64,000 nt of DNA, taken from assembly GCA_046563655.1 (NCBI GenBank), contig CM102290.1, positions 14,384,001-14,448,000 of the forward strand. The letters run 5' to 3'. Below the pieces are notes generated by a model. The model did not search any database and was not told the origin of the DNA. It saw only the letters and a list, made by a program, of their open reading frames with translations. The stretch comes from Yuukianura sp. NJ FZ-2021 (lineage: Eukaryota). Below are positions 1 through 64,000 of this stretch, piece after piece (within the stretch, counting starts at the first letter, position 1; every line of letters starts with the position of its first letter). Position numbers and translations under genes: made by a program.

Positions 1-261
1 TTTGACCCCAAGGTTTATTGACTTTGATTTTCTTTCACAGGTTGGGTAATACCTCATGTTATTTCCATTTTGCAACTTTTCATTTTAGTGCATCGTAGTC
101 ATAACAATACAACCAATTTTTTTTTAATTTTGCATACAATTTGGTACCAATTTCATGTTTTTTGTCAACAAGGGAGGTAGTACTCAACCTGTTAAAGAAA
201 ATTAACTTTTCGTTGTCAAGGAACCTTGATTCGGGTAAAATTGACCTTTCTTTGTCTTTAG

Positions 262-1316
262 GTACTCCAGAACTCAAAGTTTGACATTGGAAATGGAATT
301 TTTGTAAAAGAAGGACTTTTTCTGAATCGAACTTACGCCCAAATTGTAAAACAAAAGTTGAACTCTGACATTCAGAACGTCAACTTCGGAAGTCCGACGG
401 ACGCGGCGAACCGAATCAACGGTTGGGTTCGTGACGTCACCAAAAACCGGATTTCGGCACTCGTGGACCACCGAACACTAAGTCCAGCCACTTCGGTCTT
501 CATGGCCAACGCCCTGTACTTCAGTGGCCAATGGGCACAGCCTTTTGATGACATGTCCACCAGTCCGGGCACTTTTGTGCTCTCGTCAGGTCAAAAGGTC
601 ACGGTGTCCATGATGCAAGTTGAATCCAGTTTCCACTACAACTACATTCCGGAACTGAGAGCTACCGGAATCTCACTACCGTTTCGCGACAACCGGTTCG
701 AACTGATTGTTTTGAAACCGGAACTGAACTTGAAGCAACTCGAAACGGACCTGAGAAATTACCCGCTCAATTTGATTTCAAATGAAATCAAAAAACAAAC
801 GAGGAATGTACTGCTCAGAATGCCAAAGTTCCGGCTCGACGTGCACTACGACTTGGTCGATGTTATGAAAAAGGTAATCACTTTTTAGAAAAAAAACTAA
901 TAAAAATTTCAGTTTTTCTTCAAAATTTTGAAATTTTTGAAGCTCGGGATCACAACGTTGTTTGATTCGACAATGGCAGAGTTGAGCGGACTCACGAAAG
1001 CGGGCGACAAGCATTTCGTGTCACAAATTGTTCACCAAACTGCTCTTGACGTAAGTCCGAATTATAATTATAGAAGTTTTTAAAATTTTGAAGAAAATTT
1101 CTGAAACTAAAATTTTGAAAATTTTTGTTTGAATAGGTTAATGAACAAGGCGCAGACGCTGCGGCAGCTACAAGCGTTTCATTTTACCCCATTTCTTCAC
1201 CGTCGTTTTTTACTGTGGATACGCCGTTTATGTTTCTGCTCAACGATAGGCTGACGGGTCCAGTTTTCATCGGACGATTAGCCAATCCCGCGAGAGCGTC
1301 AACGTCACATGATTGA
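262..1316 (+). CDS. Serpin (serine protease inhibitor), 3' exons only; 5' part not resolved or outside the window
   Basis: Exons 262-873, 943-1050 and 1137-1316 with GT-AG junctions. Serpin motifs: INGWVRDVTKNRI, NALYFSGQW, MPKF, hinge VNEQGADAAAAT, C-terminal DTPFMF...FIGRLANP; stop TGA 1314-1316. Confidence 0.92.
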
Positions 1317-2187
1317 CCTGCAAAATTCAAAATTTCCTGCCCTGACCTTTGACCTGCAGGTCAAGTATGAGCAAGGTCAAAGGTTAATCTGCAAAGTCCC
1401 AGAAATACACGAAATTCTCCATTTCTTGCAGCTTGTTATGGAACACGTTGCACATTTCCAAAAATTTTGAATTTGGAAAGTTAAACTTAATAGTGGCTTT
1501 ATTCACAGAAAAACTAAAATTTTAATTACTTAATTCGTGTGTTAATTATCCGACAGAATTTAGAATCTTAAGTCAATGCAACAATTTACACAAAAGTCCA
1601 CACTAACTTTAAACCTAACAACTAAAACTTACATTCACAATTAAAATGCTTAAAATTCCTAAAATTTTGAAATAAGGAATGAAAACATTTGGAATAAATA
1701 TAAAAGGGAGAGAAAATGTACAGTGAAATTTTGTTAAAATTTCAAGTTTTAACAAATATAAAAAGTTAAAATACCCACGAAACAGCGTCACTTTTCGATA
1801 CTTTCAGCAAACAAAAAAAAAACTTTGACCTTCAATTTAGCGCTTTTTTCATTTTTAAAATTTCAATTTCGACACTTTCAAAATTTCTATCCGACCCTTG
1901 ACCTTTGTAGAACAACAAACTTTACAATAAGTTTAATACAACAAGAAATAAAGCAAATCGTGAAATACGCAAGTTTTGGCGAAAAAAAAAACGTTTGAAA
2001 AACTCCGCCCCTTTTTTAGCATTATTGCACAACCGCTCTGCACATGCGTCGCAACAGTTCGTTTTCCGCGCCATTTAGGCAGAATCTGTTGTTTCAAAAA
2101 GGTATTACTTCCTTTGGGCAGTGTTCAAAAATAGTTAATAAATAAAATTACTGGATATAATACTTAAAATTCACAATTACACTTAAT

Positions 2188-2272
2188 TCAGACGCCGGGA
2201 CGCGAACCCGTGCCTCTCCAAGGTGTTGGTAGGATAGAGACTCGCTCTAGTCCCCCAGACTACGAGCTGGCC
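2188..2272 (-). repeat. tRNA-derived fragment (SINE head or tRNA pseudogene)
   Basis: The minus strand has a T-arm/B-box-like cggGTTCGCGTcccg and an upstream A-box-like TAGTCTGGGGG. The anticodon arm is not canonical. Confidence 0.35.
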
Positions 2273-2424
2273 TTGGAGCTAATTAAAATAACTAATTAAT
2301 TATATTAAATAGTCTTCGGTGCATGATTATTGTTTAATTTGTTATTACTTTTTAAACACCAACAAAACAAGCCAGTGCACTTAAAATATTGTTGTGCGTT
2401 TTGCATATTTTTTATGGAGCAAGC

Positions 2425-2618
2425 GTGTCGATGGAATTGTTTCAACTGCCATTGTATCAACTATGATTGCATCAACGAGTATTGTGTCAAGGTGTGTAAA
2501 ACTTAATTGGGATTAAGTTAGGATTTCTTAGGTTCGATGATAAAGTAGTCGTGGATGCAATTGAGCGTTGATGCAATTCCAGTTGATACAATGGCAGTTG
2601 ATACAATTCAATTGACAC
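2425..2618. mobile_element. Small MITE-like inverted-repeat element
   Basis: Arms of about 50 bp (gtgtcgatggaattgtttcaactgccattgtatcaact... and ...agttgatacaatggcagttgatacaattcaattgacac) are near reverse complements built from ~15-bp subrepeats. The short centre contains ttagg-like motifs. No clear TSD. Confidence 0.6.
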
Positions 2619-3497
2619 AATGGCATGGAACTTTTCTTATTACTTTAGCCATTTCCTTCACAAATTGCCATTTGAGGTTTGAAAAGTTCAAAATATTTGA
2701 ACAAATTGTAACTTTTTTGAACCAATTCAAAAATTTCGAATTTGTTTTACTAGCAAATAGGCGTTTCAACAGTTCAAATATTTGAACAAATCTTTATATT
2801 CATTTGTTTGTCGGTTCTGCTCGATCCCAGCTCGGAGAACAAACACGTTGGTAAAGCTCGTAGCTTATTTTCAAAATTTTGGAAGTTCTTTTTCGAAAAA
2901 CAAAGAACTGTGTTTTTCAAATTGACAACTTCAATGAAACCCAATGTAGATTAGTAATTACTTTAGAAACGGAGAATTCCATATCAAAATATATTATTTC
3001 TTCTCCTCCCCGAAAACAGTTCATTATTTTTCAAAAAAAATCTTTTGTTCAAAATCAAAAATCAAATTTTGCAAAAACACATGTTAGCTGCCATATTGAA
3101 AAAAAAATCAAATTCTAAAAACCTTTCAGTCCCGGAGAATAAAAGGCAGTGTGTATAGAGTAAAATCAAATAAAATCGTCTTATCAAAAATCATTTAAAA
3201 TTTAAAAAAACCAAAGTAACTTTTCACGAAACGTTACAACATTTAAATCATCTCTGAAGCACAACACAATCTAACACTTTCAAACTTTGTTTAAAAAAAA
3301 CTCAATTTCGAAATCGCGCTGATTAAAAAAACGAATCTTAACCCCGAGTCATAATTGCTCCAAATGCATTACATTCCGACTTCGTAATTTGATTTTCCAA
3401 TTTCAAATAAAAAAAAATCCCGCCATTTTGAAAAACGGAATTTCCTCCACCTTATCCTACTTCTAGAAAAACCCAGGTTTAAAATTTAAAAAAAAAC

Positions 3498-3636
3498 CGT
3501 CGTCCCTGAATTTGTTTAAATTCTAAACAATGTCGTCCCTGAATTTTTTCATTCTAAAAAATGTCGTCCCTGAAATTTTTGAAATTCTAAAAAATGTCGT
3601 CCCTGAATTTTTTCAAATTTTAAAAAATGTGTCCCC
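3498..3636. repeat. Minisatellite, ~32-bp unit (tgtcgtccctgaattttt...ttctaaaaaa), about 4 copies
   Basis: gtcgtccctgaa recurs four times at ~31-34 bp spacing. Confidence 0.8.
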
Positions 3637-3837
3637 CTTTCCAGTATAGCCTAAAAACGTCCTCCGTTGAGGTAGCGATTGTTTCGATAACTCTACACTT
3701 AATACTTGGGCGCAAAAACTATAATAAACCTATTTAGAATTTAAAATTAAGCTAAAAGTTAAAAATGCCTATAAAAGTACTATCGTTAATCGGATGGGAG
3801 TTGAGTTGAGATGAGTCTATTGGAAGTCATTAGAACT

Positions 3838-5255
3838 TTATCTCCATTCTCAAGTATCCCGTTTTGACACGAAGGAAAACAGGAGTCTGGCGGAGAGTCA
3901 GACTGCGGAGATATCGATGCTGGCGAAGTAGTTCCACTACGACAAAAACACGGATTCAGAAATCTAGGATCCAGCAGTACTTCGCCACATGGACCTTTGA
4001 AAATTACTCCACAACAAGTTTTCTCCCTAAAACATCAAAAATATTTCAAAATTTCAGAATTTCAATTTTTAGTTTTAAAAATGTGAGTTTGACCTTTGAC
4101 CTCTCACCTCTTCCAGAAATCAAGATCCAGGAAACTACAGTTAACTGAAAAGTTTTTACGTGGGAGTCGCTTCAAGCGTCCTCCTATATTTTGTCGCTGC
4201 GACATTCCAATGTCGCCATTGGCCTCGCCAACTGTCGTCGCATTGTTTTCTTGGTCAACTCCTCCGATTTCCTCTGGACTTGGGACAGGGGAGGCTGCTA
4301 GGCTCGAGTCATAACTTCCACTCCCATTCGAAATACAGTCTGAAAATAATTTTCAAAATTTCACATTTCCAAATTTCAAAATTTCGCAATTCCAAACTTA
4401 CAGTTGACATCGTCACTGAAACCAGACGGACTCGCTTCTCGACCACCTCGAGTCACTTTGGGTATAAAAAATTCCTTTTTATCTCCGTCGTTTTCACCTT
4501 CCTCCTGCGACATCGATTTTTTCACTTTCTTAATTTTGGACATTGGTTTACTCCCGTGACCAGCTCGAGCATCAACAACCTGTTCGGAAACCATTTGTAA
4601 AAAAAAAATGAAATTTTTTAAAAATTCAAATTTTGAAAAGTTTTTGAAAAGTGATGGTGCTTACATGTTGCCAGTTCCGTCCGGATCCTCTCGGCAGTTT
4701 TTTCCATCGTTTTACCAGTAAAACGCAGGCGTTACAAATTTCGCCGCTTCTTTTTTCGTCTAATTTGAAGCAGTCAAAAAAATCGTCTTCGTAGCGTTTG
4801 CTGTCCGTGAATCTGGAACTATAAAATTCAAAACTTTAAAAAAAAAATTCGAAAAGACGAAAATCCAATTTATATAACCAACATTTCAAAAAAACTGAAT
4901 CTGCTTCTACGTATTTTTTCACTCCAAATCCGCATCACTACCAAGGAGCATCAAAAACCACCAGTATTCGCGGCGTGAAATTTTTTCACGGCGCCGATTG
5001 TCAGTATTTTTTTTTTGACAATAAAGTAACACGCGTAGATCTTTTTTCCCTGCTTCCTCTATCAAGATAAAGTTGAACTTTAACCAGACATTATACAGCT
5101 TATATGCACCGCACACAATAAATTACTTAAAATAATTATTTTTATGTAATTAATTATTAATTAATAATTAAAATAATTTACCTGCTAGATTTGGCTCTGC
5201 AAATGCAACATCCAGTTCCGGATCTGTAGACTCTTGGTTTATGGAAACTAAACAT
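3838..5255 (-). CDS. SINHCAF: SIN3-HDAC complex-associated factor (FAM60A family)
   Basis: Missed by the ORF track because the exons are short. Exons 5255-5182, 4818-4665, 4579-4402, ~4339-4108 and ~4026-3838 splice to MFSFHKPRVYRSGTGCCICRAKSSSSRFTDSKRYEDDFFDCFKLDEKRSGEICNACVLLVKRWKKLPRGSGRNWQHVVDARAG...SFLDLDFWKREKTCCGVIFKGPCGEVLLD, the FAM60A signature. Confidence 0.95.
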
Positions 5256-5591
5256 CCTTACTTCCTTTTAGTTTCAATATTTCAAAAAACTGTCCCGACT
5301 TGGCGTCTTTTTGAACTTCCTTTTCTAAAAAAAATGAAACAGAACAAATTTTTAGAACTTTGTTCAAAGGAAGTAACAGGACAAGTGAAGTTTTAGTCAA
5401 AGCAAACGCGTTCATCGACTTTCTCTAAAATTAGACCGGATTTACCAATTCCAAATGGCACGTGAATAAAAGAACCCTTAAAAGAGCCCTTTGGACAGTC
5501 GCCTGTCTCCCTTAAGTACCCCCTGTCCAAAGTACCTCCAAAATAATAGTCCTACCAACTGACGAGTGTCTCTTACAGGTGAAAATTTTTT

Positions 5592-5660
5592 CAACCCAAG
5601 TGGGATTCGAACCTAATAGCACATGACCTCGCTCCGCGACCTTAACCACTTACCACTTAA
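5592..5660 (-). repeat. tRNA-derived fragment (SINE-like)
   Basis: The minus strand has B-box GGTTCGAATCC and an A-box-like GGTAAGTGGTTAAGG. Stems are degenerate. Confidence 0.35.
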
Positions 5661-8600
5661 CCTTCATAACGACTAAATAATTACTTTTAACATTCGACCT
5701 TCATTTCCTAACTGATTTCAAAGCTTTTCCAAATTCAAATTCAATTTCCCAATCGTTTTCAAAATCTTTCCAAATTCAAAATCCATTTTCTCCCAAAGTT
5801 ATTTTACAATTCAAAAATTTCTCAAAAAAAATTCTGAGTTACAATTTCAAAAACTTCTCCTTCACCTCTCAATTCAGGCTGACAGTAAAAAGTTCTCAAA
5901 AATTTTAAAGTCTTTTTCGGTTCACTCACTTTTTCAAAAACTTAATTTCAAAAATGTTTCAAAATTTCAAAATTGGACCGTACGGCAACTTCTTCCTCGT
6001 TCCACTGACTTGCTCCTTGAACAAAAACTTTCCAAATTTTTCTCCCCCTTCAACACAGCCCGTTCACAAAACAAGTTCAAATTGTTGCCAAATTTTCGCA
6101 ACAACTTTTTTTGTTCGCAATTGCGGTAAATCCTGCCCAAAACTGCCTCACTCACTTCACTTTTAACATTCTTTTTCACTCAGACGCAAAAAACTTTCTT
6201 TTTAAAGTTCTTTTTCTTTGCTCCACGCAATTCCACCCAATCCACGTTTCTCCACACGCAAAAATCTTCGATCCGAAAACTCCGAAAATTCGGTTTTTTC
6301 AAAATTAAGCAGCACTAACAGAGCAGAGTAGGAAAAAACTGCTAACAGCTCCCCATCAACTGCAAAACTGTCTGCTCTCTCTGCGTGCACTTTTTTGCAC
6401 ACTAATTGGCAAATCCATGATTGCCAATATCCCAATTCACATTTGAACTTAACTCAACCACTTTTTTTGCAAACCTCACCAACTATAACACTTCAACCGC
6501 AAATCGGTTTCCCCGTCGTAGGTTACAAAAAAATGCACAAGAAGAATTTGCAAGATTTCACACAAATCAATTTTTTGCAAAAATTAATCCTCACCCAAAA
6601 CAATTCCTCAAAAAACCAACTTTTTTTAAAGTAATTTTTTGAAAAAATGGAACTTGTGAGATTGTAAGTAGGTCAAAGTTGTTTCAAAATTTTGAAATGT
6701 GGTTGTGAAGGACTTTCTGGTTGGCCTGCTGAGATCGAACTGTGCAGAAACACTGAAACCGGCGAAGCCTACCACACGAAACGCAGAGGAAGGTTTAAGG
6801 CAAGGCCTCGAGTAGACGAAAGAAAAGCATTCGCAAAGTCGAGTCAAGGTTTGACCTACTTTTCGCAAAATGGCGAATCAACATTCTCCATCTTCTTCTT
6901 TGGCACGGGGAATATAGCCTCATCTCTGGTACAAAGCACAAGCCGATCGACTCAAATCCTAAATAGAAAACACGGCACTTGTCCAAACACTAGCTAATTA
7001 CCGTAAAGATCCAGTTACAACTATATAATTCTCGCCAGGTGATTTTAAAAAGTTGAATTTCCAGAAATGATTTTAATTTTGTTGCCGTAAATCATCAAAT
7101 ACCTTCCCTGACCCCAATTCAGTAAGCGCCTACCCTTGAATATCTGTTTTTTTATTACTTACCGTAAAAATCCAGTTAGAGCTCTATTTTTTTTACTTTT
7201 GAAAACCGAATTTTCAACATTTATTTTAATTTTGTTACTCGAAAAGTACCACTAACGACCTTCTTTTTTTTCACTTTTTATTTTTTTTATAGAGGGCACT
7301 ATGTGCAACTTTTTTTAAAAAAAAAATTTAAATCATATCACAAATATAATTCACATGACAAGAATATCTTATCGAAATCGATTTTCCCGTAAATTGCCTA
7401 ATCTTGAGGTCATTCCCATCGACTACTTCACTTTGGCACTCCAAATTTCAAAATTTACCACTTCAAAAAATTGTCAAATCTTTTAATTATCTTGGTGTTA
7501 GTAATAACTCAATTTTTACCAATAAATAGGATTCTGACTAATCAAAACTGCATTGATCGTTTCACAGAACACTTCATTTCAAAGTTTCAATTATTTCAAA
7601 ATTATAACAAAAAAAAATACGCGCCAAGAACCACTTAGGAGAACTCCTACGGTATTTTCATTTCATTTAACCTTTACTTTCTGTAAACCAAGATTCACTT
7701 CCTCGTTCATCTCTCAACCCACATTTGAATCCAATTCATCACAAACACTTACTATCAAAGTGCCTCTCACACACATTATGTTTAATGTTACATTATGAGA
7801 GGTCATCCAGAATAGATTTTGCCACACTTTACAACACAACAAACACAACCAGCACTAATGTAATCCAAATTCAAGGTCAGCTCTCCACATTTCACAAATT
7901 CGACACACCCTACTTTCCCTCTACCAAAAAACACCACAATCTACACAAATGAAGCAAAAGTTAACTTATTAGCAAACATTTAACTTATTCACGCATCGTC
8001 GTTCCACGCGTTAACGACAAAAAATACCGTAAACGTCCAAATCCTTAACAACGAACGCATCCAAAACTTTACAAAATTCTACCTCAGGAATACAGCAAAT
8101 CTCCGAAATTTTTCCACCCCAACTAAATCCCCTTAAAAAATTTCTACCTCAGGAATACCGCAAATCGTTTTTTTTTATTCTACTCCACGAATACCGCAAA
8201 TCTAAAAAGTTTTCACCTCCTCTCAACTTTAAAAAATTACCGCAAATTACCGCAAATCTACCATTCGAATTCCCGTAACCTTGTAAAGCATACGCATTAG
8301 TAACTTCCATCACTCTCCACTTTTAGCTATATCCCTATTGTTATTTTTTCCATAACCTTCAAACCTTATCAAAATAACTCAACTGACAATTCAATCGCCG
8401 TGCCAAAACGCATGTGTTTGCTGATTGTGCAAACTTTTTTTTGCAAAGTCGACCAGCAGCAGGAGCGTCAAGCTCAGATTAGCAAAGTCTAACAGGACTA
8501 CCAAACGCTTCCGGTATTTCTGCTTCACTCCAAAAGCAAGGCCAACTTCACAATAGCACAACTCAAAAATATACACCATGGCCCAAAAAAATACAGTATG

Positions 8601-11600
8601 GAACATAGTGAAGAAGTACAGGGTTGTTCTAATTAAAACAAAACCAGAAACTACGTTTCTTTTCCTATTCCATTTTCAATGTCACTCCACAACACAAAAT
8701 TTATTTAGCCTATGAAAACAAACAGTTTGCCAAAACCTAAAAACTAAAATTTCAGAAAATTTTGAATACAATTTTCAGCCAAAAACCGAAATTATTCAAA
8801 TTCCGCCATATGAAGCTAAATGTCGTAAGTCAAAGTCACGAAGTGACGTCATTTGTTGTTCGTCAGCCAATCAGCGCTCTTTGTCATCCTCAAAAAAATC
8901 AGTTCCCTAAAAATTTTTATCATTTTCATTTTTTCATAAAAATTTGACTACAAATTTTCATGTACAAAATTTCTTAGCAGAGCCTGGCTTCCACTAAACC
9001 GTTTTTGCTCGTATTACCGTAAAAGTTCCAAAAAATGAAAAAGAAGAAAGGAGGCCTCCCATTGGCCCAAATCTGTTCATGGCGAGCCTTAACTTATGGA
9101 TTTAGTTCAAACCTAACTAGAACAAAAACATAATGTTAATGTAATAACGTAACTTATGGTGTAGTTAAGTCAAATCCATCGTGTTTACTATCTTTTACTG
9201 TGGCTTCCCATGCTGTCCCGTTTCAAATTAACAAAACAATCACATAATTCAAAACTAACCGCTAACTGATTAACCAAATTAACTCACACAACACCGCCCC
9301 CACTTCTTACAATTAAAAACAAACATAACTAAAAATAGCCCTCCCCACCCACAATCAAACTTTTGTCAGGCACAATATGTACAGCGTGTTCCAAAAATGT
9401 CAATTTCAACATACTAAAAAACTTTTAGTTCCAAAAACTAAAAGAAAATATATACTTTTAGTTCCAAATTGTTAATTTTCCGCTCATTTCAAAATACTTG
9501 TATTATTTGAATATTACGGAAAGAAATAATACAAATAATATAAGTAATATTATATGTAAAATTTAATATAAAAATAGTTTGGAAAGTGTTCAAGGTCTGA
9601 GTTTTAAGTGTAATTAAGTTGGTATTGACAACACGGCCATACACACGGCCAAGGTCATTTGCCACACACTCAAAACCTACACACACTCAATTCAAAAAAA
9701 AAATACAAAGTCATTTTGAAAAAAAAATTTCTTTATTTGGTTGTAAGTCGAACGTTCAAAAAAAATTTGCACACAAAAAGATCACCAAAAATCCAATATC
9801 AAAATCAAGTAATCAAAATCAATAAAAATCAAGTAAAAATACACAATAAAAGTAATGAAAGTGACTTGAAGTTTTGGGACACATTGTACTTTTTTTTAAT
9901 AAACTTCTGGGCCACATTGTACTTTTTATCATGCGCCACTTTCTCTTTCGGCAGCTTTTTAAGCTTGCCGCTTCTCAAACGAACTTGATAATAATTAGAA
10001 CGCGTCCTTCTAGATACTTGGCAAAAGGCCTTCAGTCTTAAATGTTCAAAAATGAAATCCAAAATTTCCAATTTCCAAAACATCAAAATCTGAAGAAAAC
10101 TTTTGAGGAAATTTCAGTCTCAATTTCCTGGCAACTACAACGTGTGTTTCTTTAATTTCGACAAAACTTTAAAAATTTCTCTTCCGCAATCCTGTTTCCT
10201 GACTCTAAAGTTGTAGTTGGCAGTTGGAAGGCATGAAGCGACTATATGTGTAGAGCAGATCGCTGAATCGCTGAAACTTTGTAACTTTGGGGGCTTCGAA
10301 GGGTGATACATTGTAGGCGGTGAAACTCAAATCCAATTTTTCCCTCCTACAAAAGCAGTGTCAATGAACTTGAAGTAACAAGAGCTCCAAAAACCAGATT
10401 TTTTTTCCCAAAGAAACTCAAAAGCTCAAAATATCCGACAACTGACGCGTGCTTCCTCAAAACCAACTTTCTCCTACGCTATTCAATCTCCAAGATACCA
10501 CCAAAATACCGTAAAACTCCAAATAGTGCCCAAACCCCCAACTTGGTGTCACAAAATCAAAAGTACCACAAAATTTCAACACAACCATAAGAAATGCCGA
10601 AAAAGCTCCAAAACATCATTGAATCCTACCATCCCCCAAAAATACCGTAAAACTCCAAATAGTACTGCAAATCCAAGAAAAGTACCACAGAATTCCAAAA
10701 ACATACCATAAAATCCCAACACCTCAAAAATATCGAGAAAGCTCTCTCAAATCCCGTAATATCCCGCATATACCTCAACAACTACATGCCTAAACTCCAA
10801 CCTATGCCTCTAACCACTTATGTAATCATTCAATAGTATAACTCCAGCAACCAAGAACCAAGCCCATCACAAAACAGAACTTTTACGGTAAGCGGCACAT
10901 ACTCCCACGAAACATTTTCTTCAAAAAAAAACCAATAAAATGAAATAGAGTTCCCATTTACAAAATAAGATTTTCTCTATTTTTATTGGTTTGTTTGCAT
11001 CATAAATTGGGACATTTGTGGCCCTAAGCCAAAAAATTCCCATTTTGTTTCCTCTCCCTTGTTTCTGTATCCATTGTGATTATTTGGCAATTGCAAAAGA
11101 ATTCCCAACCAAACTTCTATTGATTCGACCTACTTTAACAAACAAACAGAAACAAAACATCACAAGTCGTGTTTCAATCATCACTTCCTACACAAACCAA
11201 ATCAACGTCCATCCACACCAAAAAATCACTTTTCAAAAAACACAAAAACTCAAAGAAAAAGAAAGTCAAAATTCAAAAAACTTGAATTCTCATAAGAATT
11301 GTTCCCAAAAATTCTGAAATCTACAGCAAACATCTATTTTTTTCAACTCAAAAATTAAAATTTAACTCAAAAGTGTCCTGCCGGTGAAATCGTGAAGAAA
11401 AAAAAGCTAAAAGCAGAAACCCACAGAAAACGCCGCATCGGCTGTAAAATCCGGGAGAAAAGTGTAGTTTAGCTGTACTTTGGACATGCGCAAAACCACC
11501 GTGTCTGTCTGTATGTCCAACAAAAGCGGCTGTCTGAGCGTAAAGTAGGTCAAATACCTTGAGCTACAAATGAATTCCAATTCCAATGCACAAACGACAC

Positions 11601-11749
11601 CAAAAACCAAGCACCAAACAGCTCAAGTTGAAGGTGACACTCAAACAATTAAAAAAGTCAATTCAGAAATGGAATCAGACTCTAAATTAAGGAAAAAAAT
11701 TAAACAAGTCGTTCCAGAAACGTTTTTCATACGACGATGCAAAAACGTT

Positions 11750-11905
11750 TTTCGTCTGAATTGTTGCAACGTTGCAAAACGTTTTCCAAAATTCGATGCA
11801 GCAACATGTTTCGTCTGAATTGTTGCAACGTTGCAAAACGTTTTCCAAAATTCGATGCAGCAACATGTTTCGTCTGAATTGTTGCAACGTTGCAAAAACG
11901 TTTTT
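11750..11905. repeat. Tandem repeat, 59-bp unit, about 2.6 copies, palindrome-rich
   Basis: tcgtctgaa occurs at 11752, 11811 and 11870. The unit contains the palindromes ttgcaacgttgcaa and aaaacgtttt. Confidence 0.9.
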
Positions 11906-14237
11906 TACACCAACGCAAAAAAGGTGTTTTACACAACCTTCTTTCTAAAACAGATTAAAAAATTTTGCAAAAGATTCAAATTTTTGAAAAATTCACAAAA
12001 CATGAGCTCAGGCGATTCGAAAACTTTGAAAATCTGAAACTTCCCGTTTTTTTTTCTAAAAATTCATAAAAGTTCGACCAAATTCAAAACCAAATCTTCA
12101 GACGCCACAAAAGAAGAAAAAAAAAGCTAACTGAAAACGCGGCGTTTTTTTTTGAACGCCCGCCAGTCATTCACCTCTGCATCTCACCGTTTTAATTTTT
12201 TTCAACTGAATTCTTGATTATGCGTGTGTCAGTGTCTACTGATTCTCCTGTTCAGACTATAAAGGCTATAAAACTCTATACAAGAAAAAAAATTTTTTGC
12301 CAAAATTGTTGCCAAAATGGAACTTTTCCACTGCCATCGAGAATTGCTGATTCGCAAGGGAGATAAGTAATTTGGGGGCTCATGCTGGATGGATGGGGAA
12401 GTTTTTTGCAAAATTTTGCACATTTGCAAAAATTGGTCCGTCTGTCCGTCTACCTCAACAAACCATTGACAGAGCCACGCCACGGAGTTCATTGTGCCAC
12501 GACTCCAAATCTCGGCCAGCCACTCACCTCCCGCACCAGTTCATAAAACTCAAAAGGAAATTCGCAAACCAAATTCGCAACTTTTTTTTGCACAAAAACA
12601 TTTTGAGCATGACTGTATATATCCATCGGCACCTGCTTCCATGCAAACCTCAAAACAACTTCCATGGACTCCATTGTCCACAAAGTGGCCATGCCCTTGA
12701 ACCTGGTCATTCACTTCGTCATTCCGTCCAGCCAACTCCACAATTTCTCAAAATTTGCAACACCCTCCAAAAATACACAAAATTCTTAAAATTCTGTTTA
12801 AAATGTTGCACAAAAGTAAGAATTTTACTTCAAATTTGGGTTTTGAGCAAACAACTTTTTCGGTTTCAAAAATGCTGAGCACGTTGTTTCGCTCTGGTGA
12901 GAAACTGAAGTTGGGGCAAGTTGAGACCATAAACGATAGTTCCAAGACAGCATAACATAACAAACACTATGTACTCTGTAGGAAATCCACGTGAAGAGGA
13001 TCAATGACACTTTCAGCAGCGGAATGAACTGAACAACGGAATTTTATTCAACTGACTCACGCTCTCAACGTTTTCTCATGTTTCAGAATATCTTAACTAC
13101 AAAACTTTTTAAATATTTCCCAAATATATAGATATAATAGCAAGTATGCAGTTTCCAATATTTCCCAAAGTATATATTTCCCAGTACATGAATATGAACA
13201 CATATTCCCAAAAATATTACAAAACACGCCCAATTATGCTTAAAGATACAAAATAAGGAACAATCATTTAGCAACGAACGATACAAAAGGCAAGGAACCT
13301 CTCAAAAAAGTACAAAAAAATAGTAAAAACCTTTTTGCTTCGTACAACTGAAAGTGAAATCACGGTGAGAACTTCCCAAAATCTAACATTTTCAAAATCC
13401 AAAATCCGCTCCAAATTCCATTGAAAAGGAAAGTATGTCAGTGTTCCTTCGGTTTCCGGACCAAGCAAGGGAACGTACTCGGAGATTGACTCGTTAAGGG
13501 TCCAGAGCCCTTACATTTTTTTTGAAGGGCAGCTCCAAATACCCGGGAGTCTCTCTCATAATAACCACCGAATCTTCTCAGCATATCAAAAAAATTATCC
13601 TCAAGTTGTGGCAGGGGCTGGTCGGAAGTACAAAGTATGAAAGTGTCATAGCAGTCAATTCCTAACGAACTCCATTGTTCATTGTTCCAAAAGTCAATGC
13701 AACCAATACCTAAGACCAACAACCTACAACTTTACAAATGAAAAGTTTCAAAAGAGACTAATAAAAAGTACTAAAAATTGAGAGTATTGAATGCACTTTA
13801 GGCATAAAGCCTTGTAGTTAAACATTTCCCAGAAGTAAAAGCCGCAATTGAAAGTGAAACCGAAACTATTTTTCGGAGAAAATTTCTCTTTCAACTATCA
13901 AATCAAAACCTAGCGGGCGTAATAGTCTATATGACTATAATAGTCTATAAATTGTAGACTATAAATAACCACCATTACCGCTATGAGAAGTGCTATGAAC
14001 ATAGTTTGTTATGTTTAATTGACTTTAACTTTAGCATAACTATTAAGTTTCAGTTGTTGCGACACTTACTGGGAAGTCGTAAAGTGGGGATTATGTTAGG
14101 ATGAATGGAAAATGAAATGAATGGAGTTGTACTACGGAATTGTTAAGGACGGTACTTTCTAAATGTAGGTTTTGAGTTCACTACAAATTGTGTCTACTGA
14201 CACTTCCTTCTGGCCATGTTTACATGACAACCTAGCA

Positions 14238-14345
14238 TATACTGGCAGTATAGCGCAGTACAATAATGCAAAACGTAACATATACTGGCAGTATAACACT
14301 GCACAACCTATGTACTGGCAGTATAATACTGCATAACCTTACCTA
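14238..14345. repeat. Short degenerate tandem repeat (tactggcagtata x3)
   Basis: tactggcagtata occurs three times within about 100 bp. Confidence 0.6.
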
Positions 14346-17243
14346 TATTAGAGATAAGGCAAATGTTTACTGCTTGTACCTGACCTAACTGTAAGTGGAA
14401 CGCAAATTACAAAGCTTAAGTAAGACATTCTTCCACGGAAGTGAAATTAAGGTCAAACGAACAACTTTTGACTAAAAACCTAATGTAATACGTTTCATTT
14501 CAAATCAACACAACTCACTGATAAATAACCTACCCTAACAAATACTTGGTAACGTAACAACAAATACTTGGTATACTGTTCAACTACTGCTCTTTACTAA
14601 CCTTGGATTATGTTAAGTAAGCCTAATTAGGTTGACTGGGAGCCTATTGTAAGAAAATGCGGAAATTGGCAAAGTAAATTTATCAAGGTAAAGTTGGCAA
14701 CAAGGCCCAATTAACTTTTTTCTCTGGCGATAGTTGATTGGCCCACCCTGAACCAATCAGTGAGCTTCCTCAGTCCTGCACTGCTACTCTCACATTTCTC
14801 ATTGGACTACTTTATATTGACTTGGTTTTAATTAACTACACTTTTAATTAAGTTGAAATTCTCGGGTATCCAATTATGAATTGTGAAAGACGCAATTACT
14901 CAAATCTACTTCAAATAGTAGGCTGGAATCAATTGGAACAACATCGGTATGATTACTATCAGAACCAGTGAGGGAATTAAATCCACTGATTACATGTTCA
15001 AATACAATCAGGTTCAAGTGGTTCTAAACAGCCAGTGCTTTGCACTCTGTCTGTCATGTCACGAAAAATATTTACTTTTACAAAAGTTAAAGTACCAAGT
15101 GAAAGTAATTGCACAAGTTTAATTGACAGCTGAATTAGACTAGAGACAAAGCACTGATTACTTGACCTGATACAGATGACCTTCTTTGAGACACGAACTC
15201 ACAGATCTGATTGACAAGTTTGGTCATTTCCCGTAGGCGGTCTTCGTCATGATCTTCCTCTCATGACGTCATGAAATAACATGTGAAAAGGCTATTCTTA
15301 GAATTGAGACGTCTCTAATGCATGACAACTTGGATCTTCTGGATAGTCCAAACTCTGGACAGTTGCTGGATGTCAAGCAGTAAGTTTAAAATTTAAAAGC
15401 CATTGAATGTTGACGTTCGTTTGACGTTCACATTTGATTGTCATAATAAAGTCGTTGCACGCAATTCCGACGGCGTGACGTCAACGACGTTTTTCCAACG
15501 ACAGCAACAACAACAAATAGTCCAACTTGCGTCACTCCCGCTGGAATCCAACGTCATGTCAACGTCCACCCAACATGACCTTTGACACTATGCCAATGAC
15601 ATGACACCTTACGTTAGGGTTACGTTAGGATAGGATTATCCATCTGACCGGCCGGCGTACCAATGACATAAGAATGACAGAAAGGATAAGCTTACCTTGT
15701 TCCTTGATTTTGACAGCGGTTGACGTTACTGACGTCTAGATTGGAATTGTCCTTAACCAGAGTATCGGTGCTTGATTAATTAGATGATTGTGTTGTTGTT
15801 GTCTAGTTGAACAACAACAGGTCCTTCCTGTCTGACAGTGATTCGATTACTGCTAGTGGAAAAGACAAGAGGCATAGAAAAGGAGGGAGAATGAGGATGA
15901 AGGAGAGCCGAGCACCTCCCGTGTTCCCACCACCACAATTCAACCATGTACCCATGGGATAACTTAGGACTAGAAACTTAATTAACCGATTTAGATTAAC
16001 CTAATCTCCAATAATCACTGTAGGCTCGTGTCAATTTACTCTGGAAATGCCAACTAGGTCAACCCAAGAGCATACGAACTTATCACACCAAGAAGCCTAC
16101 AGCTGTCAAAGGCAGGCGTGATTTTCGTCTAAACTTTCTACAATGATGACAGCTTTTTGCAAGTTTGCCAAACGTTGTTGACTATTGTATTTAACATAAT
16201 AATTGTAATTAATCACTAATTGTAATTAAGCACTTTAAACTACTTTTCTAATTTTTGTGACTTTGGGAGGTTGGGCACTAAACCTGTTTGTGTTTATGGC
16301 TGATTAAAAATGAAAGACTCGGAAGTCTTACAGACGTGGAAATGTACATGAATTTGTAAATCAATTAATTCACATAAATCATTAAGAAATACGGTAATTA
16401 ATTGCAACATTAACTTAACATTACAGAAGTTAATTAAAATAGCGTCATTTTTCAGAATTCCACGGACATGGCCTGCCATCTAATAGCAAGAAATCGTAAT
16501 TGTATAAAAAAAATTAAAAAAAAAAGTAAAAAATCAGTGTTTTAGAGATGGGCAAGTCATATACTTCGGATACTAGTTGTAATTAACTAATCAATGCAAA
16601 TTAACTTAACTTTATCGAAAAATTAATTTTCCAATTGCTTAGTACAATTCTGGTTTGATTTAATTGGAAATTTATTTTAGTACTAATTAATCGGTACATC
16701 TTGACTTTTTTTTGTGCAGCCGTGGAAAAAACAAGGTGAAAGCTGAAAGTAACTTTTTGTTGAACCCTATGTTCAAACGTTGCGTAAAAATTGTATTTGA
16801 ATTGTGATTGTGATTAATTGTTTAATTATTTATTTTATGACGTCGTTGTTAATTGTTATCCTGGAGTATATTAAAATAAAATAAAAAAAAATTACTAAAC
16901 ATAAGCATAAGCCTGGACTTGGGGACTTGGTATAAACGACAGTATTACATACAATTCCAGTTTGGATTTCACAAAGCCTCCATTGCTCCAAGTTGGAATT
17001 TCCAACTAATTGACAATTAATTACAACTTTCTGGCAATCGATTACTCTTCTTGTGCTGCTAATTACTCAAGCAAGTATTTACCATCGCTCGTTTGATATC
17101 CAAGCACTACTTGCCCTATCGTTATCTTACTGTACTGGTGAGTTTTATTGCTCAATGTGAAATTTAAATACTAATTAGTGAAACACCTTTCTGAGACTAC
17201 GCTAATTGTTTCGTTTTTCAGTGTTCACAAGCTGTCTGGGAAG

Positions 17244-18355
17244 ATGAACGTAACACCGTCGTTTAACTTCAAGATTGTTCTGCTAGGCGAAGGTTGTGTG
17301 GGGAAAACATCAGTAGTGCTACGCTATGTAGAAGACAAATTTAATGACAAACACATCACAACGTTGCAGGTTCGCTTAATAATCAAAACTAAAGTTTGAG
17401 TAGTTTGCATTTTGATTAAGACGTTTTCTTTCTACTAGGCCTCTTTTCTGCAAAAGAAAATCAATCTGTCCGGGAGACGAATCCATTTAGCAATTTGGGA
17501 TACGGCTGGTCAAGAGAGGTTCCATGCACTAGGTCCTATCTACTACAGAGACGCAAATGGAGCCATACTCGTATACGACATTACTGATCAGGACTCTTTT
17601 CAGAAGGTTTGTGGATGATCAGTGATCAGCTATACAGGATGATCAGTGATCAGCTGTGCAGGATGATCAGTGATCAGCTGTGCAGGATGATCAGTGATCA
17701 GCTGTGCAGGATGATCAGTGATCAGCTATACAGGATGATCGATCAGCTGATCACGTATACAGGATGATCAGTGATCAGCTAGACAACATGATCAGTGATC
17801 AGCTATACTACATGATCAGTGATCAGCTGTGCAGGATGATCAGTGATCAGCTATACAGGATGATCAGTGATCAGCTATACAGGATGATCAGTGATCAGCT
17901 GTGCTGGATGATCACTGAATTTGTTTAGTAAACTACATGATGTAGATTTGTAAGTTCTACTTTCATTGTAGGTAAAGAACTGGGTGAAGGAATTGAAGAA
18001 GATGCTTGGAAATGATATTTGTCTGGCGATTGCTGGCAATAAGACTGACTTAGAAAAAGAACGAACTGTGAATGCCGAGGAAGCTGAGACGTAAGTTTGT
18101 TTTAAATCGATTTAGGTTTTTAATTAAGTCAACATTTAAATCAATTGATCCTTGAACAGGTACGCATCCATGGTAGGAGCCCAGCATTTCCTCACCTCTG
18201 CTAAGAATAATACGAATATCGAGGAACTGTTCCTTGACCTCAGTGAACGTATGGTGAAGGCCTCTGAAGCCACGGAAAAGAAACCTCTGCCACGACGGAA
18301 CGTCGTTGTAGTAGAAGAGGAGGCTCCGCCTGTCAAATCTGGATGTTGTGGATAA
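17244..18355 (+). CDS. Rab21: Ras-related small GTPase Rab21
   Basis: Exons 17244-17369, 17439-17606, ~17972-18090 and ~18160-18355. Motifs: GEGCVGKTS, FNDKHITTLQASF, WDTAGQERFHALGPIYYRD, GNKTD, TSAK, C-terminal prenylation GCCG. Confidence 0.95.
17613..17918. repeat. Minisatellite, 24-bp unit ggatgatcagtgatcagct(a/g)t(a/g)ca, about 12-13 copies, in Rab21 intron 2
   Basis: Visible tandem array with one irregular unit near 17732-17761. Confidence 0.95.
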
Positions 18356-19916
18356 GACTAATCTAATTAAGTCTCAAAAAGTTGCATCTTATAACTCTTT
18401 GTAGAAGTAGAAATCTGTGACACCCTTCCTTCCTCAGTAACTTGTGCATTTGAATCAAGTTGTGTCATGATCCAGAACCTAATGTCCGGACCACCGTACC
18501 TGTTCACTCTCTTTCTTCAACAACAAACCGATGCCATACAACTGTAGAATGACTCAAGGTCAAACGTTAGCAAATGACCCACTTCAGAATCAATCAGTTT
18601 TCTCGAAAATTGTGAATAGGCATGCAGATAAGTAACTTGTTTCTAGTCTTAAAAACGGAAAAGTTGAGTATGAAAAAGAAACTGTGACTAATTTTAGTAT
18701 TCAACTCACTAATTGTGGATATTTACAATATTACTAATCGGTGGTATAATTTTAAGTAGGAAACACCATTAACTAATTACTGTTAAACTCTAATTGGGTT
18801 TACAAAATCCAGTGTTCAAGGTCGTGCAAAAAGTTAAGTTCCCATCCAACCTATTAATGAGTGTACTAAACTAAAAGCACTTTTATCTTTTAGCATCGCA
18901 AAATTCTTGTTCTCAATCCAATAATAACCGCTGATCGTTTTCAATAAAACCCGGAAAACGGACGTCAACTTCAACACGTTTCTGTTTAGCTATTATTTAA
19001 CAGGAGTTTTAACGGGTTTAAATGTATCACTTTTAACATGTTGGTTAGAAGTTTTGGCTCGTCAAATTTTACTGTAATTGCTATAAATTTCTATGTCGAA
19101 CTGACTAGAACTAATTGTTAATCAAAAATCTTAAAATCGGTGAAAAGCTTCAACTTTAAAGCTTTAAAGGTTTAAGAAGACTATTGATACGACTTTGTCC
19201 GTCTGTCTGTCTGTCCGTAACATTTTTAGGACCCTTTGCTCCTACTTTTGTGAATCAGTTTGACTTTTAGTTAGAATTTAGAACTCATATTGTACCACAT
19301 TAGTTGGTTCAACGTAATATGGTCAAAAACAATTTGGTCAAAAAGTGATATTAAGCATATTAGCATATTAATAGCAATAACATAGAAAAAATATTACAAA
19401 GCAACCTGATCTAACCTGTTTGTAATAGTTGACATTTTCAGTTTTTGAGCTTTTCACTTTTTGATCAAATTACTATCTTGAACTTGATCACTTCACCTGC
19501 TACGCATTAGTTGCATAAAAGTGACGCAACACGGGAAATTTTTAGTCCACTTCAAAAATACCTGCACTACAACCTTGAGAATGTCGTCGGAGTGTCGTAG
19601 TGTGCGCATGAACAACAAATTTTTCTCACACACTGTCAAATCAGAGATCCTTAACGTTGATATGACGGTACAACTTCATAACTCATCGTGCGTCACAATC
19701 TGGGACGTAAATCCTTTGAATTCCATATATTTTTTGCAATTTCCCGCGTAAATTAGACTTTTTCATAAAATTAGGAAAGTAGAATTAGCCGAAAGGTGTT
19801 AAATTCGGGATTTCCAGCAATTTGCTACGTAAATTGTCTTTTTCATAGTAATTAAAATTAATCCCTAATCGTGTGAACAATTTTTATTTTAGTTGATTAC
19901 GCACGGAAAGTTTGTG

Positions 19917-19953
19917 TATAAAATCCGGACCAGCGCATCCAAAAATCTCAATT
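19917..19953 (+). promoter_or_regulatory. Possible core promoter of the PKS (TATA plus Inr-like)
   Basis: TATAAAA at 19917-19923 and TCAATT about 30 bp downstream, roughly 150-180 bp before the PKS ATG. The background is AT-rich, so support is weak. Confidence 0.3.
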
Positions 19954-20100
19954 AAAATTTCATAAAAGTTGGCTTAAAACTTTCAATTTCCAGAACTATT
20001 TCGTTGTAAAAGCAAAAAGACATATTTTTTTAAACACCAAGATTTTAAAGTTGAGTTTTTTTTTGTTGAATTTTTAGCTTCCTTTTAGCTTTTAGTCGAA

Positions 20101-23100
20101 ATGGGTTCCTTGAGCACTGTTGATGGCACTGACATTACGACGCAATTTAAAAGCAATGTCATCGACAACCCAATTGTGGAAAAAGACACGACAGGAAATG
20201 GAATTGCAATCATTGGAATGAGCTGTCGATTTCCAGGGGCAAACAACCCACAAGAATTTTGGGAAGTGCTTTGTTCAGGTCAAGACGCCATTCGCCCATT
20301 TCCGGCCGAAAGAGCACAGGAAGCCCAAAACCGCTTTGGAATGGAATCGGACATCAAGGCGGGATTTTTGAAATGTGGCGTGGATGAATTCGATGCTAAT
20401 TTCTTTGGAATTAGCCCGAGAGAGGCTCCGTTGATTGATCCCCAGCAGAGGCTTCTTCTGGAAGTGACATGGGAAAGCTTGGAAGACGCGGGAATCAATG
20501 CTCACGAACTCAAAGGGACGCAGACGGGAGTTTTTACTGGAATTTGGCAACCGGATTACGACAGGATTCTAAACTCCACGACGAAAGACGCGAATGATCT
20601 GTTCCATCGCTATCTCGGAAATGCTTTCAGTGCAACGGCATCACGAGTGTCCTACTACCTGGGTCTCCATGGTATGGAAAACCTAATTTCAAAATTAATT
20701 ACCTAATGAATTACTTGAACTAGTTGAATTACCTATTGAATTACTTGAATTACCTACTGAATTACTAAATTAATTATGTCCCTCCTAGTACCTGGGTCTC
20801 CACGGTACAGAAAAGAAAATTTGAACTTGAATTACACAATGAATTACTTGAATTACCTACTGAATTACTTAAATTAATCATGTTCCATAGGTCCAGCAAT
20901 GGCACTGGAATCTGGATGCTCTTCGTCTCTTGGCGCCGTACATGTGGCCTGTCAAAGCCTTCTTACTGGAGAATCTTCGCTTGCAATTGCGGGTGGCGTC
21001 AATTTAATTTTGATTGGAGCAAATCCATTTACAAATTCAACGGAAACGGGGGGTGACTCCATTGTTCTCTCCAAAGATTTCAAGTGTAAAACATTTGACG
21101 AGTCTGCTAATGGATTTGTGCGGTAAAAATCATAAATATCAACTGTTTAACTGAATATGGACAATAATAGGTTGAAGTACATTTGGGATCTTTTCCACAC
21201 TTTTCCCCACATTCCAAATCCTACTCTCCAAATTTTTTCCCCAAGTGCTGCTGCCGCCTGGGGCTTCCACCAAAATGTTGCCACGAATGGTGGGATCACG
21301 TTTTGGTGGGTTTCATTGGGGTGTTCATGTGAAATTCAAAAATAGAAGCACTGGAAGTTGCAATCCACGAATTTCTCACTTGTTCAAGAATTTTAAACAA
21401 CTCTGATCTTTTTTTGAATTTGCCACTTTTTCAATAATTTCAGACAATTCTGAAAATTCCGGGTACAAATGTATCCATCTGATGGGTACATTTGGTGGGT
21501 ACCCTTATCATTAGAAAGGGTGGGTACAAGCGGGGAGCCCAAGTTTACTTCAACCGAATAATGTGTATTCAAAGTGAAATAATGAAGTTAATCCTAATTC
21601 CAGGGCGGAGGGTTGTGGCGTTGTGATTTTGAAGAAGTTTGATGAGGCAGTGGCTGCTGGATGCAACATTTTGGGAGTTGTGCGCGGGAGTGCAATGAAC
21701 AACGACGGAAATGGATCCAGTTTTGGTACTCCGAATGCGCAGGCGCAAGTGCTCGTTTTTGAAAAGGCTCTGGAGAAAGCTGGAGTGACGCCAGATCAAG
21801 TTTCATTCCTTGAAGCTCATGGAACTGGCACTCCCGTTGGTACGCGTCTTTTTACTCTTCACATATATTTTTCATGTTATATTTATTATATATTATATTA
21901 TATTTTTGTAGGTGACCCAATCGAAATGGAAGCCATCCGGCGGGTTTATTCAAAAAATCGAAAAACGCCACTTTACATCAGTTCGGTCAAAACGAACATT
22001 GGGCATTGCGAAGCTGCCGCTGGAATTGCCAGTGTCATCAAATCAATTCTTTGCATGCAAAAGAAACTTCTTCCACCGCATTTGAATTTGAACAAACTGA
22101 ATCCATACATTGACTTGGACCGAATTCCAGCCATTGTTCCCACGGAAGTAACCGAGTGGACTACGCAAAAACGAATCTGCGCAGTAAGCTCTTTTAGCAT
22201 GAGCGCCACCAATGTCCACGTCATTCTGGAAGAGCCTCCTGCTCTTACAGATTCAAAAGTTGCGCCAAAAGGTGCGCAAACTCTTTGTGGACCATTGATT
22301 ATCACAATTAGTGCTAAATCGAAAGATAGTTTGAACTTGTTGGTTCAAGCGTATATCAACTATTTAGAAACCAATAGTAACGTGACTTTAGAAGACTTTG
22401 CATATGCTGTCAACGTCACTCGGGCACAACTGACGCACAGAATTGCTCTTACGGCGTCATCAATTGAAGAGTTGCTGGAAAAACTGAAACGTCAAGATTG
22501 GTCTTACGCCAAATCCAACGCTAACACAAAAATTGCTTTTCTGTTTCCTGGCCAAGGTTGTCAGTATACAGGGATGTTGAAGAATCTCGCGCAAACTTTC
22601 TCCGTTTTTGGAAATGCTCTGAACGAAGCCAATGAAATATTTGAACTTTGCCTCAACAAGAAACTGACGCATGTCATATGGGAAAATCCGACTCTGTTGA
22701 ACCAAACACTGTACTGTCAACCGGCAATTGTCGCCGTGGAATATGCCTTGGCACAACTTTGGAAATCTTTTGGAATTGTGCCTGAGGCTGTTCTGGGACA
22801 CAGTTTGGGCGAAATTAGTGCAGCGATTTTGGCGGGAGTTTTGTCATTGGACCAAGGTTTGAAATTAATCATTGCTCGGAGTCTTCTAGTGGATAAATTG
22901 GAGGAAGGATCCATGATAGCTGTAAGTTCCAGCGAGCAGCAAACAAGATCTATGATTGCTCAATTTCAAAAATCCCGCCAAGATGAGTGGATTGACGTAG
23001 CAGCGGTAAATTCAAACAGCGAGGTTGTTGTATCTGGACCAACAGAAACGATTGGCAAATTTTTGGAATTTTGCCGCCAAAAAGGCGTTGAAACAATTCC

Positions 23101-26100
23101 AATTTCAGCACAACACGCTTTTCATTCAAGACAAATGGACCAAGTTCTCAAACCATTTGGACTTGAACTGGAATCCATACTTGAAAAAACAGTGGCTCAA
23201 CCAATGGTAAAGTACATTTCTGGAACGGAGGCAAAAGTAATAGAAACTGGGGAAGTTTTTGGTCCTGACAATTGGACGCGCCACTTGCGCGACCCAGTTC
23301 AATTTTCGCGCGCGATTCAAATTTTACTCCAAGATGACTTCAAAACTTTTGTTGAAGTTGGGCCCAGTCCGGTTCTCCTTGGCATCACCATGACAAATGC
23401 TGCGGAAATTTCTTTAACCGACCTGTGTGTAGCACCGTCTGCTCGTCGTTCGGACACTACAGTCCAAACATTTCAAAATTCACTCATCAAGCTGTATTTA
23501 CAAGGTCACACAATTGACTGGAGAGGTCAAACGCCCAGCAGAGGTCAACATCTTCAAATCCCAAAGTATCAATTCCAACGACAATGTTACTGGATAGGCC
23601 AAACAGACGAGAGTGAAGAGAATGGACAAAACGGCTTCATGTTTAGTTCAACTGCACAACACGATAAGTTGCATCCGCTCCTTGGCTTTCCCATCTCCGC
23701 TCCTGTTTCGGTAAAAATGTTTGCAAATGTTGTAAACGTTAAAAATTACCAGTATTTGGCAGATCATAAAGTTGCAGGACTTACGGTATACCCCGCGGCT
23801 GCTTTCATGGAAACTGCATTTGCGGCTGCGCGTGAAATTTTACAAGAAGGCGGTACTCTCAAATGCCCTTTGACTTTAGAAAAATTTGGAATTGATGCGG
23901 CTCTGGACATTGGTTGCGGAGTTGAGCTGCATACGACAGTGGAGCAACTTGAAACTGAAAACGGAGTTTCATACAATTTGGAAATTTTCAAAAAGTTGAA
24001 AACCGGAAAATTCAAAAGAAACATTTCCACAACATTTGTGCCAGGTTGTAAAGTGGCAGATAAAATTCAAGTTGACATTGGCGACATCAAGCGACGCTTA
24101 GAAGCAAAAGAAAATGGAGTAGTGGGCCGTGTTTATTCTGAAATCGCCGCAAGGGGAATAGAATTCGGACCAAAATTTCAAAGCATCAAATCCGTCTACG
24201 TCTCAAAAATCGGTGAATTTTTAGCAGAAATTTGTTGTGAAGAAATTTTGAAATCGTCTGACTACATTTGTCATCCTATTCTAATTGACTCACTACTTCA
24301 GACAAAAGCCCTGCAAACATACTTTGTGGATACAAATAATGATTTGAGCGACGGTGAAAACAAAATATGTCTACCAATTGGAATTGAGCAAATCACGTGG
24401 TTTTCAGAAATGTTCACACAGAAACTCTACACTTATTGCTTTCCAAATGAAAACGATGCGTACTCTTCCGTATTTTTGATAAACGAAGATGGACATGTTC
24501 TGCTCGAATTAAAAGGAGTGGAACTAATTGAAACTACGGCTGAAACAGTGTTGAACTCCATTGAACACCAAACCCCAAATGAACTGAATTTTTCAGCCGA
24601 AGTTTGGCGCCCAATTCCAAGTTTTACTCCAAAGATATCAAATGTTGTCCAAAATTTCTGCGACATCTCCATACATTCTGACAAGATCCAAACAATTTTA
24701 CGGGAGCTACAACGCATTCACGACATCAGCCTATCTAATGAGAACTTTAGCAAGATTGGGTTATATTCAATTATATATGCAATTCAACATTGCAACTGGC
24801 CGTACCAGGTTAGCTAAAAAATTAAATCGCGAACTTCTACGAATGCACATTTGGCTTTTTGTTATATATATATTGATATATTGTTTTTATAATTATGATG
24901 TGATTTTTTATATTCATTCATTCATTATATTTATAGGTGGGATCGGTTCTGAAGCGCGAGGATTGGGTCGTACGAATTCCAGAGAATTTACCCCCGCAAG
25001 TTGTTGACTACTATCTGTACAAGCTTCAGAGCGCAGGATACATTCAGAGTATTCCAAATTCGGAAGGCACAGGATACCTCGTAGTAAAACAACTAGAATC
25101 GACTTCAATTCTCGAAAACAATATAGAATACATTATTGCCCAGGCACACAACTATGAAGAGCTCAGACTCTTTGCTCGATGGATGAAAAAATTCTATGAG
25201 GAGCTTCCGCTTGTGCTAAGTGGTAGAATGACTCCCATCGAGTACCACTTCCCTACTGACACGTCGAAACTTAGTGCAATTGCGTTCTACAACGACGACT
25301 TGATTTACCGGTTTCAGAGTAAACTTGCAATGGAGTGCTTAATTGAAACTGCTAGAAACTCGGTGATGCCGATGTCAGGGGCATCCAAAGAATGTGAATC
25401 ATCTGTTTGTCCCAGCGGCCAAAATTTAAATATACAAATTTTGGAGGTTGGTGGTGGAGGTGGAATGGCTACTCAAATGATTGTTTCTGAGTTCAAGTCC
25501 ACTTCAGTCCAATTTGAGTACACTTTTACAGATATTTCACCCATTCTTGTGGAAGCGGCTAAGCAAACATTGTCAAGCTACTCAGAACTTAGTTTCCAAA
25601 CGTTCGATATTGAACAAGATCCACTTGCGCAAGGGTATTTGCCAGGTTCATTTGATGTAATATTAGCATGTCAAGTATTACATGCAACGAGGAATTTGGA
25701 AGAAACGCTACAAAATTTGAGAGTTCTGCTCCGTCCAAGCGGTCGCTTGATTTTTACTGAGTCGTTTGGGAGTATAGAAAGCATAGAGTGCAGCTTTGGA
25801 TTGCTGGAAGGTTGGTGGAGATTCAACGATTTCAGAAAAGAGGCCGGAAACGTCACACCAATCGTATCTTCTAATATGTGGCGCGAACTTCTGATCAACA
25901 CTGGATATGAAAATGTTACGACTATTGAAACGGCGTTCCCGTTCGGAGTAACTGTAGCTAACAAATTAGATGCGTCGTGGTTGCCTAGTGCGACTGCATT
26001 AAGTTGTGAACATTCCTCAAGGCCTAGCTGGATATTGGTGTCGGATCAAAATTCGTTGGCTGGAAGTGTCGCCAAATTGCTTCGAGAGTCAAACAGAAAT

Positions 26101-29100
26101 GTGACATCGTACAGTGTCCAAGATTGCATCCAGAAAGTTGTGCTGCTAGCTTCCAACCTGGAAGGAATTTTGTTTTTTTGGACAGAAAATTTGGACGATG
26201 ACGTACCTGGCACGGTGGTCCGGATAGTGATTTTAATTGTCCAAAACGTTAAGAGGAATTTCAGCTTAGTAAGAACGGAATTTCAAACATATAATATTAG
26301 TGCTTCATCGCCTAAAGTTTCATTGATTTGAATGGAACGGGCTCGAAGTATTGGCCTGAGAAAAATTGTAAATATCATTGCAGTGAATTGAGGGAAATTC
26401 AAATCCGTAGTAATCTTAAGTAACACAAGTCCTAGTCCTCCCATATGCTGTATCATATTGCATACACTAGTAGGTATATTACTGCCTGCCACCAGCCGCC
26501 CTTCTTCTATTATGGAGAAAGCATGAGCAAAAGAGTGGAACCCCACCCCTAAATTTTCAGTTTTGTAAACTTTCACTCTCACTGCCGTCAATCATTCTGA
26601 AATCACTTCAAAACATTATTTTAAGTGTCCAAACTTAGAAATAGTTAATTTTCAGCTTGCTTCAAAAAACTTGACCCGTTGTTATCAAAACTCCGTCGTG
26701 TCAAAGGTAATTGTAATCGAAAAATATACCATTTCATTTCCTTATATTCTAATTTAATTCATCTGTTGTTTGTCATTATCATTTGCAGGATGTCTGGGAA
26801 AAAAAACTTCACGAAGAGAGAGCTCATAGAGCAGTTTGCTTCAAAAACAAACAATGAAAATGCGAAGTTGGCTATGGCCTATATTTTTAACATCCTGCAG
26901 TTGAGGTCCGAACACGTTGATGATGACGTGCAGAACAAACTACTTAGTTCGTTGAAAGCACTCGCTGCTTCAGGGGAAAAAAGATGGGAGAAAGCCAAAC
27001 GGACGAAAGATCGATATGAATCACAAAATCAAGAATGGTTGGATTCATTATTTGTGGTAAGTACTGGTACGCCCCAAATCATGGGCTTTCCCAAATTAAA
27101 AACTGTTTTACAAAAAAAAATATATAATAAATTTCTTAACTATGGTTTTTTCTAATTCATAGATGCCTGAGGGTTTAGTGGTAGATCAGTCTCCTCAACA
27201 AGCGAGCGGAAGTGGTGGTCGACCGTCGCTGCCGTTTGCAGAGTCCTCGGAAAGATCAAGAAGGCGTCATGCGTCGGCATTAAAAGAGACAGAACCAGAA
27301 ACGGATAAATTGGTGATGGCTGGGGCAATGGCAGCAAGATCCGAAAAACGTTTCGACTTGGCAAAAATCTTAGCGGAGGCAGCAAAAAGTCCCAACAGGC
27401 CCACAAAAATGCGTCGTATGCTGTTTCAACCAATGGAAAAACCTCAAGCCTATTCGCCAGATGAAGCCCTTGCTCTTTTGATAGACTGCGATTTCAGCAA
27501 AAGTCAATTCATGCGACTCCGAATGGGACTCAAGCAGAAGTCGGCGGATGTTTTTCCAAGATATGAGCTCCTACTTCAATCCAAATTAGCAGCAATGCCC
27601 CCGAAACATTCAATTTCTATTGCTAACAATGGGGAAAGGGCAGAAGTACAGCTTCAGTCACTATTGGACCACACTGCTTTTCGGATTGCAACATTAAATA
27701 GTGACGTAATCCTCGCTCACATGAACTTGAAGTCAGCCGATGCTCTGCCTGTTGAATTAATCTGCATTTGGGGTCTTGATGCTGCCACAGGCCACTCTAT
27801 CTACAGTCAAAAAGAATCTCAAGAAATTACAAGCTTGTTGGCTGTTTCAATGGTTCCTTTGCGTTTAGTCCGAGGAAATGATGTTCTCTGGATTAATCGG
27901 ACACCTCAGTCTTATAGATACTGTCGACCAATTTGTTTGTCGTTTGTAAAGGAAACTGATGAAGTGGTGAAAGCTGAAACGTCAAAAATTGAAGCTCAGA
28001 TCCAAAAACTTTCAGAATGCAGCATCAGCCTTTCGTCTAAGCACACGACGCAAGTCTCATACCGCATGTTCTTAACAATGATTGATGGAAAAATTTTGAG
28101 TCATCTAACGGGGACATCCAGTATGCAAGTTTGTCCAGTTTGTAAGGCTAAACCTACCATGTTCAACAATTTAGCAAATGTGACTAACGGAGTATTCACT
28201 CCAGAAGCAGCTGCGCTTCAGTTTGGTGTTTCACCTTTACACTGCTGGATTCGGTTCCTAGAATGCTGCTTGAACATTTCTTACCGGCTTGATTTTAAAA
28301 AATGGCAAGCAAAAGGTCCAGTTTTACAGAAATCCAAGAAAGATCGACAGAAACTTGTTGGAGACTTGCTGAAAAAAGAGATGGGATTGATTGTAGACAA
28401 AGTGAGGCAAAATGGATCAGGAACTTCAAATACAGGAAACACTGCACGACGAGCCTTCACCGATTATTCTACTTTTGCCCAAATCACTGGGCTAGATGAA
28501 GAGCTTATCAAAAACTTCAAAATCATTCTGATTTCCTTGTCATGTCAACTACCAATTAACCCTATTCTCTTCGGAGAACTATGTTCGAAAACAGCAGAAA
28601 TCTACGTCCAAAATTACAATTGGTTCTACATGCCGTCTTCGATTCACAAGATCTTAATGCACGGAGCGCAAATTTTAGCACACTCTATTTTGCCTGTTGG
28701 AGTCATGAGTGAAGAAGCTGGTGAATCACGACATAAGTACTTCCGAAGAGACAGAGAAATTCATTCACGGAAGAGAAGGCCGCAGGAAACGATGGAAGAC
28801 ATTTTTTATAGGGCACTTCAGTCTTCAGACCCAATTATTTCGAATTTCAGTCTGGAATCACGATTAAAAAAGAAGAAGAGTTTGGCTCTTCCAAGGGAAG
28901 TTGTGGAAATGCTACTACTTCCAGAGGAGCCGGAGCAAATGGACATCAGCGATGAAGCCGATGAGGACGATGACGGGACGGGGCTTTTAGAAGTGTTCAA
29001 GTTGCTCGAAAACCTCACGCTTGACACTGAAGAGATAGAATAGCCATTTTCGATCGTACTTGATTAATTTCATGAATATTTCTGCTGGTTCTCATTTAAA

Positions 29101-32100
29101 AATGGACATTTCCCTGTCACTACACGTGCAGAATCCATGTAGTTTGATAGTGCGCCATCCCAGTTTATCGCTTGGTAACGTAAAATGCATATTTATGTTA
29201 GATTTAAGCAAAATAAACAATTTAAACTCATATTTTGTTTTGGCCAACAAATTCGTTAATCCGGACCACTGTGCCTGGTAAAGAAGATAAATATATCGGA
29301 AGCCTCCTGCGGTTACTCAAAACTTATGCCGACACACACAAAGCCAAGAATGCAAAAATTCGAATTGTAACCCGTGGAGCCTTTGTCATTGGAGATGACG
29401 AAATTCCAAATCCAAAAAAAGCAGCGTTGTGGGGACTGGTGAGGGCCTTTCGCAATGAATATCCGAAACACGATCCATTTCTCATAGACTTTGGACAACT
29501 TGAAGCGGAAGACGAAGGACGTCAACTTTTTGCAACTTTGTTTAGTCCAAAGACCGAAGAAGCCACGGTATTTCGAGGTAACAGGACGTACGTGCTTCGA
29601 TTTGTCGACTCGTTACCGCAACGAACCAGAGTAAAACTTCCGAACTGCGAACGGTACCGGTTTATAAACCCAACGAGTGGCTACTTCGCTGATATTAAAA
29701 TTGGCCCAGACACGGCTAGTGATCTAAGAGAGAACGACGTTGAAGTAGCGGTTAGAGCTTGTGCACTCAACTTCAAAGACATCTTTTGTGTACTCAAACC
29801 AAAAGAATTTGAAATTCCAAAACAGCATTTGGACCATATTGGGCTTGATGTTTCCGGAGTCGTTACTCGAGTAGGTCCGAAAGTTACTCGCTATCAGGTT
29901 GGGGATGAGGTCGTCGGGATCTCTATCAATGGCGCTATCGCGAGTCACACGGTTTCGTCGGAACTGGGGTTGTGGAAAAAACCAAAAGGAATCTCATTTG
30001 CGTCTGCCGCTGCATGCCCAACCGTGTATTTGACGGCGCACTACGCATTGCATCATTTAGCAAAATTACAGCCAGGCGAACGCGTCCTAATTCATGCTGG
30101 ATCTGGTGGCGTAGGCCTTGCAGCTATTGACCTTGTAAAGAAATGTGGAGGCCAAATTTTTGCCACGGTTGGATCAAAACGAAAACGTACATTTTTGGAA
30201 CAATTTTGTGGAATCACACATGTTTACAACTCAAGAAACACCCACTTTGGACAACAAATTTTAGATGACACAAATGGACAAGGGGTAGACATAGTGCTAA
30301 ACTGTCTCACTGGACCAGGGTTCAAAGAAGCCTCTCTTTCAGCCACTGCACTTAACGGTAGGTTTGTTGAATTGGCCAAAATGAACATCTGGACAACTGA
30401 AGAGGTAAGCCAGCAGCGTCCAGACGTTCAATACAAGTTTATCGAACTGGAGGCCCTTGATTTTAGAGGAAAACAAGACTTTCCTGACATCATGCACAAA
30501 ATTGAACAAGAATTTGGAGACAGCTTTCCAACACTACCGTGTAAAGTCTTTTCTTTGGAAAATATTCAGTCTGCTTTTTACTACCTTCAAGAAGCCAAAC
30601 AAATCGGAAAAGTGGTGTTGCGAATGCCAACAATAGAAGTGAAGCATGGATCACTCGTTCATTCTTACCAAATGTTCAATTCCTGTTCTACTTATATTAT
30701 TACCGGTGGCCTTGGAGGAATAGGAATAGAATTGACAAAATGGATGACAACCAAGGGAGCTGCAAATATTGTTTTGGTGGGTAGACGTCCACCTTCTGAG
30801 CAAGCGCAGGCCGTTGTTGATAATTTGAGAAACAAAGGATTCAACATACTCGTTTTAAATTTGGACATTTCAAAAGAAGAAGACTGCGACAGACTTTTCG
30901 GAGCAGTTGAACATTCCGATACTCTACCGCCGCTAAAAGGGATTTTCCATGCTGCTGGAGTACTGCATGACGCTGCATTTGAAACCCAAAGTTGGGAGTC
31001 ACTCCAAGCGTCACTAGCTCCAAAAGCTCACGGCGCATGGAATTTGCACTGGCGCACGCTCAATACGGATTTGGAATTCTTCGTTTTATTTTCTTCCGCA
31101 GCGTCGCTGTTTGGCAGTGTGGGCCAAGCACCGCACGTAACTGCAAACAAGTACTTGGATGGATTCGCTTGGTATCGACACTCATTGGGTCTGCCTGCTA
31201 CGAGCATCAACTGGGGATTGTGGTAATAAATTATTTAGCTGCCATTTACTCCAAATATTGGTTTTAAATTTAACTGTGTTAAGTACAAACCAGTAGGAAA
31301 AGCTACGTGGTATAATGCATCCTGCGCAGAGCGGAGCCGGATAGCTCAATTGGTAGAGACACTTCCAGCACTGTAAAGATGTGGGTTCGAGCCCCACTCC
31401 GTTTAATATTTTTTCTGCACTGTCATTCTTTGTAAAACTAAAAACAGAAATTGTCTGGAATAACAACCAATGAATTTTTCCGTATGCAACTGTAAACACC
31501 ACTTTCTTTTATGCAGGAAGGGCATTGGGGCAGGCAGTGGAATCACGAATGCTCAGGAAAACATAATTGGGCTCAAAGGTTTTCCAGCTTCCGAGGGATT
31601 GAAAGCACTAGAGCAAATGATGAATATGGATATGCCGCAAGTGGGATTCGTACCCACACGCGGTTGGAAAATAATGAAATCTTTCTTTTCCTTGGGTCAT
31701 TACTGGGACGAAGTGGAGATTCAGAAAGATGCGGTTGACAGATTGGCAGAAATGCAAAAGGAAATGGATATAATCAAAGCTTGTGATCCAAGTCTACGAC
31801 AAGAAAAACTTCGTGCATTTATCGAGTCCATCGTCAAAGAAACATTAAGACTTCCAAAAGACGAAGTTCTGGACATTGACCAGCCAGTAAGTGAAATGGG
31901 AGTGGATTCTCTGATGGGCATGGAAATGAAAACACGGATAGAAAAATTAACTGCTCGTAGTATACCAATCAGCGCCATGCAGGAGAATCGAACTATCCGA
32001 AAATTATCCGCATATTTAGCTCGGGCTCTATGGACTGACCAGGATCCAACTACAACTTCTCACCTAGATCAGAGTGAAGTATTGAAATCTGACTCAATTT

Positions 32101-33335
32101 TACCTTCCGAAATGAGAGAACATTTTGCAAATAATATCTCAGGGCAAGCAGTGGTGAACAGAGATTTTAAATCAGTGTTGGTGACCGGCGTGACGGGTCA
32201 CTTTGGAGCTCACGTTCTTGCAGAAATTCAGAAAATGAACAAGGACATTCACATTTTTTGTTTAGTTCGGGCAGCTTCTGACGAAACTGGAACCGAAATT
32301 CTTCGGAAATCTTTGGCATACTATGAGCTAGAGGTCAACTTTAACCAAATCTCTGTTTTTGCTGGAGACGTTTGTCATGACCTCCTTGGATTATCGGAGG
32401 AAAAATACGAGTTGTTGACTGGAAGAGTTGACGCTGTTGTGCATTGTGCCGCAAAGGTCAATCATATTGAAAGTTACTTTGACGGTTCTGCGTATGACAT
32501 GAGATCTGTCAATGTCCAAGGCCTTCTGCGCATCCTCAGATTCTGTACGGATGGACGACTCAAGCATATCATTTATCCATCGGCTATGTTATGTGTAACG
32601 GAAGTGGATGAGGATGGGGCACTTCCAGAACGTTGGCTACCATTAAATAGTTATGAGAAAATACAAAATGGATATCTTCAGTCCAAAAGCATTTGTGAAG
32701 CACTTCTGCAACAAGCCGCTGAAGCAGGAGTTTTGGTCACGCTTTTCCGAATTCCATTTTTGTATGCGAATTCTGTTACGGGAATTCCGAACAGAGGATT
32801 TGATCACATCTGGACTCTACTTTCAACCTGTATCAAGTTAAGAAAATTTCCAAACCTTGTTCACACTGGAGGAGTTCCACTATTTCCGGTCAATATTTGC
32901 GCCCAAATTTGCGCAGAAATATTCATGAACAGCGACACTGAAACTGGAGTGTACAATCTCATCAACAACAAACAAATTACACAACAAGACGCCGTAGAAA
33001 TTGGGGCCGAGCTGGGGATTGAATTTGAAGTGGTTGAATTTACTGAGTGGCGGGACGCTGCATTTGAAGACTTGGAAGACGATTTGATGAAACCTTTGTT
33101 TCCAATCTACGCAGACGCAGAAACGGGACAATCAAATGTGTTTACCTTTCATTCTTTGGGAGACGAGTGGAATCGCGCCCTCCAAAAGAACTACAGTCCG
33201 AAAACTCTTAAAAACCTACCGGGAATTGAAGCGATAAATTCGTTTTCTCCTCAAGAGTTATTTCGACGGCGATTGGTGAATTCTACAAAACAAGAACAAG
33301 GAAAAATTTCAAAAAAGAACAAAATTTATTCTTAA
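20101..33335 (+). CDS. Type I reducing polyketide synthase KS-AT-DH-cMT-ER-KR-ACP-thioester reductase (~2990 aa when reconstructed); exon 5 interrupted by a Transib transposon in this haplotype
   Basis: Exons 20101-20671, 20891-21122, 21604-21839, 21912-24808, 24937-26210 joined to 29279-31222, and 31517-33335 sum to 8973 nt (2991 codons). KS: DPQQRLLLE, ESGCSSS, EAHGTGT, NIGHCEAAAG. AT: GQG, GHSLG, HAFHS. DH: HKVAGLTVYP, DSLLQ. cMT: LEVGGGGG, VLHAT. ER: IHAGSGGVG. KR: TGGLGGIG, GVLHD. ACP: GVDSL. R: TGVTGHFG, GYLQSK. Confidence 0.93.
21170..21556. mobile_element. Non-autonomous TIR element (MITE) in PKS intron 2
   Basis: Left end ggttgaagtacatttggg (21170) is a near reverse complement of right end cccaagtttacttcaacc (ending 21555). 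aataat flanks both sides (possible TSD). Internal gggtac subrepeats. Confidence 0.65.
26211..29273 (+). mobile_element. Complete autonomous Transib DNA transposon (RAG1-related), 3063 bp
   Basis: TIRs CACGGTGGTCCGGAT and ATCCGGACCACTGTG (14/15 match) plus a second matching block at TIR positions 27-37. GC-rich 5-bp TSD CCTGG at 26206-26210 and 29274-29278. Encodes an intact Transib transposase. Confidence 0.96.
26790..29043 (+). CDS. Transib transposase (RAG1-core-like DDE), 715 aa, two coding exons
   Basis: Exons 26790-27056 and 27163-29043 with a phase-0 GTAAGT...CATAG intron; probable 5'UTR intron 26707-26788. Catalytic triad in WGLDAATG, MIDGK and SEEAGES. Zn ligands CPVC and HKILMH. Also CRPI, GVSPLHCWIR, GTSNTGNTARR. 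AATAAA at 29212. Confidence 0.93.
31335..31404 (+). pseudogene. tRNA-like pseudogene or SINE head in PKS intron 5
   Basis: A box TAGCTCAATTGG, perfect T-arm gtggg-TTCGAGC-cccac, partial acceptor stem. The anticodon arm does not pair well. Confidence 0.55.
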
Positions 33336-33504
33336 ACACATTAACTCCTATTCTACAGTAATTCATTTACAAAATTAATATTTCAAACTGTAGATTTATT
33401 TTCAAATTAGCTACAAGATTAACACTTATGATTACAATTATCTTTGGAACAACAAAGTAAATGCGAAAAGTTATATGCGAACATACAGAAACAAAAATTT
33501 GAAC

Positions 33505-33545
33505 GGGTGGGTACAAGCGGGGAACTCAAGTTTACTTCAACCGAA
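33505..33545 (+). repeat. Solo copy of the right end of the intron-2 MITE, downstream of the PKS
   Basis: gggtgggtacaagcggggaactcaagtttacttcaaccgaa matches 21518-21558 at 39/41 nt, same orientation. Confidence 0.85.
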
Positions 33546-33662
33546 ATCTTTGTTTACTTTTCCCCTGTTTTTCACGTCTCGTTTTTTAGCAATGAAATAT
33601 TTGTTGAGATATTTTAGTTAATCGTTGATGAGAATAAATTGTGAGAATAAAGGTCAAAGGTG

Positions 33663-36485
<2,823 letters not shown>

Positions 36486-36930
36486 CGTTTCTGTCAATTC
36501 TTAGTTTTAGAATACCCGCAGGACTTAAAAATTTCAAAGTATTTGCTAATTTACGCCATTTTAAAAGTGAGTTTAGGCTTTGTTTTTGAATTTCAGGGAA
36601 AATAATTTATTTTTCTTGTTTTTACTAAAACTGTTTTTTTTAAACAGAAACAACGGATTATGGATTCGGTTTTGATTTTTTACAGTTGTTAACCGGGATG
36701 AGGAAGAAACGGACTAAATTGTAAAGAAACATCAGTTAATTAATAATTAACAAAGTAAATTATGATTTTAAACTAAAAATGGAATGTCCAAGCTTTTGGA
36801 ATCCTTTCTACTTTTATGTACATTTTTTACAGTTTTTTTAAACTTAGGAATCCGGGTCTTTTTTTGTGTGTTGTTAATTAGCTTAAATTAACTAATTGAT
36901 TTACCTAATCCTGTTTCTTACGTTTCCTTT

Positions 36931-39900
36931 TCAGGCGTCTGACTCTTTGAGTGACTCCAGTTTAGCCAAGTTGTGGAGTTCGATTTCATCTGGAGTGACT
37001 GGACTCTGGCTCTCCTTGCTCTCTCCACGCAGAAACCGATTTTCATCCTCTATGTCCAAACTGCTCTTGCTCGGCTGACTATCGCTGGCCACTGGAACTT
37101 CTTCACTCTCGCATACTGACTCGGCGGTTCCAGACACGGAAGGTTCCACGGTGTCCTTGGCAGTATTCTGAGGCACGTCGCTACTAAAGTCTCCGCCCAT
37201 TTGGGAAAAGTCTGCAAATCCTCCCTCCTCCTCCTCATCCACATGCTGCTCAATGACAACTGGAATGTCCACTGGAACTGCTGGAGGCTTGTAGACTGGA
37301 GGAGGAGGAGGTTCGTCTTCCAGATCCTCCTCCTCCTCCTCAATGATGGCATCTCCTCCGGGGAAGGCTTTGTGCTCTTCAGACATGGGTGTGGCAGCAG
37401 TGATGACGATCTGCGTCACTTCAAGTCCTTCACCTGAATCTCCTTCCTGGAATTTCAAAATTTTGAATTTACAGAATTTTAAAATTTTGAATTTACAGAA
37501 TTTCAAAATTTGGAATTCACAGAATTTCAAAAAACAGGATTTCAAAAAGCAGTTATGGTTTTCTTTATGTCTGGACAAGTTGACCTCTACGATGTTGCGA
37601 CTTACTTTTTTCTCCGTGCCGTCGACTGTATCTGCCTCTGTGACGGTAATTTCAACTTTGATATCTGAAATAATGAAAGTAATTAATTTAGTCAAATCAA
37701 TTAATCAAGATCAAGTGCTCAAAATTACCGGGAGCTTCAGTGACAACCACAACTGTCTCCGGCTGCTCCTCAAACTGTGCTTGATACTTTTGTTGCTGGT
37801 CAATGTTGAGTTCCATTTCAAAACCAGGTTTATCGTTAGGATAAGCTTCGGACTCTGAAAATCAAAATTCAAAATCAGCTTTTTAAAAAAAGTTGTTTTT
37901 AAAAATGAATTGAAAACGACATACCGAGTTCAGTTTCGTCTTCTTCGATTCCCCCCTGCGCTGCTGTTTCATTAGTTTCCGGTGGAAGTTGACCTTCTGG
38001 AATTTGTGGTGGCGTGTAGGCTGGAGGGTTCATGCCTGATTCAGAGATTTCTTCTTCTTCCTCTTCCTCAACTTCCATTGGCTAACGCATGAAATATTTA
38101 ACAAAAAGTGATTGAATTAGGATCGACTTCTCTGGAAATGTCAAGAGATTTGAGATACTTACGGCGGGAGTGAGAGGTTCTCCGTCCCAGTGACACTCGT
38201 CACAAACAATTGATGGGAACAGACCACGCTGTCCATCATACTCTCCTTCCCACCAACCATCTTCTTCGTCATGCGGAGTCTGAAAATGTCAACAAAAAGT
38301 GTTAATAACTTAGCGATTAATCGATTAACTAAGACGAGTTGATTTCATACGTATTTGGTAATACGGATGATTTGACCCTCGTAGAATGACAGTTCCTCTG
38401 GAGCTGTCGCTTCATAGTCGTACAGAGCTCGACAAAAGTTTCCTTCTGTAAGAGCCACATTGGTATCAGTTTAATTGTAAGTTAAGTATAACGTTTTCAT
38501 AACGTTTTCAAATTGGATTGATGTTACCTTCACCGCGACATTCATTGATGAATGGAGTAGTTAAACCGGAAGAAACAGTGGTAGGTGCCGTGGGGATTTG
38601 GATTTCGTCTGGAAGATTTCCTTCATTGTAGAACTCTTCAGCCTCTTCTGGATAGCCGTTACTAATGCCATTGGGTTGTGCCATATCTTCAATCATTGTC
38701 ACCTCATCTTGGTCCGTAGCATGACTCATTTCCTGGACATGGTAGTCAACCGATGAGAAAGAGATTTGAGGCTGAAGGGGATATCCAGCCACGGTCGGAT
38801 TTCCCTCAACTTCTACGTAGTTCTGCGGAACGTAGCCTTCTTCCCCCTTGTAGTTCCTTGCTCGAACCCAACCGTCGCCATCTCCCTCTCCAAGCAAATC
38901 CAAGTGCTCATTCTCCAAAATCGTCAGCTCATCGGGATTTTGTGCCTGAAGTAATCGGACGTTTTAATTTTCATAATTAACGATTACTATAGCTAAGTTA
39001 ACGTTCATCTTACGTTATAAGAATACAGAGCTACGCAGCGGACAACACCGGGCTCTGTTCCGGTATCGTGAGGCCAAGAGTCACTCTGTCCAATTTGAGA
39101 TATATCGGCTGGTGGACTACGGGCCACTTCTTCCTGGTCAACGTGCTCTTCATTGTCATTGTCGTCACCCCAGTCAACTTGTGTAGGGTCATCCCAGGTC
39201 AACGGTGCTGTTCTCTGACGAGCCTCCTCGACACGAGCTGAAACATCGGATAGACGTTATTAGACGTTAATTAGGAATTGATTAATCAAGTATCTGATTA
39301 CCGTCAATGCTGACTTCTGTAATTGGTTCAGGAGATTCTGGAGGAGGTGGCTCCCGTTCAACTTGCTGGGGTGGCTTGACCTTTTCAAATGGAGAAGGAG
39401 AGTCTTGCGAATCGCTGTCGTAGTAGCTGTCCACTACTCGATTCTTTTCCTGAGTTAATTAAACAAAGTAGTAATTAGTTACGAAATTTAAAAAAAAATT
39501 ACAATTTACAAAATTTAATTACAAACTAAAATTAAGAATTTATGTAAACCCTATAACCGCATTCGAAGTTTGGTTTTTCTAAAGAGCGGGAATTCTTTTA
39601 CAAAATTTTGAAAATTCAAATTTCAAATTCGCGGTATTACAGACCACAAGTGACGTTATTTTTAAACTTTTTCTTCTTTGTTCATATCGTCTACCAGTGT
39701 TTTAATTGGGTTATTCAATTAATTGTGGTAAACGTAATTATAATTGTTGTTTACGTAGCAGGAAACTAACAGTAAGTTAATTTCAATAGCTTTGATGACA
39801 TCTAAATTCTATTAACACCGGAAGAACGAAAATAACGAAAAGGAAAATTTTCAAAAATTCAAAAAACTTTTCGCCAACTTTCACATCCCTTTCCAAAGTT

Positions 39901-42900
39901 GGCCACACAAGAATGCCCACAAGTGAACACAGCGTTAACCCAAGGTCAAGTTAATGTTGACCTGTGACCTTTCCAAGGATTCAATCCATCACAAACACTT
40001 TTAGTACTTACAGCAACTGAGTCCTTGAGTGACGGTGAGCTTCCAGATCGCTGAATGTCAGTCGTGGCTGACAGCGTTTCGATATCCTTCATAAATTCCT
40101 CGACGTTGATCCCGGCGTCACGGAAACAAAAAACGACGCTCTCAGCCTTCAGCTTGTCCGTCTCCGCGCGACGCACGTTCTCTCGCAGCTCGTCCAGTTT
40201 TATGTCAATGTCAGGCCCATTCGGATCATCCGGATCACTCTTTTCAAAAAAACACGTTTTTTCAAAAAGGTTTTTTGAGTTTTTTGAATTTGGTGTTTGA
40301 ACATGACAGCTCATCTGTCAAGAGAGCTTACCTTGTGGCCAGCCTCCTTCAAATCCAAGAACATTTTCACTTTGCGTTGATTCTCACGAATAATTTTGAC
40401 CTGCTTGCCAATGCGGTTGACCCAGTTTTTGGCCTCCATCGTCAACGCAGCGGCCGACGCATGCTCAGTGGTGATCTTGCGACAATTGTCGCCGTCACAC
40501 GGATCAAATGGATAGGAAATGTTTTGTTTCAAAACAGGATAGTACTGAACACAGCACGCCACGTTGTAATCTCTAGACAGCTAAAATTTCAAAATTTTTA
40601 AAAATGGATCCTACAACTTTAGCAAATTCAAACCCATTTTTTCAAATTTTACCATTTGGGCCTGATCCCGGATTTTGGAAAAAGAGTTCTGAGCTGCAGA
40701 GCATGTTAGAAGTTCCGTTCGGCCAATGACTGTCAAGTACTCTCGCAATTTGTCATACACATCTCCTTCAAGCGTCTGAAATTAGTTTTAAAAAAATTTC
40801 AAAATTTTGAAAAAAAAACTTTCTTCTTTTTTGAAAGTCATACCCTGAGGCAAGTATCCATGTCAGTGTTGTAGTATCGATCCTGATGGGCATTAGCTTG
40901 AGCCAGTGCCAAAATGTATTCATTTCTCGCTCCAGTAGACTTTTCTTCACAAGTTTCTTTTTTTGTAGAAAGCTAAAAACAAGTTTTTCAAAAAATTTGA
41001 AAGTTCTCAAACATGAAAAAATTAAACAAAACTAAAAATTCTGAAACTAATCCAAACTTTAGCTTAAAAGAAAAGTAAAAAGAAAAACATTGCAAAAACT
41101 TTTGTAGGGAAAGCATGTTATTCATCAGAATTGCATTAGAATTGAATCATGTGAGATTTTTTTCTCGTTTTTTTTTTTGAAAAACTTTTTTTTTTCGTTT
41201 TCAGCGTCTATCTTTCTTTTTGTATCATCTCACTGCTTTCAAACCCAGCGACAAGCTAATAATGACCAAATTATCTTCAGCATAAGAAAAACATATTACA
41301 TCCGTCATTTTTTTTGAAAGTCATCAAAAAAAATAAAATCTGGGTCATGTTATGCACATTTTTAAACAAAAGTTTCCGGCCGAGTGGATTTGAAAATTGG
41401 AATTCTGCTTTATAAGGAAAAAGCGTAGGTTTTAGTCATGAAATTGGAAAAAACAAAACAAAAAAGGATTATCTTTTTTTTTAATCCAAAAACTAACTCA
41501 GAGAAAGCTTAACCTAATTATGTTTTTGAATTAATAACTTTGATTACTTTTGGGAGAGGAGCTAATTAGCAAAATTTTGGAAAAACATATCAAGATCAAA
41601 AATATTTTAGATCTCAAAGTTTTATTTATTTGCTTACCTTAACGCTGCTCCGTTGAAGTGACGTGAAGGAAGAGAAAATAGATCCCTTTTTCTTTTTCAA
41701 TCTACAAATTTTAAACAAAAGTGAAATTTTTGAAAAAGAAAAATTTTGAAACTGAAATTTTCTTTTTCAGTATGCGAAGAGATCTCTCTCTGAAAACCTA
41801 ATTATGTCTGTCTTCAACGCTCTGACATTTGGAAAACAGAAAACGAAGTCTACATTTCTGAATAAGAATTGAAGTGATAGTTTTCTGAAAAAAAAGAAAT
41901 TTCTTTCATCTTAAAAAAATGAAAAAAAAAGTTTTTTGAATCACACTGTACTTCTTTTCTGAAACAGAATGGAAAGGTCACATTTTTTAAATACAAAATT
42001 CAAAATTAATCATGTCAGCATTTCTAAAGCAATGAGCTGCTCCTAATTAACCAAATTGGAAAAGAATTGAAAATTATGAAAAACTGAAATTATGAAGAAT
42101 GGAAATTACAAAAAATGAAATTATGAAAAACGAAATTATGAAATGATTCTCTAAATGCATGAGGATGTCAACGTGAGCTAAGCATAGCGTGCTTTTACTC
42201 GAAATCTTCTTTACACCGCCCACACATTTTTCCATAAAAGTTCTACTACATATAAATGTGACTTTCACCAGAAAGTGAAAGTCCAAAGGTCAAAGGTAAA
42301 AAAATCACAGGTCAAAGGTCAGAGGTCAAAGGTCACTTTTTTTTAAAAACGGCATGAAAATGTGATTTCTCACTTTTCTTCTGCGTCTGAAGCTTTGACC
42401 CTCGCATCATGTGCCATGTGCTCCTCCTCAAAGTACAGTTTCTTCTGCCGATCCAGTTCGCCCACCGTGACCTGGAGCTCTTTCTGGACATTTTGAAGTT
42501 GGTCCAAGCACTTCCTGGACGCCTGGAGCTTCGCTTGCCGAATTGTCTTCGCATCGTCTGTGATTTGCTGCTGAAATACTTCCACGGCAGCCATTCTCGC
42601 ACGAGCCAACTTCTCCATTTCCTCCAAAACTGTTCGCCAAACATTCCAAACGTTCCTTCAGTGAACATAAGAAAATCAAATTTTGTTACAAATCTTGAAC
42701 TGTTACTTTATTTTGTGCATATTTTTGAAAATGTTTTCTAAATTGGAAAAAACAGTAATACTTTCAATGTATTTTTTGTTGCTCAATAGTCAATATGAAA
42801 CAGAAACTTTTGGGGGCATCGATTCCTGTCTAATCTGCAACCTAAATCCGAAATTCTACAGAAATTTTCGTAATTTCGTATGATTGGCAATTAAATGCAA

Positions 42901-45900
42901 GTTTAGCAACACACCAATAGCTCAGCTAACAAATTTCGCCAGCACTAATAACCTCAACTAAAAAAATTACACAACAGAAACATCCTATTTTGCATCAAAA
43001 ATAACGAACTTTACACAAAAATACGCAAATTTTTAACAAAAAAGGTGAATTTTTTACGAAAACATCAAAGTCTCCTTTGTGTCTCTTTCCGGGATCAGTC
43101 TTTCGTGGAAAAAATATTTATGAAATTTTAAAAATGTCAAAAAAATTCTTCAGCTTAAACTTTTTTGAAACTTTATCTATAGTCGTAAACATGTGAACTA
43201 CAAGTTGGTCAAAGCATGAAATGTGGTCGACACAATCAAAAGAAGTCAAGAGGTCAAAAACTGTTTTTTTTTGTCATTTTTTTGAAACATGCGTTCGGAT
43301 CAATCAACGTCACTTTTTTGCGAAAACCTTCAGCAAAAAGTAGGCGAAGCTCAAAAAATGCCAATCGTGGGAGATAAGTAAGTATATGTCAAATAACGCA
43401 AACTTTTTTTTTTGTGAAAATTTGTGATTTTGGAAATTGCACAAGAGGATTTAAGTGATTTATTTATTGAAATTATTTGCTACCTCTTCCCCACCTCTTT
43501 GCAATGAACAAAAATATCGACCACAATCCAATTCCACTTTTTCCAACAACCTTGTTGTACCGATTCATTTTATGTTTCGGTTCGAACAAAACGGTACTCC
43601 GACACAATTCGAAACCTTCGATACTACGATACAATTGACAACATTGGTCGCCACATTTTCAACTGATGTAAAAATAAAATTACAACCCGACATCTGAAGT
43701 TCCAAAATTCACCGAATTTGACCATTTGATTTTATGTGAAGAAAATAAAAAAAATTAACTTGTAACGTGGATTGCTCAAACTTAACACGAACGGATTGAT
43801 TTGAACAAAATCGATTTGAAAATTTCGGATTTTTTCGGAAATTGGTTTGAAGTGAAGGTAAAAAGAATGTGAAAAAGTTATAAATCAAGAGTGGTCGAAA
43901 CTTACCATTTCTCCTCGTCGTCATCTCCGCGTAGATCAGGAATTGAAGGAATCTTTTTGTTCAAATAGGCTCCAGATACTTTCAACATAGCCTAACAAAA
44001 TGAAAATTTATGTTTTAATTAAAATTATTTTAATTATTAATTTATTTAAGAACATGTTAAGCATGAGGACTTGTTCTAAACATGTTCAACACAAATTCCT
44101 GTTTGGTTATTAATTTAAATAGGTTAGAAATTAAACTTAAGTTCAATTTTCTGTCCAAGATTCAAAATTTAATGTAAATTACCTCAGCGTAGCTTTTTTC
44201 AATAACGGACCGCTGTTTGGTAAAATTCCTATGAAATACAAAAGTTAGACTAGAATTTGTTAAGTTAGTTTAAAATTAGGTTTTAAGTATTAAGTAAACT
44301 AAGTTTAGTTAGCACTATTTAGTTAGTTAACTTTAGTTAGTTTTTACCTAATGTCTTCCAGAAGATCACACTCATGCTGGTTTTTGGCTTGGAGTCGAGC
44401 TACTTGTTCTGTATGGACATGCTTAAGGGTCTTCAGATACGGCCCCTGCAAAAAGTTGTTATAAAATTTTAGTTTAGTTTTCAAAATTTTGAAATTTCTT
44501 TGTCCAAAAACTTAAAATTTTAGAGCAATGTACAATTTCATGCATTTTCTAAGAAAAAAGTTAAGACATTGTGACCCCCATGACCTTTTCACTTTTTCTA
44601 AGCTTTTAGTTTTACCGGCAGCTTCGTTGTTTTGTTCCTCAACTTTTTAGAAAAAGTTTTTCTGAAAAAAAAAGCTTGTACATTTCCTCCCTATTTGCAA
44701 ATCAAATTTGGAAAGCAATTGACGTTGAGTGCACGACTTCAAACAGGAGTATTTAGAAACAGGAAATCAAATTTATTTTAGTGCCTTTCAAAATCACTTT
44801 AAAGTAAAGCCACCCTAACAAAATCAAATTCAAAAAAACTTTTGAAATCAAAAAAGTTTCATTTTTCAAGAATTTCATCAACTGCTTTATGAGTAAAATG
44901 TATGGAGGGGCAATAACGACTTTCACTATAAATTATTTTTATCTTATAATTAAATATTTTTTCCTTAAAATAAAAAAAAAAGTTTACAAAAAGAAAAAAA
45001 AAGTTTTTGAAAAAAATTTTTTTTTTGTATTTAAAAAAAATAATTTTTGTACTTAAAAGTATTTTTCTAAATTAGAAAATTTTTTTATAAATTTAAAAAA
45101 AAAGTTTTAAAGAAAAATATTTTTAGTTGTAAAGTTTTTTTTTTCGTATAGAAAAAAATTTTGTTTTTGGCCGAAAAAATATAAATGTGGAGCACTGTAA
45201 AAAAAACTTTTGCAACAAAAAAATAAAAATATGGAGAAATCCTGAGCTCAGGATTGTGACGTCATAAGCCAGGATTCGGTGGTCACTTGTGTTCTCCCAA
45301 TTGCATACCACGCCACTCCACTGTTGCCGGTTTTGATATTCAGAGAGGACCACGCCGTTGACAAGGCAGTTTTTTCTCGTGCCTGGGAGCAGCGGTGGGT
45401 GGTCCAAATGCTCGGTGGACAATAGACTTGCATAGAATGTCGGTAGCGCTAGTCTGGCGGAAAGAATGAGAAACATGTTTTTCTTTCCAGCGTTATCAAT
45501 TCTGGTCCCTTTTATTGCTGATATCGTGTGTTTCTCCTTCTTTCCGCCAGACTAGCGCTACCTACGCTCTATGCAAGTCTATTGTCCACCGAGCATTTGG
45601 ACCACCCACCGCTGCTCCCAGGCACGAGAAAAAACTGCCTTGCCCTCGCCCTCTCTGAATTTCAAAACCGACAACAGTGGACTCGCGTGGTAAGCAACTG
45701 GGAGAACACAACTGGCCACCGAATCCTGGCTTATGACGACACAATCCCAAAGAAAAAATTTTTCTTTTTTTTTTTTAAAAAAAGTTTTCTCACAGTGCTC
45801 CACATTTATATTTCTTCCGTCAAAAATAAAGTTTTTTTTAAGCGAAAATAAACTTTATAACTAAACAAAATATTTTTTTTCAAAACTTTTTTTAGATATA

Positions 45901-46269
45901 AAAAAATATTTCTAATTTAGAAAAATACATTTAAGTACAAAAATTATTTTTTTTAAATACAAAAAAAAATTTTTTTCAAAACTTTTTTTTTCTTTTTGTA
46001 AACTTTTTTTTTATTTTAAGGAAAAATTTTTTAATTATAACATAAAAATAATTAATAGTGAAAGTCGTTATTCCCCCTCCATAAAAATGTCATTCACCTT
46101 TCCCATTGTTTTTCATTTCGGTAAAAGTGTTCATACCTTCAAGAATTTTTGCCATTTTACGGTTGAATATTTAGTTGTCGATTTGTTTCACATGTTTACT
46201 AAATTGTTGTTTACTGAATAAACGTTTACCAAAAGAGTTGTTTACCTTACGAGCCGGTGGTGGTTGCAT
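36931..46269 (-). CDS. nwk: F-BAR and double SH3 domains protein (nervous wreck / FCHSD2), multi-exon
   Basis: First exon 46269-46246 encodes [12 protein letters not shown] exons include [16 protein letters not shown] and [22 protein letters not shown]3a: CVALYSY...[28 protein letters not shown]3b: ALYDYEA...DGWWEGE. Acidic/proline-rich tail ends at 36931. Confidence 0.92.
44901..46083. mobile_element. Foldback-like element (~1.18 kb; ~570-bp inverted arms, ~50-bp spacer) in nwk intron 1
   Basis: tatggaggggcaataacgactttcac (44901) mirrors gtgaaagtcgttattccccctccata (46083). The arms match through to about 45477 and 45529, and the mirrored ORFs 45123-45476(-) and 45528-45851(+) confirm this. 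AAAATG(T) flanks both ends. Confidence 0.88.
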
Positions 46270-46984
46270 GTTTAAAAATTGAAACGTTTACAAACGTTTT
46301 CAAAATGACAAAACAAGCTGCTGTGACAGAAACGGAAGTAAACGCGTTAAACTTGCAACACAAAGTTTAAAAAACCGCCGCCTCTTCACTTCATGTCTTC
46401 CTTTTTCGAAAATTTGTTTCAATTTTTCAAAATGTTTTCGAGAAGTGGATTTTCAAAAAGTCACGGATCTAGTTTACTACTTCCACAGTTTCACCCCACG
46501 TCAAGTTTCAAAATTTGGAAAAGTTGAACAAACATTGACTAACGTCAAAATAGTTTTTACTTTTCACCTAATCGAGGAAACACGCCTTCATTTCAAACTT
46601 TTTCTCAAAACAAAACATTTTCACTTTTTAGTATGTTGGAACTTTTTAAATTGCAAACTTGGGTTATGGAAATGAAGCACTAGGAGTTGAAATTTTTGTA
46701 AAAACGGTTAAATTTTAGAAATTTTGTTAGAACTTTTTCTAAAAATTGGCTAAGTGGAAGGGAGTAGTTGTGTTCTGTGTTTGATTTGGTGGGTGACTGG
46801 GATGGACTTTCCCTTTTCCCACGTTATACAAAGTCTTAAATTCTCCGACAAATCGGGAAGGACAGCTCATGCTCCGGTTTCTCCGAGAACAGTATTGATC
46901 TTGAACGAGCGGAAGGAAACGCTGTTCAGCGTCGGCGCACAACTCAATCGTGGGAGTGAGGCAGGTAAGAGAGAGAAAATAAGA

Positions 46985-47472
46985 CACATTCCAGGACGGC
47001 CGTGGACGGATACGTATGGACAGATACGTCCATGGACGGTACTTGACGAATAGACGGATAAAATTTAAACCAGCTTATACAGGAGCAGCTACTTTTCACT
47101 GAAATTCATCATATCATATAAATACTTATATAGACATATTTTTATGGACGGATATTCATGGACGGATATTCATGGACAGACATAATTAAGAGTTTGAATC
47201 AACATGCCGGCAGACGGAAATTTATACAAAAATTTTATGTCACCATGTAGACAAATTTTCCTATAGATAAAGGTATAGACGGAAATGGACGTCAGTTGTT
47301 AAATCCGTCTTTTTATGGACGTACAGTATCTAAACCCGTCTACAGCTAAAGTCTCGGTTGAAAAAGTATTGCGATATTTCAAAGGTAAAGTAGACGGAGT
47401 CCATAAGTACTAATGAGTCAACTGCTTTCGTCCATCCGGTTCGTAAAAACTTCCGTCCATGAGTGGCGTGTG
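46985..47472. repeat. Degenerate repeat-rich segment (ggacgga/tccgtcc motifs), possibly a decayed non-autonomous TIR element
   Basis: Many tggacgga/gacgga motifs on the left and inverted tccgtc(c) motifs on the right. CAC...GTG termini, but no TSD seen. Confidence 0.3.
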
Positions 47473-50400
47473 CCGGGAGAGGCGGTGGGTTTTTGGTAAC
47501 GAAAAGTGGAGAGAAAGCGGTTGTTCTTTCTCCTCCTGTTTAATTTTACAATTCGATCTCTGCCAGAAGCAAACGGAAGGATCAAAAGACTTTCACCAAC
47601 ATTCACCTTCAAAAAGGCGCTCTTTCTCTTTTTTAAAAAAGTTGAACAAAAAATCTAAATTTCAAAACATACACAAACTGTCGAACGTCTTAAAACCTTT
47701 TAAAGTTGCCATAAAGAAATTTTCTATTCTAAAACTATCAGTTTTTGGAAAGAAAAGAGAAAAGAATTTGCTAACTTTTTTCCACTTGAATCATTTCTAT
47801 TTCAAAATTTGATATTTTTTGGAAACTAAAAATGCTTAACTTACCGGGAGGATCCAATCCATCAACGAAGTGTAAATTTGTAAAGCACTGGTAGCAATAG
47901 ACGGCTGATCCAAAATTTCAGAATTTTCAAAATTTTGAATTTCAGGAACGCCTATTGCCCCTTCCGTGTCAACTTCCATTTCAAAACTTTTTTTAAAACT
48001 CTTTTTTTAAATTTGAAAATTTAGAAACCTAACAACATTTCACTAAAAATTAAAATGCTAAAACAAAAAAAAACTTTGGAAAGAATACAACAGTTTTGTT
48101 CGACTGCTTTGGAACGAGTGCTAAAAAATTCTTTTTTGCTCACACAAAATTTGACGTCAAAAAATTTTAAAAATACGAAACACAAAAATAGCGATGATGA
48201 AAACCATACTTCAGTCTATAACATATCAAGTTCCGTGTAACCGAATACTGTAACATGTTTCAAAATTTTGGCAATTTGCAAAAATTGGCAAAAAGGAACT
48301 CAAAACTCAGTCAAATCACAACGTTTTTTAAATTTCGATTTTTTAATTTTTCTTCAACCAAATTCCGCTGATTTTTCCTTCAGCGAATTTTCACCAGCAA
48401 ACATCAAATCGCCGGATTTTTTCTGTGGAAACAATTTTTTCATTTTCCCCTTTTTCATAACTTTATATTTCTAAATTTAACAACAATAGAATTAGTTAAT
48501 GTAGTGAGGGGGGCGTGGGAAAGTTATTAAGTTTACATGATTAGATTGTTTTTTTTTCATTGAATTCATTTTTTAACTAACCTAATTTGGCCTAACTTTA
48601 AAGCTTAACCTAACCACGGAGTAATCTTAGCTTAACTCTTAAAAGTTTTGCTCATTTTTCAAGCTTTTCTTTAGAAAAAAAAATTTAGTAATGATCATCA
48701 CTTCCATTTCAAAAAAATAATAAAATCAACAAAAGAGAAAAAACTAAAAGTCACGATTGGATTAACAATTTTTACAAAAAAAAAATGTTGAATTACTTTA
48801 ACTATCTTTAGTTACTTAAACTTAGTTTTTTCTTTACAGATTAACCTAAATTAAATTACAGATTAACTAAACTTACATTTTTGTCTAACATTCTAGCACG
48901 ACCACAAGTATTTTTAATGTACACACCACAGGAGAACATAAGAAGATGGCTAATAATTGCGACAAGGTCATCCAGAGGTCAATGACCTTCAAAAAGGTCA
49001 TTGACCTTAATTCACACAATGAGCATATAGTATACCAACATTTTTGTGGGAGAGCGTACAGTTAGGTTAATAACCTAACAAATTTACAAAATCCATTTTA
49101 CAAGTATTGGTAAGACAAATAATGTCACTGTCTTTGGATATTCTACGATTTACGCCGAGTTTTTACAATTTACGCCCTTTTTACATTTTTACGAATTAAT
49201 TTACGGATTATCAATCATGTACAATGAAGCACAATTCTTTCCAGCGCTCTTTTTATCCAAATCTTTTTAAAAATTTGCGTTGATAGCCGCATTCTAAAAC
49301 GCTACGAAAACTGCTCAAAAGCTGAGCCCCGTGCAAGCAGCCAGAATTGGTCTTCTGCGCACTACTCTCGCGCAGCGGAAGAACCCCGTGATTCACTAGT
49401 CAACCAATCAAACCTTTTCAGTGAGTCACGTGCTACGAGTCATGAGTCAATGACTCACGAGTCATGAGTCATGAGTCAAAAAGGGAACCGTGACCTTTGA
49501 CCTCGTTCAAAATCTCTTTTCCCACCAAAAATATCAATCGTTCCTTAACCTACCACAGGATTTTAAAGCGCCTTTGGGAATTTGAATACTGATCGATTTA
49601 GAAATAAAAAATTAGTTAAAGTAAATAAAATTATAAAATTCAATACATGCAATTTAAAATAAAATAAAATTAAAAGTTTAAAAATTTCGAAAAAACGACT
49701 TTAGGCTGTAAAATAATTAGGTTTTTTAATTAATTTGTTAAACTTTAATTTTGTATCACACTCAATTTTTAAATCCAGTAAGAGAAAGTTGTAGAACGCC
49801 AAACCAGGGCGAAAATAAATTCAAACTGAAAACCTCACGAAGTTAAACAAATAATTTTTTTTTCCAAAAAAAAAATTCGAAATTTTTTCCCTACGGTCTT
49901 GATTTAAAATTTACAAAATAACGCACACTTCCCTTACAATTTTGTTCTAAACAAATCTATTCTTCATTTAAAAAAAATCGCGAGCGTTGTTGGAAGCGCA
50001 ACTTCTTGTTCTAAAAACAGCGACCAATTTTTTTAAACAAACTAAACACCGAATTCAAAACAAAAGAGCGAGAAAAAAATTCTAAAAATTTGAAAAATCA
50101 AAAATACTTCAAATTGCTAAAAACAAAAGGACATATTGTATTATTCTCTCAAAACTTTTTCTAAAATACTCAAAACAAAAATGTTGAAAACAAAAAAAAA
50201 AGTTGATTTTAAATAAATCTAATTTTGAAAATTCTAAATATAAATCTACCTTGTTAGTTTCTTGTAAATGTACGCTTCACTTTTTCTCAACGCACCACCG
50301 GTTGATCCGCTTGACATTTCGAGTTAAATTACACAAAAAACATTTTGAAAAGAGATCCTGTTTTTCAAAATTTTTTTGAATCCCAAATTAGCTTTTAGAA

Positions 50401-50600
50401 CAGGAAGATTTCTGGATTTCCAAACTAATTAGAACAATTCTAAAAAAAATCCTCATTATCTTCTCTTCCCACTCAGTTTTCATGCCCATGCTTCCGAAAA
50501 TCCTTGTTTTCAATTCACGTTGTTGTTCATGTTTTCTCCAAAAGTGGGGCTTCTATTTTTGAATTTCCTGGAAAAAACGAAGAATTCCCGCCAAAAACTT

Positions 50601-53600
50601 TTATCTCACTTCACAACTGTCTGACTGTTTTGGATTAGTGTTCTCTCGGTCCACTTCCTTAGTTGTAGCATAACCTTCGTAGCAACGATGCAACTTCAGT
50701 CGAATCGGCATCACTTTTCCTTTCGGTCCTTTCGACAGCGTAGGCGACGTTCCGGTTACGGCCGTGACACTGTTGGATGTCGACGGAATCACGACGACAT
50801 CGGCTGGAGTTGGTTTGAACTTGAGTACGGCCGTGTCAATTCCAGCATCTCCAGCTTGCACTTCATTTGATTTGAGTATTCCTGAATTCGGTGTCGTCCC
50901 GCCTCCTGCTCCAGAATCTTCGGTTTTTCTATGATTCGGTTTCGGACTCGTAGAAGTTCGGAGAACTCCGGAAAATTTGGACTTGAGTGACGCTGAAGGG
51001 GTCCAACTGCACCCACTTCCTTCGCTGCTTCCAGTAAATCCAGAATCTTGTTCCGCTGGAGCGGATTTGTCCGGATGTCCAGCGATTTTGTCCAGCGATA
51101 ACGCTGGAACTGGATCAGGTCCATTTTCTTTTTTCCCGCCACCGTCAATATTGTTGTTGTTCAGAAGCGTCTCCGTCGTGGCCCGATTTTTGCCGAATCT
51201 CAAAATGAGTTTTGGTCCGCCCCCTTCTGAGATGATTTTGACTTGGGAAGATTCCGTTTTGGACAAATCATCGTCATCTTCGTTGTTCCGTTTGCTTTTC
51301 TTTGACTTTTTCTTCTTCTTGCGTTCTCCACTTTTCCCTCGCTCATCATCAGCAAAATCTTGCATAATCTTCTCACGGAACATCAAACTTTGTCTTTTGA
51401 GTTCTTCCATTGGTGGAGGTGGGACTGGAACGCTCACTTCAGCGATTCCGCGCTTCTTCGGCGGTCGTCCTTTGGCTTTCTTAGAGTCCTTGTCACTCAA
51501 GTGATTTGAATCAACTGGTCCCGCTGTTCCTGTCGTACTGCATGTCGCCGAAGAGGAATTGAAATCAGCAAACTTAATTTTCAACTTCGGAGTTGGATGA
51601 TTAACGGCAGTTAGGCTCAAAGTAGACTTGACTTGTGCTGGGCCACTGGATGCTGCGGCAGTATCTCCTCCAGCATCGACTACTGGCGGTGGAACAAAGG
51701 CAGTAGTACTTCGGCTAGGTTTTGCTGCTGCTCGTACTCTCTTCCTCGAACTTGTTTCCAGCAGTTGAGCCGCCAAGTCACCGCGCCACCTCTCTCCTTT
51801 GACTGGATCCAGTAGTCCGAGCGCCGCCATTTCACGGTTCACACCGCGGTTTCTCTTTTTCTTCTCCTGGACTGGAATTGGCGGTGGAGTGGGAAGGGGA
51901 CAAAGGTCACTTGGTTCCAATCCATAGTCGTCTTTTCCACTAGGTATGATCTCCATTGACGCAACTGCTTTTGGTATCGTAATAACTCCTCTGCCATACG
52001 GATGAAAGTGTGAATGGGGGTAGTCTAATCCTGGATTAGTCGGATATCGTCCATCCATGTTCATGTCTTGATTACAATATTGACGCAATAGTTCTTTTTT
52101 CCTCATACGTCTCAGATTTAGTGGATTGTTCATCATGGTTGGAGTGGAATTCATACTGCCAAAAAGTGGTTCATGATGATGCAAATGTGTTGAGGCTTGT
52201 TGATGATGGTAAGTTGAGGCTTGTGTTATGGAATTGGAACTGCTATAGTTGGCATCTAAAAATGGACCTTTGATTTTAACTTTCAGTTGATTACGGGAAT
52301 GATTGTCTTCAGAGAACGTAGTTGTGAAGGAATCTTTAGAACTGGACAGACTTGACTCTCCTCCTGGTCCACTCGACGGCAAATTCTGACTAGTCTGACT
52401 TTTAGTCTGGCCCACCGTTACATGATTCACAGCGACTGGAACGTCTGGCCCTCCTCCAGCAGCGTTTAAGTTTGATTTTGGTACTGGAGAAGTCAGAGCT
52501 TCCAGTGTTTTGTCCAGTTCTTCAAAATCTGGAACAGACGCCATTCCCATGACATTGGTCGAGTTACTGCCCATCATGAGTGATGCAAATTCAGCAGCCG
52601 AAGATGACTTCCGTCCATCAAAGTTAGAGTGTCCAGCATATCCTCCGATGTCAACAGTAGAAGGATTGAATGTCCGCATGTCAACTGGAGCAATGAGGGA
52701 CGTTTGCAGTCCAGAACTTGACCTTTGGCGAGCCGCTTGCCCTCCAATATCATTTTCCGCGATGGTAGATTTTTGACGCGGTGAATTTTTCTCGACTCGC
52801 GGCGGCGGTTGTGGTTCACTTTCCTCTGAATCCTCGGATTTTCTCGTATCACCGCAAATTTCACTCGACTTCCTCCGATCCCGTAAACTTCTCAGATCAA
52901 ACTTATCTTCCGCGTTTTCTTCAAATTCGTCTAGGTCAATGTCGTATACTGTACCAGCCAAATCTTTTCTCACCAGTACATTCTTGCCTTTCGTTTTTCC
53001 ACGGCCAGGACCGCCGCGGCGCGGTGTCGTTGATCCCTTGGCTCCTCTGCCTGGCGACGTTCCACTTGCTTTCCTCTCTCCTTTTCCTTTGCCTTTTGGA
53101 CTCGCTTCTTCCGCAGCCATTTTTTCTTGTTTGACTTTCGGTGTGGTCGGTCTGCGGCCTCTTCCAGCTCCAGCGCCTTTCGGACTAACAGCGATTACTT
53201 GAGCTGCTATGATTGGTGGAGCGTAGTTAGCTCCTCCCCCTTTTTGTGTTGGTTGAATGTTATCGTTGGTCTTATTGGACAAAATGGCGCTGAAATCCGA
53301 AACAGTAGTGCTGGGTGACGTAGAAACCACGGTGGTCATAGCCTTGACAGCATTTAGTGTTGGAGAAACGAGTGGTGAATTATTGCTTGACAGATTTGTA
53401 CAACTGCTGGTAGGACTGCCCAGCATTTTCTGATACTGGTTCATTCTGAACTGGAAGTTGATGTCCATTGCGTTAGCAGCATTTTGTGCTCCAAATCCAG
53501 TATTTTTCATTGGCATCATATGATTGTGGGGATGATTGTTTGAAGCCTGGATGACACTTTCAATGATTTGAGCCACCGTGGACTGCGGCGGTGGTGGTGG

Positions 53601-56600
53601 GGCTGCCATGGGATTATTTGAAGAAGCTAGCAGCAGCGACGGCGACGTCAACGGTGGTTTGGACAACGGCGGCATTCCAATTCCAGAAGTGACGACTGCC
53701 AGCGACGTTGATTCCGACGGTCGCCTTCTTTCACTTGGCGAATGCAACGGTGGATCCATGGAGCCTGGAATGCCTAGCAACGACGACGGCGGTCCCAAAT
53801 TACTAAAGTGGTGAGCAAATCCAAGAGAAAAGGAATTTGAAACAACCGGAGGTGAGGACATTGGAGTTGAAATTGACAGTTTGGATTTAGAGCTCAAATG
53901 ACTGTTGCCATGGAAAAATGGTAAATTTCCACTTGACAACGACGTAACAACATTAGCCAACGTTGAGTTCATTGGAAACGGTAAAAATGCTGGATGAGAA
54001 GACTGGTACGGCGGTGGTGCTGGTACTGTTCCGGTATAAGTTGCTGTCAGTCCTGGTGGTAAGTTGATTCCAGGCGGTAGAGTTGGACTATTGTTGACTG
54101 TTGCCATGGAAACCAAATTGGTCGGAGCAGTTGCCATGGAAACCAGATTGTTCGGAGCTTCCATGAGGAGACCAAGGTGATGTGACTGGAGTGACAAGAG
54201 TCTGTCCAAAGATTCTTTCGGTTGCATCATCAATCCAAGTCCACCAGAATTCACTTCTTCCTTCATCACGTGACCTTGCTGCGAAATTTGACCTTGACCT
54301 TGCTGTGACATTTGACCTTGACCTTGCTGTGACATTTGACCTTGAAGGATTTGCGGAGAATGGAAATTTTGATTATGGAGTGGCATCAATTTTGGAGAAT
54401 TTTGATGAAATCGTGACTCCTCTTTGGCCAATGATTCTGGATGGCCCATTTTCCCAGTATAGAGATGCGAATGCGTGAAATTCCAACGGTCATCTTCAAA
54501 TTTAGGAAGATCTGGCGGCGTGGAACGCGTTGTCACGGCAACCTTCGGACCAGATTTTGTCAGATCACAAACATTTTCATCCGCCTCTGACTCTTGGAGT
54601 CTTCCAGCCTCAAACGCTGGTTCTGGAACAGGAACTGGAGTGACAGGAGTCGTGGCTGGAACAATCGCTGGAGGTGGCGGAGAGCTTTTGATTGGTGGAG
54701 CCGGTGGTTCTTCGGAAGTAATATCTTCAAATTCCGGTGGTCCGTCTGCTTCTGTCTTCTGTGTCCCACCGGACTTTTGTTTTTGTTGTAACCTCAACTT
54801 CTCTACTAAATTGATCGTCGCTTGAGCTGATTCTTCTTTGTTGTCTTCCCGTGTCAGCGCTTGAGAAAATGAAAATGACAGCGATTCTCGCTTGTTCTCT
54901 TCCTCTCCAGCGTCTCGACCGTAGTCCGCGGATACGCTTCGAGCCAAATCATAGAGATCATTGTCAAAGTCCAGAAGATCAGTAGGTTTCGGCCCATGCG
55001 TTGTCAGGGGTGACGGTGAGAAGATGGATTTCGGCATCGATGGGGCCGTGACCGGTACAGGTATCGGTACCGATACCGGCGGTACCGCTGTTGACATTAC
55101 TGCCGGAACATGACTTTGTACTTGGATTGATACAGTTGGAGTGGGCGACAGAATTGGCGATGGATCGATTCTCGGCCTCTTCGCTTCCGGTTCTTCGACT
55201 TCTATCTTATGCACAAGCGTTTTGTCCTTATCTGGAGGGAGCGGTGACAAGCACCGCGGCGGTGGTTGGAACTCTTTTTGAGGAAGTGGTAGAGGTGATA
55301 AGCACCGTGGAGCCAGTGGCGACAAAAGTGTTGGCGGTGGGACAGGTACTGTAGGAATTTGAGCTTTTCGCGGAGAATCAGCTACTGCCGGTGGTTCCAC
55401 AACTTTGCTTTCGTTTTCCTTTTCATCAGCACTTCCGGAATCTTCCGAGAGGAGCCCGAGCTCTCGCTTTTTCGTTTTCGGCATCGGTCGGTTCTTAAGC
55501 TCTGGAGAAATGTTCGACCCTGAAGACCTGGACTGAGTTCGTCCACGCGGTTTTACCGGTACCGGAACTTCGGTTTTGATTTCTCCTTCTTCCGAATCCG
55601 AACTCAGCGCTAATTCATCCCGAATCAGCGATTTCTTGCTGCCGACGCTCGAGCTGGTAACTTTCTCCTCTTTGGTTGGTGCTTTGGCTTCACCGGCGTT
55701 CCGTTTCTCTTCGGTCTTCGTGAAAATGCCGGAAGTTCTGGAAGCGGCGATATCGACTTTTCCGGAGATCGTCGCTGTGTCGGGTTTTGATTGGCGTTTG
55801 ACTGGCGACACGGCAGCGGTTGTTCCACGGCTTGTGATTGGTGGTCCGGGTGACGATGGGCGCAGAAGCGGAACAGCACTTCTCCGTGGGCCAGACTTCG
55901 GAGGTCCAGTAGTCTTGGGCGTAGGTTTGACTCTGGGGGGTGACACGGACTCTGTTCCATTTCGGCCCGAAGTCGTCGGGAGCCGCTCGGAAGTTTTAAG
56001 CTTCTTACCTGGCCCTGACGCTTGAAGTGGAACGAGAGTGGGGAGCTGGATTGGGGAGGGTCTCGGAGGAGATACTTTGGAACGTACTGGAGATACTTTG
56101 GATCGTACTGGAGATGCTGAACCGGGAGAGGAGGAGCGTGACGAAGATGAGGATGAGTTGTATGACGACGAATCGGAAGAACTTGTGCTGCCGGAACTAC
56201 TGGAACTGGAACTGGAACTTCGCTCACGACTTCTACGACATGCTGACTGCGACCCCTTGTCAAGAAAGGGCCAGTCAACACTTTTCAGTTCTTCCTTTAC
56301 TGGTGACTTCCTTTCAGAATCCTTTCGACCCAGCTTAGTAGTACCATGAGGAAGTTGATTTCCTACAAAAAATCAAAAAAATTTCAAAATTTTAAGTTTT
56401 TCGTCTTTTTATGTAATTCTGCTCACATCAAGGTTGTTTAAATCGAAATTTTGTTTTTTCTTAACAGGTTATGCCATAACTCCTGTTTTAAAAAAAATTG
56501 TTTGTTTTGATTTTTTGTCTGCAAAGTTGACCCCGGGCCATGTAAAGCAATGGAATTCTCGTACAAAAAAAATTTTTTTTGTCGTAATTTTGAAAAAAAA

Positions 56601-59600
56601 AGTGAGTTATGGCATAACCTGTTAACCTCATTAGTATAAATGGGGGCTATAACAACCTTGGCTGAAATGTCTAACCTTTGACAGGAGATTTTTCCTTGAC
56701 TCCTCCAACTTTGGCAGCAGAGCCTCTTCTATCTCCCAGTACTGGATCAGTACCTACGAGATCACGCAGCATCGCTTGAGACGAAGCGATTGTCGCTGAA
56801 GCCGACGGCGGTCGTCCTCTCGTTGGTGACTTGTCCATCGGTCCACTCTTGACAGCCTTGCCACTTTCCTTGGCCCTGTCCAACTTTGACTTCTTCCGCG
56901 ACGCTTCCATCTCATCTTCAATGATCAACCTTGCTGCCACGACGTTACTTTGACAAGATCGAATGTGTTCTGCAGCCTTCTTGGCTGCCTGTCTCTGCGG
57001 CACAATCGACACAGCTCCACAATCGCTGTCAGCGTCACTCAACGCTGCAACACTCCCACGTTTTCCAGCGATTTGCTGCACTGGAACCTCCATGTCCGGA
57101 ACCGTCACTCTTCTAACCACCGCGGCGCTTTTTCTATCGTCAGTTGACTTACGACGAGCCCCACCGTGGGACATTTCAGCTACCGAAGATTTCCGACGAT
57201 TCCCTTTGTCTCCCTCCCTCTTGACATCTTTTGGTGGTGGGGCTGGCGGGGGAGGCGGTGGGGCTGGTGGTGGCTCGGCCCCACCATCCTGTTCCTTCCC
57301 TTTGACGTTCTTCACGGACTTAATACTCTCTGTGGCCTTCTTAGCTGCCTCTCTTTGTGGAACAATGAGTTCATTTGCTTCAAACGGATCCACTTTCTTC
57401 TTTTTTCCAGGAACTCGGCCACGCTTTTTCGCTGCAGCGATTGCGGCTGGAACTGGAGGATCTTCTCCCTTGGAAAGTAAAGGAGACACACGAATTGTGG
57501 ATTTGGTAATTGGAAGTTGTGGAATTGGAACATTCTTGGAGCCCTTTTTGGAGAACTCCTTAAGGGCCCCCTTTGTCACCATCAGTGCAGCAGAAGAGGA
57601 AGCTCCAGCGTTCAATTTCTTTGGTAACTTCGTACTGGCCGTGTCGCTGTCCGTGTCAGAGTAAATTGGTTTCTGACTTCTTGCGCTGATGGTCGGCCGA
57701 CCTTTGACCTTGACTGAACTCGGCATCAGTTCCAGCTCAGATTCAGACGAAGAGGCTGCCTGCTTGCTCTTTCCGCCCTTCTTCACTTTCGTTTTGAGTA
57801 AAGTCTTGGTCTTCGTGGTGTTGGACATGATAGCTGCGTCCATGCTGGAATCAGTGTCAAAGAGGTAGGCCAGCGGTTTTCTCACTGTTTTGACACTACT
57901 TGACCCTTGACCTCCTTTGACACCAATGTCTTCCGTTTCACTCAAACTAGACAGACTCTCGCTTCGTCGTCTCGCACCATTCACAAAAGTCTTCTTGTAA
58001 GGGTTCTCTCCAGAGCCCTTAGTAGTTTTAGAGCCCTTGGGCTTCACTAGTCCATTGACCAACTCTGGTCTCGCCTCTCCTCCAATCAGAGTCACTAAAC
58101 TTTGAAAGTCTTTGTAGTTGCTCTTAGTTCCAGCTGTAGAATACACTTGATCGTACACTGACGGACCGTGATTGGCTTCCAGAATTGCTGCTCGCTCTGG
58201 ACCACTAAGGGCCTCCACTCCCTTGTCAGTTAGAATCGCAACCTTTACAAAAACAAAACACGTAAGTTTTCAAACATTAAATATGTTTCAAAATGTCAAA
58301 GTGTCAAAATCAGCTGATTTCGGACCTGCCAACACAGCAACTTTTTAACATTTGAATTTCGTACCTGTTTTTGAAACGCTTGTTCACGGAGGCGAAAGTA
58401 AGAGCGTGACAGTTTCTCTCTTCGACTCACCATGTAACACAGATTTCTCACCTACAATTTCAAAATTTCATAAAATTATGTTTACATAAAAAATTTCAAA
58501 AAAGTGTTGTTGCTTTTTTTTTTCAAAATTAACTTACTCTTTCGAGATCCTGTCTCAATTGTACAAACATTTTCATTTGTTCCAGATCCTGTTCTTGCTG
58601 TTGAGTGAGGAGCTGAGTAGTTTCTGGACGCGGTGGCACCAACGGACGATTATTGAGTGACTAAAAAGTTCATTCCAGTTAATAATCACCCATGCTAAAA
58701 CATTATACAAACTATTTAGTAACTTTATGAAAACTCACTTTTCTCTTCAACTTCCAGTAGTTGTAAATTAGATTCACAATGTCCATGTCCACAGCCAAGT
58801 TCTGCGATACATCTTTGAGTCTCACGTATTTGAAGAATTCCGCTTCAATTTGTTGCAATCTAAACCCAATTCAAACCAAAAATTAAAATGAATGCTTCAA
58901 ATTTCAAAAATTTCAATTCTGAAACAAATGCCAATCATTTGCTGAATGAAAAAAATCCCATCGAAAGAAGCAATTTTTCTTACTTTTCTGCTCTCGCTTG
59001 ATTTCGTTCTTCAGCCGTCATTGCCCTTGACTTTTTCTTTTCTCCGTCATCTTCTGAGCCAGAATGGGCAGTTTTATCTTTCTTCGTATTCACACTATGC
59101 TTTTCACAGTATGACTGCAAAAGTTTAAAATGAGAGAATGAGTCAAATCCAAATTTCAAAATTTTGAACCTTTCTTGAAAATCATACCCGGAGCTTGATT
59201 CCATCTTCAGCGTTTTCGTCCACAATGATGGGCTTCATCTCCAGTCCACTCTTGAATGCACAAGTGACATGGTAAGCCGTCTTGCAAGTTTTGACTGAAC
59301 ACTGAATGCAGGCTCCCGTCTTCTCCTTGCATATCACACAAATGAGGGACCATCTGCTTGGCTACACATTCAAAAACCAAAATTCAATTTCAAAATTTCA
59401 TAAAAATATTTCAAAATTTCCAAAGTCCTTACAGGAATTGCAGAGATTTTGGTAATGGGTTCCATTTTCTCAACAGATCCGATGCTCACTTCCGGAATCC
59501 AAATTGCGCATGCGACGTGAGCCCACTTGTGACCTGACCTTGTGGCCTTCATGGCACCTCCAGTATTGGGACAAAGGATACATGATGGTCGAATGCCCAG

Positions 59601-62123
59601 AGCTACAACAATACAAAGCAATTCATTAGTTCAGTAATTATACCACTAATTACGAACTACATAATTACGAACTACAATTCAGCAATTACGAACTATATAA
59701 CTCAGTAATTACGAACTACGTAATTCAGTAATTACGAACTCCATAATTCAGTAATTAGTAACTACCAACTATATAATTCAGTAATTGCGAACTATGTAGT
59801 AATTATGAACTACATAAATACATAATTACGAACTATTTATTATGAAAAACCTAAGGATTCCATGATTCCAGCAGTATCCTAACTCCTTTAGCTGCGAAAG
59901 ACAACTGACCGTTTTTTAGTTTAGTGAAACTACAGTACTAAAATTTAAATAAAATTTCAAATCCATATTTTTTTATGGTCCGTTGACACTGAAGTTTCAT
60001 TTTTGAAATTATCCAATAAAAAATATGTAGGTGGCCTTTGGCCTCCCTACTTCTCGACCATTCCAATTTCGTGGGAAGAGAACAAAGTGCAATTAAATTG
60101 GTCACAATTTGTGTCTGCTTGGTCATAAGTAGTTGTGACAAATTTTATGAGTTTCTCTTCGTCATCTGTTTAGTCTAACCTACTTAACCTTAACCTTCGT
60201 TTGTTTAAAAACAGCGATTAGCCATTATGAAAAGTGCAAGTGCTGAATGATTTCTTTCAAAAGTTGGGACACAATCACTTCTTACTTCCAAGAAAACGAT
60301 TTGAATTTAAAAAAAAATTATACTAAAAAGCTAAAATAAACAGTTTCTCCAAAGAACCGTTTAGCCTTCGTCCTAAAACCTTTCCAAAACAGGCTTTGAC
60401 AAAAAAATGAAAAAGTCAAAAAACCGAAATTGTTTCAGAACACACATTTCAGAAACTCGGAAAATTCTAAATTCGGGAATCGATTTGGAAATATGGAGAT
60501 AATTGCCCAGATTTACAGAGATATACTATATCGAGATACGTCGAGACAATTATGGAGATAACAAGATACACGCAGGCAGACAATTATCGAGATAAGATAT
60601 GTTATCCAAAAGTATGTTTTAAGATACTTTTGGATAAGTGTTATGGATAACTTACTGCAAGTCCGACAAAGAAATGAGCCAGAAGGAATGGACGTAATTC
60701 CATAGCAAGCTTGATGAACACAGATATTGCAGGAATCGCAAAAGACCATTTCATTTCCCTCTTCGGACTCGGGCTATAAAATTGGCACAAAAGAACACAA
60801 TTAATGTTAAAGTTCACACACAATTTCAGTCTAAAGTTGACCGTGACCTTTGACATTGACTTAAAAACTGTGCTGAGTTCTCACCGAGCGACAAACATCA
60901 CAAATGACGTTTTCATCATATTCAATGCCGAGTCCCTCTTGACTCTTGAGTATCGTTTGTACTTGTTCCCAACACTGGAGTTCCAACTCTTCAATGACTT
61001 GCTCCATCAGGAATTCTGAGATTACCGGAAGAGTTTGCATGACTCGATCTGAATTGGCACACCCCAGCCATGCTGCATCCACATCATCCAAATCATAGCT
61101 ACAAACTTTCTCTGCTCGAGCAGCAGTTGAAACTAATTGATGGTAATCGGGATTAAAGAAGTCATCGTGCGTCACTCGCACATATTTCTTCTTTGGCCTA
61201 GGATTTCAAAAGCAAACAAAAAATTAGCAAACTTTTGGTTTTGAATTTCAAAATTTTGAAAGTATTTTGAAAATCTTACAGTCTAAAATCATGACTTCGA
61301 TCGGCTACGGGTGAAATGACGACAACCTGTGACTCTGGTAAGGACTCTGGATTGACTGGAACCTGGACTCCCTTCTCCCACTCCTGTTTCCATGGATCCG
61401 TTATTAGCCAGTACTCTTCGGGCAACAGTGGCTCACTGTCAGGTAGCTTCATGGCACTTATCAAGTCCTTCCGGTACAACTATGGAGCAGTGAAAATCAA
61501 CAATAATCAGTAAACTATCACTTTTCAATTAGTAATTGGCATTAAGTCACTCTTGGTTTACTATACAATCGTCTAAAGTGCAAGAAACCAAGAGTTATGA
61601 AGCACAATTGCAAAGTGTCAAGAAAAAAAACCAACTTCGTAGAGAACGTTTTGATTCAAAACGTTTGAATTCTTTTTAAATTCGTTGCTGTACTACGAGC
61701 CAGTATAATCCTGAACGTTTTGCAATCGTTTTTTTAATTTTGTGCGAAGCGGGAATGTTGAAGAAATCAAATGTTGGATACAGACCGAAGTTACCTCAGC
61801 GGGTGCCTCTGCTGAGTTTCGATTGTAGATAGAGGCCACCTTGAGGTCACCCAGATTCCGCGGTGTCCAGACTCCACCGCTGAGGGAACCGTTGCCACCA
61901 CCAGAGTTAGATCCAGACCGTGTCCCATCTTCATCCAAGTCAGAGCCGGTTGGTCGGCGTCTACGACGCTTTCCTACAAATCAACAAATCAGTTACTTAA
62001 TCGTACTAAAAACGAACCATTTTCGGTATGTTGCAGTTCATATCATGGATGTTTTCATAAAAATGAGTCAAAGTTACCCTGGCTCTCGTCGGGCCGGCCA
62101 GGCTTCTTAACTCGTTGTGACAT
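50601..62123 (-). CDS. rno: PHD finger protein rhinoceros / JADE family (EPc-N, PZP domain, long low-complexity C-terminus)
   Basis: Start MSQRVKK at 62123. JADE signature [17 protein letters not shown]...[24 protein letters not shown]...[17 protein letters not shown]. e[15 protein letters not shown]...[13 protein letters not shown]. Large terminal exons (56671-58218 and 50601-~56360). Confidence 0.92.
59628..59840. repeat. Intronic degenerate minisatellite, ~23-bp unit gtaattacgaactacataattca
   Basis: aattacgaacta and close variants recur about 8-9 times. Confidence 0.8.
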
Positions 62124-64000
62124 TTTTAGTAGTTGGGGTTCTCCTTTAAACCATTACATTTGAAACTGGAACAAACAAAACAATAGCAATTAGTAATTAG
62201 AAAGTTCAAATGAAACTTAAAAGTAAACATTCACTGACTATAAGTGACAGTGAAAAGAAAGTGAGACACTTTTATGACACTGGAATGTATATCATGGTAG
62301 TACGTCACCCTCAACTCTTACTTAAACTGACATCCGAACTCTGCAGCCTTATCCGTTAATCGACTAATCAAATCACAATCTAATTAGTCCATAAAATCAG
62401 ATTACATTAGACTGGCTCCAGTGCAAAGATGTTAATGAGTACAACACAAAAGCACATTGAGGATCCGATTCCCAGAAAAAGCAGTAAAGTGTCAATGTAA
62501 CGAGAGCGCCGTTCCATTGATTCCTCGATCGGTCAATTAACCCTGACCGTCATGACCCAGTTCCGGACGTTATAAAACTGACCTACGAGAACTTAACAAC
62601 GTAACACAAACACTTAGCTTATGACCTTAAGGTAAACAACTTAGGAAATAGTACATACCCAGGTTCCGTTTCAAATAGCATGATACTTTTTGAGACGACT
62701 TTTGGATGGGGAAGTTAGACAGAAGGGTATGAAGCACTGATTAGACGGTACTTACATTATGGATACCTGTGATTAGTCTGGACAATTGTAAGGAATTCGT
62801 CAATTGTAACTTTGATTTTCCACACTAAGTATATCCACTATTTTGTGTAGTATATTCTTGTAAGTTGGCTGGTCCAAGTTACAGGCAGAAGCAGGAGATG
62901 GTTTTTTGCCTCTGCTTTCTACTCATTGACGATAGTAGTCATATGCTAAGTTAGGCTGTCTAACCTAACCTATGCTATAGTGCATAGTAAGGAAACAACG
63001 AAGAAGAGACACTTGAGTAAGGAACGGCAGCGCCATCTACCTTTTCGTTCCAAATTGGGCAGATCCGCACCCTCCACCACCCATTTGCTGAAGTTCAAAT
63101 AGCGACCAGTGTTGCCAAAATAGGCAAAACAAACCATATGTCAATATCAGCTGACATATAACGACTTACTTTATCTTATCACTGACTTAATAGCACAGCT
63201 ATTTCCAGATAAGGTGTAACTTATCAGAAGTTAAAATTGGCAGAAAAAGTTATCAGGGCACTGCTACTTTAATTTGATTTAAGGCTAACATTGACTACGA
63301 CTTTTTCTGGGATGTGATACGAACCCTGAATTTAAAGTAACTAACCCGCACATCTGCGAGAATTGGTAATACTATGTAAGCAAGACAAATTTTAGGTATT
63401 ACTGCGAACTCCCAGTAATAGCAAGTTAGCAAGAGAGTTAGCAAGGTCTCATCTAGACAAAGCTTTAGGTATTACAGGGAGCAAGTGAAATCTCATCAAG
63501 ACGAAATTTAGATATTACATACTGAGAGTTAAATGATGTTATCAATGTTATTTTTAATTATTTGAAAAAATTTTCTATCGGCAACGTCGCACAACAGTAT
63601 TGGGGGGTTTGGTTCTTCCTGTTTCCGGGGGTCAATATATCATTCAGACTAGAGCAATCATTCCTCATTCCACCGCTACGCTACCGTAGTCGTCGCGCCG
63701 TTTCGTTGTTGTCTTGTCTCTCTCACTTTCGATTTCACCATCAGTCAGATGTTAGGAAAAAGAGGGAAAGTGAATAAGTTCATCTTCTAATTAGTAATTG
63801 AAAAGTACAACTCACGTGTCAACTGCACTTCGAATTAAACATCCAGATAAACATAAACGGTAATCATCATTTTAAGCCTTAAAATTCATGGAATTCATTA
63901 CGTAAGACTTGCTCTGAATCATTAAATTCTACCACCTTACTTGCTTTTATCCAGATCTTAGACGTCGCAGCGAGGTGGACATTGACTATGAATCGTCCAG

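Follow-up and report, generated by a model that had tools for sequence, protein, structure and literature searches.

Few polyketides are commonly credited to animals themselves, and at the genome level springtails form an exception to this rule. Folsomia candida is described as containing 30 type I PKS clusters, most genes of which are flagged as HGT (PMC5490193), and a springtail PKS has been interpreted as a horizontally acquired enzyme, not as an AFPK (PMC10764717). Springtail lipids whose long chain bears exactly three methyl groups, at C2, C4 and C6, are reported, and in Anurida maritima a 2,4,6-trimethylalkan-1-ol is esterified with the matching acid (PMC11321324). In the literature searched, no springtail PKS with a characterised product was found. 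The gene analysed here lies on a 64-kb stretch of DNA (the window). We consider it fairly probable that it encodes a springtail-type fully reducing PKS, present as a null allele created by a Transib transposon and as an intact allele, and acting by the enzyme mechanism proposed below.

Gene structure and genomic setting

Long stop-free frames extend over positions 20089-33335 of the + strand, with PKS domains arranged in series along them. When the transposon and one CCTGG copy of its target are left out, these frames yield a six-exon open frame of 2990 aa with five GT-AG introns. The predicted splice junctions are based on GT-AG sites, frame and homology (a slash marks the exon boundary in the following list).

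20101..33335, + strand: PKS locus, from the ATG at 20101 to the stop at 33335
20101..20671, + strand: exon 1, start codon and KS N-terminal half (PF00109, 2.2e-46)
20891..21122, + strand: exon 2, KS active-site Cys (CSSS, Cys200); donor GCG/GTAAAA at 21122
21604..21839, + strand: exon 3, KS middle as far as HGTGTPVG; acceptor TTCCAG/GGC at 21604, donor TTG/GTACGC at 21839
21840..21911, + strand: 72-nt in-frame intron within the KS, with GT..AG ends; excision restores HGTGTPVGDPIEME
21912..24808, + strand: exon 4, KS C-terminal part (PF02801, 6.2e-37), KS-AT linker, AT (GHSLG, HAFH; PF00698, 1.4e-52) and DH (PF21089/PF14765)
24937..26210, + strand: exon 5, left part, C-methyltransferase (cMT) region up to the transposon (PF08242, 1.5e-20)
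29279..31222, + strand: exon 5, right part, ER (ADH_zinc_N, 3.6e-16) and KR (KR, 1.7e-60)
31517..33335, + strand: exon 6, ACP (GVDSL; PP-binding, 2.3e-12), terminal thioester reductase (R; GVTGHFG, YLQSK; NAD_binding_4, PF07993, 1.5e-43) and stop codon

The exon 1 donor (ATG/GTATGG) connects 20671 to 20891, where the junction reads ..YYLGLHGPAMALESGCSSSL.., while exon 4 ends at the donor CAG/GTTAGC at 24808 and exon 6 opens at the acceptor TTTATGCAG/GAA at 31517. The frame of the right part of exon 5 continues that at 26210 exactly once the transposon and one CCTGG are removed. The same frame is found, at ~50% identity and free of the transposon, in the relative L001, whose exon boundaries match those of the window gene at four of the five introns; the boundary of exon 1 is identical in the two genes, and the coding sequence of L001 is likewise broken at the site of the 72-nt KS intron. 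The locus is a nuclear, intron-bearing animal gene, predicted to encode a single fully reducing type I PKS module; its host is most likely a springtail, or else a soil arthropod of similar kind. The original prediction had proposed a spliced gene running from this ATG to this stop, and both ends stand; its exon structure does not, as the Transib element within an exon had been taken for an intron and the 72-nt KS intron had been overlooked.

The other genes recognised in the window are represented by a serpin exon, DEAH-helicase exons and an SH3 exon, which lend weak backing to the earlier description of the neighbours as arthropod housekeeping genes. The four best solved matches of the serpin exon are insect serpins, a faint hint as to the host. 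Next to the PKS we found neither tailoring genes nor partner genes, and ARAGORN reported no tRNA genes. That bacterial or symbiont PKS DNA was misjoined to an animal contig might be suspected from the best-scoring solved relatives and many of the database relatives, which are bacterial, but we regard such an error as scarcely credible. It is already contradicted by the introns, five of the GT-AG type with four in common with L001, and three further observations speak against it: a eukaryotic Transib element sits within the gene, the serpin, DEAH-helicase and SH3 exons share its 64-kb stretch, and contigs from independent runs span exon-intron stretches.

The Transib insertion and the two alleles

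Exon 5 is split between the regions for the MT and the ER by a mobile element, the parts of which are as follows.

26206..26210, no strand: target-site duplication CCTGG, left copy
26211..29273, + strand: Transib-type DNA transposon, 3063 bp, inside exon 5; ends CACGGTGGTCCGGAT and, as reverse complement, CACAGTGGTCCGGAT
27163..29043, + strand: Transib transposase ORF, 626 aa (HzTransib 6pqn, E 4.9e-101, 342 bits)
29274..29278, no strand: target-site duplication CCTGG, right copy

A 5-bp target duplication together with ends of the form CAC(A/G)GTG is typical of Transib. The element in exon 5 has ends that begin CAC(A/G)GTG, its termini are 15-nt inverted repeats with one mismatch, and the 5-bp duplication is perfect. 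Residues 96-589 of the transposase align to residues 7-485 of the 497 in the 6pqn chain, and this alignment to HzTransib shows conserved D/D/E-containing stretches; matches to RAG1, to which Transib transposons are related, are weak (Pfam RAG1, 5.9e-6). The transposon is apparently autonomous. A separate 168-aa frame lies upstream of the transposase within the transposon (26649-27155).

An intron of ~3 kb between the MT and the ER was considered and rejected, because the insert has CAC..GTG inverted ends and a target duplication, not GT..AG borders, and further because no convincing in-frame splice pair was found across it. In the assembled copy the open frame runs through the MT domain and closes at aa 1776. 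Since the transposon in the MT/ER exon closes the frame at this point, the assembled copy is a predicted null allele, unable by its reading frame to make the ER-KR-ACP-R part of the protein.

A search of sequencing runs for this stretch returned five DNA runs and no RNA run. Contigs with an empty site were found in three DNA runs of one sample (X1, X2 and X4, that is, three of the four runs compared). They join 26205 to 29274 exactly, skipping 3068 positions (3063 + 5), and extend over 1205 letters on one side and 144 on the other, with 0-1 other letters. Because the join is exact, an uninterrupted allele exists in the sample. In X1, contigs of the transposon interior have their ends at 26210 and 29274. 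In the empty-site allele the frame is 2990 aa long with zero stops, and all of the catalytic motifs named below for the spliced product are present in it. The perfect target duplication and the near-perfect ends point to recent insertion, and the presence and absence of the element within one sample suggests that it has moved recently.

A transposon in a coding exon of the assembled haplotype could also mean that the gene is dispensable or decaying and that the intact-looking allele is silent or non-functional, the insertion then being one mark of relaxed selection. The size of the family lends itself to this explanation, with 19 paralogous loci retrieved from one metagenome set by an alignment query and 30 clusters described in F. 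candida (PMC5490193); because the family is so highly multiplied, single PKS copies are possibly redundant. (A single-protein query for related loci found no relative.) Against decay, however, stand the uninterrupted 2990-aa frame with its retained catalytic motifs, the signs of recent insertion at the two ends of the element, and L001, which retains frame and introns at ~50% identity. We judge decay improbable.

Domains and catalytic motifs

A Pfam scan of the frames gives the domain order KS-AT-DH-cMT-ER-KR-ACP-R, which bears out the order originally predicted. In the spliced product the KS keeps its catalytic Cys-His-His (Cys200 in CSSS, His340 in HGTGT and His378 in NIGH), the AT carries GHSLG at 642 and a malonyl-type HAFH at 748, the MT keeps the SAM loop ILEVGGGGG, and the ACP carries GVDSL. 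The HAFH motif is a mark of malonyl specificity in ATs. The DH motifs HxxxGxxxxP and DxxxQ were seen by eye in the translation. Compared with the C-MT of CurJ (5thy, 119 bits), the MT aligns at the His of VLHAT and the Glu of FTE. The R domain, which follows the ACP, contains the nucleotide-binding motif GVTGHFG and YLQSK, and its best solved match is MxaA (E 3.1e-29, 105 bits), with GxTGxxG and YxxxK aligned. Judged by these residues, both the MT and the R domain look active. The motifs quoted in the original prediction are borne out, VLHAT being read in the translation and in the CurJ alignment, and the dead MT that it named as a possible refutation is opposed by the SAM loop and by the His and Glu that the domain keeps relative to CurJ. 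Its broader claim is likewise supported, namely a type I PKS in an animal genome that combines a full reducing loop with a cMT, a malonyl-type AT and a terminal reductase.

The KR has a His at the position of the catalytic Tyr, while Lys, Ser and Asp are kept (alignment with mycocerosic acid synthase, MAS). All 37 aligned rows carry this Lys, this Ser and the LDD-type Asp without change, and the His variant is common to 20 of the 28 relatives examined. A KR killed by the Tyr-to-His change was considered and rejected, given how many relatives share the variant with the other KR residues kept; it is further opposed by the retention of DH and ER in the window protein and by a review that describes this Tyr of KRs as "sometimes replaced by histidine" (PMC7327777).

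Springtail relatives

The first homologue search was dominated by multi-module bacterial PKSs, and a search of representative sequences served only to choose single-module relatives. The KS-AT tree comprises 59 rows picked by similarity (quick LG+G4 search, SH-aLRT support) and contains no rows for animal FAS, AFPK, echinoderm or vertebrate PKS, or fungal HR-PKS. The window protein falls in one clade of 28 rows (SH-aLRT 100) together with 14 named Collembola and 13 unnamed rows, and this clade takes in all 14 named springtail PKS rows of the tree. Its sister is a clade of 27 rows, 18 of them named as bacterial and 9 unnamed (support 97), and the join of the springtail-type clade with this mostly bacterial clade has a support of 85. 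Within the springtail-type clade, the window protein forms a subclade with P0013 and P0326, and the named springtail rows all lie in the sister subclade. Colinear relatives that have both MT and R are P0121, P0237, P0269 and P0263.

By this placement, the predicted PKS is a member of a bacteria-like family expanded in springtails and not of an unrecognised class, and an origin by horizontal transfer would be consistent with the tree. The original prediction had raised the possibility of an uncharacterised arthropod biosynthetic pathway; among proteins with a named source, those nearest to the gene product are PKSs predicted in springtails, and in F. candida genes of this sort have already been reported as both numerous and horizontally acquired (PMC5490193; PMC10764717). 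The KS phylogeny that it had proposed as a check is answered in part by tree, which puts the gene with springtail PKSs and a mostly bacterial clade as their sister, and in part by bit score, which is how FAS, AFPK and fungal enzymes were compared.

Proposed mechanism and product

In the intact enzyme, the malonyl-type AT would load malonyl units and the KS would lengthen an acyl starter, either iteratively or through few rounds. The cMT would install alpha-methyl groups from SAM, and KR, DH and ER would carry out full reduction. The terminal R would then release the chain by reduction to an aldehyde, which may be carried on to the primary alcohol, and the product predicted is a saturated aldehyde or alcohol with methyl branches. 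In this way we infer for the intact enzyme its activity and iteration, its starter and chain length, its product and also its biological role, which the original prediction had placed in cuticular lipids, pheromones or defence.

It is also possible, although we doubt it, that the enzyme adds 1-3 methylated units to a preformed fatty acyl starter, in the manner of MAS but with SAM methyls, or that it makes a quite different product, for instance a polyene reduced only in part or a keto compound, should the His-KR prove slow or selective. Among solved structures MAS matches the KR best (124 bits) and KS-AT-DH well (238 bits); the His variant of the KR and the springtail lipids with three methyls at C2, C4 and C6 (PMC11321324) also speak for this alternative. 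On the other side, nothing in the sequence fixes the number of rounds, and no starter-loading domain (FAAL or SAT) was found at the N-terminus.

Under the preferred mechanism, a fully reducing module releasing a methyl-branched aldehyde or alcohol, a wider proposal can be framed, namely that such PKSs are the source of the springtail-specific polymethyl-branched lipids, the alcohol and acid of Anurida maritima among them, with MAS-like logic but with SAM in place of methylmalonyl-CoA as the methyl donor. We offer this tentatively and think it rather unlikely; if true, it would mean that an animal has recruited a bacterial PKS into cuticle-lipid or signal chemistry. The gene is a complete and well-defined candidate, for which the exons are mapped, one allele is intact and the cMT and R domains look active, and its expression could probe the origin of the unusual methyl-branched lipids of springtails. 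The Transib insertion may serve as a natural null allele for comparing the chemistry of carriers and non-carriers, and it carries a warning for annotation, as an exonic transposon can be mistaken for an intron.

Comparison with known systems

The overall megasynthase layout resembles that of animal FAS and AFPK, which are likewise single-module megasynthases in animal genomes, and AFPKs are described as widespread among arthropods (PMC10764717). A derivation of the enzyme from animal FAS, as an AFPK or a modified FAS, is nevertheless very improbable, as FAS and AFPK score under bacterial PKSs in all regions compared. For the KS N-terminal exon, bacterial PKSs reach 100-149 bits, against 80 for human FAS and 70 for pig FAS. 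Animal FAS is absent from the best 60 matches of KS-C/AT/DH (cut at 103 bits; CurL, 346). For the KR the scores are 124 bits for MAS, 82 for fly FAS, 70.5 for EcPKS1 and 53.5 for EcPKS2. In addition, the window protein has an active-looking MT, with SAM loop and His/Glu intact, and not a pseudo-MT, and it ends in R and not in a TE. Fungal LovB is also below the best match throughout: 141 against 346 bits (CurL) for KS-C/AT/DH, 75 against 149 for the KS N-terminal exon, 70.5 against 124 for the KR and 78 against 119 for the MT. By these bit scores against solved structures, on which the exclusion of FAS, AFPK and fungal HR-PKS rests, the predicted protein is not a canonical FAS.

Bacterial cis-AT PKSs provide the best solved matches, with CurL for KS-C/AT/DH (346 bits) and MAS for the KR; the KS-AT of Moorea is about 40-42% identical to that of the window protein, and the closest reductase to its R domain is that of MxaA (myxalamid PKS), at low identity. 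Unlike the bacterial cis-AT modules (CurL/CurJ, DEBS, MAS), however, the window gene has spliceosomal introns and is a lone single module among animal-type genes. The transposon shares with HzTransib the transposase match and the 5-bp duplication, and differs from it as a new copy residing in another host.

The springtail PKSs of the same KS-AT clade include predicted proteins of Orchesella cincta (P0332 and P0339), O. dallaii (P0121, P0336, P0337 and P0343) and Folsomia candida (P0410, P0354 and P0413). The window protein shares ~41% identity with them over KS-AT and 38-43% over ER-KR. An extra upstream exon, as in P0339 and P0332, was considered and rejected, as no similarity to it was found within the window. 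The window protein thus differs from these two in lacking their N-terminal extension, and its gene differs in bearing a transposon, but P0121 and others have the same domain order, including the cMT and the terminal R.

Domain content and gene structure

Long frames without stops at 20089-33335 on the forward strand carry polyketide synthase (PKS) domains in a series that far exceeds chance, and the Pfam matches and stop-free frames bear out the domain order and coordinates of the original prediction.

Pfam matches in the PKS frames, in order (all forward strand)
KS: PF00109 2.2e-46, PF02801 6.2e-37
KS-AT linker: between KS and AT
AT: PF00698 1.4e-52
DH: PF21089 1.5e-12, PF14765 2.5e-15
Methyltransferase (MT): PF08242 1.5e-20, after DH
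ER: ADH_zinc_N 3.6e-16, after MT
KR: 1.7e-60, after ER
ACP: 2.3e-12, after KR
Terminal reductase (R): NAD_binding_4 1.5e-43, after ACP, last domain

Frame-keeping GT/GC..AG pairs were listed, and those restoring conserved PKS motifs were picked as splice sites.

Exons of the PKS gene (all forward strand)
20101-20671: exon 1, splice pair and frame
20891-21122: exon 2, holds the KS Cys (..ESGCSSSL..)
21604-21839: exon 3, splice pair and frame
21912-24808: exon 4, splice pair and frame
24937-31222: exon 5, includes a transposon insert
31517-33335: exon 6, splice pair and frame

The exon model proposed earlier contained two errors: an in-frame 72-nt intron (21840-21911), whose removal restores HGTGTPVGDPIEME, had gone unnoticed, and the transposon had been taken for an intron. 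The start codon region is alike in a relative, with a short non-conserved leader followed by ..GMSCRFPG.

Two introns contain possible repeats. Intron 2 (~21250-21560) has a very high contig word depth (10627 in sequencing run X1 for bin 20902-21352; exons ~250) and many loose contig ends at 21247-21360 and 21555-21558, pointing to a high-copy repeat, and a contig joint running from 33500 back to 21514 suggests a further copy just 3' of the gene. The last intron holds a weak Rfam tRNA match (31335-31405, forward strand; 32.3 bits, gathering score 29, E 0.0076) with no ARAGORN call there, which may be a tRNA-derived repeat.

A Transib transposon in exon 5

The MT frame continues past 26211 to a stop at 26331, and the ER frame starts at 29226. 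The insert between these frames is 3063 bp long and is flanked on both sides by CCTGG, adjoining inverted ends.

Termini of the insert
26206-26210 and 29274-29278: perfect 5-bp target duplication, CCTGG
26211-26225: left inverted end, CACGGTGGTCCGGAT
29259-29273: right inverted end, near-perfect reverse complement of the left end

Within the insert, a 626-aa ORF (27163-29043) matches the solved Transib transposase 6pqn (E 4.9e-101, chain residues 7-485 of 497) and, weakly, RAG1. An MT-ER intron was rejected, as the inverted ends, target duplication and Transib transposase identify a transposon. Once the insert and one CCTGG are omitted, the frames join exactly (..DDDVPG/KEDKYIGS..) in an empty-site coding sequence of 8973 nt (2990 aa) with no internal stop; with the insert present, translation stops at residue 1776, past the MT domain. 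The closest relative, P0013 (metagenome locus L001), is uninterrupted at the insertion point.

Immediately upstream of the transposase ORF, the transposon contains a 168-aa frame (26649-27155, forward strand) with no Pfam match, which might encode the N-terminal portion of the transposase, cut off from the rest by a frameshift or an intron, or else be an additional gene of the transposon. The terminal-repeat pattern has three matches in the window, a number reached in 0 of 100 shuffles; the third (18484-18498, reverse strand, two mismatches) lies 1.6 kb before the PKS start and might be what is left of another element of this Transib family, or a non-autonomous relative within it.

Filled and empty alleles

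Logan contigs of four DNA runs (X1, X2 and X4, from one sample, and X5) were compared with positions 20000-33500. In X1, X2 and X4 alike, a contig connects 26205 to 29274, omitting 3068 letters; five letters at the joint match either side and correspond to the target duplication, and the flanks (1205 and 144 letters) show 0-1 differences. The same sample does contain DNA of the uninterrupted exon 5. Word depths of these contigs are 216.6 (X1), 244.6 (X2) and 21 (X4), and are not allele frequencies. X1 (26210-26728, depth 51.1; 26805-29274, depth 69) and X2 contain contigs from inside the transposon, and X4 and X5 have essentially none. No listed contig piece reaches 31 letters across a filled junction, which is expected because assembly graphs branch at such points; evidence for the filled state thus comes from the window and from interior contigs whose ends coincide exactly with those of the element. 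X5, labelled as a second organism, covers the PKS gene in part, and the insertion site lies outside its coverage. The assembled PKS copy is a transposon-disrupted allele, with an intact allele alongside.

Genomic surroundings

Neighbouring genes
262-888, forward: serpin exon (1.8e-47)
34964-35218 and 35395-36093, forward: DEAH-helicase exons (Helicase_C and HA2)
38508-38963, reverse: SH3 exon
50601-56372, reverse: stop-free Ser/Pro-rich frame, 1923 aa, apparently disordered

The best solved matches of the serpin exon are presumably insect serpins, and the surroundings of the PKS gene are animal-like. The Ser/Pro-rich frame lies where the window is richest in G+C (0.47-0.51) and has no Pfam match. 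No partner genes of the PKS were seen among these neighbours in the window.

Relationships of the PKS

A KS placed within canonical insect FAS, the case named as counting against the original prediction, was not seen, because bacterial PKSs outscore FAS in the solved-structure comparisons. For the N-terminal KS exon, bacterial PKSs score 100-149 bits, Dictyostelium PKS16 93, human FAS 80, the fungal HR-PKS LovB 75 and pig FAS 70. For KS-C/AT/DH, CurL (curacin) reaches 346 bits, DEBS 240-277, mycocerosic acid synthase (MAS) 238 and LovB 141, with no FAS among the best 60 solved-structure matches. The KR scores 124 bits with MAS, 114 with DEBS, 82 with fly FAS, 77-79 with human FAS, 70.5 with both LovB and EcPKS1, and 53.5 with EcPKS2, the EcPKSs being animal FAS-like PKSs (AFPKs); the MT scores 119 with CurJ versus 78 with LovB.

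A homologue search run on the KS-C/AT/DH frame, in which longer proteins were included, returned mostly multi-module bacterial PKSs (~30% identity), with P0013 as the one closer protein (51%). The named relatives in the ACP-R exon and ER-KR searches (ER-KR identity 38-43%) are all springtails.

Springtail relatives from the ACP-R and ER-KR searches
Orchesella dallaii: P0121 and many paralogues
O. cincta: P0332, P0339
Folsomia candida: P0410, P0354, P0413

Colinearity was checked for 39 representative-search proteins below 3400 aa, plus P0013 and P0121. Four (P0121, P0237, P0269 and P0263) follow the window colinearly from KS through to R, MT included, except that P0263 is without the N-terminal KS exon; P0013 ends ahead of ACP-R.

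A KS-AT tree (IQ-TREE quick, LG+G4, 842 columns) was built from 59 rows taken from similarity searches with a BLAST match of at least 350 residues: 14 Collembola, 22 unnamed, 20 named bacteria, two fungal NR-PKSs as outgroup, and the window. Animal FAS, AFPKs and fungal HR-PKSs were compared by solved-structure scores instead of as tree rows. The window, all 14 Collembola and 13 unnamed rows form a 28-row clade (SH-aLRT 100), within which the window groups with P0013 (100) and P0326 (100), apart from the other 25 rows (99). Its sister, joined at 85, comprises 27 rows (18 bacterial, nine unnamed; 97).

An alignment-based metagenome scan gave 19 loci, all in one data set; they look like a large paralogous family of one eukaryote of that sample. 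L001 is a full-length counterpart (KS exons 68-75% identical, large exon ~49%) whose matches break at the window junctions after residues ~190, 267, 346 and 2384, with no break at the 24808/24937 intron or the transposon site. Breaks are fewer in other loci, and L014 gives one unbroken alignment (residues 35-2899). Judged from these alignments, the varying breaks are consistent with a family of eukaryotic genes whose introns were acquired after the family arose.

Catalytic residues and proposed mechanism

Motifs of the spliced product
KS: CSSS (Cys200), HGTGT (His340), NIGH (His378)
AT: GHSLG (642), HAFH (748)
MT: ILEVGGGGG (1480)
KR: GGLGGIG (2213)
ACP: GVDSL (2513)
R: GVTGHFG (2609), YLQSK (2771)

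The PKS is a single module that has all reducing domains, an AT of the malonyl type and a domain for reductive release. Its C-MT looks active by sequence: in the alignment with the CurJ C-methyltransferase (5thy, 119 bits), the VLHAT His and the ..FTE Glu are both aligned. The closest solved match of the R domain is MxaA of the myxalamid PKS (4u7w, E 3.1e-29). The KR (30660-31220) has His at the catalytic Tyr position (GQAPHVTAN vs GQGAYAAAN in MAS). In an alignment of the window with 36 chosen relatives (28 arthropod-type, eight bacterial), this position is His in 20 and Tyr in eight of the arthropod-type relatives, and Tyr in seven bacterial rows and His in one (Scytonema). The predicted KR is not read as dead, because its Lys, its Ser and the LDD-type Asp do not vary (37/37 rows), His is widespread in the relatives, and, according to a review, histidine sometimes takes the place of the KR tyrosine (PMC7327777).

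The enzyme would extend an acyl starter with malonyl units, with SAM-dependent methylation of the alpha carbon in all or only some rounds and full reduction of the chain, and would release an aldehyde; conversion to an alcohol may follow, by the R domain or another enzyme. It might build the whole chain or, like MAS, lengthen a fatty acyl starter by a few methylated units.

Comparison with known systems

Springtails contain unusual methyl-branched lipids, among them a polymethyl-branched ether and, in Anurida maritima, (2S,4S,6S)-2,4,6-trimethylhexadecyl 2,4,6-trimethylhexadecanoate, in which the alcohol and acid moieties have the same skeleton; the available passages of this source give the route only as a general fatty acid pathway reference (PMC11321324). 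The proposed logic of the PKS matches the 2,4,6-trimethyl alcohols, which is a lead, not evidence, and no product assigned to a springtail PKS was found within the full-text literature searched. For the F. candida genome, 36 antiSMASH clusters are reported, including 30 of the type I PKS class, and most cluster genes (52) carry a horizontal-transfer flag (PMC5490193). Lin et al. describe a springtail PKS as horizontally acquired and outside the AFPKs, and suggest transfer as the source of many such arthropod PKSs (PMC10764717). The gene described here is a newly found member of a known, biochemically uncharacterised family, not a new class.

What the first reader, a model, noticed from the sequence alone, without database searches (positions are those of the whole stretch)
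26206..29278. Intact RAG1-like Transib inserted inside a PKS coding exon; removing it restores the frame exactly
Seen: ...gac gta CCTGG|cacggtgg...ccactgtg|CCTGG taaagaa.... Deleting the element and one TSD gives DDDVP-GKEDKYIG with no frameshift. The rest of the ~9-kb PKS CDS has no stops or frameshifts, and the transposase ORF is uninterrupted. Inference: a very recent insertion by a probably still-active Transib, likely polymorphic. It would be a natural knockout allele of the PKS and a candidate for biochemical study, since few active Transibs are characterised. A speculative alternative is somatic excision acting as an on-switch. That would need loss of 5 bp (or a net multiple of 3) during hairpin repair.
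Basis: partly seen in the sequence, partly recalled or inferred. Interest (0 to 1): 0.8.

Follow-up and report, generated by a model that had tools for sequence, protein, structure and literature searches.

The report
Polymorphic Transib transposon splitting a PKS exon
A complete RAG1-like "Transib" jumping gene sits inside a coding exon of a large polyketide synthase gene of an invertebrate animal, and reads from the same sample also hold the exact uninterrupted gene, so this is a recent, still-segregating insertion of a known kind of transposon.

Summary
Window 26211-29273 is a 3063-bp element. It has 15-bp inverted ends (CACGGTGGTCCGGAT / CACAGTGGTCCGGAT) and an exact 5-bp duplication, CCTGG.

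It encodes a two-exon, 715-aa transposase. This matches the solved Helicoverpa zea Transib transposase at E 4.9e-101 and keeps the DDE triad and four zinc ligands.

The element splits exon 4 of a five-exon KS-AT-DH-MT-ER-KR-ACP-R polyketide synthase gene. Removing it plus one CCTGG gives a 9045-nt, 3014-aa open frame. As assembled, translation stops at codon 1801.

Public contigs carry the exact empty site (joint 26205->29274, 5 shared letters) in 3 of 4 runs laid, all from the sample that may be the window's source. Contig depth there is 217/245/21, against 51-69 for element contigs in one run and none in another. So the insertion is not fixed, and the element is not a high-copy repeat.

Current activity is inferred, not shown. 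I found no support for a somatic "on-switch". The nearest database protein is 63% identical.

Verdict: a new member of a known kind, and a good candidate for an active Transib. Interest is moderate.

The parts
26206..26210 (.). Left copy of the 5-bp target site duplication CCTGG. It is native PKS sequence, the Pro codon plus GG of the Gly codon.
26211..29273 (+). Complete autonomous Transib element, 3063 bp
26211..26248 (+). Left RSS-like terminus. It comprises the heptamer CACGGTG, a 15-bp inverted repeat (26211-26225), a 23-bp spacer and the block CCAAAAC at element positions 31-37, with A at positions 34-35.
   Evidence: criteria from PMC1131882
26790..27056 (+). Transposase exon 1, 89 codons. 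It carries the N-terminal RW...WL motif shared with full-length Transib transposases.
27057..27162 (+). Transposase intron, 106 bp, GTAAGT...AG, phase 0 (inferred)
27163..29043 (+). Transposase exon 2, 626 codons plus stop (P0001). Catalytic D at 27778-27780, D at 28084-28086 and E at 28723-28725.
29236..29273 (-). Right RSS-like terminus, read on the minus strand. Heptamer CACAGTG, 15-bp inverted repeat (29259-29273), and CCAAAAC again at positions 31-37.
29274..29278 (.). Right copy of the target site duplication CCTGG
20101..20671 (+). PKS exon 1 (start codon, N-terminal part of KS)
20891..21122 (+). PKS exon 2 (KS, with the active-site Cys motif)
21604..24808 (+). PKS exon 3 (C-terminal part of KS, AT, DH)
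24937..26210 (+). PKS exon 4, part upstream of the insertion (methyltransferase domain and the linker after it)
29279..31222 (+). PKS exon 4, part downstream of the insertion (ER, KR)
31517..33335 (+). PKS exon 5 (end of KR, ACP, NAD-binding reductase release domain, stop)

Best explanation
An autonomous Transib DNA transposon has recently inserted by cut-and-paste into a near-palindromic, GC-rich target (TACCTGGTA) in exon 4 of a type I highly reducing polyketide synthase gene of an invertebrate animal. The element is of the RAG1-like DDE transposase superfamily.

The insertion duplicated CCTGG. It makes a null or severely truncated allele: translation stops 41 codons past residue 1759, so ER, KR, ACP and the reductase release domain are lost.

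The uninterrupted allele still exists in the same sampled material, at higher depth, so the insertion is segregating or mosaic rather than fixed.

- Shown: the anatomy of the element, the homology and catalytic residues of the transposase, the frame restoration, and the existence of the exact empty site.
- Inferred: that the transposase is expressed, spliced and still active; that this copy moved by the nick-hairpin mechanism shown for HzTransib; and that the allele abolishes PKS function.
For: Element anatomy:
- 14 of 15 matching inverted ends and identical 5-bp duplications.
- Both ends carry CAC at positions 1-3, a heptamer, a 23-bp spacer and an A-rich block with A at positions 34-35. These are the Transib and RSS23 hallmarks in PMC1131882.

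Transposase:
- P0001 matches HzTransib chain 6pqn at E 4.9e-101 over residues 96-589. Pfam RAG1 scores 25.1 bits against a cut-off of 25.
- D206, D308 and E521 align with HzTransib D125, D224 and E435.
- C324, C327, H495 and H500 are conserved.
- The spliced 715-aa protein is collinear with twelve 677-768-aa homologues from its first residues.
- P0001 departs from the consensus at 7 of 84 columns that are at least 90% conserved. Six of the 7 also depart in its nearest relative P0003 (5 with the same state), where the seventh is a gap. So these are lineage traits, not decay.

Host gene:
- Pfam domain order KS-AT-DH-MT | ER-KR-ACP-NAD_binding_4.
- The restored coding sequence is 9045 nt with one terminal stop. 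As assembled, the first stop is at codon 1801.

Polymorphism:
- The joint 26205->29274 skips 3068 bases with 5 shared letters, in X1 (depth 216.6), X3 (244.6) and X4 (21).
- The X1 empty-site contig has 0 differences on the 1205 flank letters listed for it. The equal-length X4 contig has 1 difference over its 1349 letters.
- The two listed X1 element contigs have depth 51 and 69. X4 has no depth in any of the 14 element bins.
Against: - All three runs with the exact empty site come from one sample, which may be the window's own source. Independent population evidence is therefore missing.
- No contig in the listed pieces bridges a filled junction (153 pieces were not shown). The read data therefore do not independently confirm the filled allele, only the assembly does.
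- Contig depth is a poor measure of frequency or copy number, as the tool itself warns.
- No RNA run was available, so expression and splicing of the transposase are untested.
- Element depth is below locus depth, so no additional fixed copy, and hence no donor copy, is evident.
- The transposase lineage departs from near-invariant residues of the family (C144A, G207A, H371N, K396Q, R540P; N524H was flagged only). Any of these might affect activity.
Confidence: 0.85

Rival explanations
1. The insertion is real and polymorphic, but the element is no longer mobile. On this reading it is a single relic copy whose transposase has lost activity despite an open frame.
For: - Element contig depth (51-69) is below locus depth (172-217), and no other piece of the element lies in the 64-kb window.
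- The transposase departs from the consensus at 7 of 84 highly conserved columns, one of them next to the first catalytic Asp.
- The nearest database relative is only 63% identical, so no sign of a recently expanding family is on record.
Against: - An inactive element cannot make a new insertion, yet this one is young. The duplications are identical, the flanks differ from the empty allele at 0 of the 1205 letters listed (X1) and 1 of 1349 (X4), and both alleles are present in one sample.
- Six of the 7 departures also depart in the 63% relative (5 with the same state), so they are old lineage traits that survived selection.
- The DDE triad and zinc ligands are intact.
- Element contigs stop one base outside each terminus. 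This hints that the element has more than one flank in the reads.
Confidence: 0.25
2. The empty-site sequence is not the ancestral allele. It is the product of precise excision, somatic or germline, that rejoined the two CCTGG copies by microhomology. That would make the insertion a reversible switch of the PKS.
For: - Transib and RAG-type cleavage releases the element, and a 5-bp direct repeat could guide microhomology-mediated repair (established knowledge; inference).
- The exact empty site and the filled site coexist in one sample.
Against: - The empty form carries most of the locus depth: about 217 in total against 51-69 for the element in X1.
- One run (X4) has the empty site at depth 21 and no element sequence anywhere in 14 bins.
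- No footprint variants (small insertions or deletions at 26205/29274) appear in the indel or joint tables.
- Diverged paralogous copies are collinear and empty at the same place.
- Hairpin repair normally leaves footprints (established knowledge of RAG and hAT-type excision).
Confidence: 0.06
3. The element in the PKS is an assembly chimera, with a transposon contig joined wrongly into the gene.
For: No listed public contig bridges a filled junction. The contigs that cover the flanks join across the element.
Against: - A misjoin would not create an exact 5-bp duplication of the target, flanking complete inverted ends, at a near-palindromic GC-rich site typical of the family.
- Element contigs in X1 carry the window's own flanking base at each end, G at 26210 and C at 29274. 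This is weak support.
Confidence: 0.03

Closest known systems
HzTransib of Helicoverpa zea (structures 6pqn, 6pr5 and related entries)
   Same: - Homologous transposase, E 4.9e-101 over about 490 residues, with the DDE triad aligned.
- 5-bp target duplication and ends that start with CAC.
- Size of 3-3.5 kb.
- Also first seen as an allele-specific insertion at a metabolic gene: 3518 bp, duplication GCTCG, in the CYP6B8 promoter region (PMC1852546, passages).
   Different: - This protein is 715 aa, with a roughly 185-residue N-terminal region encoded partly by a separate exon. The HzTransib chain is 497 aa and the protein deduced in PMC1852546 is 489 aa.
- This insertion is in a coding exon, not a promoter.
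- Activity is untested here. HzTransib transposes in vitro (PMC4840297, passages).
Canonical Transib families of Kapitonov and Jurka, e.g. Transib1_SP of the sea urchin
   Same: - 3-4 kb element with a transposase of about 700 aa.
- 5-bp duplications at GC-rich, sometimes palindromic targets.
- 38-bp termini with a heptamer, a 23-bp spacer and an A-rich nonamer-like block.
- Transib1_SP also has a two-exon transposase (PMC1131882, passages).
   Different: - The heptamers here are CACGGTG and CACAGTG. The second is identical to the RSS consensus heptamer given in that paper, not to the Transib consensus CACAATG.
- The second conserved block is CCAAAAC, not AAAAAAATC.
- The best database relative is only 63% identical.
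Nozomi and Hayabusa, Transib elements of Drosophila (preprint 10.64898/2026.08.26.747230)
   Same: Recently mobile, population-restricted Transib elements with a C...G type 5-bp duplication (CARTG for Nozomi) and a conserved DDE core (abstract and sections 11 and 20).
   Different: - Different host group.
- No non-autonomous derivative was seen here.
- Copy number appears to be below one per genome equivalent in the runs laid.
RAG1/RAG2 and RAG-like (ProtoRAG) transposons
   Same: The RAG1 core is distantly homologous (Pfam RAG1 25.1 bits; RAG1 chains at E 6e-06 and weaker). The ends are RSS-like and the duplication is 5 bp.
   Different: There is no room for a RAG2-like gene. Only 579 bp and 230 bp lie outside the transposase gene. 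This is a Transib, not a RAG-like transposon.

Membership tests
Transib superfamily of DNA transposons | Transposase homologous to Transib transposases and the RAG1 core | tested here: met
   6pqn at E 4.9e-101. Pfam RAG1 PF12940 scores 25.1 bits against a cut-off of 25. 265 database proteins at E <= 1e-10; named rows include 'V(D)J recombination activating protein 1' of Folsomia candida and 'V(D)J recombination-activating protein 1' (UniRef name) of Brassicogethes aeneus.
Transib superfamily of DNA transposons | Catalytic DDE triad | tested here: met
   D206, D308 and E521 of P0001 align with HzTransib D125, D224 and E435 (alignment; residue numbers from the preprint; positions).
Transib superfamily of DNA transposons | 5-bp target site duplication | tested here: met
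   CCTGG on both sides. The empty site in the reads has one copy, with 5 letters fitting either side of the joint.
Transib superfamily of DNA transposons | RSS-like termini: CAC at 1-3, a heptamer, a spacer of about 23 bp, and an A-rich second block with A at positions 34-35 | tested here: met
   Both ends were aligned. The criteria come from PMC1131882.
Transib superfamily of DNA transposons | Autonomous element of 3-4 kb encoding a transposase of about 700 aa | tested here: met
   3063 bp and 715 aa.
Transib superfamily of DNA transposons | [quoted passage not shown] | tested here: inconclusive
   One site only. The duplication is 4 of 5 G+C in a region of about 40% G+C. The 9-bp target TACCTGGTA is palindromic apart from its centre.
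Transib superfamily of DNA transposons | Cut-and-paste activity through a nick-hairpin mechanism | not testable with these tools
   The only indirect evidence is the coexistence of filled and exact empty alleles.
RAG-like (RAG1L plus RAG2L) transposons | A RAG2-like gene beside the RAG1-like gene, within the inverted ends | tested here: not met
   Only 579 bp lie before and 230 bp after the transposase gene. I ran no family search on the small reverse-strand ORFs.
Type I highly reducing polyketide synthase (host gene) | KS, AT, DH, MT, ER, KR and ACP domains in one polypeptide, plus a release domain | tested here: met
   Pfam hits in that order, with a terminal NAD_binding_4 reductase. The best long homologue, P0123, aligns collinearly across the insertion point.

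The most novel reading that the evidence does not exclude
The element is transposing now in the sampled animals. Three points fit this reading, all:
- Total element depth is below single-copy depth.
- Element contigs stop one base outside each terminus, keeping only G on the left and C on the right. Other contigs keep 30-letter overlaps. This is what a de Bruijn graph gives if the ends are joined to several different flanks that share a C...G duplication.
- One run of the same sample has the empty PKS site and no element at all.

Together these would mean a newly arrived or mosaic, low-frequency, currently active RAG1-like transposon. Its ends carry an exact RSS heptamer. Its loss through the 5-bp microhomology could restore the PKS.
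Probability: 0.2. Interest if true: 0.65.

Novelty: new member of a known kind. Interest (0 to 1): 0.4.

Why it matters
Few Transib elements are known to be active. They are the closest living model for the transposon ancestor of RAG1 and the V(D)J signal sequences.

This copy has a complete 715-aa transposase and complete RSS-like ends, one with the exact CACAGTG heptamer. It is caught as a young insertion with its empty site still present, which makes it a practical candidate for biochemical work.

It also provides a natural loss-of-function allele of a 3014-aa animal polyketide synthase. That could help assign the enzyme's product, although at least two diverged paralogous copies in the same reads may buffer the loss.

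None of this changes what is known about how Transib works.

Tried and rejected
- **Whole genome.** None is held for this window, so genomic copies could not be counted.
- **RNA.** No RNA holder was listed among the sequencing runs, so expression and splicing are untested.
- **Run X5** (other study, organism B). It has contigs with 0-1 differences on the flanks, no cover on the element, and no contig over the junction of the near-identical allele. This is uninformative.
- **Earlier findings of this scan.** Nothing by place or by sequence.
- **Metagenome scan** for the terminus pattern. It gave 1 match, L001, on a contig with no blastn or tblastn similarity to the element or its transposase, so it is a chance match.
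- **Third TIR-like 15-mer** at 18484-18498 on the minus strand, 2 mismatches. There is no further similarity to the element, so it is probably chance.
- **Alignment of the restored PKS to ten distant homologues** across the insertion point. The site lies in a variable linker with indels among homologues, so the alignment cannot test exactness. The read joint does that instead.
- **Splice acceptor of PKS intron 4.** My first choice (31447) gave internal stops. I corrected it to 31516.
- **ARAGORN** found no tRNA in the window.
- **Literature.** A search for 'Transib' with 'polyketide synthase' listed 3 papers. From the listing alone, none concerns a Transib inside a PKS gene, and I did not read them.
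- **Structure prediction** was not run, because the sequence match to a solved Transib structure already covers the core.
Full report
**1. The observation**

The sequence at the stated coordinates is as described. CCTGG lies at 26206-26210. The element runs from 26211 to 29273 (3063 bp), and CCTGG recurs at 29274-29278.

- The termini are inverted repeats of 15 bp, CACGGTGGTCCGGAT and CACAGTGGTCCGGAT, with one mismatch at position 4.
- The 15-mer, with R at position 4, is found without mismatch only at the two ends. With up to two mismatches allowed, dinucleotide shuffles give a mean of 0.08 matches, and none of 100 reaches the three observed.
- The third match, at 18484-18498, shares nothing else with the element.
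- Beyond the 15 bp, both ends carry CCAAAAC at element positions 31-37, which is 23 bp after the heptamer.
- The inverted repeat tool also extended the arms into the flanks. This is because the target, TACCTGGTA, is a 9-bp palindrome apart from its centre.

**2. The element**

Exon 2 (27163-29043, 626 codons, P0001) matches the solved Helicoverpa zea Transib transposase (6pqn) at E 4.9e-101 over residues 96-589. It matches vertebrate RAG1 chains only weakly. Pfam RAG1 scores 25.1 bits against a cut-off of 25.

In the alignment, D206, D308 and E521 of P0001 stand opposite the residues that the preprint 10.64898/2026.08.26.747230 (section 11) names as HzTransib D125, D224 and E435.

I aligned P0001 with the 120 listed homologues (265 proteins had E <= 1e-10).
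- 88 columns are at least 90% conserved. The query keeps C324, C327, H495 and H500.
- Counted inside its span, it departs at 7 of 84 such columns. The median among homologues is 2, and 11 of 120 depart at 7 or more.
- Six of the 7 also depart in P0003, the nearest relative at 63% identity, 5 of them with the same state. At the seventh, P0003 has a gap. I read them as lineage traits rather than decay.

A short upstream exon (26790-27056) joins exon 2 in phase across a 106-bp GTAAGT...AG intron. The resulting 715-aa protein aligns from its first residues with twelve homologues of 677-768 aa, including the N-terminal RW...WL and GRP motifs.

The element therefore meets every sequence criterion that Kapitonov and Jurka give for autonomous Transibs (PMC1131882, passages):
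- 3-4 kb in length;
- a transposase of about 700 aa;
- a 5-bp duplication;
- CAC at positions 1-3;
- a heptamer, a 23-bp spacer and an A-rich block with A at positions 34-35.

Only 579 bp lie outside the transposase gene on one side and 230 bp on the other. There is no room for a RAG2-like gene.

**3. The host gene**

Pfam gives KS (N-terminal part) at 20089-20706, KS (C-terminal part)-AT-DH at 21578-24817, a methyltransferase at 24937-26205, ER-KR at 29226-31226, and ACP with an NAD_binding_4 reductase at 31464-33335. tblastn with four database PKS proteins shows a collinear gene with one further small KS exon.

My model has five exons: 20101-20671, 20891-21122, 21604-24808, 24937-31222 and 31517-33335. 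The four introns are GT-AG.
- With 26211-29278 left out, the coding sequence is 9045 nt, or 3014 aa, with a single terminal stop.
- As assembled, the first stop is codon 1801, 41 codons after native residue 1759. The product would end after the methyltransferase and lack ER, KR, ACP and the release domain.
- The splice sites are inferred from homology and consensus, not from RNA.
- The insertion point lies in a linker that varies in length among distant homologues. Protein alignment therefore cannot prove exactness.

The neighbouring genes are a serpin, a DHX35-like helicase whose best named relatives are insects and molluscs at 52-55% identity, and a large Ser/Pro-rich ORF. They indicate an invertebrate animal from a poorly sampled group.

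**4. Is it polymorphic?**

One search found five public runs. Four are from one sample, which may be the window's source. The fifth (X5) is from another study. All are contigs rather than raw reads.

- A contig joint from 26205 to 29274 skips 3068 bases, which is the element plus one duplication. Five letters fit either side of it. It is present in X1 (depth 216.6), X3 (244.6) and X4 (21), that is 3 of 4 runs.
- The X1 empty-site contig has 0 differences on the 1205 flank letters listed for it. The equal-length X4 contig has 1 difference over its 1349 letters.
- The two listed element contigs in X1 have depth 51 and 69. Listed contigs in X3 range from 28 to 104.
- X4 has no depth in any of the 14 element bins, although a contig joins across the element.
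- X5 has contigs with 0-1 differences on the flanks but does not cover the junction of that allele, so it says nothing.
- Two diverged copies of the PKS region, about 83-91% identical, are collinear and empty at the same place (joints 26149->29277 and 26190->29281). The gene therefore has paralogues or old duplicates.
- No small insertions or deletions are listed at the junction.

The insertion is therefore not fixed. The empty form looks like the ancestral allele on a background that is identical or nearly so, and the element is not a high-copy repeat.

Caveats:
- This is one sample.
- Contig depth is only a rough guide.
- No listed contig bridges a filled junction (153 pieces were not shown).

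**5. A hint of other sites**

Neighbouring contigs overlap by 30 letters, for example 29388-29417 and 30540-30569 in X4. The element contigs are different.
- They begin at 26210 and end at 29274, so they carry only one flank base on each side (G and C).
- The flank contig runs straight through the empty joint.
- In X3 the left element contig has one further base that did not align to the window.

In a de Bruijn graph this pattern is expected if the termini are joined to more than one flank and the flanks share C...G duplication ends. Other Transib families have such ends: CASTG and CAWTG in PMC1131882, and CARTG for Nozomi. This is an inference from contig ends, not a demonstration.

**6. Mechanism**

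By homology to HzTransib, I infer the following steps:
1. A transposase dimer binds the two RSS-like ends.
2. It nicks at the CAC and forms hairpins on the flanking DNA.
3. It inserts the released element with a 5-bp stagger.

HzTransib transposes in vitro with invariably 5-bp, GC-enriched duplications (PMC4840297, passages). None of these steps was tested here.

**7. Comparison and novelty**

The case closely parallels the discovery of HzTransib as an allele-specific 3518-bp insertion at CYP6B8 (PMC1852546, passages). It also parallels recently mobile Drosophila Transibs (preprint).

What is new is modest:
- a transposase lineage with no database relative above 63% identity;
- an exact RSS-type CACAGTG heptamer on one end;
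- a coding-exon insertion in an animal PKS, caught together with its empty site.

A search for 'Transib' with 'polyketide synthase' listed three papers. By listing alone, none is on this subject.

**8. Verdict**

Activity is plausible but unproven, and the on-switch idea is unsupported. This is a new member of a known kind, with interest of about 0.4.

Noticed in passing
window 31335-31405 (+): A tRNA-like sequence lies inside PKS intron 4. Rfam tRNA scores 32.3 bits against a gathering score of 29 (E 0.0018), but ARAGORN calls no tRNA anywhere in the window. It may be a degenerate tRNA gene or a tRNA-derived repeat.
   Followed up: partly
window 20672-20890: PKS intron 1 holds a near-copy of the end of exon 1 together with the start of the intron, around 20790-20810. 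It also holds short repeats of a GAATTAC-type unit, as if the exon-intron border had been duplicated.
   Followed up: no
window 24500-31000, seen in run contigs: At least two diverged, collinear copies of this PKS region exist in the same runs. They are about 83-91% identical, with depth 105-193. One also occurs in the run from another study. They are paralogues or old duplicates and might buffer loss of this copy.
   Followed up: partly
window 50601-56372 (-) and 56671-58269 (-): There is a 1923-codon open frame, with a 532-codon one next to it, in a stretch of 43-51% G+C. The surroundings are roughly 30-39% G+C. The translation of the long frame is Ser/Pro-rich and of low complexity. Neither frame has a Pfam family.
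   Followed up: partly
window 18484-18498 (-): A 15-mer resembling the element's inverted end, with 2 mismatches. It has no other similarity to the element and is probably chance.
   Followed up: yes
window 262-888 (+) and 35395-36093 (+): A serpin exon and a DHX35-like helicase exon. The best named relatives of the helicase are insects and molluscs at 52-55% identity, so the host is an invertebrate with no close sequenced relative among the named entries.
   Followed up: partly
window 26709-26788: A possible intron in the 5' untranslated region of the transposase gene. It has GTAATT at 26709 and an acceptor CAG ending at 26788, just before the start codon at 26790. This is inferred only.
   Followed up: no
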